Below are positions 1 to 64,000 of a stretch of 64,000 nucleotides of DNA, piece by piece. The first letter of the stretch is position 1. The number at the start of each line of letters is the position of its first letter. The notes beneath the pieces were generated by a model that saw only the letters and a program-made list of their open reading frames with translations, was not told the DNA's origin and ran no database searches. Both the position numbers and the translations under genes were made by a program. This DNA is from Tubulanus polymorphus (Eukaryota > Animalia > Nemertea): contig NC_134030.1 of NCBI RefSeq assembly GCF_964204645.1, forward strand, positions 22,280,210 through 22,344,209, written 5' to 3'.

Positions 1-300
1 CATCAGGTGCTGAAATATTAAATATACAATATACGTAATATTCTTGTACCCGGTAATACATTCACACTGTCCAGTACAACTCCACCAGGTGCTGAAATAT
101 CAAATACACAATATACGTAATATTCTTGTACCCGGTAATACATTCACACTGTCCAGTACAACTCCACCAGGTGCTGAAATATCAAATACACAATATACGT
201 AATATTCTTGTACCCGGTAATACATTCACACTGTCCAGTACAACTCCACCAGGTGCTGAAATATCAAATACACAATATACATAATATTCTTGTACCCGGT
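1..300. repeat. 82-bp splice-acceptor minisatellite (truncated by the window edge)
   Basis: Unit gtacccggtaatacattcacactgtccagtacaactccatcaggtgctgaaatatcaaatacacaatatacgtaatattctt, about 3.5 copies. Confidence 0.9.
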
Positions 301-895
301 ATAAATAAAAAGGTGTTCAAATAGGTACGGGGCCAATTCAAGAGGAGGTTTGGGGTGCACACCCCTGATAATGGCAAGATTTTACTTGAAAATGTAAAAT
401 ATCAAAATGACACCTTAAGAAATTTAAATTCATAAGCTTATTATCTGTATATCTAAAAACTGGTTAGTGTTTTCCGGTAAGCTTTTTTCCCTATCAATTA
501 TATACGTATATGATATGCCCTTTTTGGGGGAGGGTGAATCCGTCCCTGAATCAAACCCCATGGTATAATCATTTTCTAGAAGGTTGGATTTGACAAAGCA
601 AATAAATACATGCATAAATATTCATTGCGAGTTTCTGATGTGATCAAATATCATAACGAAAGAATTTGAAAACATTTATAAGACACGACGTTACGAAATA
701 GTTATATTAACATGATCACACGTTGTGATAAAACTAGTTATCCAAGTAACTCCCAAATCTCTAAATGTTAACAATATAATTGCATATGTTCAAATTACAT
801 TAGATACTGGACGAAAGATCGGTTTAAAGAATGTTAACTGCATTTCACTCTGATATCGAATGGAAATTCACTCATGAAAATATTATACAACTTAC

Positions 896-1225
896 ATGTA
901 ACATCCATTCTAGTTTGATGTAGTATTTGATTTTGAAGTGGTCTCGGTAATATTAAACCATTATATCTCCACAAACTACATTGTATCGATTTTGCGTAAA
1001 TCATGAATTTAAACTGCATATGATTCCTGTTGATAACTCCATCTTTCACCGGGGTATTTACGCCTTGATCATGCATCATGTCGAAATCCGTTGAACCATT
1101 AGTAAATCCATCAGAATACCATTTTACCGCCATGTTTTGATTACCGATCTTACTAGTGGCTTCACAAGTACAAGTCAGTGATTGGAATTCAGCCACCTTA
1201 CACGGGTTTTCATTTATCTTTATAC
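896..1225 (-). CDS. Ig-receptor gene 1, exon type A (copy 3); gene continues beyond the window's left edge
   Basis: TATAG/GTAAG boundaries, 330 nt; the acceptor-repeat array at 1-300 implies a further B exon to the left. Confidence 0.75.
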
Positions 1226-1624
1226 CTATAATGATATGATAGGGTATGGTATGTCATGGTATGTCATGGTACACAACAGTAAAGCACAGATAAGTTTTCC
1301 TTTTTCCCCCTCAGCATTATTTGATAAATCTTAAATCAGATGCACCAAAAGGGTTGACCAATTTATTTCTAGAGTGAATAAGTGTGGGGCCAGATTTTAG
1401 CTAACCAATTGAGTTTTTATAGAGAGCAGAACAATGACCAGTATGTCATGTATTGATCTATATGAAGGGTACTGGTATAGAAACTGTCAGCCAATCCAGT
1501 AATTTATTTCAACATATTTTCTGTTCGCAATTAGTAGGTTCAGTGTTGCATTTTGTAGAAACAAACAGATTGTCACATGACCAACTGATTTATAGAGGAC
1601 AATGGAGTTCCCGCCAATACTCAC

Positions 1625-1909
1625 TGATTACATCTGATTTGTAGATTTGACTTTCTTTCGTTCCAGCAGAATTAGTGGCTACGCATTTATACTCTTTTCC
1701 AGCCTCCAGTTTAAAAACCCAAGCTGGTGCTGATGTTGTAGGTATTAGAGTCCAGGTCCCTCCACTTTTCACTTGTAGCTCAAAGTGTACACCAGTCGCT
1801 GTAGAGCTGCTCTGTTTACAGGTAATACTAACAGTTTTACCTTCCTGTGACAGTAATACACGTGTACCCGGTAATACATTCACACTGTTCAGTACAACTG
1901 CATCAGGTG
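1625..1909 (-). CDS. Ig-receptor gene 1, exon type B (copy 3)
   Basis: TTTCAG/GTGAG boundaries; YKCVATNSAG. Confidence 0.8.
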
Positions 1910-2200
1910 CTGAAATATCAAATACACAATATACGTAATATTCTTGTACCCGGTAATACATTCACACTGTTCAGTACAACTGCATCAGGTGCTGAAATAT
2001 CAAATACACAATATACGTAATATTCTTGTACCCAGTAATACATTCACACTGTCCAGTACAACTCCATCAGGTGCTGAAATATCAAATACACAATATACGT
2101 AATATTCTTGTACCCGGTAATACATTCACACTGTCCAGTACAACTCCACCAGGTGCTGAAATATCAAATACACAATATACATAATATTCTTGTACCCGGT
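1864..2200. repeat. 82-bp splice-acceptor minisatellite, about 4 copies
   Basis: Same unit; the first copy overlaps the start of exon B. Confidence 0.9.
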
Positions 2201-2668
2201 ATAAATAAAAAGGTGTTCAAATAGGTACGGGGCCGATTCAAGAGGAGGTTTGGGGCGCCCCACCCCTGATAATGGCAAGATTTTACTTGAAAATGTAAAA
2301 TATCAAAATGACACCTTAAGAAATTTAAATTCATAAGCTTATTATCTGTATATCTAAAAACTGGTTAGTGTTTTCCGGTTAGCTTTTTTCCCTATCAATT
2401 ATATACGTATATGATATGCCCTTTTTGGGGGAGGGTGAATCCGTCCCTGAATCAAACCCCATGGTATAATCATTTTCTAGAAGGTTGGATTTGACAAAGC
2501 AAATAAATAGTTATCAAAGTAACTCCCAAATCTCTAAATGTTAACAATATAATTTCATATGTTCAAATTACATTAGATAAATGACGAACGATTAATTCAA
2601 ACAATGTAACATGCATTTCAGACTGATATCGAATGGAAATTCTCAGATGAAAATATTATATAACTTAC

Positions 2669-2998
2669 AAGTAACGTCCATTCTAGTTTGATGTAGTATT
2701 TGATTTTGAAGTGGTCTCGGTAATACTAAACCATTGTATCTCCTCAACTGACATTGAATCAATGTTGCGTAAATCAGGTTTCTATAATCCATCTGATTCC
2801 TGTTAACAATTCCATCTTTCTCCGGGGTAGTTACGCCTTGTTTATGAATCGGATAAAACTCCGTTACACCTTCAGTATATGCATCAGCATACCATTTTAC
2901 TGCTATGTTTTGATTACCGATCTTACTAGTGGCTTCACAAGTACAAGCCAGTGATTGGAATTCAGCCACCTTACACGGGTTTTCATTTATTTTTATAC
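2669..2998 (-). CDS. Ig-receptor gene 1, exon type A (copy 2)
   Basis: TGTAG acceptor, GTAAG donor, 330 nt, open frame. Confidence 0.75.
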
Positions 2999-3373
2999 CT
3001 ACAATGAGAATGATATGAAATGAAACACATGAACGCAGATAAGTTTTCCTTTTTCCCCCTCAGCATTATTTGATAAATCTTAAATCAGATGCGCCATAAG
3101 GGTTGACTAATTTATTTCCACAGTGAACTAGTGTGGGGCCAGATTTTAGCTAACCAATTGAGTTTTTATAGAGAGCAGAACAATGACCAGTATGTCATGT
3201 ATTGATCTATATGAAGGGTACTGGTATAGAAACTGTCAGCCAATCCAGTAATATATTTCAACATATTTTCTGTTCGCAATTAGTAGGTTCAGTGTTGCAT
3301 TTTGTAGAAACAAACAGATTGTCACATGACCAACTGATTTATAGAGGACAATGGAGTTCCCGCCAATACTCAC

Positions 3374-3667
3374 TGATTATATCTGATTTGTAGATTTGAC
3401 TTTCCTTCGTTCCTGCTGAATTAGTGGCTACACATTTATATTGTTTACCAGCCTCGGGTACAATTTTCCACACCGGTTTAGTTGAAGTAAGATGTGATGG
3501 GATCCAGGTCCCTCCTGCTCCACTGTTCAATTGTAGCTCAAAGTGTACACCAGTCGCTGCACTATTGCTTTGTTTACAAGTAATACTAACAGTTTTACCT
3601 TCCTGCGACAGTAACATATTTGTACCCGGTAATACATTCACACTGTCCAGTACAACTCCATCAGGTG
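3374..3667 (-). CDS. Ig-receptor gene 1, exon type B (copy 2)
   Basis: Same boundaries and motifs as 8050-8343; open frame. Confidence 0.8.
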
Positions 3668-4657
3668 CTGAAATATCAAATACACAATATACGTAATATT
3701 CTTGTACCCGGTAATACATTCACACTGTCCAGTACAACTCCATCAGGTGCTGAAATATCAAATACACAATATACGTAATATTCTTGTCCCCGGTAATACA
3801 TTCACACTGTCCAGTACAACTCCATCAGGTGCTGAAATATTAAATATACAATATACGTAATATTCTTGTACCCGGTAATACATTCACACTGTCCAGTACA
3901 ACTCCATCAGGTGCTGAAATATCAAATACACAATATACGTAATATTCTTGTCCCCGGTAATACATTCACACTGCCCAGTACAACTCCATCAGGTGCTGAA
4001 ATATTAAATATACAATATACGTAATATTCTTGTACCCGGTAATACATTCACACTGCCCAGTACAACTCCATCAGGTGCTGAAATATCAAATACACAATAT
4101 ACGTAATATTCTTGTACCCGGTAATACATTCAAACTGTCCAGTACAACTCCATCAGGTGCTGAAATATTAAATATACAATATACGTAATATTCTCGTACC
4201 CGGTAATACATTCACACTGTCCAGTACAACTCCATCAGGTGCTGAAATATCAAATACACAATATACGTAATATTCTTGTACCCGGTAATACATTCACACT
4301 GTCCAGTACAACTCCATCAGGTGCTGAAATATCAAATACACAATATACGTAATATTCTTGTACCCGGTAATACATTCACACTGTCCAGTACAACTCCATC
4401 AGGTGCTGAAATATCAAATACACAATATACGTAATATTCTTGTACCCGGTAATACATTCACACTGTCCAGTACAACTCCATCAGGTGCTGAAATATCAAA
4501 TACACAATATACGTAATATTCTTGTACCCGGTAATACATTCACACTGTCCAGTACAACTCCATCAGGTGCTGAAATATCAAATACACAATATACGTAATA
4601 TTCTTGTATCCGGTAATACATTCACACTGTCCAGTACAACTCCATCAGGTGCTGAAA
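3622..4657. repeat. 82-bp splice-acceptor minisatellite, about 12-13 copies
   Basis: Period of 82 (tcagg at 3661, 3743, 3825 and onward). Confidence 0.95.
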
Positions 4658-5073
4658 GTCCGTAGGAATCTGATAATTAATTACGACAAAAAGTCATCGT
4701 TTTCGCCAACTGCAAGTTGTACTGAATAAGTTTATTGAAACAGTTGACAGTATCAGGTATTTTCTTGGTATCATTCTTAGAAGTGGAAAATTTTCCATAA
4801 TAAAACGGTGTCTGCAAATGTATGTGGTAATATAAGTTTTATCAGGTTCTCTGAACCCCTCTCACATAAGAGCTAGGCTTCCTCGACAGGGATTTGAACC
4901 TGACAGCATCGTGAGGATCTGCTATGATCTTCGCAGAGAAATATACCGTGACATGTTCAGGGTGGATTTATGTCTACTAGGATGAAAGGTTTGTACCATT
5001 GCAAGGTAAACTGTTTAAACCCAAAGCCGATTTCAGGATGAATTCTCAAATTCGAAAAAAAACTGTTACTTAC

Positions 5074-5409
5074 AATGAACAATGATTGGATTAAATTGCT
5101 GAGGTTCTGGAAACGTAAGGTTCTCCTTTACAGCACATCGAAATGACGTTCCATTGTGCAGTGTGAAATCAGCTTTGACCTTGTACGTCGTGTCAAAACC
5201 TTTTAAACCCCCTTTAAGAGGTACTTTACGAGGTTGTGGATCAGGAATTGGCTCCCATTGTTCAGAACCTCTTCTCTTCTGTTGGTATATCACTGTAGGA
5301 TCGGGCCTTCCACCCACAGTTCTACAAATATATTCCACAACTTCTCCTTGGTTTCTAATGTCAGGTTGTCCGGTGAAAGTATCTCGCGTTTGAATTTCAG
5401 CGGGAAAAT
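5074..5409 (-). CDS. Ig-receptor gene 1, Ig-like (C2/CD80-like) exon type C
   Basis: TTTCAG/GTAAG boundaries; YICRTVGGRPDP...HNGTSFRCAV, typical of C2-set domains of nephrin/nectin-like proteins. Confidence 0.8.
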
Positions 5410-6059
5410 CTGAAATAGAAAATGCAATTATGATGTTAATGTTTGAGAATGACTTTTGAGAATCACTTTTCAATCATTAGTATTTCAGTAATCCATCACT
5501 CATAACAGCTAAAATTTCTCAAGAAACGAGTGCAGAAACGAAGCTTTGTTTTTGCGCCCGTTTTGGTGCGTTCCTGCGCGGTGATTTCAGCCGAAGTTCG
5601 TTTCTTCGTCTGTTTCGTTTCTGCCCGGTAATATTTCTTTTTAACGAACTTTCGGTTATAACGACCTTAGTTACATATTTTCATCGGTTATAACATAGAA
5701 GTGTAAGCGAACGGGAAGGCCGACTCGTGACATCACCAGTACATTTCCCAATGCGATATCTGTTTTCGCGCAGCGCCCTCACCGGATTAGAAAGGCGAAG
5801 CGGAAGTAAGCACAGCATCGTGAACGTAGCTGCCGCAGAAATCCACATAATTTTCGTTGTAAGTTCCATAGTTTGAATCCGATATTTTATGAATAAAGAT
5901 TGTATAACTGGCTGTGTGATTTGCGTTGAGAGTTGGATTCCAGTGTGATAAACGTCTCTGAAGTGGCGACAAATCCAGATAATTTTCAACAGACACTGCA
6001 TAGACAAGATGAACCAACCATCAGTAAAAGATTCTGGACGTACATCTAACATAAAAAGA

Positions 6060-7150
6060 AAAACTTGTCTGGCATACCAACTTTACTGTCAGAGGGCCGC
6101 ATTCATGGTAACCCTCTCATACCCTCTATGATGGCAAATATACTAAACCAACAGTTCCCTTCTCCGATAACAAGGTGATTGACAGTAACAGATGATTCCG
6201 GGCAACGAACAGCTCCCGGATATGATGGACCCCACGAAGCACCGCTGGTATCAACTTCCTACTCAAGAACCTGGATGTCTACAAGGCGTGTGGTCCCGAC
6301 AACATCTCATCGAGCGTCCTGTACACCTGTTGCACCTGTCCTCGCTGCCATCTTCCGCTTGCAGCCTGAACTCAGGCATCGTGTCCGAGGACTGGAGATC
6401 AGAAAGGCGCTAAGCACTCTGCGATTAACTACAGACCCATATCGCTAACCAGTATATGTTGTAATCTCCTTGAGCACTGCTTAGCCCGCCAGATCATGAA
6501 CCATGCTGAAGCTAATAGTATCGTCTCCACAACATAACGTCATACCATAGAGTTTGCGTACATTGACAGTATCTGTAACAAAGCCAACAAAACGGCTTCC
6601 CCAGAGGAAATGTACATATTTCATCACCCAGGATTAAACAACGGGCATAATCCAATCTCGTGACATTAGAATATGGATCAGCAGCTTGGGATCCACTAAC
6701 CGAGTCTGATATCGCCAAACTCGAAAAGGTACAGCGGCTAGCCGCAAGGTTTGTCCTAAACAGATCGCAGAGCACCTCCAGTGTAACTAAGATGCTAGGA
6801 CTCCTGAAATGGCCCACTCCGGAGAAACGTAGACGTGACGCTCGATTAACGCCCATGTACAAAACCATACATGGCCAAGCAGCCATCAACTCCGGAATGT
6901 TAGTCAACCCCACAAGACGTATACTCGTAGACACGACACTGCCATCAAACAACTTCCAAAATTGGATTTTCGAACATTTATGTGAGATGATCTCTGCCCC
7001 TGGTCAATGGAATAGTTTGCCAGAACATATTTAGGGCTATATAATCTTTTGACGTTTTTAAATCATCGGTTAAAACATGTCAATTTAATCTGTTGTTGTA
7101 AAGAGCTTTGAGATTGATCTTAATGTTAAGCGCTTTTAAGAAATAAATTA
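6060..7150 (+). mobile_element. Decayed non-LTR retrotransposon (CR1/L2-like) 3' fragment
   Basis: LEYGSAAWDP...KLEKVQRLAARFV...WNSLPEHI is a typical LINE ORF2 C-terminus; upstream YRPISLTSICCNLLEH-like remnant; AATAAA plus (TTA/TCA)n tail near 7142-7165. Boundaries approximate. Confidence 0.75.
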
Positions 7151-7439
7151 TTATCATTATTATCATTGATTCTAAGTACAGCCAGCTGGCAAGAAATGGA
7201 TCCTTCATAACCGTATAGCGAACTTAAAATCTGTCCAAATATCACATGTGTATGAGTAAAGAAAAATAGATAAGTACTATACTCATGTGGTTTCCTGTCA
7301 TTTTTATCCCATTATTTCTATAAATGTGATCCACAGGGAAGATAGGTATCACTATGAATGTAACCACGCCTAAACTCACACCAAATTTCACTCATGATAT
7401 TGTATAGAAATTATTTCATGAAAATATTACATAACTTAC

Positions 7440-7766
7440 ATGTAACGTCCATTTTAGTTTGATGTAGTATTTGTTTTTGAAGTGGTTCCGGTAACTCTAT
7501 CCCATTATACTTCCATAACCGACATTGGCATAATGTTGAGTAAATCAGGTTTCTATAATCCATCTTATTCCTGTTGATAACTCCATCTTTCACCGCAGTA
7601 TTAACGCCTGGTGGAATTCTGGAGAAATCTTTTATACCTTCTTTATATCCATCAGCAAACCATTCTAGTTCTATATTTGGATTACGAATCTTACTAGTGG
7701 CTTCACAAGTACAAGCCAGTGATTGGAATTGAGCCGCCTTACACGGGTTTTCATTTATCTTTATAC
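7440..7766 (-). CDS. Ig-receptor gene 1, Ig-like exon type A
   Basis: TATAG acceptor and GTAAG donor; CTCEA...W...C pattern; paralogous to three other exons in the window. Confidence 0.75.
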
Positions 7767-8049
7767 CTATAACAAATTTAGATGAAAACATTTACAATTT
7801 ACCAGAAGCCGTGAAACTGGAAACAAAGGAGATAAGATTTTGGACGATTTGTTTGTTTTTCAAAAGGACTCTAAACCTAAGGTTCGATAGAGTGTACAAT
7901 CGAAATTGATTGGCATTTGCAAAAGCTCGGATTTTGCAAATGTGATTCAATCAATGACATGGCATTAACTTTGATAAGCGGTGAAATTTCAAAATAAAAA
8001 ATAGAAGAAACACACGGCTAACGTCTTAGAAAGAACGGCCTATACTCAC

Positions 8050-8343
8050 TGATTACATCTGATTTGTAGATTTTACTTTCTTTCCTTCCCGCTGAATTAG
8101 TGGCCACACATTTATACTGTTTACCAGCCTCGGGTACAATTTTCCACACCGGTTTAGACGAGGTGAGAGGTAATGGTGTCCAGGTCCCTCCTGTCCCATT
8201 GTGCACCTGTAGCTGGAAGTGTACACCAGTCGCTGTAGAGCTGCTCTGTTTACAGGTAATACTAACAGTTTTACCTTCCTGCGACAGTAACATGCTTCTA
8301 CCCTGTAGTACATTCACACTGCCCAGTACAACTCCATCAGGTG
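8050..8343 (-). CDS. Ig-receptor gene 1, Ig-like exon type B
   Basis: TTTCAG acceptor and GTGAG donor, phase 1/1; VSITC...W...YKCVATNSAG Ig pattern. Confidence 0.8.
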
Positions 8344-8845
8344 CTGAAATATCAAATACACAATATACGTAATATTCTTGTCCCCGGTAATACATTCACA
8401 CTGTTCAGTACAACTCCATCAGGTGCTGAAATATCAAATACACAATATACGTAATATTCTTGTACCCGGTAATACATTCACACTGTCCAGTACAACTCCA
8501 TCAGGTGCTGAAATATCAAATACACAATATACGTAATATTCTAGTACCCGGTAATACATTCACACTGTCCAGTACAACTCCATCAGGTGCTGAAATATCA
8601 AATACACAATATACGTAATATTCTAGTACCCGGTAATACATTCACACTGTCCAGTACAGCTCCATCAGGTGCTGAAATATCAAATACACAATATGCGTAA
8701 TATTCTTGTACCCGGTAATACATTCACACTGTCCAGTACAGCTCCATCAGGTGCTGAAATATCAAATACACAATATGCGTAATATTCTTGTACCCGGTAA
8801 TACATTCACACTGTCCAGTACAACTCCATCAGGTGCTGAAATATT
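8308..8845. repeat. 82-bp splice-acceptor minisatellite, about 6.5 copies
   Basis: Same unit upstream of exon 8050-8343. Confidence 0.9.
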
Positions 8846-8904
8846 AATACCAGTCTATAAAACCGGACGCTGCAGTTAAAAACTAGTTCATCATTTTAAC
8901 TCAC

Positions 8905-9001
8905 CAGTATTTCTCTTATTTCGTACCGATACAGCTTCTGAATGGAACGAGATTGTCAGCAGTAGAATTACATCGATTACCAACCACATCCAGTTCTTCA
9001 T
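8905..9001 (-). CDS. Ig-receptor gene 1, signal-peptide exon (MKNWMWLVIDVILLLTISFHSEAVSVRNKRNT)
   Basis: Read manually: ATG at 9001, hydrophobic N-terminus, phase-1 donor G|GTGAG at 8904 that joins in frame to the exon starting at 8343. Too short for the ORF track. Confidence 0.75.
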
Positions 9002-10082
9002 CTTCAAGGCGTTAACGTGTCACCTTGAAATAAACAATTGGAATCTAATGTAATGTAGAGTAAACTGCGCGCTCTTCTCACACGTCTCATGTATGTGTTT
9101 ATATAGAAACGCTTTAATCGACTTTGAATTTGCGACTGATAAAAAACTATATATAAAGTTTTATGAAAATAACCCAAATAAACAAGATGATAAGACAAAG
9201 GTACTTTCAATTTCACTTTTTCAGTAATTCGTTTATTTACAGTATATTCTAAAATCTTATACCCACTACAATTTTCTATTTAACTCTATTTCTTGTCAGA
9301 TCCCTCGTTTTTCTTCAAATCAGATATTTCTAGCTCCATCCTCTAGTAGTTTAATGAAAGGCCCAGGTTTGATATGACGTAAGTTTTATCAACAAACCGC
9401 CTTAAACCGGTTTAACTATTCTTTATCATCGTCACCCAATCAACATTAAACATGATAAAACATGATTGGAGCGTCTCATGCAGCGAAAAAAAGTGTCTGA
9501 ACACTGTCCCTATCGTCTTTTTTAATCCTTACATATCCATTACCTTTTCCGATCATATTTAGCAGAAAACTATTGGTTTATTCAAACAATACCAAACGTG
9601 AACATTCGTATTGTCTTTACTTCTTCCAAAATAAAGAACTACTTTTCCCATAGTACACCTTCACCCTTGTTTACCAATTTCATAAATTCAAATGTTTGCG
9701 TGATGCAAAATGAAACATACATTGGTAAAACAATGTAAAGGAACACGGAACTTCACCTTCCAGCGAGAAAGGAACATTTAACATCATGTGAAAATTGTGC
9801 ATCGAACTTTTCTTCAAAAATACAACTTTTCAATCATTGATTGAAAAATGACTTTGAAATCACCATCGAAGACACATTACGTACAGAATCCAAAAAACCA
9901 AAGTATCAATAGACAACTTTCCACACGCGGTGTCTCATTTTTACTGAGCGTGTTTCGATTTGTAGGTCTTCTTTGTAAACTATAGAGCGCAAGGCTCTGG
10001 TGGATGCAGGCGGGCCCTGCCAAAACCGCAATTCATGAGCCAATTAATGAGCGTCTAACGCATAGGCGAAAATACACTATTA

Positions 10083-11093
10083 CAGGGTGTCCCATTAATT
10101 ACTATACATAAAGAACTGCCTGTATCCTCCACATTTCTTAATGAAATGTTTCGATTTTCCACCAAATGATAGAATGTAACAGTACTTTTTGATTATTATC
10201 GTGGTTGCTATGGTAATTTGCTTAGTGATTTCCTAGCAACTGATTACATTGTTGTAGTGATTTTGTATAATTCTGATTAAGAATAGATCACTGTTAAATC
10301 ATATCTATGTCTCTGAAACAAAAAGCCTAGATAGTATGCTGGTTTTAGGAAACCAAATCTTTCTGTCAGTCTGAACCATAGATTTTGGTGTCAAGAATCC
10401 CTATTTGATTGCAGAGAAGCCACTTTATCAATGTCATCAAGTGAGCTGTCTGTTGTCTACGAGGTGTGATCTTTGGATTTGCCATACAGTAGGTCATCCA
10501 GTGGGCCTATAATCGGGCCATACCTTTTTGACAAAAAGGAAATGCTGACTATGAATGGAGCCAGCTATCATAAGATGCTGATTCAGTACTCCATTACAAA
10601 ATTCGTAGATGTCTAGAGGATGTCTCAATCCTGTGTGGTCCCGACAGAATGGTGTGCAATGTCTTTCAGCACACAAAACAATTGATGTTCTGCATAGGCA
10701 TTTCGGTGACAGAATCTCAGCGCTCCAAACTGTAAACGACTGGGCCCCATACTCGCCTGACTTAAATCCACTGGATACTTGTGGGGCTAGCTGAAGGACA
10801 CAGTGTACCAAAACAAGCCAGAAACTATTGATGATTTAAAGAGAAACATCTGCAATAACACAGATGATTGTCAATGTACTGAGAAATTTCAACAATAGAC
10901 TGAATCATGTGATAAAATTGAAAGGTTCTCCCATCTAGCATATTTTGTAAATTAATTTGATTTTAGTAAAGTAATTTTCTGTGGTGAAAAGTATTATTGT
11001 AGTCCATCTCTCCTGAAGATTTGGCTGATTTATCTCAAGCGGTTTGAAAATGACAGGCAGTTCTTTATGTATAGTAATTAATGGGACACCCTG
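10083..11093 (+). mobile_element. Tc1/mariner-superfamily DNA transposon, internally deleted
   Basis: Perfect 41-bp TIRs CAGGGTGTCCCATTAATTACTATACATAAAGAACTGCCTGT (10083-10123 and 11053-11093), TA on both sides, transposase remnant WAPYSPDLNPLD. Confidence 0.9.
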
Positions 11094-11890
11094 TATTTAA
11101 CTATCTGGATGATTATCAGATCTTTATTTACAAAGAAAATATAATAAGTTATGCAAGTTATACAGTGGATGTACATCCAGAATATGAAATGTTTTAATAT
11201 CAATTATCATGATTCTTATCAATATATATTATAAAACTTCATTTAGCAATAGTAACAAATTTACAAAACAAACAAAAGTTTCTAAGACAGTTTTGACAAA
11301 ACGATTTATTCTACAGAATATTCTACAGATTTCTAGCTTCGCTAAAACTAAAGATATCAGAGAAAAACCCTCGATAAAACATGGATTATATACATTCCTT
11401 GAATTAAAAGGAAGGACAGATGAACCAGAGAAAACCTCCTCAATCAAACAATAATCTGACACAAATTCTAGTGTGTACGTGTTCATATAGAAACGTTATA
11501 ATCGACTTTGAATTTTACGAAAGATAAAAAACATAAAGTTTTAAGATAATAACCAAATAAACAAGATGATAAGAAAAAAATACTTTCGATCTTACTTTTT
11601 CACTGAAGTTGATATTTTATCTTCAGTATATTCTCCTTCCAGTTTAAAATGTTATACTTACTTTAATTTGTTATTTAACTTTCTTGTCAGACCCGTCGAT
11701 TTTCTTCAAATCAGATATTTCTACCTCCATCCTCTATTAGTTTGGCCCAGGTTTGATATGACGTAAGTTTTATAAATAGATCACCTTCATTCTTCATTAA
11801 TAATGATAAACTTTATTATCAAAGAAATATTTCTTTTATGACAAATTATCATAATACATGCAAATTATACAGATGACTGAGAACAAAACA

Positions 11891-11998
<108 letters not shown>

Positions 11999-12752
11999 CT
12001 ATATTACATTATTTCAAGTTAACTTAATAATATATATTTCTTAGCAATCAATTTGCCATGGCAAGCCCTGTCTAGAATACATTAAAAAATTGATTAATAA
12101 TCGATGTTAGTTCAGTTTGTGTGTATCATTAAAACTCCTATGATGTTGTCAGTTCTAAACCAACCATAACGGGCTGAACTAGTTGAAATATACACTAGTT
12201 CAACTCCTATGATTATTGATACCTTATCTTCAGAACTAACTAACAGGGAAATAATATGACAGCAGTCCGCGGCACAAGATTTACCTTCTCTTAAATGTTA
12301 CTTGCTTAGAAATTGCATGTAAATACACCAGAATTTTCCAGACCCCTGTTTCGACTTGGCGTTCTGCGTGGAATCTTTTAAATCGGAGCCGTGTTTCAAA
12401 TCCTGCTTCGATCGGTGGATCAAGCTGGTGTGATCTTACGGTCGTTCCACCTTCGTTTGTAACGACCTGCATGTTTTCTTTTTCAATTCAAGTTTATCAA
12501 AGTTTATTTGTATAGAAAAGTATGACAAAATCTAAAAGGCCTACCAAACCCAGAAAGCCCCCGTCGGTGCAGAACGATTTTGGCGGTATAGAAAGTATGG
12601 CGGTATATCAAGGGTCCACTGTGTATACAAATTATACTAACATATTTAACAATTATACATCTACGGATCGCATTTTTTACGAACAATCCACAAGAGCGTG
12701 AAAAAAAAATGTTCAATAACATTTTCTTTCAATTTAAACTCCGTTTCAAATT

Positions 12753-15700
12753 TTATGTATGAACTGTTTCTTCCTTTAAACTTGCCGCCTTCCCGGCTTC
12801 TATATTCATATAAGGAGTTGTATCTGTGTCCTTTCCGGCTTCCATATCCATATAAGGAGTTGTATCTTCGCCCTTTACGGCTGTCATATCCATATAAGGA
12901 GTTGTGTCTCTGCCCTTCTCGGCTGTCATATCCATATAAGGAGTTATGTCTCTGCCCTTCTCGGCTTCCATATCAATGTAAGAAGTTGAGTCTTCACCCT
13001 TCTCGCCTCTCATGGCTTTATGACTTTGCGTGTTATGTTGTAATCTAGTTTCAGCATTCCTCAAAAGTTTTCTTTTTGAAAAATTATCGGAATTTCTGTA
13101 ATCATCCGGGTCTTCGTAGATGTACAACTCGTCATTTCTTGATTCAAGCTGAAGAGGTCGAGTTGAAGTGTTCACATGACCTTCACCGGTTTCAAGCTGT
13201 TGCGGTTGTGTTGAAGTATCCACGTGACCTTCAACGGACGAACGTCGTCTGCATCTGAAATGTTTGATGTAGCAGTATAGGAATTATTGTGAAGGATGCA
13301 AATTTGTTATGATTATTATAATAATCATAAAAAATTGCATCCTTAACAATAATTCACAATCCAGCTAGAAATTAGGAATGTTAGTTTAGCCAAAATTTTG
13401 AAACTGTCAGAATAAGATGTTCTTTAACATAATCACTGGGGTATGGAGAAGCACACAGTGTATGTATGACGAGTTTTCCGGTCGACTAACCTGCGAATGA
13501 TGACAATGACGCAAATGATGACAACAGCGATGATAACGATCAAAATGAATCCAGTCGCTCCGCAGGCGAAGTAGAGAATGGTCCGATCAATTGTGGTCTG
13601 GTCGGTTGTGGTCTGGTCAGTTGTGCTTCGGTCTTTAATGGTCCGGTGATAGGGGTCTGATTTAGTCTGAAAGTTGTAAGAATAATGAAATAGAATTTTT
13701 GAATGACGTTTTATTCGAAAAGAAATCAATAATCAAACTTATAATTCGATTAAACTAATTCGTGTACACTTGACGAAATCCTACAATTTGGATTTTAAAT
13801 GATATAATTTATTATTCGAAAACCACAACGTTTCGGCTATTTTTGCCATATTGAAATTAATCATCAAATACCAATACAAGAATACAGTACATAGCAAACC
13901 GTCCAACTGACATTTTTGCTGTGTTGAATATGACAGGGCCGTAGGGCTACGAATTTTTGGCCGATCAAGATTATTTCTGAAGGCAGATTTCGGATGGCCG
14001 CTGTACATTACACAGATGACAACTTCGTCACAAGGGTCCAGCGACATTGTCGACGATGGCGCACGATTTTTTCAGCCGGTTTTGTATGTCAATACAATGT
14101 AGACTGACACGTTAAGTTAACTTGTTAGGTATTGTTTAAAAGTGACAAGCCTTCAATTAGAGTTCGGTAATTAGAGAGAGCATAAAACATTCTATAAAGG
14201 CCAGACGACTATTGTATGAATTGAATTAGTGAATTGTCTAGGAAGTAAATATTCACACAATGAGATTTAGATTAGATTTGCACACTTGCATAGAGGACAT
14301 TCGAAACTCGTAGCGAAAAAAATCTTGTTGGTCCAAACCAACCAGAAATTTTTGATTTTCGAATAAAAATGACAGATTTATTAATTGTATTTTTTTTCTC
14401 TCTAATTAAGGTGTCTATCTGATCTCATCGCCGCTAGACCATTTTACTCCTTTTGCTACGGACCTGAATAGTTTTACATAGTATTGGCGCGATATTTGAA
14501 ATATAAAAATACAACAGTCTATAATTATTATAATTTTTTCAGGTGCGGTGACCTGTACGGCCTCTAGGCTTTCACTGCCTCCTTCATTTAACTGTTATTT
14601 CTCTTCACTATTATCGTTATTATATCTTGTACTTTAAGTTAAATGAAAAATAAAATATTATTATAGTGTTAGTTGTGTTTGTTACGGGTTTCGACTGTTG
14701 GAATGACCAGAAATACATGTAACAAAACTCGCAGGATGAAAAACAGAAGCTATGTGTAAGAACTAAAGATCAAAAGACCAATAATAATCAATATATTATC
14801 ATATCAATAATGAATCCAGTTCCACAATCTGAATCCAGTTCCGCAGTTCTGAGTGGTTAATTTTACTCTTAGCTCCAGTTCAAGAGTTATGTGGTTTTAA
14901 TTTGACCAGGGAAGTTAGTTTCATTTCCCTGATTTGACCAAGGCTTGAGAGGCAGATTCTCACCTTCGGTAGATCAGTAGTTGAATGATCTGAAACGAGA
15001 AATAACTAACCGAATTAGAAAAAATCATGCTTCGATCTCATACCTAAAGCCTGGTTTTCACGAACGCTTCCACGCCCCGATCAGGAAAAAGCAACTCGGC
15101 TTGAAATTGAATGTGCCCTTTTGTTTAAAATCATTTGCCTCGCCTTAACAAAATGTGACCTTTTCTACTTTTCGGATCGATATAGCGACGACTGAATGTG
15201 CCCTGCTATTAAATGTATTAAATGTAATGATATTTCTAAAATAATTTACCCAGATATGATATTCTAATGGATAAAATATTTCTAGATAATAGAGAAAATA
15301 ACAATAAAGCCTAATAAATGATGGACAAATATTACAAGGCAATTCCGTTTTAGTTAACTGATATTTGATCCCTCGTAAACATCACAACCTGAAAAGTCAC
15401 TTTATTCGAAAGTAAATATGAGATGAATGATAAGCTGTTATCACTGTAAAGTTGTTGATTTAAAGAATGAGGAAGTTTGAGTAGTTGAGGTATCACTTCA
15501 CTGAATAGATTAAATTCGCCGACGGATTAATACGTCCGATAAGAGCGGGCACACGTAGCGATCAAACCGAAATTCGGTCAGCGACTGGCACTTAGTGGGA
15601 GAGAGTTAACGAATCACATGATATCAACAACGCATCCTATTTGTTGATAAAAATGGATCGCTCGGCGGAATTCGCCGAGTGCGGGCAGACGAGCGAATTT

Positions 15701-17023
15701 GCGGGCGATCCGACGGCGTAAATAATCGGGCGAAAATATCAAACATGTTTCATACGAGCGACACCAGATATTAGACATTTTATCAGTACACTTTTTAAAA
15801 ATTGATCGTCCACACTTCACACGTGTTCACTGCTTCATCTGAGACATTTTTAATTGAAAATGAACTACAAACACCAGATATTAGACATTTTATCAGTACA
15901 CTTTTTAAAAATTGATCGTCCACACTTCACACGTGTTCACTGCTTCATCTGAGACATTTTTAATTGAAAATAAACTACAAACACCAGATATTAGACATTT
16001 TATCAGTACACTTTCAAAAACTGATCGTCCACACTTCACATGTGTTCAGTGCTTCACATGAGACATTTTTAATTGAAAATAAACTACAAACACCAGATAT
16101 TAGACATTTTATCAGCACACTTTCAAAAACTGATCGTCCACACTTCACATGTGTTCAGTGCTTCACATGAGACATTTTTAATTGAAAATAAACTACAAAC
16201 ACCAGATATTAGACATTTTATCAGCACACTTTCAAAAACTGATCGTCCACACTTCACATGTGTTCAGTGCTTCACATGAGACATTTTTAATTGAAAATAA
16301 ACTACAAACACCAGATATTAGACATTTTATCAGCACACTTTCAAAAACTGATCGTCCACACTTCACATGTGTTCAGAACTTCATCTGAGACATTTTTATT
16401 GAAAATGAACTAAAACACAAGACACATTAACTATGCAGATAAATTATAGTTTTGTCTCGCTTTTTGATGAAATAATGGTTAAAAAATGAACTATTACTTA
16501 CCGGTTTCATGAACTACAATCATATGAAACTGACAAGGTTTCGGATATGTAGAGTTTTCCTTTACTAGACATCTAAATGAAGATCCATTGTGTAGGTTGA
16601 AATCTGCTTTGAATTTCAAATCAGCGTAAGCGCGTATTTTCTCTTCGACGTATCTGTGAGGTTGTATACCTCCAAGAACCGGGCCCCATGATTCAGAGTT
16701 TCGGCTCTTCTGTTGATATATCAATGTTGTGTTAGGTTCTGACTTTCCAACCGCTATGCTACAACTATAGTTTATCTCTTGTCCTTGGGTTATCTTGGCG
16801 GTTCGATGTGTACGAGTTGTGATATACCGATCGCCTGAAAAGAACGGATGTGTCGAAATGTCACATACAAGCGCAACACAAACAATACAAAAAAAATCAT
16901 TCATGATAATTTGAGTAACTTACTTTCATCTCTCTTCATTCGAGAAAATTCTGTACTGTGTATGTTTCCCAGTTGCAGTAAAATTACGACGCACATTAGT
17001 ACGAAACAGTTCTTCAACATCAT
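12753..17023 (-). CDS. Ig-receptor gene 2: type-I membrane protein (signal peptide, one Ig domain, stalk, TM, tyrosine-motif tail), 378 aa. Exons 17023-16924, 16834-16502, 14989-14964, 13666-13491, 13254-12753
   Basis: All introns are GT-AG; exon lengths 100+333+26+176+502 = 1137 nt keep the frame; signal MMLKNCFVLMCVVILLQLG; TM ILYFACGATGFILIVIIAVVIICVIVII; tail with YIDM, 3x YMDM and YMNI. Confidence 0.8.
15761..16415. repeat. 109-110-bp intronic tandem repeat, about 6 copies
   Basis: acaccagatattagacattt recurs at 15761, 15871, 15981, 16090, 16199 and 16308. Confidence 0.95.
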
Positions 17024-20000
17024 TCTCAGGATTCTGATATAAAACTCCCAGTAAAACTAGGCACGTTACCGAACTAGTTCCTTATCAATGGACAAAATGA
17101 TCATATCTAAATCAATCGAAGCCCGTATCTCGCTGTGTTGATTTTTATTTATACGGAAATAGATTTAAATAGTTATCGGTAAATAAACTGCACCTTATTT
17201 GATTAGTTGGGACAAAAGAAAATCATTTTTTACTCCAGGGGACGCAGGAAGTGTCCTTATTTCACAATAGTGAAAAGTTAATTCCCTAGATGTCTTGCAA
17301 TATGGTATTTTTGCTCAATGATAACTTCAATATCTAGCTTTAACTATGGATCTACCCCTGTGCGATACATGTTTATATCGACCGTACATTAATTACATTG
17401 AGAAAAGATTGAAATAAATCCTAAAACTGTTGGATTTCAAATTCAATATGGCGGAATCGGTCGACGCGTTTTCGCTCTAGCCCCTAAAATTTCCGTTCAA
17501 GTAAAACGGTGGCTACGTTTGAAATCGAAACACTTTCGAACTTTGGAATACTGTCGAAGGAACCGTTGGGCAGCATCTGAAGCCGTCAAAGTATTTTTAC
17601 CGAGGAAAACTGTACGCGAGTGTGATCGAACTTAAATAGTTGTTTAATACAAATCGGCTGAATTTAAAATAGTTTAACAACACTAAATATCACTGATAAT
17701 TGTTATACATATTTCATCTATATTTCGTATTTCTTTATCGTTTTATGTCTCCATCTTATTACTCATTGTCCTCTGAGACTGTTTGTCTGTGTCAGAATGT
17801 GTTAATTGTTGTTTGTCTCACTGTCACGTCACTCGTCACCTTTGTTTTTGTATCATTTTCCATGTCTCAACCTGTCTGAATCTGTGTTATATAAATAGCT
17901 ATGTGTAAAAATAAAGTAAGTCCCAGTTTTGGTATTCCAAACTGATAGTTCGCTCGTTACTCTTTCGCTCTGTTCCGGATTTCCGACGTCGACCATTCTT
18001 CGAGAATAGGACTGAATATAGCTTTGCTAAATTGGTGTTAGAACCGGCGGGCAAGTTTTACATTCAACTGCCCGTATAAGATCGTGGTACCACGCTCTCA
18101 ACAGCAAGTTTTTCCAATCACGATGAATATTCTACCACCGGCAGTCGTAGTAACTCTTCAAGAGGCTGGATACCACCAGGCACCTCAGAATTGGACTATT
18201 AATGCCGAGGAAGGATGTATCAAAGTTTCACTGACATGGACAGTCCAGTCATCGAAGCCTTCGAAAGCATTGAAATCGAAGTCTACTCTGAATCGGGACC
18301 GTAGACGTATGCAGGAATTCCTGAACCGAAGGATGCTGAAAACAGAAGTTCCGAAGTCAACGAAATCAGATAACGCTACCATGGACACAGCGGTCATGAC
18401 TGTCAACACGACTCATGAAATAGGAGCTCAGACAGTTGAGGACGTCATAACTACCGCCAACGAACGACGTAACAGTTAGACTAGCGAGGTCTGACTATCG
18501 CCGTGCCAAACGTGTGTACCTAAGCCTGCGCACTTGAAATAATCATTTTGAAATGAACCGTGCCTTCCGTAAACAAAAAAAAAACTATTAACAAATGGAA
18601 AAAACGTCCTGGTTTCATTGCTACTGTATTGAGTTACGATGTCATGACGTATAATCACGTGTACAAATCAGAATAAAAACGGTCGAGTATTGTCGGTAGC
18701 GGAGAACGGATGTTCGTTTGTTTTTGTTTCAATCTGAAGCTCGCTCTGGGTGGCATCACAACTATATTAGTTGAATTCTTCTTTTTTTAAAGTTAAGCAC
18801 AAATAGTTTTTTTAAGTTATAGAAAGATCTTCACACAGCATCGAGTTGCTTAACTAATTCTTATAATCCAAATGTAGTTAGATGATTTAAAGTTGATTCT
18901 CTATATAGTCAACCGAAACTTTCTCGGATACTCCTCGGAATCACGTGAAATAAGAGATAATTGACGCTGTTCGGCTGATTAGTATCCAATACTCCCTCGA
19001 GTATAGATCCTCGTGTCACTACCACCTGTTTTCTTTTCAATATTTGTCCAGGTTAACGCAGCAGGTGTCGATAGAATAATCTGAATCAGTTGATAAGTCC
19101 GAATCTTTTAGCTTAATCCAAACGCTTGAAGTTGAAATCTCCGTATGAGTTAATCGCAGAGTAATCAAGACGGATACAAGAATAAATGTCAGAAATTGAA
19201 AATCCTGTCGACAACGCCAATAGTGACCGAGACCAGAGTGGTCGGTTCGAATCGCTGGACGCCCAAACTGACTAAGACAAAATTCGTATTATCCGGTATC
19301 ACAATTTCACTTTCGGCATTTGATCGTTCAAGTCCGTGCCGCAGAATCTTAGGAAAGATATAATTTTACCTATGCGCTGATGAGCTACTAAAACAATTGG
19401 TTTCCTCGATAAAACTAGAAGAAAATAGTAGCAAGCGCAGGTACAAAAACCCTGAAATGAAAAATTAAATTTGATAAAGAGGCAAGGAAACTTAATTCCG
19501 CCTAGAGGGGGATATAGTTATTGTAAAAAACTACACGGGTTTCCTTCCACTAAATCATACACTCGACTGCATCAGGAGGGCTTACTGTAATTGCCGGAAC
19601 GGAACGAAATAAACCCTGCTGAGAACTGTCTTTATTGACTCGATCACACTAGTTACATCAGCAACAATCGTATAACATTCGCTTAAAAATAGCGATTCTT
19701 TGTTTGATAACTATTCTAAAGGTTATTGGCACAAATAGTGATTTTTTTATTATCTTGATATTTTCACTAATAACTCGTGTATCGGTTCAATATCGGGATG
19801 AACTGTCAAACTTGCGCGGATAGCAAATCGTAACCCTATGCGCTGAACGAATTATTAGAAATAGCTTGAAAATCCGAACGGCGTTTGACTGAGCAAATAA
19901 TGAATAATTCTATCAATTTAAAAGCTTTATTTATGGATAATTCTGATGCAAGCTAGTGTTGAATGATGTATGGAATTCGACTAAACAAAATATCTGTATT

Positions 20001-22768
20001 CTTCGCATGCCACAGTAGGATAGCTAGTCTGCGATAGATTCCAACCGTTCAGTGCTGCCCCTATGAATAACAATAGCGGAATTTCTGTGAACTAAAGTAC
20101 CCTAGGTGCATATTTACCGCCGGAAGATGAAATAACTGATGTACAGTTTAGATTTATGTTTGATTTGCTGCCAAGTTTAAAAGTCGAAATTTCGTGTTAG
20201 AAAAGAAAAATCTTACGGCCGCAAAACTGCTTTTCCAAAATATGTTGTCAGTAGTGGTTGCTATAATGCTGACCGTGAACTATATAATATTGTAAACGTG
20301 TCTGTATAAAATACAATCAGTTACAACCACTCCTTTACTACATGACAGTTCGTCTCGGGAAATGAGTAGGTTCGAACCCCACTTTTCTTTGTAATCCGCG
20401 TACTTTAAAGATGACAAGGTTCAGATCTGATTGATTCCGCTCGCATTCATCATTTTATTTTCGTATATCCTTCGAAACAAATTCATCCACAGAAAAGTAA
20501 GACAGATAACATTTAGAATCATAATTAACTGATTTTATTGAAAGTATAGCCTACTGATACAAACTATGTATATTGTCGATTTTGATGAAAGATCGAATGG
20601 AATCGTCACTCAAAATACTGCCTAAAACAGTCGAGACAAACACGTCTCATTCTGTTTGAATTCAACAAAAAAATAACTCGTTAAGACTTTCTCAAAGATT
20701 ATTTCATAACTTGTTGTTGTGGCAACAACTGGTAAGAATCAACCTACATCACTAAACGTCAGGTTTATGGCAGTCACAGCAGTCAGTGATAAATTACCCA
20801 AACATTAACTGAAATCGCTCATATATTATCGATTTATTACACTATAGATTTATCAATTTATTACATGTACTTGCGATATTTTTGGAGGACAATAAAAATT
20901 CTGGCACAAAATTTTTACTTCTTCATATTAGTTAAATATAATTTCATTATTTCATTAATGGTGTACAATTCAAATATTAGTATAACAGAATTATTTTCAT
21001 TCTAATTTTAACCTCCTGGAATTCAAAGCTTGAATTATATGATTCTTTTTTCTACCAAATCAATTCAAATTACTTGAGTTAGATCATAATTTGAAATTTA
21101 ACCTCTTAACACAAGAAATAAAATATAGATTCACCTAGATTGTATTGAAAATACCGATAAACAAACTAGTTTGACACAAAGCGTGTTATAAAACCACCCG
21201 GTCTAATATCCGTACTTCTCACTGGACGCCTTGATTTGCGTTGGCTAGTGTTTAGTAAACCTTGCTCATCCTTCAGGTCGGTGATATCCTGACTTTCCGC
21301 TCCCTACAAAAATAAGCGTTTGAAAACAGTTGAAGCTTCTCTGGGAATCAAATAAATTACCGTTTTGAAAAACGTGGTTGAAACGTGATTTAAACCTAGT
21401 CAAATAGTTGCGTTGTATCATTGATGAAGTGTTTCCTATATACCACAAACAGTTAAAATGTCTGCTCACCGAATTAATGTGAGCAGTTTCTGGATTATCT
21501 TTTCCACGGGAGTCATCTTCTATCGGACCGTGCACATTTAAACTGCAGTTTATACGCCCAGCATGACAGCAATCAGGTCCCGAAGAAGTGAGGAAGGTGT
21601 GAAGACAACTAATTTAGTATCCGTTGGTTTAGTCAGCACTGATTGACAGCAATCAGGTCCCGAGGAAGAAGAGCTGGATCCGAAATAAAAACGTAACGAT
21701 CACTATTAGAACTTTTAATCTTACTTGATACATGTAACACATTATAATCTGGTCATCGCCGATTTATTTCTGCACATTGTAATCTGTTATATCCAGTATT
21801 AAACGTCTATCCGGTCGGGTTGATTTCGTCAGCTCGTATTGGCGGCATCCAGATCCTGAGGAAGAAGAGAAAATCTGAAAAAAATGCAACAATCACCATC
21901 AGGATTTGACTCGATACAAGAACATTGTAGTCTGTGCAATACCTACAATGTACAGTGTAGTTCATTTCTAATGTGTTTAACCAATAGATGAGCAGTCTCT
22001 GTCCATCCCTGCAGACATTTGATATTTATTTTATCACCATTCTTCTCGGATCGTGATCATGCAGCAGTTTCACTTTCATATTCGGATAGCCTTTACTTCC
22101 AAAACTGGTCTGTAACAAGTACCTGAAATAAGACATTATCAGAGTGTTTGTAGCAGCGCTTTCTAGAAGAGAGGATATAACTAACACATGCAGTAGAAAT
22201 TAAAAACCTCAATAACTCACCTTCATCAAGCTACATCTTGTATTTAGTTGAACTTATTCACAAGAGGTTAGTATAGATATTTTGTCTTATTTTACGGGCG
22301 ATATGTTCAAACACCTCTATAGATGTGAAGATATACGTACCGGTTGTAAAACAGATCTATGATACAATCTACACCCAGTCCTGGCAGTGTGATTGTCTCC
22401 ACAGTGATCTGCGTCGCTCTAGGATCCCATCAAAACTGCAGTAACATCAGACACTCGCAGGTTCTTGGTGAATGGTACAGCGCCATGTTAAACAATAATG
22501 GCCGAACAACCAAGTGTCGCGTTTCATTGGGATCAGTAAACTTACATTACTCCAACTGTTATAATGCATCTTCGCTTTATAAACCTCTACTGCAATCAAT
22601 CCATTTTCCACTGCATAAAGTTTACAATAAAGATTTCAATCTAAACATCTGAATCCATGAAGTGATTTGAGAATTGAATACTGCATAAAATATATCAGTT
22701 TATATCCGATGCTGTTAGCTACATCGCGACCAGGGGTCGATTCTACTCCAGCTGTAGTTGACACAAGA

Positions 22769-23870
22769 AAATCTCTATAGATATATTCTTTTTATTTAAG
22801 CGAACAAAATAAGCACGTTACATTATTAGCAATTTCTAGAAATTTCTTTTAAAATTTTAGAATTTAAAAAAATTTCTCTTAGAATTTTAGAATTTCTAAA
22901 ATCACCTCAATTTCTGCTAATTTATATTGTAATTTAAATCACGAATAAAACATTATTATCATTATTATTAGTTAAACCGTAAACCAGTTACATTGCATTT
23001 AAAACAAAACACAGTTATACATTGTAAGATAAGTTTAAGTATATCCCGTTAATATTCAGTTACACTGTATTTCAGCTAACTATAATTCAGTTACATTGTA
23101 TTTCATCTAGACTATAATTCAGTTACACTGTATTTTATCTACGCAAATACAGTTACACTGTATTTCAGCTACACTATAATTCAGTTACAATGTATTTCAT
23201 CTAGACTATAATTCGGTTACACTGCATTTTATCTACACTAATACAGTTTCACTGTTTTTCAGCTACACTATAATTCAGTTACACTGTATTTCAGCTACAC
23301 TATAAATCAGTTACACAAATCTCTATAGATATATTCTTTTTATTTAAGCGAATAAAATAAGCACGTTACATTATTAGCAATTTCTAGTAATTTCTTTTAA
23401 AATTTAAGAATTAAAAAAAATTTCTTTTAGAATTTTAGAATTTCTAAAATCACCTCAATTTCTGCTAATTTATATTGTAATTTAAATCGCGAATAAAACA
23501 TTATCATCATTATTATTAGTTAAACCATAAACCAGTTACATTGCATTTAAAACAAAACACAGTTATACATTGTAAGATAAGTTTAAGTATATCCCGTTAA
23601 TATTCAGTTACACTGTATTTCAGCTATACTATAATTCGCTTACATTGTATTTTATCTACACTAATACAGTTTCACTGTTTTTCAGCTACACTATAATTCA
23701 GTTACACTGTATTTCAGCTACACTATAAATCAGTTACACTGTATTTTATCCACACTAATATAGTTTCACTGTATTTCAGCTACACTATAAATAAGTTACA
23801 CTGTATTTTATCTACACTAATATAGTTTCACTGTATTTCAGCTACACTATAAATCAGTTACACTGTATAT
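22769..23870. repeat. About 550-bp tandem duplication with internal AT-rich cagttacactgtattt subrepeats
   Basis: aaatctctatagatatattc block recurs at about 22769 and 23317. Confidence 0.85.
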
Positions 23871-24217
23871 TTCAGTAGTCAGTTTAGCACATTTCAGTAT
23901 TTGACTGATAAAAAATCATACAATAAAATCTGAACCTCCACAGTCTGAAGGACTGCGTAAAAACAGATTCGACGCGGAAAACGAATAATATACAATACGT
24001 TTAACATGATGATATAACAATCAATTGATTTATCAATAGAATAGAAATTAGATAGTGCAGAAATAACATTCAATTAAATAACAAAAATTAGAATGATTTT
24101 ATTTAAAAGCGCATTCATCTCCTTTCGATGAATTGCTTTTTCTTTTCGTACAAAATCTCTTGATTCAAAAAATCTTGATTCAAGCACAAAAAGATTAATA
24201 TACAGCATCAATCAGCA

Positions 24218-24422
24218 ATAGGGGTGGTAGGAGTTCGGGAGGTGTGGAAGGAGCGGAGAGAGGGTTGGTAGGGGTGGGAGCTGCGGGAGGTGTGGAAGGG
24301 GTGGAGAGAGGGTTGGTAGGGATGGGAGCTGTGGTACGGGTGGAGAGAGGGTTGGTAGGGGTGGGAGCTGTGGAAGGGGTGGAGAGAGGGTTGGTAGGGA
24401 TGGGGGGAGGGTTGCGAGGGGA
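24218..24422 (+). repeat. G-rich low-complexity repeat (ggagagagggttggtaggggtgggagctg)
   Basis: About 4 degenerate units with many GGG runs. Confidence 0.85.
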
Positions 24423-24899
24423 TAAATGATATTACATCAAACCATCACCGACAATATAGAAATTACATACAAACTCTAATATAAGATACGAATTATTTCA
24501 GAATATTTCCAATTTTTCCAAGTTATCATAATTCTTGATTATATAGGAAAAAATCAAATAAATTGTATTTGTCAACATCTCTGAGGTTATCGAATAATGA
24601 TATATAGATTATTATTACAGAGAGTTTTGTTTTTCTCGAAAGTGTCACAAAGAACCGCTAAGCTAAAATATCATCTTCATTAAACTAAATATACCTCATC
24701 TAACTCCAACAAATTAGAAATTGGCTCGACGTGAGCGAGTGCGAGTTAAGAAGGGAAAAATTCGGTTATAGAAATTCAAAGAAGTGATCCATGTTTTTGG
24801 TCCAGTTACTCAAAAGTCCGAGCTTGGAGTAATCATTTGAAATTATTACGTTTAAGTCCGGGGTGAGATTTATTTTAACGTTTAGCGTTCGTAATCGGG

Positions 24900-25840
24900 A
24901 AGGGCCGCCATCTGGAAACGTTTATTATCGTTAATCATCGAAACCTTCCTCCTCATCAATAGTGACTGCTTTTAAATGTTCATCTATTAAAGTCTTGAAA
25001 AGTTCACCGAGGCCACGGTTATACTTGTAACGATACAGCAGCCCTGCCACGAATCTCGGGTGAGCGTCTCATACGCGACGTTACAAATTTCTTTAAGCGC
25101 TTCCAAACTTTCGATATTGCGGAAACAATATTCCTCCGACAACTTTGCGTTTACTGATCAGAAAACATGTCAAATCGATGTAGATATCGGTGAGTTTTGA
25201 TGGTATCGTTATTTCTTACTCGTCCATATACCGAAAACGAAACATACTAAGGTTTTAGTAGATACCTCAAAATAAAGGTGGCGCTGCGTAATATTGTCGA
25301 ATATCTCAATTGTATCGCACTTAGGGGTTGTTCTGTTTATGATATCGATGACTTCTTCCTGTGAGAAGCCAAATATCGATACAACGGTGAATTTGGGATC
25401 AGTGACGATCATGCTGCCCCGGACTCACGTGTTGTTAAGACGATATGCGCTTTGCACAGGTTCTCGTGTACGATGTACGATGTATTTCTTCGCTTTATCG
25501 TTTTTCAACTCGTCGAAGCCGTCTAGAAAAAAATTCGCTTTCTCTGCATTTTCCCGTACGAATTCTTTAAAACTACCAATTGGCAGATTCTTTCCGATTT
25601 CTTGATTAAAAAGATTTTCGTAGATTTACGTATAAAATACAAGCGTTATCAGCGGGCAGTTCATTTAACGGTATATAGAATAACATAGGAAACCTATTCA
25701 GAAACGGTGATCGCTCCCATGACAACACTTGATTTATTATACCCTTCCAGACTAATCATCTGTTTTGTTTTACCAATACCGGGTCGACCTCCGAGACACA
25801 CACGGGCTGGTCATGAGAGAAAAGCTTCTCGAAATCATTA
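24900..25840 (-). pseudogene. NACHT-domain pseudogene, paralog of the adjacent NLR
   Basis: Near-identical blocks to 27440-28570 (GRPGIGKT, FFLDGFDELKNDKAKK, MIVTDPKFTVVSI) with frameshifts and internal deletions. Confidence 0.85.
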
Positions 25841-26028
25841 TAAAACCAAATTGATGAAGTCTGGCAGTTGATCCTGTTATTTCACCTCCGGTTATTTCTG
25901 GCTGTTTATACTATATTTGATGAAAACAGTTTAATATCAGTTCAGTTTCAGTTCTGTCTCTAGAGAAGCGACGTTGTATACAAAATGCGCGTTAGTCGAT
26001 TGAATCTTATAAATCGATGAATCTATAC

Positions 26029-28772
26029 TTAATAATGAATGGGTACCGATATATCTGATGAATCTGATGAATCTCTAGATGGTTCAGATAGATTTATTTC
26101 TACTCTCAGTCTTTTATTGAGTTTTTTAAGTTCTGATATGATGTAATCTCTCGTCGTATCGGGGTCGGTGCTGTAGCAGTCGACATACAGGTCAGAAAGA
26201 TGCGGAAGATTTTCGATTAATTCGACGATTGATTTGACGAATAAATCGATATCGTGCTGTGTATTAATCAGCGCGAGTGAACTGAAGAACTTTAAATAAC
26301 GAATCGATGAGACGTGTTTTAGTTGTTTAAAGATGCGATTGTTCTGTTCCGGTCTATCGAGATAGCTATCAATACTGACTTGTATCAGCTGATTTACCGC
26401 ATCTGATAATAGATAACGAACAAGTGCGTCACCATCAGCTTCTGACCACAAGTCTACTGTTAATACAGTCAGCCGCGGCAGGTGATCTAGAACGCGGTTT
26501 GATTGTAAATGACGTCCGTCAAAGAAAAGACGTTTTAATTTCGGCATTGAAGCGACGCTATCACTGATTGCTGCACGTTGATCTGTCGTTAGTTCGCGCA
26601 GTCCGCACTGTTTGAGCCGAATTGTTTCGATATCTGAACTTTTTAAGGCGCTATAAAATTCTTTCAATTCTTCGCTTGTCAAATTTTCATTGAATGTTCC
26701 GTAGAGTTCTAAGCTTTTCAAGCCCGGGATCAAGTTTGTCAACTCTCTGTTTATATTTTCACCTTTACCGGGAGGTACGCGGAGATACAGATGCTTCAGG
26801 AATGGAAAGGATTTCTGAATGTTGTCTAAAAGTTTCGCACTAACTTCAGTATCAATAATCAGAATCTCCACTGTATTGTGTGTGTTAGTACCACTGATAA
26901 ACCGCGCGTCATCATCAGATTCAATCACGTGACTTGTCTTCAGCCAATCATTATCGAGTTTCTTGTAACATCCACCACCTCGCTGCACAAACCAGTTTAT
27001 ACTGTTGCTCTTCTTACACATAGTCAAGAACTGATAACGTATTGATGACCAGTGTGACTCTATTATCATACCCTGAAGACTAGTGTTACTCGTTATGGCT
27101 GTTTCTAATACGCGGCGGTATTCGTCGGGTTTCAGTTCGATAATACCCTGTATGTAAACTAACTCGATCTGACATAGTTTGTGTTCGAGTATTTTTGCGA
27201 GCATGTTTATCCACGATCTGCTATATACAGATACGAACAACATTTTCTGCATGTAGGGAACTATTTCACTAATAGCGTCGTCCGGCCAGTCGGCTTCATC
27301 CAGGTAGATTGACCACTGTTCAGATAACACAGTTCTTTCAGATCGGAGTTCGATGTGGCGTTCGTAATCGGGAATGAGCATCACCTCTTCACTCGTAATG
27401 AAATCCAAGGAATTGTACTTATCCACTATTGTGATTGCTTTTAAATGTTCATCTATTAAAGTCTTGAAAAGTTCACCGAGGCCGCGGTTATACTTGTAAC
27501 GATAAAGCAGCCCTGCCATGAATCTCGGGTATAATTCACCATATTTCACAAGTTCGTCCGGTAGTTGTTCAAACGCGCATTTATTCCAGGGTATTTCACC
27601 ACTGTTGTTGAATTGCATGACCGAGTGTACCGCCGCCAGAAATTCGTGCACAGATTTGTGTATGAACCGCAGCTGGACGGAGCGGTCTGTTTTCCGTCGC
27701 GGCGACACCTCTTTGCACGTCAAAGCCGTCATCTTCGATTCGTCGAGTTTGAGATGATTTTCGCTGAAGCTGTTTTGATGCGCGATGAGCGTCTCATACG
27801 CGACTTGACAAATGTCTTTAAGCGCTTCAGAATTTCCGATATTGCGGAAAAAACATTCCTTCGACAACTCGAGGCCCTCGCGTATACTGATCAGAAAACA
27901 TGTCAAATCGATGTAGATATCGGTGAGTTTTGATGGTATCGTAATTTCTTCATCGTCCATATACAGAAAACAAAACATATGTAGTATCAGCGGGTTGTAG
28001 TAGATACTTTTAAATAAAGGTGGCGCTGCGTCTCTAAGCACGTTAAATAGCCGACATGGATCGCACATGGGGAATTTTCTCTTCATAATATCGATGACTT
28101 CTTCCTGTTTGAAGCCGGATATCGATACAACGGTGAATTTGGGATCAGTGACGATCATGCTGCCCCCGGACTCACGTGTTGTTATGACGATATGCGCTTT
28201 CGGTAATTTATTGGTCACGTGTACGATGTCTTTCTTCGCTTTATCATTTTTCAACTCGTCGAAGCCGTCTAGAAAAAATATCGATTTTTCTGCATTTTCC
28301 TCTACGAATTCTTTAAAACTATCAATCGGCAGAACCTTTCTGATTTTTGGATTCAAAAGATCTTCGTAAATGTACGTATAAATACACGCGTTATCAGCGG
28401 GCAGTTCATTTAACGGTATATAGAATAACATAGGAAATCTTTTCAGAAACGGTGATCGCTCCCATGACAACACTTGATTAACTACCTGAGTAGTTTTACC
28501 TATACCGGGTTCACCTACGAGGCACACGGGTTTCATAGCACGCTCTTTATAAGTGAAAAGCTTCTCGAAATCATCGGGTAAAGTCAATGACTGCTCCTCA
28601 CTTTCTTCATTTTTCTTAGGCTTTCGTTTTTGGGCTCGAATTTCCGCGTGTTCTTGGGTGAAGATGTCGTTGAAATTGACGAATTCATAGCTCCACGAAA
28701 CCTCTTTGTAATTTTCAACATCGATCATTCGTTGATACGTTTCTTTCAGGTTCTTCCGAACTTGATCAACAT
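26029..28772 (-). CDS. NLR-type protein: NACHT NTPase plus degenerate LRRs in one large terminal exon
   Basis: Walker A GEPGIGKT, Walker B FFLDGFDE, IVITTR, winged-helix FIHKSVHEFLAA, C-terminal LxxLxL repeats; TTTACAG acceptor at 28773 in frame with the 899-aa ORF. Confidence 0.92.
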
Positions 28773-31700
28773 CTGTAAAAATAAAATCAGTTTGAGATTT
28801 TTTAGAATTTCTATAGTGGCTGATTTTGCCTCAAAATCATAGAATCACAGAAAATGTCATGAGCTAAAATTTTACGATTGACCGCAGTTACAAAATATGC
28901 CTAGGTACCAAGGAAATACTGAGTTATTCTGCTATTCAACGCCCCCTGGTGACCATATACAAAAACCAACGAACCTGAAACTCACCACAATCATACATCA
29001 TGTCATGAGCTAAAACTTTGCAATTGATTGTGGTGACAAAATATGCTCTAGAAAGAATCTTTCTGTTGGGTCGGGTTAGCAACAAGTTCGATCAGAGACA
29101 TTCAAGGTCCCATCTACACGAGTGGAAAAATCCTTTATTTTCAATCTGCACGAGGAAAACATTTCCTAAGAGTCACCTTTAAAAGTCGGCTTTTTCACCT
29201 TTTTATACAAAATTATACTTAATCTAAAGATAAACGGCTTCGTTGATTTTGGTGAGCTTCACGTGTTACTAAAACGAGGGCGCTATCATCACAGCTCCGC
29301 AGTAAATACTGCAAACTACGCCGCGCATCAACATACAATTTTCAGCACAGGACAAGATGTTTATTAATCCTTCTCATCTTTCTCTGAATTTCAGTTTGAG
29401 TAAATCGGATGACAAAAATTAATTTCATTTAGTTCTTAACTTTTGAAGTGAGGATTGATAAACTGTATTAGTCACGCGATACACGATGAACTGGTTTTCT
29501 GAACACAAATCTTAGCTGCTTACGCGCATAAGAAGTGCCGGTTTTATGTCCTTGCGCAGGTAAACCAAATATACTTCGTTAATTTAGATTTCATCAAGAA
29601 AACGTATCTAGGCCTCGGATATACAATACAATAAGTAGCACCTCAACGAGTAAGAAGACTTTTTTAGAAAGGCCGATCAGCCATATCGGTCCGCAAAAGT
29701 AAAGGGATATCCCGATATGACATCAGGCGGGAAAATAATCATTATTTTACAGAATTCCTTCGATTTCTTCTTTCAGAAATAAATTCATTCGTTCTTTCAA
29801 AAAACCCAGGAAAGTGCAAAAAATTTCATGACTGACTGACAAAGATACCTTAAGCCGTAGGTCGGCCTTGCGACGCGACGCGATCGTCGCGTCACAAGTG
29901 GCCGCGCAAGTCGGTTGCGACACGATTGTCAGCGACTGTGTGCGACTAGTTGCTCCCAGTCGCAAGCGCGCGTAGATCGGTTGCGACGGTCGCGTCGCAA
30001 AAAGTAGATCATGTGCGACTCATTGCGACTGGCGTCGCTGGCAGTCGCAACCCGGCTTGCGACTCACTGCGACGCGACTCACTGCGACCGCCATCGACGA
30101 CCGCGTCGCAACGACCAACCGACCAACCTTGCGACTGCCAGTAGCTTTGCTACTGATCCGCAGCAAGATTTCGTAGTAGCTAAAAAATGTTGTAATGTTG
30201 ATTTCCTGTATGCGTTGGTGGTTATTAATGGTTTCAGACAACAAACGATGTAGTAAGCGGTAAGCGATTTTTTCTACCGACCACAGTTAGGTTTCGCTCT
30301 GCGCATGTTCTGAATATACCGGAAGTAAACAAACCGTGACGTACACGGAAGTAAAGCACATGGCTAGTCAAAAGTCAATTACAGTGTCAATAGTGTTGTT
30401 GTTTGATGCTTTGATCTATCAGTGCTGACCATAATCACCCTGCTGTAAAAATAATTCTTTCTCGGTTCTTCTGCTGCGATATCTGGCAAACATTCAGAAT
30501 CTTTTTATAAACTTAAGAATAGACGGAACCGTATTTGATCGGAACAATGGGTTGCATTAATAATGTGGCTGGTGGAAGAATCTGTCGCACATGTTCTATT
30601 TTCTTCGAGGCGACACAACCGACTTTTAGGAAAATAATAATATTCATTCATGCCCGCAGTCTTGGGAGAGCAGACATTCGACAGGTATTCGATAGATACT
30701 TGATAGATACTTGATAGAAGCTTGATAGAAGCTTGTTTGAGGCTTGATTCAGGACGGGTTATTAGCAGGATAGTACAATAGGAACTTAGAGCTAGGAACT
30801 GGACTGCGTTTTATCTGGAAAGCTTAAGATTAAGTATCAAGGTAAATAAAATTCGTTTTACTATTATTATATTCAGTTAAATTTCCGGTATTCTAGTTTT
30901 ACTTGGGTTTGTTCACGGACTCGTTCTCTCGCCAGGGACCGATCATCGCGCTTTTATTATTATACGACTAAGGAGAGGATTGTGACCGGTGTATCAATAC
31001 ACAACCCGACCACAAAAATAAAATCAGTCTGAGATATCCTAAGCCAGGCGTAGGACGGTCTTGTGATGCTTCGCAAGTGGGGCGTAAGTCGATTGTGATG
31101 CGATCATCGGCGACTGTGTGCATCTAGTTGCTGCCAGTCGCAAGAGCCCGTAGGTCGAAGCGAGGCGATCCGCGATTCTGATTCGATGAACTCAGCTGAT
31201 AATTAATTTTTCAATGATGTTACTCATTTATAAATTTAATGCAACAATGCGCGCTGGTGAAGTTCTAAACATTGATATAGTCTTCCCGATAATTAAACTT
31301 GAATCATTGCTCATCCCATAATGATATATTATAATTACATTCTAAATTGTAATCAACAGAAAATGGTTCCTCCGAAATAATGTAATATTTTTAGATTAAT
31401 CTCAATAAGCGAGTTTGTGTGATGGATAAGTATTTAGTAGGGTGTTTTCTTTACCATGCTCATGGATAATGCATCATTCAAAAATTCGTAATTCTTACAA
31501 ATTTTTATCTACATTTTCAGAGTTTTCAGGATCAATAAACATCTACATGTGGTCTTATATACTTTTACGGTTTTCAATTATCTGTATTAGTTTTTAAGTA
31601 ATTGCGAGCGAGTCAAACTTCCAAAACACGTTTTCTAGAATTCCCTATACGCGCATAGTTATATCAGGAAATTTCACAAATTTAACGCAAATTTCTATCT

Positions 31701-31849
31701 TTACCGGTGCGCATTGTTGCATTAAATTCACGATTCGGCTGAAAATGAAACTAAATTTCATCTCAATCTCATAAATTAATTCTATCTCAAACTATTTTGA
31801 CCTCGATCATATTTTGAATCTGAAAGTGACAACTGTATAATTTACTTAC

Positions 31850-31891
31850 CCCACTCCTCTTTCAAGAGACTTTTCATTTCTAATGATTCGC
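31850..31891 (-). CDS. Candidate 42-nt upstream exon of the NLR (ESLEMKSLLKEEW)
   Basis: TTTTCAG acceptor, GTAAGT donor, phase compatible with the exon at 28772. Confidence 0.45.
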
Positions 31892-32309
31892 CTGAAAATA
31901 GAATTCATTCATTACATTGAATCAACTTCAAGGAAGCTTATATAAGGTACTAATAATTAATATTATAAGGTATCCCCATGAGGTGTACTCATGAGAGGTA
32001 CTCATGATGGGTACTCACCAGGATTATCATTTCCACTTATTGTCGTGCTTTTACTCACTGAAAATATATGAATAAATAAATAACTTAATTCAATGATATT
32101 AAACTGAGTAAAAATCAACAACTAAAATCAACAACTAAATCGTTCGTCTCATTCCTGACATTGAATCAACTTCAAGGAAGCTTATATAATGTACTAATAA
32201 TTCATATTACAAGGTACCCCCATGAGGTGTACTCATATGAGGTACTCATGAGGTGTACTCATGAGAGGTGCTTATGTGAGGTACTCATAAGGTGTACTCA
32301 TGAGAGGTT

Positions 32310-32430
32310 TCATTTTTGGGCTCGAATTTTCGCACGTTCTTGGGTGAAGAAGTCGTTGAAATTGGTGACTTCTTCGCTCCACCAAACCTCTTTGTAATTT
32401 TCAACATAATTCTGAATTTTACCGATATCT
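32310..32430 (-). pseudogene. Truncated copy of the 5' end of the NACHT exon
   Basis: VENYKEVWWSEEVTNFNDFFTQERAKIRAQK matches VENYKEVSWSYEFVNFNDIFTQEHAEIRAQK, and the preceding intron sequence is also similar. Confidence 0.8.
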
Positions 32431-32699
32431 GTAAAACTGAAGTCAGTTTGGGATTTTTGAGGAGTGTCTATGGTGGCTGATTTGGGCCACAAGATTTCAA
32501 ATCGATTTAGAAAAATTAGTTAAAAATGAGAATTTGTTTTTCAGCACGTTCTAAAATACAACGTTTATTTCAGTGTTCACTGAAAAATAATTGTGTACTG
32601 CCCTGAAATCTTTAGTTGAAATTAACTTATTTCTATAACTATATTCCTGAAACTCAGGTCAAACCATAACTCGGAACTTTTTCATCCGGTGTGGTTGTT

Positions 32700-34383
32700 A
32701 ATATTTGAACATAGTCTACTGTATCACCCAACTCAGATATCACTCTCACGTCAAAAGATCTGACTTGAGCGGAGTCTACTGTACCATCCAACTCAGATAT
32801 CACTCTCAAGTCAAAAGATCTGACTTGAGCGGAGTCTACTGTACCATCCAACTCAGATATCACTCTCAAGTCAAAAGATCTGACTCTTGAACGGAGTCTA
32901 CTGTATCATCCAACTCAGATATCACTTTCAAGTCAAAAGATCAGACTCTTGAGCGGAGTCTACTGTATCATCCAACTCAGATGTCACTCTCAAGTCAAAA
33001 GATCTGACTTAAGCGGAGTCAATTGTACCATCCAACTCGGATATCACTCTCAAGTCAAAAGATCTGACTTAAGCGGAGTCAACTGTACCATCCAACTCAG
33101 ATATCACTCTCAAGTCAAAAGATCAGACTTAAGCGGAGTCTACTGTACCATCCAACTCAGATATCACTCTCCAGTCAAAAGATCAGACTCTTGAGCGGAG
33201 TCTACTGTACCATCCAACTCAGATATCACTCTCAAGTCAAAAGATCAGACTTGAACAGAGTCTACTGTATCATCCAACTCAGATATCACTCTCACGTCAA
33301 AAGATCTGACTTGAGCGGAGTCTACTGTACCATCCAACTCAGATATCACTCTCAAGTCAAAAGATCCGACTTGAGCGGAGTCTACTGTATCATCCAACTC
33401 AGATATCACTCTCAAGTCAAAAGATCTGACTTGAGCGGAGTCTACTGTACCATCCAACTCAGATATCACTCTCAAGTCAAAAGATCTGACTCTTGAGCGG
33501 AGTCTACTGTATCATCCAACTCAGATATCACTCTCAAGTCAAAAGATCAGACTTGAACAGAGTCTACTGTATCATCCAACTCAGATATCACTTTCACGTC
33601 AAAAGATCTGACTTGAGCGGAGTCTACTGTACCATCCAACTCAGATATCACTCTCAAGTCAAAAGATCAGACTTGAGCGGAGTCTACTGTATCATCCAAC
33701 TCAGATATCACTCTCAAGTCAAAAGATCTGACTTGAGCGGAGTCTATTGTACCATCCAACTCAGATATCACTCTCAAGTCAAAAGATCTGACTCTTGAGC
33801 GGAGTCTACTGTACCATCCAACTCAGATATCACTCTCAAGTCAAAAGATCAGACTTGAACAGAGTCTATCTACTGTATCATCCAACTCAGATATCACTTT
33901 CACGTCAAAAGATCTGACTTGAGCGGAGTCTACTGTACCATCCAACTCAGATATCACTCTCAAGTCAAAAGATCAGACTTGAACAGAGTCTACTGTATCA
34001 TCTAACTCAGATATCACTCTCAAGTCAAAAGATCTGACTTGAGCGGAGTCTACTGTACCATCCAACTCAGATATCGCTCTCAAGTCAAAAGATCTAACTT
34101 GAGCGGAGTCTACTGTACCATCCAACTCAGATATCACTCTCAAGTCAAAAGATCAGACTTGAACAGAGTCTACTGTATCATCTAACTCAGATATCACTCT
34201 CAAGTCAAAAGATCTGACTTGAGCGGAGTCTACTGTATCATCCAACTCAGATATCACTCTCAAGTCAAAACATCAGACTTGAACAGAGTCTACTGTATCA
34301 TCTAACTCAGATATCACTCTCAAGTCAAAAGATCTGACTTGAGCGGAGTCTACTGTATCATCCAACTCAGATATCACTCTCAG
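32700..34383. repeat. 60/62-bp minisatellite, about 28 copies, downstream of the Ig gene 3 stop codon
   Basis: Unit gagcggagtctactgtaccatccaactcagatatcactctcaagtcaaaagatctgactt. Confidence 0.95.
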
Positions 34384-36064
34384 CAGGATCCACTGTATCA
34401 TTAACAGCAGGTTTTCTATAGATACACAGTACTGTAAACAAAATAGAAAATAGCGTTTTATATTGCAGTGTTTTAATGGTACATTTTGTTTTGATGATGT
34501 GCAGTTCATAAAAAATGTACATACACAAACGTTTATTAATACTCAACCCAACGTTGAATTCAATTTCAAGCACTCTTTCACCATTATCGAGGGTCGACCG
34601 TACATGTTTATAGAGGGGGAGTGGATAATTTTGGATGGACCCTCGAATCCCTCAAGTCTACACTATTCTTTCAATCTTAAGCATAATGTATATGAATTAT
34701 TACAGAACTTACAGTTTCCACATCTACACAGTTCATCATCAGGTTTTCTGCACCGCACTGTCAATTAGAAATAACACAGTATTTCATTTCTGCAGTTTGT
34801 CTATCACTGTTTAATGATGGTTTTATGTAAAACTTACAGCAGCCACAAAGACACAGTGTAAACAGTATTATTAGAATCAGTAATATCAGTACACCGATTA
34901 CAGCACCAAACACTATTCCTCCATTCCATCCATCTGGAACTAAGCACAATCGATTTAAATGAATCAGCAATTTGGTAATCACAATAGATGATTTCATACA
35001 ACTGCCGTCAACCTCGATTCCAAGCCCAATCAGCAATTCAAGATGTTGGCGGGACGATTTTGTGACCAGTGAAAAATGCAGAAAATTCGTTTCTAATAAG
35101 ATTTTCTAGCGTTAGATGTTCATTTAAGAAAGGTTTGTTCATTTCACCGATGTTTGAAGTCGCACAGAATTAAATCATTTGAATGTTCAGATTCCGATTG
35201 AATTCATCCAGTTGTCACCCGGAATCTTACCTGGTTCATCAGTTGGACCGGCGTGATGATAACCAGCGACATCAATGACCCTTTCATTAATACCATCAGC
35301 CAAACACCGCCCTCTATAGTCAGTTGTGGTACTATTTACGATAGGTATCGTTATATTCCACTGATAGTTTGATAGTTTTTGAACGACAGCTGGAGGGTCA
35401 CATGTAACTTGTTGACTCAATGGGTTACTATTAACTGTTACAATATACACTGCGTGTGTTTCATTTCCACTGGATTTCTTGTAAACTGGTGCAGCAAAAT
35501 CTGATAAAAGACAAAACATTAGTGAAGGTTTTTTACAAGCTTACTGCACGGCAGAGTTCTCAACCCCTGTCAAAGTAGAACCATCTTCTCTCAGCAGGTA
35601 GACTTGATGACCTCCTGTGACTCAGCCACATGAACATGCATATGATGGATTAATGGATAGGTCTGGGGTCTTTATTGTTGCACGGAAAACGATTTTCTCG
35701 AATTCGAAAAGAAATTTTTACTTACAATGAACAATGATTGGATTAAATTGTCGAGGTTCTGGAAACGTAAGGTTCTCCTTTACAGCACATCGAAATGACG
35801 TTCCATTGTGCAGTTTGAAATTAGCTTTGAACTTGTAGGTTGTGTCAAAAACTTTTAAACTCCCTTTGAGAGGTACTCTTTGAGGTTGTGGATCAGGAGG
35901 AATTGGCTCCCATCGTTCAGAACCTCTTCTCTTCTGTTGGTATATCACTGTAGGATCGGGCCTTCCTATCACTGTTCTACAAATATATTCTACAACTTCT
36001 CCTTCAGTTCTAATGTCAGGTTCTCCGGTGAAAGTATCTAGTGTTTGAATTTCATCAGGAAAAT
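34367..36064 (-). CDS. Ig-receptor gene 3, 3' part: exon C 36064-35726, exon D 35500-35231, TM exon 34939-34838, cytoplasmic exons 34757-34713 and 34431-34367
   Basis: All GT-AG, phase 1; TM GIVFGAVIGVLILLILIILFTLCLCGC; Cys-rich short tail ending DPAESDI-stop. Confidence 0.75.
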
Positions 36065-38773
36065 CTTTAAAGATAAAAACGTGTCAATATATTTTTGTAC
36101 GCCATTATTTAGCCATTTTATGCAAATATACAAATTGGAACTTAAAATGACATGTGGCGATTTCTTGGGTATCAGGACAATAATTAAATCCTTTGTAATC
36201 CTTTATATCTTAACCTTTTCAAATACAAATCATTAATGCAAACTTATAACTTAACGACTTCTTAAATTATAAATTCGTTTATTATCTCTTGACTAGATGT
36301 ATACATTCTCTTCCCGGAGCTCTGTTCTCTTTAACCCTAACCTTTCTTAAAACCGTTTTAAAACTTTTTTAACAACTATGAACGCTCCCTTTTTATATTA
36401 TTTTATCTTTAGTACCGTGTGCAGACCCTCTTCCACACATGGCTTGGAATTCATGGCTTGTGACGTATTCATACGTCACAACATTCCTCCCATCCATGTA
36501 TGGTTGATGACGTATCTGCACACGTCACAATTATCTATGAATATCCCTTGCACTCATCAGAGTCCATGGCAGCATATTAGGTTTACCTACGTAGACACAT
36601 ACGTCACTTTCAGACTTGTTTATTTATATTACTTCTCGTATTTATGTTTATGTATGACGTACGCATCAACGCAGGTTGTCTGGCAATAACAACACTGGCC
36701 ATGGACTCCAGCTTCCGTACATCACTTGTTGGTACAGTTTAACTGCTGATAACTGAAACCTACTAATATGTTCCCTGGAAGCTTGTCATGAAAGCCCCAT
36801 AATATATGCCCTGAAAGTTTCCATAATAGTTCACCTTGAAAGCTAGAGGTTGTTTGGAGTAAGGGCATTGCTTGAAAAATCTTTTTAATTCGTGACCGAG
36901 TTCTACAAGTTTAAATATTATATTTCATCTTTCTTAAAGAATTATTTTGTAGTGAAATAAGACCAAAGATATAAAATTGTTTTATGGTCCACGTCCAAAA
37001 TTTCGTAGGGTACAGGTAGGCGCGGCAGGGAAAATATTTCACATTTTCAAAAAAATGTTTTTCACAATATGAAAAAATATAGCTGCAAGCAGCGATAACG
37101 GGTTTCTGCCTTTCTGGATACAATGTCATTCAGGGATTCGAGCAAAGATTTCACCCGAAATCAGTTTGTTACATTCCGTTTTTTGAATGAGTGCCACCTA
37201 GGGGTCAACTCACAACATGGATATGTTGACCCACATGTGCTACTAAGCGCAAAGTACTAATGCGCCAGGTTTTGGGGGAAATAACATCGGGAAGAACGAA
37301 GCTACGGTGTTTTTACCATTCCGTAGTGACAGTCTAAGCGCATATTCGGTAATTATTAGTTCCGAAAAAAAGTCGACTAGATAAGAAAACCGAATTTGGC
37401 CCAAAGCACAAATTTGGCCTATGCAGGAGGGAAGGCCTTATAGTGTTACTATTAGTAGAAGAGTTACAAGTCAGTCTGACAAGTCAAGCGATCAGATGGG
37501 GACTACAATTCACATATGAAATTGACGTCCAATAACCATTATAAAAACATAATCACGAACGGTACCATCACTCCCCATTACTGACCGTCACTGGTCTCTG
37601 GCTAGCAATCATTCTTTATCGGTGCAGTGGGTAGGTATTTTCAACTGACTTTGTTCTTCTATGACATTACCATCGCCCCTGCGCAAGATGATGTGATGTA
37701 CATGTACAAGGGACCTCCAATTTGTAATGTATGTGATGTAAAAACTGACTTTAGACCGTTTAATATCGACGATAACAAGGTATCACCGACGCTGACATTT
37801 TCTGACGCTAACTAGTATGACCCGCCTTTTGGACCGGACCAATTCAATTCAATTACGAAAACGCGTAGCGGTACAGTAAATAAATAAACCGCTGTTTATT
37901 TTTCGAAGTATTGACATCCACGAACAAAACTAAACTATTGTAGAATGTTTAAAAGGAACTGCTTTTAATAACAGTATGAATAATCTTACTTCACAAACAA
38001 GGAAGTACATTTTTAACTTGTGAATGGTCGAACCCCAGTTATTCACAGTAACCTATGATTTGGATATTCTCGGAGCCTTCCTTCTTTATTTACTTATGAA
38101 ATGACGTCACAAACTTTCAGATTCGCGCCAGTATGCGCCCCATGATTGATGGTTGCTATTTCCACCGGTGTTATCTTTAAGTAACTTCAAGTTTAAAATA
38201 GGAAGCACAGTACATCCAAAGAAACTACGCGCAGAAAGAGTCTGTTATATTATTATCAGAGTTTTAACATTTCGTTTCAAAGTTGTTACTAGTCAAATCT
38301 AATAGAAAGATTTTTTTGTGACGAAACTCAGTGGAAAACATGTTAAAATAATAATCAGCAGGAATCCAATAGGGTTTCTGCAGAGGCAGCAGAAACCCTA
38401 ATTAATATGATGTCATATATCAGATGGTGGCTGAATATTGAAAGTCTTGGAAACCTCTTCCAATGTATGGCATTGGAGGCTAAAATACCAGTGCAGTAAG
38501 AAATCCGGGGGTGTATTAGATCGCTTTAAATCCTGGAATTTACCTCTACAATATTCAGACCTCGACCTATAGGCCTACCTATAGTTTGCTGCTTTGTATT
38601 TTCAGGTCCCAAGAAATAACAATTTATTATACAAATTCTAACAGAAATCACAGCGCTCATCTTCTGCTACGATTATCTAGCCTTTCACACATGCACGCGC
38701 CATCAAGCAGCATTAAATCATTTGAATGTTCAGATTCAGATAAAATTCACCTATTTGTGACCCGGAATCTTAC

Positions 38774-39043
38774 CTGGTTCCTCAGTTGGACCGGCGTGAT
38801 GATAACCAGTGACATTAATGACCTTTTCACTAATACCATCGGCCAAACACCGTCCTCTATAGTCAGTTGTGGTACTATTCACGATAGGTATCGTTATATT
38901 CCACTGATAGTTTGATAGTTTTTGAACGACAGCTGGAGGGTCACATGTAACTTGTTGAGTCAATGGGTTACTATTAACTGTTACAATATACGCTGCATTT
39001 GTTTCATTTTCACTGGATTTCTTGTAATCTGGTGCAGCAAAAT
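38774..39043 (-). CDS. Ig-like/fibronectin-like exon type D (upstream copy)
   Basis: Paralog of 35231-35500; ATCAG/GTAAG boundaries; 270 nt. Confidence 0.7.
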
Positions 39044-39257
39044 CTGATTGAAACAAGAAAAATAGAGTTACTGAACCCCTGTTAGTATACCCATCATCCC
39101 TGGCAGGATTTTGAACCTGATGACATCACGAGACTCTGTCACGTTCCTCCATTACATGAATTTGTTACTGACATGCGCAGAGTGGATAGGTCTACTAGGA
39201 CTGGGGTTTGAATTGTAGCAGGGAAAACTGTTCAAACCCATAGGAAATTGCAGGACG

Positions 39258-39610
39258 ATTCCTCCCTCTGTAGGGATTTGAACCTGATGACATCGTGAGA
39301 CTCTGCCACGTTCCTCCCTCGCAGGGATTCGAACCTGATGACATCGTGAGACTCTGCCACGTTCCTCCCTCGCAGGGATTCGAACCTGATGACATCGTGA
39401 GACTCTGCCACATTCCTCCCTCGCCAGGGATTCGAACCTGATGGCATCGTGAGACTCTGTCACGTTCCTCCCTCGGCAGGGATTCGAACCTGATGACATC
39501 GTGAAACTCTGTCACGTTCCTCCCTCGGCAGGGATTGGAACCTGATGGCATCGCGAGACTCTGCCATGTTCCTCCCTCGGCAGGGATTCGAACCTGATGT
39601 TATCGTGACA
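39258..39610 (-). repeat. 51-52-bp tandem repeat of a tRNA/SINE-like fragment, about 7 copies
   Basis: The minus strand of most units contains GGTTCGAATCC (B-box) preceded by TG(G/A)CAGAGT. Confidence 0.8.
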
Positions 39611-39748
39611 TGTTCAGTGTGGATATACTGTCCACAGGACAGTGGTTTGTACCCGTTGCAAGGAAAATTGCTAGAACCCAAAGCAAACTTTTAAAGAAGA
39701 TATTTTAAGGAAGATTTCTCAAATTCGACAAATAAAACTGTTACTTAC

Positions 39749-40075
39749 AATGAACAATGATTGGATTAAATTGTCGAGGTTCTGGAAACGTAAGGTTCTC
39801 CTTTACAGCGCATCGAAATGACGTTCCATTGTGCAGTTTGAAATCAGCTTTGAACTTGTACGTCGTGTTAAAACCCCCCAAGACAGATACTCTTTGAGGT
39901 TGTGGATCAGGAATTGGCTGCCATTGTTCAGAACCTCTTCTCTTCTGCTGGTATATCACTGTAGGATCGGGCCTCCCACCTACTGTTCTACAAGTATATT
40001 CTACAACTTCTCTTTCAGTTCTAATGTCAGGTTGTTCGGTGAAAGAATCTGGTGTATGAATTTTATCAGGAAAAT
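39749..40075 (-). CDS. Ig-like exon type C (upstream copy)
   Basis: YTCRTVGGRPDP...HNGTSFRCAV; TTTCAG/GTAAG boundaries. Confidence 0.75.
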
Positions 40076-40579
40076 CTGAAAGATAAAGACGTAAATATAT
40101 TTGTAGATATCATTCATTATACTAAATGATCATCTTCTTATTCTTATTCTTTTGTATTTTCTAGATTTTTTGGGAATCATTTCTGACATTGGACTCAGAG
40201 GCCCGGAACAACCCAACTTCTGACTTTATTTTTTATTTTGGTTTATTCTATTAAGCAAAGTACAATGTACAGCAAAGTACAATGTTCATTGTTCATTGAC
40301 AAAAAAAAATGTTACAATATACAAATTCTATCCTGATGATGTTTGGCAAATGAATATGAATGTATGATATGAAGTAACCTTGCACTCTTAGTGGATACAG
40401 AAGGGTTCTATAAGTGAAGTGATTTCACTGTTCGAAAATTGAAAAGTTTGGTTCATTTTCAATTTCAAGAATGAATATAAAATTTCAATAGCTAGTTTTC
40501 AATACAATTTTATATTGATGAATTTGGACACCATTTGGAATACTCTTCAAAAAGAAGGTCAATCTAATCAGTTCTTTCC

Positions 40580-41245
40580 TCAAAGATTTTTGATTGCTCT
40601 CCAGCAACTAAAATCCATCGAAACCATCCGCATCTCCAAGGCTGATAAAGGCAGCAAATCGTTATTCAAGATTTGATCAATTACAATTCTAAAATGTTTG
40701 CTATTCTCGGTGATTCCAATTTCTACAAATCCATCAAAAACAACCCTTTGAAAAAGATGCAAAGAGCTTTTAATTCAGGTTTAAAAAACATCTCTAAGAA
40801 ATTTCCTGATCATTCGGATTTCATCTCCAAATTCAACTCTCGGCTTCCAAATCTTCCTTATGCTTATGGTCTTCCTAAAATTCATTAACCCAATTCCCCC
40901 TTTAGGACCGATCATTTCTAATATCAATTCTCCATCATATCGGCTCTCCAAATATCTGGCTAAAATACTCTCCCCGGCTTTGGGTAATTTTTCTCACATT
41001 CGGCACAATATGGATCTTTTAGACAAACTCAAAAATTTCAAACCTTATGGCCAAAAATTTATATCTTTCGATGCTGTATCCTTGTTCACAAATATACCAT
41101 TGGAACCAACTCTCAATTTCTTAAACAGAGAAATCCCGGACTCCAATCTTGATCTCCCAATTCCTTTAGTTGCCTAGATTGCATGTTTGAACTTTTGGAA
41201 CTCTCTACAACCAATCTATATTTTCAATTCCAAGACAAATTTTCG
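40580..41245 (+). mobile_element. Penelope-like retroelement RT fragment
   Basis: KADKG, YGLPKIH..P.RPIISNINSPSY.LSKYL, ISFDAVSLFTNIP; frameshifted. Confidence 0.85.
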
Positions 41246-41349
41246 GTTTTGCTATGGGTAACAAAAAAATTTTTCACATTGGCCCGTTTTTTGGTTTTCT
41301 CTCGCGAGAATTCAAAAAGTTTTGTTTTCTAACGCGAGAAAACAGAACT

Positions 41350-42190
41350 AAAACAGCGGAAGATGCATTATTACCGACCCTCGTTAGTCTTTTTGATAAT
41401 GTCCTTAAAATAGGTTCCATCCCAGTGCCCAGGCTAACATGGGATAATCCTACCTATATATAAGCATAAAGGTGATATAAATAATGTAGATAATTTTAGA
41501 AGTATTACCTTACTGTCATGTATATGCATGGGAAAACTATTCACAAGTGTGATCAATGATAGATTTTCCTCTTTTCTAGATTCGAATGATTTGCTGAATA
41601 ACAATCAAGCAGGATTCCGTAAGAACCACAGTATATTTGACCATATTTTCACGCTAAAATCTGTAGTGGACACTTTTCTAGATAGTAATCGTAGACTATA
41701 CTGTGTTTTTATCGATTACAAAAAAATGTTTTGATAGCATTAGGGGAAAGCCCTATGACATAAATTAATCCAAACTGGAGTAACAGGAAAAGTGGTACGG
41801 TGTCAGCCCCTTTTGAAAGCTTCATGGGTCTCAAACAGGGCGAAAACCTTATTATTATGTTATTCTCTGTATATGTAAATGATTTAGAGCAACATCTTCT
41901 CCAAAATCATTGTCCATCGATAATTTTGTCAAAGATGACCAAGTAGAAACATGGTTTAGGTTATTTATTTTAATGTACGCTGACGACATGGTTATGATGG
42001 TTGAAAGTCCGCAAAATCTCCATGAGAAGATTGATGAACTGATAGTTTATTGTAAAAAATGGAAATTGGTCATTAATTGTGAAAAGACGAGATGTGTAAT
42101 TTTCCAAAAAGAAAAAAGGGCTATACCAGAATTCTATCGACAGTAGTTGAAACTTTGGATAGTTTCAAATACCTAGGTATTTTATTTTTC
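41350..42190 (+). mobile_element. Non-LTR retrotransposon RT fragment
   Basis: QAGFRKNHSIFDHIFTL, CVFIDYKK, GLKQGENL, LMYADD; disrupted. Confidence 0.85.
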
Positions 42191-42379
42191 CATACTATTT
42201 ATAACGTATTTATAACATGTAGCTGTATTTATGTAGCTGTAGCATTCCGACTTAACAATAAGGTTTTATGATAAGGTTTATGTTAAGGATTATAAGTTTT
42301 ACAATGAGTTTTATACAAAAAGTTTTACACAGTTTATCGAACGATATTTCCAACAAACTTAAACTTAGAATGGTCGTAT

Positions 42380-42720
42380 TTATAGGTGTGAATCCCATAT
42401 TAACAACAAAACCAAATCAGCAAATAGGGTACTCAAAAAATTAGAAATTCCTTCAATCATTAGACAGATCACTATTCCTGAAACTCTATAACGATTTAGT
42501 CCGCCCTATATTGGAACTACGTTGCCGTTTGGAATCCAACCTTACGCAAATACATCCTGAAACTCGAATCTGTCCAACGTCGGGCAACTAAGCTTCTCAA
42601 TATAAACGTTTACTACCTTACAGGCAAAGACTTGAGGATCTCAAACTCGCTAATTTGAGCCACAGGAGAACATTTCCATGGTATAGGGTTTTTAAAATCA
42701 ATTACATAAATGGTAATTAA
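42380..42720 (+). mobile_element. CR1-like LINE 3' remnant
   Basis: LVRPILE and KLESVQRRATKLL readable across frameshifts. Confidence 0.6.
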
Positions 42721-42876
42721 AGCATTCAAAACTTAATGAACTGGACTAACACTCTACTGCAGAGGTCGCGGCATCTACCACTGAGATCCAGAGTTACGAT
42801 TTAGACCGGACCAGCTACAAGTTTCTGTCCAAACACATAGATTTAGACTGGTCCAAAATCTGGACTGGACCTGGTT

Positions 42877-42969
42877 AGTAATAGGGAAAGTGGGCTTTCA
42901 GATCAGAGGACGAGAGGACGAGACACCACTCATCACCACAAGTAATTTTTTTTCCTAATAAATGGGAGA
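42877..42969 (+). repeat. Left terminal inverted repeat
   Basis: Reverse complement of 60123-60215 with 4 mismatches in 93 nt. Confidence 0.97.
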
Positions 42970-43324
42970 GAATGAACACCAGCCAGAAAATAATAATGCT
43001 AATAAAAATCAATATCATTGCCAATATTGTAAAAAATACGTCGATACATCTAATAAAACACGACATGAAAAAACTGCAAATCATATAAAAAATGTAATAG
43101 ATTTTGAAACGCCAGAAAATTCCAATGAAAGAAAAGAAAGATTAGAAAATATGAATGTGGATGAAATAAAATGTGAAGTTTGTAATGAATTTATAGTAAA
43201 AAGGAATTATAATAGACATCTCGAATCACAAAAACACCATCAAAATTTGAGTAATAATGTTTTAGGAAAAGATTATTTTGATGATAAACCTCAACAAGTA
43301 AAAAAAATCAACTTCAAAAACTAA
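42962..43324 (+). CDS. Two C2H2 zinc fingers; probably the frameshifted N-terminus of pPolB
   Basis: CQYC..HEKTANH and CEVC..HLESQKH; ends after an A-run 22 nt before the next ORF, which has no TAAATG start of its own. Confidence 0.6.
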   Translation: MGENEHQPENNNANKNQYHCQYCKKYVDTSNKTRHEKTANHIKNVIDFETPENSNERKERLENMNVDEIKCEVCNEFIVKRNYNRHLESQKHHQNLSNNVLGKDYFDDKPQQVKKINFKN

Positions 43325-43346
43325 ATCCATTTCAAATAAACCTTAC

Positions 43347-46300
43347 ATGGAAAATGTTAGAAATTATATTGATTCACTAGAAATAAAAGATACAATTGAA
43401 ATTTTAGAAACATTACATAGTAAAATTGGTCCTGCAGCTATTATATTTAGATTTTTTAAAGGTACAACAATAGAAGATTATAGTACATTTAATGAAATAA
43501 TAGAAAAAATACTAGATTTGATAACAGATGTTGAATATCCAAAAATTAGTATCTCTGGGAAAGTAAGTTTTATAAAGTCAGAAGAAAAAATGAATTATAA
43601 TATTCAAACACACTCTAAAGAAATAATTTCAAAAACACAAATAAAAGAGAAGTTAGAAAAAATATTTAATGAATTTAAACGTCATATTGAAGAAAGATAT
43701 TTTGAGGGTTCTGGCTTAACATTGAATGAAATTATATATTTAGATTTAAATGTTTATAATACAAAAAGGAATAAAACATCAAAAAGTAATAAAATGTTTA
43801 AAAATGATTCAAACTTTACAACAGAAAAGGATATTAAAGCATCATCTTATATTAAATTACCATTTACAACAAAAGCAGTAATAAATGTTCAAAATGAAGA
43901 TAATAAATGTTTTCTATGGTCGTCAATTATTAGTTGCTTACATCCAACACAGGAAAATGTTTGTAGAATAACAGATTATCGGAAATATGAAACATTATAT
44001 AAAATTGATCAATATCCAGTAACTATAAAAATGATACCCAAAATAGAAAAAATTAATAATTTAAAAATAAATGTATTCGAATTAATGCAATTACCAAAGA
44101 CAAAAGGTGAAAATATTAAAGATTATACATTGGAAGCTTTATATTTAACAGAATATTATGATGATGAAAATGCTATAGATTTGTTATATTATAAAAAAGA
44201 TGAAAATGAACATTATATGTGGTTAAAACAAATTGATTTATTCTTTAGAACAGAAAGTGATCACCATAATAAAATTTATCTATGTAGAAAATGTTTATCT
44301 AAATTTATGACAGAGAATACATTATTAAAACATAAAGAATTATGTGATAATAAAGATTTTTTGTAGATTAATAATGCCAACAGAAAAAGATTATAAATTG
44401 AAATTTACTAATCATAAATTTAAGAATATTGTTCCATTTGTAATTTATGGGGATTTTGAATCGTTGAATAAAGAATTAACTGATCAAGATAGAAAAGAAA
44501 TATATAACAAAAAGCAATTATTAAAATCAATGGATAAAGGAAATGAATTAAATGAAGACACAATACAAGACCCACCAATTATAAATACAAAAAGTTCATC
44601 AAAGAGCTGCTGCTTATGGAATTTATATAAAATCAAATTATCCTGAATTATATGAAAGTCAATATATTTCTTATAGAGGTGAAAATGAAGTTAATGATTT
44701 TTGTGATAAAATGATTGAATTAGAAAGTGATTTTGCAAAATTATTAAACAAAAATAAAAGAATAGTTATGACAAAAGAAGATGAAATTGATTTTAATTAT
44801 ACAACTCATTGTTGTTATTGTGAAAAACGTTTTTATTCATTTGATAAAAAAGTTAGAGATCATGATCATTTAAATTCAAAATATCGTGGAGCTGCTCATG
44901 AAGATTGCAATTTACAAGCTAAGAAAGTTAATTTCGTACCAATATTATTTCATAATTTATCAGGCTATGATACCCATCTATTTATAAAACAATTATCAAA
45001 GAAATTGGGCACAATTAATCAAGAAATAGAAGAATATAATGCTATGAATGGTGTAAATGTAAGAAAATATGATTTTAAACTATTAGCTAAAACATCTGAA
45101 AATTATATTTCATTTCAATTTGGTTGCATTAGATTTTTAGATTCTTATAGATTTCTAGCAAGTTCATTAGATAATTTATCAAAAAGTTTAGTTGATAATG
45201 ATTTTGTTATAACTCGATATTATTATCCAAATGAACAAGATGTTAAATTATTGAGATATAAAGGTGCAATTCCTTATTCATTTTATAAAACACACAATGA
45301 TTTTAATGTAACAGAATTATTAAAAGATCAATTTTATGATCAATTAAAAGACGAGTATGTGAAAGACGAAGTGTTTAATAGAACATTAGATATTTGGAAC
45401 CATTTTAAGATGAAAAATCATGGTGAATTAGTTGATTTATATTTAAAATCAGATGTTATGATATTGGCTGACATATTTGAAAAGTTTAGAGAAGTTGATT
45501 TGAATCATTTTAATGTTGATCCTTGTTATTGCTACTCTAGTCCTGGTTTAACCTGGCAATGTGGTTTAAAATATACAAATGTAGAATTAGATTTATTAAA
45601 AGAACCAGATATGGTTTTATTATTTGAAAAATCAATTAGAGGTGGAATTAGTGGTTTTATGGGAGATAGGTATTTTAAAGCAAATGATGAATATAAATTA
45701 TTATATATTGACGCCAATAATTTATATGGTTGGGCAATGATGCAACCTCAACCATATAAAAATTTTATATTAACAGAAGTTGAAAATGATGATAAAACTG
45801 AATGGGAAAACGCAATTGCGAGTTTAAAAGATGAAGCACCAATTGGTTATTTCTTTGTAGTTGATTTAGAATATCCTGAAAATATAAAGTTTAAAACAAG
45901 AAACTTACCTTATTGCCCAGAACATTTAACTGTAGATGATAGTTATTTGAGTGAATACCAGAAGAAAATAAAACCGAAAGATCATGTTTTTACAGAAAAA
46001 TTAATACTTACTCAAAATAATAAATACAATTATATTGTTCATTACAGAATGTTAAAATTTTATCTAAAACAAGGAATGAAATTAAAGAAAGTACATAGAT
46101 ATATTGAATTTAATCAATCGAAGTGGTTAGAAAAATATATAGATTTCAATACTCAACAGAGAACCATATCAAAAACAGATTTCGAAAAAGATTTCTTCAA
46201 ATTAATGAACAATAGTTTTTATGGTAAAACATGCGAAAATATTAGAAATAGAAATGATATTGAATTAGTAAATAATGCTGAAAGATTAAGACATTTACAA

Positions 46301-48024
46301 TCAAGTCCTAGACATTTAGGAAATAAAAGATTTGAAGATTATTTAACAGCAGTTAAATTAAAAAGAACGTCAATGAAATTTAATAAACCTATATTTATTG
46401 GTTCAACTGTTTTAGAAGTATCAAAATTATTAATGTATGATTTTTATTATAATGTTTTACAACCACTTTTTGGGGAAAAGCATATTGAAATATTATATTT
46501 TGATTCTGTAACAGCTGACACCCCAATATTATTAAAATGTAATGATAAAATATTGATAAGAAGAATTTCAGAAATAATTCCAAAACAAAATGAATGTTAT
46601 ATTTCATATGGAGAAAAAGAATTAATACAAATAAATGGTTTAATGGATGTTTGGACAAGAAATGGATGGAAAAAATTAAAGAATATTATTAGACATAAAA
46701 CAAATAAGAAAATCTATAGAGTTAGAACTAAATTAGGATTTGTAGATGTTACAGAAGATCATAGTTTAATTAAACGAAATGGTGATGAAATAAAACCAAC
46801 TGATATAAAAATTGGAGATGAATTATTACATAAAAGATTTTTCCAAAGAATGAATCATATGTCATTTGATGAAATAATTGATAATATTCATAATATAGAA
46901 CCCGAAACATTAGAAGAAAAAGAATATTTTATCAAAGGATTTTTCATGGGTGATGGTTCAGCAGTTGTGTATAATTATGTTAATCGCACTCAATATTGCT
47001 GGTATTTATGCAATCAAGACTTAAAATTATTAGAAAGAATAAAGAAATTCTGTGAAGAAGTTTATCCAAATAAAACATTTAAAATCATGGACGTTATGAA
47101 ATCAACAGCAGTTTATAGAATACTCGTAAATAATCCTAAAGATTTTGCTATAAAATATAATGATGAATTCTATATTCATGCAATAGTTAAAAGTAATACT
47201 TCAACAAAAGAAAATATAGTTCCAGATTATGTATTAAATGCAAAAAATAATTTAAGAAAATGGTTCTTCATTGGATTCTATGCTGCAGATGGTTCAAAAA
47301 GTTTCAAAAACCGCAAAACAATATCTTTAGCTCAAAAGAAAAGTTGCTATATCAGGATTGAATATATTATGCAGTTCATTAGGATTTAATATGAATATTG
47401 GATTGATTAAATCTAAACCAAATTGCTTTAATTTAAGCCATGTAGAAAATGAGTTAACAGAAGAAGTTAAAGATTTATTTGAAATATATAACCCAACTGA
47501 CTATGTTTATGATTTATCAACAGATGATGGAACATTCAATTCTGGGTTCCCATTAATCCAAAAAGATACCGACGCCTACATACTAAAAATCAAGACAAAC
47601 GACATAACAAAAGACTTAAAAACATTAAAACATCATTTTTAATTTAAGCAATTATCCCAAAGATCATGAACTACTTAGCAATGATAATAAAAAGATTCCT
47701 GGTAAATTTAAAGATGAATTAGGGGGTGATGAAATGATTGAATTTGTTGGGATAAGAAGTAAAATGTATAGTTATAGAACAAAAGATCATGAAGCTAAAA
47801 AGTTAAAAGGAATAACAAAACATGTGGTTGATAAACATATAGAATTTCAAGATTATATAAAGTGTTTATATAAATCAATTGTAATGAAACACAAAATGAA
47901 TTGTTTAAGATCAGAAGATCATGAGATGTACATTAATGAAGTTGAAAAAACTAGTTTAAATCCATTTGTTGATAAAAGGCATATTTTAGATGATGGTATA
48001 AAAACATTACCTTATGGTCATTAA
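43347..48024 (+). pseudogene. polB: Protein-primed family B DNA polymerase (terminal-protein/OTU-like N-terminus, exonuclease with EndoVII-like HNH insert, polymerase with intein), split by frameshifts
   Basis: NVQNEDNKCFLWS; ExoI YGDFES; HNLSGYD; RDHDHLNSKYRGAAHEDCN; motif A YIDANNLYGWAM; motif B KLMNNSFYGK; motif C YFD//TDA; GKFKDE; RSKMYS. Confidence 0.95.
46505..47567 (+). mobile_element. Intein with LAGLIDADG homing endonuclease inside pPolB motif C
   Basis: Block A SVTADTPILL, block B VTEDHSL, two LAGLIDADG motifs FIKGFFMGDGS and FFIGFYAADGS, block F YVYDLST, end LIQKD|T; one frameshift near 47340. Confidence 0.92.
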
Positions 48025-49347
48025 AACATAAAATCAATATCATCATACTCGAAATCACTATTGTCTTCTTCATTTTCATTTAATTGTTCTTGTATAATTT
48101 GTTTAGGTTCTTCCATTTCATTTTTCTCATTTAAATAAAGTTCTATCTTGTACCACATTTCATCTCGCTCTCTTTGTTTCTTTTTGTTTGTTAATTCGTC
48201 AAATGGAATTATAATATCTATGTTTAGATAATTTACAATCTTATTTAAAAAGAATTCATAATTGATTGAATATGTTATTCTATTTTCCAAATGATACATT
48301 AATATTTGTTTGAATATTTTTTTTATATTTTCCATATCTTCTTCTGTTAATTTAGGTTTTTCATAATAATCGTTAAATAATAAATATAAATACATTTTCT
48401 TTTGTTTTGTGTTAAATGTTGATGGAATAATTGTTTTTATAATATCTTTTTTAGTTATTTCACCATTTTTATTTTTTATTATTTTCATTTTTTCAAGCCA
48501 TTGCATATATTCTGGTGTATGATCTTCTATAGAAAATATTTTAAAAATTTCATCTAGATAATTTAATTTTGGTTCTATGAGAAAATCTCTAGTTTTTTCT
48601 TCACCCCATAAATTCTTTTGCCATCCACATTCATTACAAAATAACACACTACTTCTTGCCTTAAGGTCGCATAACTACATTGTGGACATTTTCGTTTATA
48701 ATTTATTGGTAATAGATCTTCATTAAGCTCTTGGTATTTTCTTACGTTTTCTTTATGTTTTATTGTTCTATTATGTAGATTTGAATTACTTGTTGTAATA
48801 ATCAATTTACAATATTTACAATAAAATGTTTTTCTGGTTAATTCATTATATTGTTGTTCTAACTTTTCAACTGTTTCTTTATTATCTGGTAACGTTTTCT
48901 CATATTTTATTTTTTCTAATAAAATATTTTTTCTTTCATTGAATTCTGCTTCAAATTTATTAGAAATTTTATCTATATGTACTTTACGAAATTGATAATT
49001 CTCACAATCTTCTATATTTTCAGGGCTATATTTTATTCGACAAGGCTTACAGAAATGATCTTTTATATTATCCTTATCATAGAATAAGAAAGGTCTTTTC
49101 CAAATAACTTCAGGTTCAACTTCAGCAGAATTACTATTACTTTCGTTACTATCAACATTAGCCGTTGCGCCATTAATTTTACACTTCTCTGAATGTTTTT
49201 TAACATAATTTCTTGAGAATAATTTATTACATTTTGGGCAGTTTATTTTAGGGGTTTATAATTTTCATCATGTTTTTTCATATGTCGAGCCATATTACTT
49301 TTTCTTTGAAGTTAACCACAAATTTCGCATGCTATCTTCTGATCCAT
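48021..49347 (-). pseudogene. Zinc-finger protein fused to a VLTF3 (poxvirus A2)-like late transcription factor domain; frameshifted
   Basis: ATG at 49347 (MDQKIACEICG), several CxxC/H fingers, zinc ribbon CPQC..FCNECG across a frameshift, then KIFKQIL..EN...SINYEFFLNKI..W, which resembles my recollection of vaccinia A2 (IFKHL..EN...[11 protein letters not shown]). Not confirmed by a search. Confidence 0.72.
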
Positions 49348-49415
49348 TTATTAAGGAAAATTTTTATTAAAATTAATTTTTAGTGATGAGCGGTAATTTT
49401 TTTATGTTATAAATA

Positions 49416-50170
49416 ATGGTAGAATTAAAAGAATACAGAATATTTGTTGATTCTAGAAAACTTACAAATTATAAATCACATAATTTACTAGTTCAATTAG
49501 ATAGAGAATTTAAGAATTGTGTAGCTTTAAAATTAGTTAATATAAGTTTATGTAATTCTTTTTATAATATAACGGATAAAAGTCTAGAACATTTAATTTT
49601 TTCAATCTTTTACAAAAAAAGAAATAAATGGTTTTTTTTATATTTAAAACCAGGATTATATAATTTAGATTAGCACAAGAAATTAATAGAAAAGCTCGAG
49701 CTAAATTAGGAAGTGATTCCGGATTTAGTATTAGAATTTTAAAAAGTGATAGTTCTAATAAAATAATGATTAGGTTAGCTAATGACGAACAATTTAAATT
49801 TACAGTTAGAAAACCTTTAGGTAAACTGTTAGGAATTAACCCAGATATTGTTACAGCATACGCAGAAGGTAGATCAAACTTAATACCTTTTACACATTTT
49901 TATATTTATTGCAATTTGATTGACCCAACAAAAACATTTGAAGCAACTAAAGATACAATTTCTAATTCTGGTTTATTAAATATTTTACCATAAAAAAATG
50001 TCAAACAATTAGGAACGCAAATAAATTATAATTTAGCTGAATGTGATTTCAAACCTTGTATTCCACATTTCAATAATTTTAAATTAGAAATAAGAAATCA
50101 TAATGGTTATTTAATTGATTTGAATAACTTTCCTGTAATTTATGAATTAGTTATAAGATGTAAAGAGTAA
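49416..50170 (+). pseudogene. Minor capsid (penton-like, single jelly-roll) protein, disrupted
   Basis: VDSR..., NSFYNI, PGLYN, YIYCNLI, LEIRNHNGYLIDLNNFPVIYELVI pattern characteristic of Polinton/virophage pentons; internal stops. Confidence 0.7.
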
Positions 50171-50186
50171 TTTTTTCATTATATAA

Positions 50187-50543
50187 ATGAATATAACTGT
50201 TGGACCGAGTATATGTTTTGGATTTGATTTTAAACGTGAGAAAGAAATGAAATTTAACATTAATGATGTAATAACACATATTAAAAATATTGCATTTTCT
50301 AATGAAACAACATTTGAGTATGAAACAACAATTGAAAAAGAAACTTTAAATGTAGAAAAGATTACTAATTTAATTAGAGAATCTTTAAGATTTTATGAAT
50401 TAGATGAAGATTTTATCATCGATGATATTAAGAAAATAATAATTGAAATATATACAAATGAAACTAGTAATGAAATAAATGTTGAATTAATCATAAATAA
50501 GTTAACTAAATATTTTGATGATAGTAATTTTTTTGATAAATAA
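50187..50543 (+). CDS. Polinton hypothetical acidic protein
   Basis: 118-aa ORF starting in the conserved TAAATG motif. Confidence 0.7.
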   Translation: MNITVGPSICFGFDFKREKEMKFNINDVITHIKNIAFSNETTFEYETTIEKETLNVEKITNLIRESLRFYELDEDFIIDDIKKIIIEIYTNETSNEINVELIINKLTKYFDDSNFFDK

Positions 50544-50768
50544 ATGAGTGATGATAATAAGTGGATAATAACTGGATTATATAATGGCGCATTACTATCA
50601 GTTGGAACTGTTGGTTATTCAATGGTATTAAAAAAAGTATTTAAAATGGGAAGTGTTAATGTTGATAGATTTGATATAAATGATATCTTAAAATTAACAT
50701 TAGCAGTTACTTTATCTAATTTAACTATTGATTATTTGGAAAAACAAAAATATATTCCTCCCATATAA
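50544..50768 (+). CDS. Polinton small hydrophobic protein
   Basis: 74 aa, TAAATG start, two hydrophobic segments. Confidence 0.7.
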   Translation: MSDDNKWIITGLYNGALLSVGTVGYSMVLKKVFKMGSVNVDRFDINDILKLTLAVTLSNLTIDYLEKQKYIPPI

Positions 50769-50792
50769 ATGCATAATTTTTTTGCTAAATAA

Positions 50793-51210
50793 ATGGCTTC
50801 TGCAATTATAACTATTATAGGATCGGCAATTGTTAACGCTTTAGCATTTACTGGTGGTGGATATTTATTTAAACATATTGATAAAAATAGTTCATTAGGA
50901 GAACAAAAAAGACATAACTTAGCGTTAGAGAAATACAATAAAGCAGCAGAAGAATATAGAGAAAAGAGGCAAAACTATATGGATTATATTAACAAAGAAT
51001 TATATGATCAGAAGATTTCACATAGAGATTTTCAATCAGTTGATGATGCAATGAGTTTATATAACGCGGTAACCAATAAAGAAAAATTACATCTATACTA
51101 ACCTAAATTATCAGATTATTATACCCCAAGTAAAGAACAACAGAATATGAAATATTATGGATTTTAGGTGGAACTGTTATTGTTATATTTGTAGCATATA
51201 AATTTACTAA
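50793..51210 (+). pseudogene. Polinton membrane/coiled-coil protein, interrupted at 51101
   Basis: Hydrophobic N-terminus MASAIITIIGSAIVNALAFTGGG; readable continuation to a hydrophobic tail (WILGGTVIVIFVAYKF). Confidence 0.6.
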
Positions 51211-51233
51211 TTAGTAATTTTTTTTCTAAATAA

Positions 51234-51660
51234 ATGGAAGATAAAGTTGATAGTATTGATATCATTCCTCATGATATAAATAAAACTAAATTAAAAATAT
51301 ATTTAGAAAAACAAATATTAGAATTTGAAAGTGACTTAAAGATAAAAATATTTAAAAAGTAAAATTATATATTATTTGATTATTAGTGGTTCGGTTACAA
51401 TTAGTTCTGTAATAACATTTCTAGCAATATTCAGTCCATTAACACCTTTAGCTATATCAATTGGTGTGTTAGGATTAAGTTCAAGTGTTTTAACTGGTAT
51501 AAGTTCAAAATTAAATATAAAAAGTAATAAAGAAAAAATTAAAACTAATATAAAAGAAATTAATAAATTAAAGAACACACTAGATTATATCATAAGTTTA
51601 AATGGTCATATAACAGTTGAAGAACAAGATAAATTATTAAAAGAATTAATAAATTATTAA
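51234..51660 (+). pseudogene. Polinton two-TM protein, interrupted
   Basis: TAAATG start at 51234, stop near 51360, hydrophobic hairpin in 51376-51660. Confidence 0.6.
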
Positions 51661-51676
51661 TTTTTTAATTATATAA

Positions 51677-53064
51677 ATGGTAGATAGTTTTCCAAAAGCT
51701 TTCCAATATAATAAATCAATTAAATATAATATTCCAGCAATAGATTTTAATACAGATATTACATATAGAAATGAAGTTTTAGATTCATTTACTAATTTAG
51801 AAATTTATGTTACTGAAACTAATAATTTTAATGCAAAGATGGAAAATATATTTCATGTATATTTAATTAATCTTAAAAAATTGAAAGATGAAAAACAATG
51901 GTTATTAAAATCTAATATGAAGTATTGGCAGAACCAATTAAATTTTGCTGTTTATTGTGCAACAACAGGTTGTGGAATTAGTTGGAATGATCATTTGAAT
52001 AATTCTAAATATAAATTAATTCAAAGTTTATTTAGGTTTCATACATACTTTCAAATAAGAATAATATTAAATTAATTAGAGTGCGCTTTACCAGGATCTA
52101 GGTATTTCAAAGAATCAGATAATAATATTAATTTATCAAAGTTTTATAAAAATTTGTAATGAATTTAATATAGATATAAATAATTCTGATTTTAGAACAA
52201 AAATTGGAACAATAAGATCACTTCCTTGCCCTAAAAAGATTGCAGAATATTGTGCACTTCCCATACCATCTAATAGTTTTTATAATATCTATAGTAATAA
52301 ATTAGGTTATGATAAAATAGAAACTAAGGATTTAGAAACATTAAATTTCAATAAATTACCGACATTTTATGATAATTTAAAACAAGAAAACAATAATGGT
52401 TGGGTTTATTTCATTTTAGAAAATAATGAAGGTTTTACAAAATCAGGTATACAAAGAATAAATCAATCTATTAGAACTTATTTGATGTGTATTCTAGGTG
52501 CACAAGTTGAAACAAGATCCCCAATAATTGGAAATTTAAATACATCATTTGATACACAGAAACAATTCAAATTATTATTTGAAGATTCCATACATAATAA
52601 TAAAAAAAGATCGATTCCAGAAAACATTGTAAGATATCAAAATTATTTAGATAAATCACATATTAGATTAAATTATTGTATAGGCCCTAATCTATTAATT
52701 ATTTCTAATGATTTAGTATTAAAGATGGGAAACATAATTGGTTATAATAATCTAATTAAAACTGCAACAATAAATAATTCATTTGGATTGAATGATATAA
52801 ATAAAAAGATAATTACTGCTCCAAAATTAATGGAAGGTGAAAAAAATAAAAAATATTCAATCAACAGAAACTAAAACTAAGAATATTAAATTGGATAATG
52901 ATTCCAAAATAAAAGATTACAATACTACAGAAAATATTAAAACTGATAATATTCAACATGATATAATTAAAACTGATAATGATAATAAATCCCATGAAAA
53001 TACTAAATTAGCTTTAACTTGTATAGGAATTGTAATCGGAGGAATATTATATTTTAAATTTTAA
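51677..53064 (+). pseudogene. Polinton conserved hypothetical protein with C-terminal TM, fragmented
   Basis: Fragments 51677-52075, 52482-52874 and 52837-53064 with a single TAAATG start; WQNQLNFAVYCATTGCGIS. Confidence 0.6.
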
Positions 53065-53080
53065 TTTTTTTATTATATAA

Positions 53081-54539
53081 ATGGATGTAGAAGGTGGAGA
53101 AGATATTGGAATGGATAATTTTGATGAACCTGGCATAACTGATGAACAACCACCTGATTTTGATGAAACAAGTTTTAATGATGGTAATGAGCCAGAATAT
53201 AATAATAATTTGAATATGCCTGATTATATTAAAAATGCAGAATCACAATTAAATCCTGAAAATTTAGACCCAGATTTAGTAAAACAAGATTTAGATAATT
53301 TAAACAAAATACCTAAATTAGAAGATTTAATTGAAAAATCTAAACTTAACATAAATGATGAAGACGTTGGACTTTTAGCAGATCAATTAAAAATTTTTAG
53401 ATAATGGTAAATGTTATTATCGTTTGAAAGGTGATTATTATATTGATATCACTTATAAAAATAATAAAAATAAAATATTATCAGAATCAACTTTAGAAAA
53501 ATTAAAACCAGATAGAATTAAAATAATAAGTAATAGTAATGAAATAACTGATGTTACACAAAAAGAAATAGATGATAATATAGACGTATTTAAACAAAGA
53601 ATTAATGAATTATTTGAAATAATCAAAAAGAAATCAGAAACAGAAACAACTTCTGAACAGAATATAACTTCAAAAAATAGTAAACTTAAATCAAATAAAG
53701 TTCCAACTGAAAAACTTTTACCGAATGGATTAATTGATGCAACAGATCAAGAATTAGAAGATTTAGATATATTTTCTGATAAAGCAATTAGAGAAATTAT
53801 TAGTATAAGACTTACATCTGATAAAATTGCGCATGATAAAAGTATAAGAGATTTTAAAATTAGAACTTTAGAAAAAGAATTAACTGATAAAAATAAAGAA
53901 ATAGAACAATCAAAATTAGATAGAGATAATAAAGTTATTGAAGAAATTGAATTTAAAAAAAGAAATGCATATTTAGAAAAAGAAATTGATGATTTAGAAT
54001 ATAACATAGAATTACAAAAAGAAGAAATTAAATTATTATTAAAATCATATGATTATAATATTAATAGATTAAAAGTTATTTTTTAAGATTTGTTGATAAA
54101 ACCAAATTCTGAAATATCATTAAAAGACAGAATAAGATTATTATTTAAATTAGAAGGTATAACAATTCTTTCAATTCTAACAGCTGTAACTATGTTATTT
54201 ACAACAATTGGTTTAGCAATATCAAATGCTTTGAAATCTACTCCTACTCCCAATAAACCGGATAAACCCCCGAATGATAATAATTCTATACAAGATAAAG
54301 TTAAGGATGGTTTAAAGAAATTAGCAAAATATTTATGGGAACTATCTAAAAAATCTGCTGCAGCATTGCCAGGAGTTATTGCATCAATTGTTGGTTTTAT
54401 ATTGAAATCTGCTGGGAATATTCTTAACTTTGCTGCTGAACATATTATTTTATTTTTAATTACAGTTGTAAGTGCTATTATTTTTGGGTTAGTAAATATG
54501 ATATCAAAAAGGTATCAAGAAAAAAATAATGAAAAATAA
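53081..54539 (+). pseudogene. Polinton acidic/coiled-coil membrane protein, fragmented
   Basis: Fragments 53081-53404, 53424-54086 and 54090-54539 (the last two in frame across one stop); long coiled coil followed by hydrophobic segments. Confidence 0.6.
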
Positions 54540-54563
54540 ATAATTAATTTTTTTGTTTAATAA

Positions 54564-55811
54564 ATGAGTGGGAGTTATATAAGTCCTTCTAAGATTTCTA
54601 GAATATCTAATGCTATTAAAGCAGAAAGATCACATCATATAATTACTCATAACCCTTCAAATATTAATCCCGATGAAACTTTATATGTTAGAATTCCTAG
54701 ATTAACACAAAATACTTTTTATGTTCCGAATAGTATTTATTTATCAGCTGATATAAAAGTAACTGGCCATGATAACAATTATGTTGTTGATAATGTTGGA
54801 AGATATTTGATTAAAAAATTAACTATAAAGATTGGTCCGGAAACAGTTTTCTCATTTGATGATTATAATTTATTTATGCAATATAAAGATTTATGGTTAA
54901 CTAAAGAAAATAGAAATAATATGATATTTCAGGGTATTCAATCGGAAAACCATAATAAATTAAGATCAGGAGCTAATGACGCAATAGTAACTCGTGCCAC
55001 AGATAATTTGATTAAAAAGATTTATGGAAGCAAATATAAAATTCCATTAGACTTTGAATTGATAAATGATAATGCACCTTTATATAAATACGCAATTCAA
55101 GAAGATATTATATTTGAGATAACATTTGCTCCAGTAAATGAAATTGTATTATCTAGCGTTAATAAAGATATGGGTTATAAATTATCGAATATACGTTTAG
55201 AATATAACACAGTAACTAATGAAAATATTGCTAGCACAATTCAAACTCAATACAATCAAGGATTTTCATTATTATATGATTATATTGATAAATTTAAAAC
55301 TGTATTTATTAATGCAAATGATGAAATAATTAATGAGAATATTAACTTCCCAAGAAGATCTATTAAAGGTATATTAATATTTTTTACCATTGCAACATAT
55401 TCTAATGGCGCAATAAAGGTTGATAATTATTATAATCCTGAAATAACAAAAGTAGAAATAAATATTGAAGGAATAGCAAATAAAATATTTTGTCAAGGAA
55501 TGAGAATGATTGATCAATGGCCAGAAATTAGAAAACATTTTATGAATGAAAAAGTAAAATCATTTGAAAATTGTAATATTAATCAAATTGATTATTATAC
55601 CGGCAATAAATATGCATTATGGTTACATTTTAGAACAACAGAGGATAATTCATTACATGGTTCTGGGAAAAAACTACAGAACACTAAAGATGGAATACAA
55701 TTATTCATGGCGAAGAAAAGAGGAGACAAAAATTTCAAAATGCACATTTATATTATATCTGACGCACAATTAAATATTATAAATTCACAATTAGATAGTA
55801 TTCAATATTAG
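54564..55811 (+). CDS. Major capsid protein (double jelly-roll), intact 415 aa
   Basis: Size, beta-rich composition, position next to integrase and ATPase, and motifs NPSNINPDETLYVRIP and NVGRYLIKKLTIKIG resembling Polinton-like MCPs. The fold is inferred. Confidence 0.7.
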   Translation: MSGSYISPSKISRISNAIKAERSHHIITHNPSNINPDETLYVRIPRLTQNTFYVPNSIYLSADIKVTGHDNNYVVDNVGRYLIKKLTIKIGPETVFSFDDYNLFMQYKDLWLTKENRNNMIFQGIQSENHNKLRSGANDAIVTRATDNLIKKIYGSKYKIPLDFELINDNAPLYKYAIQEDIIFEITFAPVNEIVLSSVNKDMGYKLSNIRLEYNTVTNENIASTIQTQYNQGFSLLYDYIDKFKTVFINANDEIINENINFPRRSIKGILIFFTIATYSNGAIKVDNYYNPEITKVEINIEGIANKIFCQGMRMIDQWPEIRKHFMNEKVKSFENCNINQIDYYTGNKYALWLHFRTTEDNSLHGSGKKLQNTKDGIQLFMAKKRGDKNFKMHIYIISDAQLNIINSQLDSIQY

Positions 55812-55841
55812 AAATATAAAGTTAAAATTAACGATATATAA

Positions 55842-56966
55842 ATGAGGGTAAAAAAACTCCTAATACTAAAGAACAATATTTAAGAAATTTATATTACAAC
55901 CCCGAGAGTTCGGTTGCTTATTCTTCTACCAAAAATATATGGCGTCAAGTAAAACAAGATAAATTAGATAAGATAATCCCACACAATTTAGTTAAATATA
56001 AAGATATAAATGAATTTATGTTAGAACAACCAACATATACAACACAAAAAAATTGTTAGAAAATGTAAAACTCGTAAAACTATGGTAAGTTATGTAGATC
56101 AACAGTGGCAAGGAGATTTAATTGATATGAAAAATGTTAAGTAAGATAATGATGATTATTGGTGGTTATTGAATATAATTGATATTTTTAGTCGTTATGT
56201 ATGGAGTTTCCCACTTTATAGAAAAGATGCTGTACAAACATCAAATGTTTTAAGAAAATTTCTTTCGGATGATAAACTAAAACCAGAAAAAATACAATTT
56301 GATGATGGAAAAGAGTTTGATAATTCACTTGTTCATGAACTCTTAGATAATCATAATATTAATTATTTTTCAACAAAATCGGATAAAAAAGCAGCAGTTG
56401 TTGAACGATTTAATAGAACATTAAGAACAAGAATGTGGAAATATTTTACAGCAAATAATACTTTTAAATGGATTGATGTTTTACCAAAATTGATAGAAGG
56501 ATATAATAATTCCTATCATTCTTCTATTGGAATGAAACCTATTGATGCTAGAAAACCTGAAAATGCTGAAATTGTTTGGAATAATTTATATGGAGCATTT
56601 CTTGTAGATGATTTTGGTGAACCTAAATTTAAAGTTGGTAAAAATGTTAGAATTTCTAAGTATAAAAAGATATTTGATAAAGGATACGATCGAAATTTTA
56701 CTAGAGAAATATATAAAATAAAAAAGGTAATAACAACAAAACCATATGTCTATAAATTAGAAGATTTAGATGGTGAATAAGTTGATGGCTACTTTTACGA
56801 AGAAGAATTAAGTTTAACTACTGAAAATCTAGAACAAGAATATAAAATTGAAAAAGTATTAAAAACAAAAACTATTAAAAGAAAAAAATATTCTTTAGTA
56901 AAATGGGTTGGATGGCCAGATAAATTCAATGAATGGATATTATCAAGTAAAATTAAAAATATATAA
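55842..56966 (+). pseudogene. int: Retroviral-like (rve) DDE integrase with C-terminal chromodomain, disrupted
   Basis: QWQGDLIDM, IDIFSRYVW, IQFDDGKEF, KAAVVERFNRTLR; chromodomain YKIEKVL...LVKWVGWPDKFNEWI after an in-frame stop at 56780. Confidence 0.92.
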
Positions 56967-57575
56967 ATGAATAAAGAATTATTAATATTTGAGCCTCATA
57001 ATATGTTAATATCTGGCGTAACAAATTGTGGAAAAACTTATTTTATATTAAATTTATTAGAAACTGTTTATGAAAACTATTTTGATAATATAGTATTATT
57101 TTGCCCAACATATGAATTTAATCAAACTTATGATAGAAATATTACTAGAAATAATAAATTTATTATATTAGATCCTAAAACAGTAAAAGAAAATTTAGAT
57201 AATTGTATTAAAATAGCAATTGATATTTATAAAGGATCAAATACATTATTCATTATAGATGATTGTGCTAATTTACATGATTCAAAAGTGAGAGAAAGTG
57301 AGATATGTTATCTAGCTTTCTCTGGGAGACATTTCGGGATAACAACATGGGTTTTAAATCAAAAATATAATTCAATTGTTAAAGACTTTAGGGAGAATAT
57401 AAGATTTCTAGTTTTATTTTATAATAAAGATAGAAAATCGATGAAAAATGCACTTGAGGAAAATGATGTTATTCCACATGATTTACATAATGAATATATG
57501 GATAAGTTGAAAAATATTAAAAGATCAAAATTACTATATAGATTACAACACCCATTTAAATATGAATTTATTTAA
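56967..57575 (+). CDS. A32/FtsK-like genome packaging ATPase, intact
   Basis: Walker A SGVTNCGKT, Walker B LFIIDD, GRH..ITTWVLNQKY. Confidence 0.9.
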   Translation: MNKELLIFEPHNMLISGVTNCGKTYFILNLLETVYENYFDNIVLFCPTYEFNQTYDRNITRNNKFIILDPKTVKENLDNCIKIAIDIYKGSNTLFIIDDCANLHDSKVRESEICYLAFSGRHFGITTWVLNQKYNSIVKDFRENIRFLVLFYNKDRKSMKNALEENDVIPHDLHNEYMDKLKNIKRSKLLYRLQHPFKYEFI

Positions 57576-57576
57576 A

Positions 57577-57755
57577 TTCAACTAGCTTGTTAATCTAGTT
57601 TAATTCTAGTTACATTCTAGTTGAATTCTAGTTGATAGTAGTTGAAACAAAAATCAACTAGATTTAACTAGAAATAAACAAAAACAACAATATTTCAACT
57701 AGCTTATTAATCTAGTTGAATTCTAGTTACATTCTAGTTGAATTCTAGTTGCAAC
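57577..57755. repeat. CTAGTT/AACTAG direct and inverted repeat cluster inside the Polinton
   Basis: Block ttcaactagctt.ttaatctagtt.aattctagttacattctagttgaattctagttg occurs twice (about 57577 and 57694). Confidence 0.85.
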
Positions 57756-57782
57756 AACACAACTAATTTAATTGTTATATAA

Positions 57783-58388
57783 ATGGGAGGTGAAAAGAAA
57801 ATGAAATCTAAAAATGGTGATGTTCCAATTGAAAAAACTTTAGATGATTTAGGAATAACAGAAAACAAATTAACTCCAGATGATGGTGTTTTAAATAATG
57901 TTACAACAAATAATAATTATGAATATTATCTTTATTGTAAACATCAATTAGAAATATTAATAGCATCTGGAAAATTTAAAAATTTTGTCGGTAAAAATTT
58001 AACTTATAATGAATTAGATACAATGAAATCAGATGAAATTATTAGATTATTTAAGATTTATGAAGCCGCGAGAACAGCTAGAATTAATGACGCGATATCA
58101 GAAAATGTAGTAAAAGGTTATAGTAAATTATGTAATTATATACTACCAATTGAAGATGAAAATAGATTATATTCCGATTTAAAAAATGATTATTTAGTTA
58201 TGACTGAATTAAATAAATGGATTGGATATTTATCATTTCAATTAGGCGGATTTATGACATTATTATCAACCGGGGTTATAACATTTTCAAAAATTGAAAG
58301 TAAAAATATTTCTATAATAAATGAGCGAGGTGAAAGAAGTGAAGGAATTAACTGTGAAGAAAAAACCGAGAACTCAGAAACAAATTGA
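57783..58388 (+). CDS. Polinton hypothetical protein
   Basis: 201-aa ORF with TAAATG start. Confidence 0.7.
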   Translation: MGGEKKMKSKNGDVPIEKTLDDLGITENKLTPDDGVLNNVTTNNNYEYYLYCKHQLEILIASGKFKNFVGKNLTYNELDTMKSDEIIRLFKIYEAARTARINDAISENVVKGYSKLCNYILPIEDENRLYSDLKNDYLVMTELNKWIGYLSFQLGGFMTLLSTGVITFSKIESKNISIINERGERSEGINCEEKTENSETN

Positions 58389-58689
58389 ATGGTCTCGACA
58401 ATTAGGAATTAAATCACAAGAATATAAAAAAGCTGTAAAAGAAAAAATAAGTAATAAAAATGTTAATAAAAATAGTGAAAATATTGTTATTTCTACTCCT
58501 TCTGATAATAGAATATTTGATAAATGTCTATATTTTACAGTTGGATTTGTAATTGTATTCATTTTGATTGGGTATAATTGGTATAAGAAATCAAATAAAA
58601 TTCATGATATTAATAATTCTGAAACAACTGCTATCAAAAATGAAAATACTTCTGAAATTCCGAAATTGATAATAAAAAAAATGGATTAA
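58321..58689 (+). CDS. Polinton basic single-TM protein
   Basis: 122 aa, TAAATG start, TM CLYFTVGFVIVFILIGYNW. Confidence 0.7.
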   Translation: MSEVKEVKELTVKKKPRTQKQIEWSRQLGIKSQEYKKAVKEKISNKNVNKNSENIVISTPSDNRIFDKCLYFTVGFVIVFILIGYNWYKKSNKIHDINNSETTAIKNENTSEIPKLIIKKMD

Positions 58690-59140
58690 TATTTTAGAAA
58701 AAAAGCAAAAAAAATAATTTTTTTTAATTAATTGAATATCTCACTACTTTTGTCTATCTATGCGGAGCAATTTAATTGTCCAGATAAGTCATTTCGGATT
58801 CTAGATATTCATTATTTTTATTAATTTATTTTGTTTTTACTTGAATATTGTATTACAGTCGTTTCTTATTATTAGTTTTTTCTTAAATTGAAAGATGGCA
58901 GCACTGGGTGTGATGCTAAAATGAATATTTGAATTTGAATTTGAATTTGTTTATCAATTAACATAGTAATTGATTACTAATTTGATTAAAATTTATATCA
59001 TAATTAAGTTAAAAATCCATAATTCATTTATCAGTTTTCATTGTTATATTCTTTTCATTCGGAATAATTTATAATTTCAAATTTCACATATTTTTTTAAC
59101 ACCAGCAACATTTACTTAGGTGTTTTAGCTAAGTATATAA

Positions 59141-59580
59141 GGCAATTCAACCACTGGAGTGCCGCCGGGCTTGGCTTGCAGGGGCGTTTCGAAAATGCAC
59201 CTTTGTCCACCCTCCGTGGTTCTCCTTCAGTTTCGACTTTCGATCCTCCTTTCGGGGGTAAGGGGTTGATAGGAAATGCATTAGGCGCCTCTAATATAAT
59301 GTGTTTTTGAAGGAGAATTGGTGAGGTGTGGGTCACAGGGGTGTAAGTAGAAATGCTTGGGGATAGGTATCTCGTGGCGCCTCTCAATAACGGGATGCTT
59401 ATCCCCTAAAAACTCTGCGAGTCAAGTCGGGTGGTTTTGCTAAAACTTACCGTAAAAACATTGAAATATTCCTTTTAATCACGAGAGAGAATGATGACTA
59501 TCCTCCTGTCGTCACGGCCGAGCTAATTTGAATAAACCTCGCTTTCAGCAACCAATGAAAACGTGGTAGTTCAATGCCGG
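59141..59580 (+). ncRNA. Candidate structured non-coding RNA of unknown class
   Basis: GC-rich island; at least six nested helices found by eye whose non-Watson-Crick pairs are almost all G-U on the + strand. Ends uncertain. Confidence 0.55.
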
Positions 59581-59803
59581 CTAACTGGCCTGTGTGTGTT
59601 GTATGTACTGCGTGCTTATTATATAACTGCTAGCTATCCAATATAACAACAACGTTGTGCAACACCTGTTTGATTGATCAATATTCAAATGAAGCACTCT
59701 CTTATAATAACATGTAACAGATGTTTGACTGTATGATTGTAGTTGTTCGTAAAACAACTAAGGTCATTTTGGATTCTAGATATTCATTATTTTTATTTCT
59801 TAT

Positions 59804-60130
59804 TTAATCAACAATTTCTAAATCATGATGACCGTCTTCATTTTTCCCATGATAGATTATTTTAAATCCTTCTAAATCTTTTAATTCCTCTGTACTCAAT
59901 GAAACCCATTTATCGGGTAAAAATACTTTAAATTCTCGCGATGTACTAACATTACAGTAGCTTAAATTAGCTGATACTTTCTCTCCATATTTAGTTTTTA
60001 TCTTTTCTAATTTCAATATTTTATGTTCAATTTCTTTTGTAACATCAACTAACTTTTTTATTTCAAATTGTTTTTTTGCTGGTTTTATTCTGTTATTTAT
60101 TGTTGCTAAGAATGCTTTTCTATCTCCCAT
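59804..60130 (-). CDS. Polinton right-terminal hypothetical protein (108 aa)
   Basis: Intact ORF whose ATG lies within the right TIR. Confidence 0.7.
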   Translation of the reverse strand: MGDRKAFLATINNRIKPAKKQFEIKKLVDVTKEIEHKILKLEKIKTKYGEKVSANLSYCNVSTSREFKVFLPDKWVSLSTEELKDLEGFKIIYHGKNEDGHHDLEIVD

Positions 60131-60215
60131 TCATTAGGAAAAGAAATTACTTGTGGTGATGAGTGGTGTCTCGTCCTCTCGTCCTCTGGTATGAAAGCCC
60201 ACTTTCCCTATTACT
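60123..60215 (-). repeat. Right terminal inverted repeat
   Basis: Reverse complement of 42877-42969; ends ...CCCTATTACT followed by the TSD CTGGTT. Confidence 0.97.
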
Positions 60216-60387
60216 CTGGTTCGCTCTTTTAGACCGTCCCAAATTAGACCGGTCTAGTTTGGAACGGTATTTTTGCCTGTGTTAACACTGTAATGTAATA
60301 CAGGAAACTCTGCGCTCTTCTCAAATATATTCAAAATGTAATTGAGATCTATATTGAACATATTCAAACAATTCTTTTTTTACTTAC

Positions 60388-60711
60388 ACGTAACGTCCAT
60401 TTTAGTTTGATGTAGTATTTGATTTTGAAGTGGAAGCTCTATGCCATTACACTTCCACAATTGACATTGAATCAATGTTGCGTACATCACGTCTCTATAA
60501 TCCAGCCGATTCCTGTTGACAACTCCATCTTTCACCGGAATATTTACGCCTGGTGGAATAGGGGAGAATTCATTCATGCCTTCAGTAAATCCATCAGCAT
60601 ACCATTTTACGTTCATGTTTGCATTACCAATCTTACTAATGGCTTTACAAGTACAAGCCAGTGATGGTTGGAATTGAGCCACCTTACACGGGTTTTCACG
60701 TATCTTTATAC
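60388..60711 (-). CDS. Ig-like exon type A, probably an upstream exon of Ig gene 3
   Basis: Paralog of 7440-7766; TATAG/GTAAG boundaries; open frame. Confidence 0.7.
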
Positions 60712-63189
60712 CTATAACAGATTTACATGAAAACATTCACAAATCAAATCGATCGGAGTCAAACGAAAAGCATTAACTCTTAAATCGATTTAAGATGAAA
60801 TGAATGAATGAATCAGTAGAACATAGAGACAGATAGTACTTCACTCGTTCACCTGATGAAGTTACTAGATATTAGTAGCGAAAGCTCGAATCCTAAATAA
60901 ACTACATGTATTTTAACTTTAAAGTACTATCTGGCTCAATGTTTTATTGATGCAACACAAATTTAACACGGCAACCGTCATCTACGGCAGCGTTCTATTT
61001 AAGAAAAAAAATTTCGAAGTTAATTCCGAGTTTATAACTCGGAATAAACTAGTTTTCTCAGTTAAATGTGATTTTCGAGTTTGGAGTTTATTCCGAGTTA
61101 CAAACTCGGAATAATTTGTAATTTCTTTTTATTTAGGTTACTCATGTATCTACCCTAGACAAATCTTCAGCCCAAAAACTGACCCTCAAATTCAATGCCA
61201 AATTCAAGATGGCCGACTGGCAGCCATTGTTGTTCGCCAAAATAAGCACTTTTTACACATTTTTGAAATTTTGAAGATGTTTCTATCAATTATCTTGATC
61301 TTTTTGATGTATTTGTATCCTCCAAGGGCCCACCAGCATGAGAATAATTCGGTCGAACAGACTCAAGATGGCCGATCTTTGACCCTTTCTGTGCCCAAAA
61401 AAAATGTCAACTTTGCCCGAATTGTGAGTCCTGTAGCTTCTTACAGGTTTGACATTTCTCATTGCAATTTGTGGCTATAGAATGGGATCATTTATTATAA
61501 CTAAGACAGGTATTTTTGATCAGCCAATTGTCACGCAATTGGCAGTCTTCTTTGTGTCACCAGTACTCATTCGCAAGTGGAATATAGTTTTTCCACATTA
61601 TATTGATACCTAAGCGTATTTTGTTACCACAATCGATTGCAAAGTTGTAGCTTATAACGTGTTCTATGATTTAGGTGAGTTTCAAGGTCATCGGTTTTTT
61701 GTATATGGCCACCAGGGGGCGTTGAATTATACAATAACTTAGTATTTCGGTACGTATATGCACATTTGGTTACCACAATCATTTGCTAAGTTGTAGCTCA
61801 TGGCATGGTCTATGATTGTGGTAAGTTTTTAAGGTCATTAGTTATACTAAATGGTCACCAGGGGCGGTGAATAGTAGAATAACTTAGTATTTCCATGTCA
61901 TTTTATTATGGAAATCACAAAACTTGATATAAGTAAATAAACATATGTGCAATACGCCAACCTGCACGCTTAATTCTACGACTGTTGGATAAAGAATTGT
62001 GGTCGCAATTTGTAGTCAATAGCCCTTTACAAAATGCCTGTGATGGATGGTTTAAGCGGGTAACTCATATGGTTCTCCGGGAGCACATCGCCGGAAACGC
62101 ATTTTCATCGCTATCTTCGTTATCCTCCAGGCTTTTCCCCCTAAACCTCATCAGTACATTTTATGTATTTGCCCTTTAAGGATCCACTAATCCAGTTACT
62201 CTTACTTACTCTTGTGTAAGAGAATGTTCGCTTACACTTCAATCAACGTCAATCAAAACAATCACCGGGTATTAAAATGAAACAATACCTATGGCGGATC
62301 TGTGAAATGATTACATCCTCACCAGCAATGAGCGTTTGAAATTCGCACGTATACGGCACCTAGTCCAGTGAAACGTTCGCCATTTTGGATTCCCATATTT
62401 ATTTTAGTAGCGCCGTATATCCCGAAAATAGCCAATCACATTCGCGCGTAGAGACAACGCCCCCCAATTGCAATTTTATACGCAAGAGCTAAGAATCTTC
62501 CCGCCAAAAACAGTTTTTCGTTGAAATTTACCGACGAAGGTTCGCCATGTTTTCAATCGCATGGATTATACTTTAAAGACGTTTAAGCCGAGAACCAATG
62601 AAACAAATGCTCACATAAACCACATAAACTAGAAAGAAACTTTTTAATAGGACGACGGAGACATAGAAATTCAAACTTGAACTAAGGGTGAAGATGAGTT
62701 CGGTTGGTTGGTAGTGCTTTTCAAAAGCGTTTGCAAGTCTGGTCCAAACGAAGTTCCACTGTTTTAGATAAAGAGTTGAGACTATAGTCAGCCTACAATG
62801 CAATTTTAAGGTATTACATAGATTGAAGGCAAAACGAAGCAGTTGGCACTCCTAAGTTTGAAAACTAGACCAGAGGCCTATCAAGGGAAACTTGGTACAA
62901 CTGTGGAAATATCCCGATTTACGATTTACAAACGCAAACAACAGAATTGGAATCCAAAAGTTTATTACGTTACGTATGTAAAAGTATAACTAAAGATATA
63001 ATTACGACACCCCAGCTGTTACAAATCTGTGCCGAGACCAATGTGGTCGCGCCGCCGCCCGCCTGGAAAGAGAGCGAGTCCCGCCTTATATACCGGGCTG
63101 ACAATAGAAGTAGATCGACTGTGCATTCTTTTCATGACAAGGCCCCGAGGCTCGATATTACATCAGATACGATTAGAGGGATTGAGAAA

Positions 63190-63345
63190 TGAAGGTATCA
63201 TTTTAGCAATGGTGCATGGATCAGATTCAAAATTGACACAGGGTCTCAGGTAAACATACGTGAATGAGGTTTTAACCATAACACATCGAACCCCAGATAT
63301 CCTCAGGCTAATGGGCACGCAGAAAAATTCGTACAGATATCATAT
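63190..63345 (+). mobile_element. Gypsy-like pol remnant (protease motif next to an integrase motif)
   Basis: IRFKIDTGSQVNI followed within about 10 nt by GFNHNTSNPRYPQANGHAEKFVQI. Confidence 0.65.
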
Positions 63346-64000
63346 ACGTCTATGATTATCAAGCGAATACTATAGACGAGATTATACGATTAATCGCAAA
63401 GGTGGGCTTAAAACGACACTGATGACCAGCCATTAGTGGCATGTTGAAGGAAGAAAGGCGCCTTCGTTCCGCCACTGGCAGGTAGCTCGGGTGGCTCCGA
63501 TTTTCTGTGCGCGGGCTCGTGAGAGGGGTGTCTCCGATTATCCGGCGACTCTCGATGTGTCTGCTCGGGTTTTAATGATAACAAAGATAACACACGTTTA
63601 TTATTAGAAATTTTTAAAAATATATTTATTTTCTGTAAACCATCAAGAAAGCAAATGGTAGACTGGTTGCCTGTCCCATTTGAAGATCGGTAACCAGTCT
63701 AAGCAGATGGTTGTTGATAAACTGGTTGCCGGTCTCTCAGTTGACTGCCAGCGCAAAATTGGACACAGTCAACAAGTCAAGGTTGGTACAAGACATTATT
63801 TTTGTAGTTTATTCATGACGTAAAAGGATTTGACATCCCAATAATACGATTTTTGTGAAGTTGTGTAACGTCATAGTGTTGTGCATGCCAAAATAAACTC
63901 GAAATCTCATTAACTCAGGAAGTTTTGAACTGGGTAACTCATGAACCCGGATATGACGTCTCAGGGCTTCCATAGTTATGAACTCGGAATTCCTCAACTA

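Follow-up and report, generated by a model that had tools for sequence, protein, structure and literature searches.

The window, a 64,000-nucleotide stretch of a contig of the nemertean Tubulanus polymorphus, holds a polymerase gene whose catalytic motif C is split as YFD|TDA by an insert of 1,063 nt (46505-47567). This raises the question of what the insert is, whether its carrier belongs to an animal chromosome, and whether it moves and where it came from. With a probability of roughly 0.8, we read it as a broken full-length Pol-c intein, intact copies of which are predicted to splice and are likely homing between Polinton copies. The insert has the following features.

46505..47567, + strand: Pol-c-type intein between the first Asp and the Thr of motif C, broken (junctions; empty joints in DNA reads; orthologues).
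46505..46768, + strand: N-terminal Hint region with Ser1 (block A) and DVTEDHS (block B) (TIGR01445; PI-PkoII match; motifs).
46937..46957, + strand: first LAGLIDADG motif, GFFMGDG (profile match and motif).
47273..47293, + strand: second LAGLIDADG motif, GFYAADG (motif).
47502..47567, + strand: C-terminal splicing region with block F VYD, block G and a terminal Asp, then Thr+1 (relatives' intein ends, 60-72%).

The N-junction reads ...EILYFD|SVTADTPILL and starts the insert at 46505; the C-junction reads ...DDGTFNSGFPLIQKD|TDAYILKIK and ends it at 47567, in a different frame from the 5' part. An earlier note on this DNA had placed the split here, and both junctions bear this out. It had also held that removing about 354 codons restores YFDTDA. 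The site and the junctions stand, but 1,063 nt is no whole number of codons because the frame shifts within the insert near 47.33 kb. Two LAGLIDADG motifs do lie inside, as the note had reported. The intein-free polymerases P0150-P0153 align on either side of the insert with a contiguous YFDTDS motif, and the flanks are thus continuous with such polymerases once the insert is removed. A spliceosomal or group I intron was ruled out, the insert being coding and in frame among its relatives.

The fold assignment of the intein rests on profile matches. The unbroken 276-residue 5' stretch scored 31.6 bits against TIGR01445 intein_Nterm (cutoff 24.5), and matched Pfam LAGLIDADG_3 (PF14528) above cutoff (25.6 vs 22.5). 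Pfam Intein_splicing matched with E=1.3e-5, yet stayed under its cutoff (25.4 vs 35.8), as it likewise did for the relatives P0001, P0005 and P0007. The profile check for Hint and LAGLIDADG domains that the earlier note had proposed thus came out in its favor for the first two models. Among solved structures, the 5' part matches the intein endonuclease PI-PkoII (E=8e-5). A single-sequence fold of the relative P0270 gave a pLDDT of 31 and was discarded. The features of class 1 inteins include a block F Asp and Ser, Thr or Cys at position +1 (PMC7765530, in part). Ser1, the block B T-x-x-H (DVTEDHS), the block F Asp (VYD) and Thr+1 were all found in the window intein; its last residue is Asp, where class 1 inteins have Asn. 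Tblastn against uninterrupted relatives revealed five frame breaks in the polymerase gene, one of them within the intein, and the window copy is therefore unable to make the enzyme. This intein copy is a broken, dead passenger.

Terminal inverted repeats and a 6-bp target duplication are hallmarks of Polinton/Maverick elements. Both are present around the polymerase gene, as listed here with the recognizable genes.

42871..42876, no strand: left target-site duplication, 6 bp (identical to 60216-60221).
42877..42969, no strand: left terminal inverted repeat, AGT start (93 nt, 96% complementary to 60123-60215).
42962..48024, + strand: protein-primed polymerase gene, frame-broken (PF03175, E=8.6e-19; tblastn frames vs uninterrupted P0324, P0325 and P0001).
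54564..55811, + strand: major capsid protein-like ORF, double jelly-roll, on weak evidence (Pfam Capsid_N, E=0.0037, below cutoff).
55832..56966, + strand: retroviral-type integrase with C-terminal chromodomain, in pieces (rve, E=1.9e-7; Chromo, E=1.4e-5).
56967..57575, + strand: A32-like packaging ATPase (Pox_A32, E=5.8e-13).
60123..60215, no strand: right terminal inverted repeat, ACT end (complementary to the left repeat).
60216..60221, no strand: right target-site duplication, 6 bp (same hexamer as the left).

The element has AGT...ACT ends, and the identity of the flanking hexamers has a chance probability of about 4e-4. The element is 17,339 bp long and contains recognizable pPolB, RVE integrase and packaging ATPase genes; Polintons/Mavericks measure 15-20 kb and carry this gene set (PMC4028283, in part). 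Atlas neighbors of the capsid-like ORF at 0.97-0.98 include DJR capsid clusters, with a low recognition score. No cysteine protease family match appeared in the 25 + 2 element ORFs scanned, and this gene may be absent, broken or too diverged. Near 44800-44900 the polymerase has a CxxC...DHDH...GAAHxxCN stretch that resembles an endonuclease VII domain (PF02945), a domain also scored in the relatives P0141, P0131 and P0002. The polymerase may therefore carry two unrelated nuclease domains.

Ig-like exons with common GT donor sites repeat on both sides of the Polinton. They form a tandem array with several near-duplicates (834-8395, 34367-40109 and 60380-60736), a receptor-like gene cluster. A NACHT-domain ORF of 933 aa lies at 26029-28830 on the - strand (E=1.9e-15), with a related stretch on the opposite strand near 25276-25605. 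LINE fragments are found near the Polinton. Tandem repeat arrays with periods of 82 nt and about 60 nt occupy 1-8996 and 32644-34517. The Ig-like exons, the NACHT gene and the LINE fragments give a setting that fits an invertebrate animal chromosome.

The element could instead come from a symbiont or a free virus and have entered the assembly through a mis-join; the intein would then still be real, but the DNA would not be of the animal germline. Its composition is much more AT-rich than that of the flanking DNA (0.22-0.25 vs 0.35-0.42), and none of the reads or contigs listed bridges an element-host junction by 31 letters on both sides. Contig X1 crosses the left junction by 29 letters; it was left uncounted, being under 31 and possibly from the source sample. 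Against a mis-join, the matching 6-bp duplications sit directly outside both inverted repeats, the interrupted Ig-exon array resumes past the element with the same GT donor sites, and the NACHT gene and LINE fragments lie nearby. The frameshift decay is typical of an old integrated copy, and the family occurs at high depth in a second study with the same species label. We find this explanation hardly credible. The central claim of the earlier note, a Pol-c-type intein with Hint and LAGLIDADG parts in a Polinton polymerase in an animal chromosome, is upheld by the profiles, the inverted repeats, the duplication and the flanking genes.

Are the lesions of the window copy shared by its siblings? 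Sibling copies were assessed through reads only, and roughly half of the words of the region occur in four runs. Run X6 is genomic DNA with the same species label from a separate study. One joint row of X6 comprises 35 reads whose match to the window breaks off directly after the catalytic Asp codon and resumes 1,097 bases farther on. These reads have 34 letters in the gap, so that the net skip is 1,063, exactly the intein; further rows are similar. Other X6 reads span the whole intein, so filled and exact empty alleles occur in one species, and the search for intein-free sibling alleles that the earlier note had suggested has found them. Compared by eye, the 34 letters that follow the site in the intein-free reads show about 11 differences from the window, which is a hint only because the detection threshold selects such stretches. 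At 90% likeness the depth over the intein is 166; it is 166-880 over the element as a whole and 4-9 in the host flank to its left. Intein-bearing copies therefore number roughly in the tens, a rough figure as that flank may itself be present more than once. At the intein frame break 32 of 70 sibling reads disagree with the window, and at the terminal codon 73 of 90 do; the lesions are therefore particular to the window copy or to a minority. A natural Asp-ending intein variant was ruled out by the Asn in relatives and by the differing codon in most sibling reads. No RNA run carrying the region was among the runs listed.

In the longer size class, a search with the insert matched 547 of 2,614 candidate proteins, and the best 120 were examined. 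Of these, eight (ranks 1-7 and 9) are Polinton-type polymerases with 45-60% identity. Another 93 match the N-extein of the Mimivirus PolB, and the remaining 19 match neither type. Shorter Polinton-type fragments reach up to 66% identity to the window intein. In P0001, P0002, P0005 and P0007, the intein occupies the identical site and is in frame. The C-junction was recovered for 27 Polinton-type sequences, many of them near-copies, and every one of them ends in Asn|Thr. The penultimate residue is variable (K, H or S), with Lys in the Mimivirus intein. Motifs of the GFFMGDG/GFYAADG type with their acidic residues are present in the window and in 6/6 Polinton-type relatives shown. Judged by these sequence features, the family is one of class 1 full-length inteins, and splicing is predicted. 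The conserved splicing residues would argue that the polymerases are still translated in some copies.

The relatives lie on contigs from a few kb to 1 Mb, and the tie to animal DNA comes from the window. In a 50%-representative search, none of 140 new proteins matched a protein-primed N-extein. Searches of IMG/VR, JGI metagenomes and GTDB gave no copy of the intein borne by a Polinton, and the 12 intein loci from JGI metagenomes included none with Polinton genes. A separate cluster of 55 members, that of P0270, consists of ORFs of about 362-365 aa that are almost intein only, preceded by a brief N-terminal lead and closed by a stop codon a few residues past the C-junction; after this junction, several have TN for TD. 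This cluster is possibly a free-standing derivative of the intein. Three type II topoisomerases (P0389, P0443 and P0479) hold inteins of the same family, two of them (P0443 and P0479) at the look-alike junction DxD|TDG. This suggests that the family is able to move from one gene to an unrelated one where their acidic motifs are alike.

Filled and empty states are intermingled among the polymerases. Protein clusters of 136 and 121 members each mix the two. Among the 15 members listed for the former, seven bear the intein, six are empty and two stop short of the site; in the latter, the empty P0141 is 99% identical to the intein-bearing P0138. The best 120 extein matches comprise 5 intein-bearing, 65 empty and 50 without motif C shown. 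Redundancy was removed before tree building at 70% for inteins and 85% among intein-free exteins. The polymerase N-extein tree had 52 rows, 15 of them intein-bearing, which is no frequency because intein-bearing rows were kept on purpose. It shows 12 changes of intein state, nine forced by starred branches, and the state clusters no more than shuffled labels do (133/500 as low). Such patchy presence may also stem from repeated precise loss. A real, splicing-competent intein could have been gained once in ancient times and passed on vertically with occasional loss or recombination, with no ongoing homing in animals and with empty siblings arising via ordinary recombination between co-resident Polinton families. 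The intein and polymerase trees are in fact broadly alike in the main group, with the window beside P0001 and P0002 beside P0003. P0007 stands against such descent: its polymerase bears this very intein, and the N-extein of that polymerase has no BLAST match to the others (branch length 4.78), so that lateral movement is needed here. The 99% identity of P0138 and P0141, one with and one without the intein, and the acidic residues kept in both nuclease motifs across inteins only 45-60% alike also speak against it.

The flanks of the insertion site bear on the same question. In the P0002 family, filled and empty members disagree at 8/20 residues surrounding the site, vs 0.7-2.0% elsewhere, a pattern seen in 21/21 comparisons that are non-independent. 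The filled flank matches other Polinton families at 18-19/22 positions and its own empty siblings at 14/22. This pattern would fit co-conversion in homing, or empty alleles escaping cutting. Local flank differences are also producible by ordinary recombination, and the several different site sequences among intein-free P0002 siblings are in keeping with vertical descent; that the differences peak exactly at the insertion site is not. In the P0005 family, three comparisons gave 0/20 local differences, which recent clean homing and precise loss may fit equally well. On balance we regard purely vertical descent as unlikely and prefer homing between Polinton copies. The variety at the catalytic motif among close copies is itself unusual: the intein-free P0002 siblings P0127 and P0129 read YTD-CDS at motif C, and others read YFD-TDA or YGD-TDA.

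The origin of the intein was addressed with a careful tree of 36 hand-chosen rows, with archaeal Pol-c inteins as outgroup, and a quick tree of 59 rows; the window was represented in both by its unbroken 5' 276 residues. In the 36-row tree, the seven Polinton-type inteins form one clade (100/100) on a long stem. This clade joins PolB inteins ending in GF/GY-x-L at 92/95, unstarred and with deeper nodes open, and the 59-row tree has the same joining at 96. The 80 best IMG/VR loci yielded 72 inteins, 20 of them with a GF/GY-x-L ending, and 19 of these 20 sit on giant-virus MAG contigs. L096-L102 are giant-virus-like Pol-c inteins on contigs filed as bacterial or archaeal bins, which are probably viral contigs or proviruses. 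The earlier note had assigned the insert to the Pol-c site shared with giant-virus PolB inteins, and its nearest non-Polinton relatives do sit at that site. The phylogeny that it had called for therefore agrees as to the giant-virus Pol-c side, and places the window intein inside a Polinton clade.

The note had further inferred acquisition by homing from a co-infecting large DNA virus; taken literally, the element would have obtained the intein directly and recently from a giant virus in its animal host. Giant-virus PolB inteins are indeed the nearest relatives outside Polintons, with the site and the GFPL-type end in common. The best giant-virus identity to the window intein is 41-42% vs 60-66% in Polinton-type polymerases, all of which fall in one clade on a long stem. 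The GC of the intein (0.248) equals that of the surrounding polymerase gene (0.241), which argues against a recent arrival. A direct pick-up is thus largely contradicted, and we consider it very improbable. As the closest relatives are Polinton-borne and form one clade on a long stem, the jump from giant viruses was old and probably single, and the single clade also points to later spread between Polintons. The simplest reading would be a single ancient jump out of a giant-virus PolB and then spread from Polinton to Polinton, with the direction tentative, as the sister grouping is unstarred and the deeper nodes are open.

Several known systems resemble parts of this arrangement. The Mimivirus PolB intein occupies the pol-c site (Ogata et al. 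2005, PMC549080, in part). Inteins of this type in Mimivirus and other Nucleocytoviricota share with the window the motif C site, Ser1, Thr+1, DVTEDHS, two LAGLIDADG motifs and a length of about 350 aa. The window intein is 41% identical to that of Mimivirus. The Mimivirus-type host is an RNA/DNA-primed PolB (PF00136), whereas the window host is a protein-primed polymerase (PF03175). Unlike the Mimivirus type, the carrier here is a 17-kb integrating multicopy element in an animal genome, and the intein belongs to a clade of its own. Archaeal PolB pol-c inteins (Thermococcales and others) share the motif C site, the SV(T/S)GD start and the HN|TD end; they are only about 23-28% identical over the full 5' stretch and form a separate long-branch clade.

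Gallot-Lavallee et al. 2023 (PMC10710043) describe inteins in giant-virus-like DNA polymerase genes that lie on scaffolds of the nuclear genomes of Klebsormidium, Tetrabaena and a labyrinthulomycete. There, too, a viral polymerase carries an intein into a eukaryotic nuclear genome; the hosts are algae and a protist, vs an animal chromosome here. The words 'Polinton' and 'animal' are absent from the text of that paper, and 'Polinton' and 'Metazoa' from two of its supplements. Insertions of HNH and VSR nucleases in Polinton pPolB are known (Jeong et al. 2023, 10.1101/2023.08.22.554363), and that preprint does not contain the words 'intein' or 'LAGLIDADG'. One sentence in Krupovic et al. 2024 (PMC11071308, in part) suggests that nuclease insertions in Polinton polymerases result from intein invasions. 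Those inserts are alike in placing nuclease domains within Polinton polymerases. HNH and VSR are fused nuclease domains, whereas the window insert has a splicing domain, splits the catalytic motif and is present or absent as an exact unit. The Hedgehog Hog/Hint domain is another Hint-type autoprocessing domain in animal genomes (PMC7765530, in part). Unlike it, inserts of the window type are bounded by exact empty alleles. To our knowledge, Hedgehog has no homing nuclease and does not ligate two flanks.

How would an intact copy work? By class 1 chemistry (PMC7765530, in part), splicing would proceed through an acyl shift at Ser1, transfer to Thr+1 and cyclization of the Asn. This would rebuild YxD-TD[SA] and yield an active polymerase; an unremoved intein would leave about 350 residues between the two motif C aspartates. 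From the distribution of filled and empty copies, the nuclease would be expected to cleave polymerase alleles that lack the intein, at their motif C codons. A cut allele would then be converted when it is repaired with a filled copy as template, and flanking codons would sometimes be copied with it. On the tree, the family would have begun with a single ancient transfer out of a giant-virus PolB, made easier by the YxD-TDS site common to both polymerases. From there it may have passed through the Polinton lineages and reached a second polymerase type that is very distant from the first. A bolder version of this account holds that the family is an undescribed clade of true inteins actively homing among tens to hundreds of germline Polintons, with empty copies evolving escape sites. 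It would be a natural intragenomic drive, seeded once from a giant virus and crossing very distant polymerase types. We give this version an even chance.

Inteins are found in fungi, plastids and large viruses, and among free animal viruses they are known in Iridoviridae (PMC5784728, in part). Background literature also includes PMC12220804 (in part). The 2018 survey of eukaryotic inteins lists 0 for Metazoa in a supplement table (PMC5784728), in line with the statement of the earlier note that inteins are essentially absent from metazoan nuclear genes. No description of an intein in a Polinton polymerase was found in the literature searched, with subscription journals and repeat databases outside the coverage. 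Within that literature, this is a known intein allele in an undescribed placement. Taken together, the window locus and its relatives show a whole intein that occupies the active site of the polymerase in a multicopy family of animal DNA, where filled alleles occur beside empty ones. They are also sequence evidence for gene flow between giant viruses and Polintons, implying that both were at some time in one cell. It can now be tested whether inteins splice and home in animal cells or persist as passengers of viruses.
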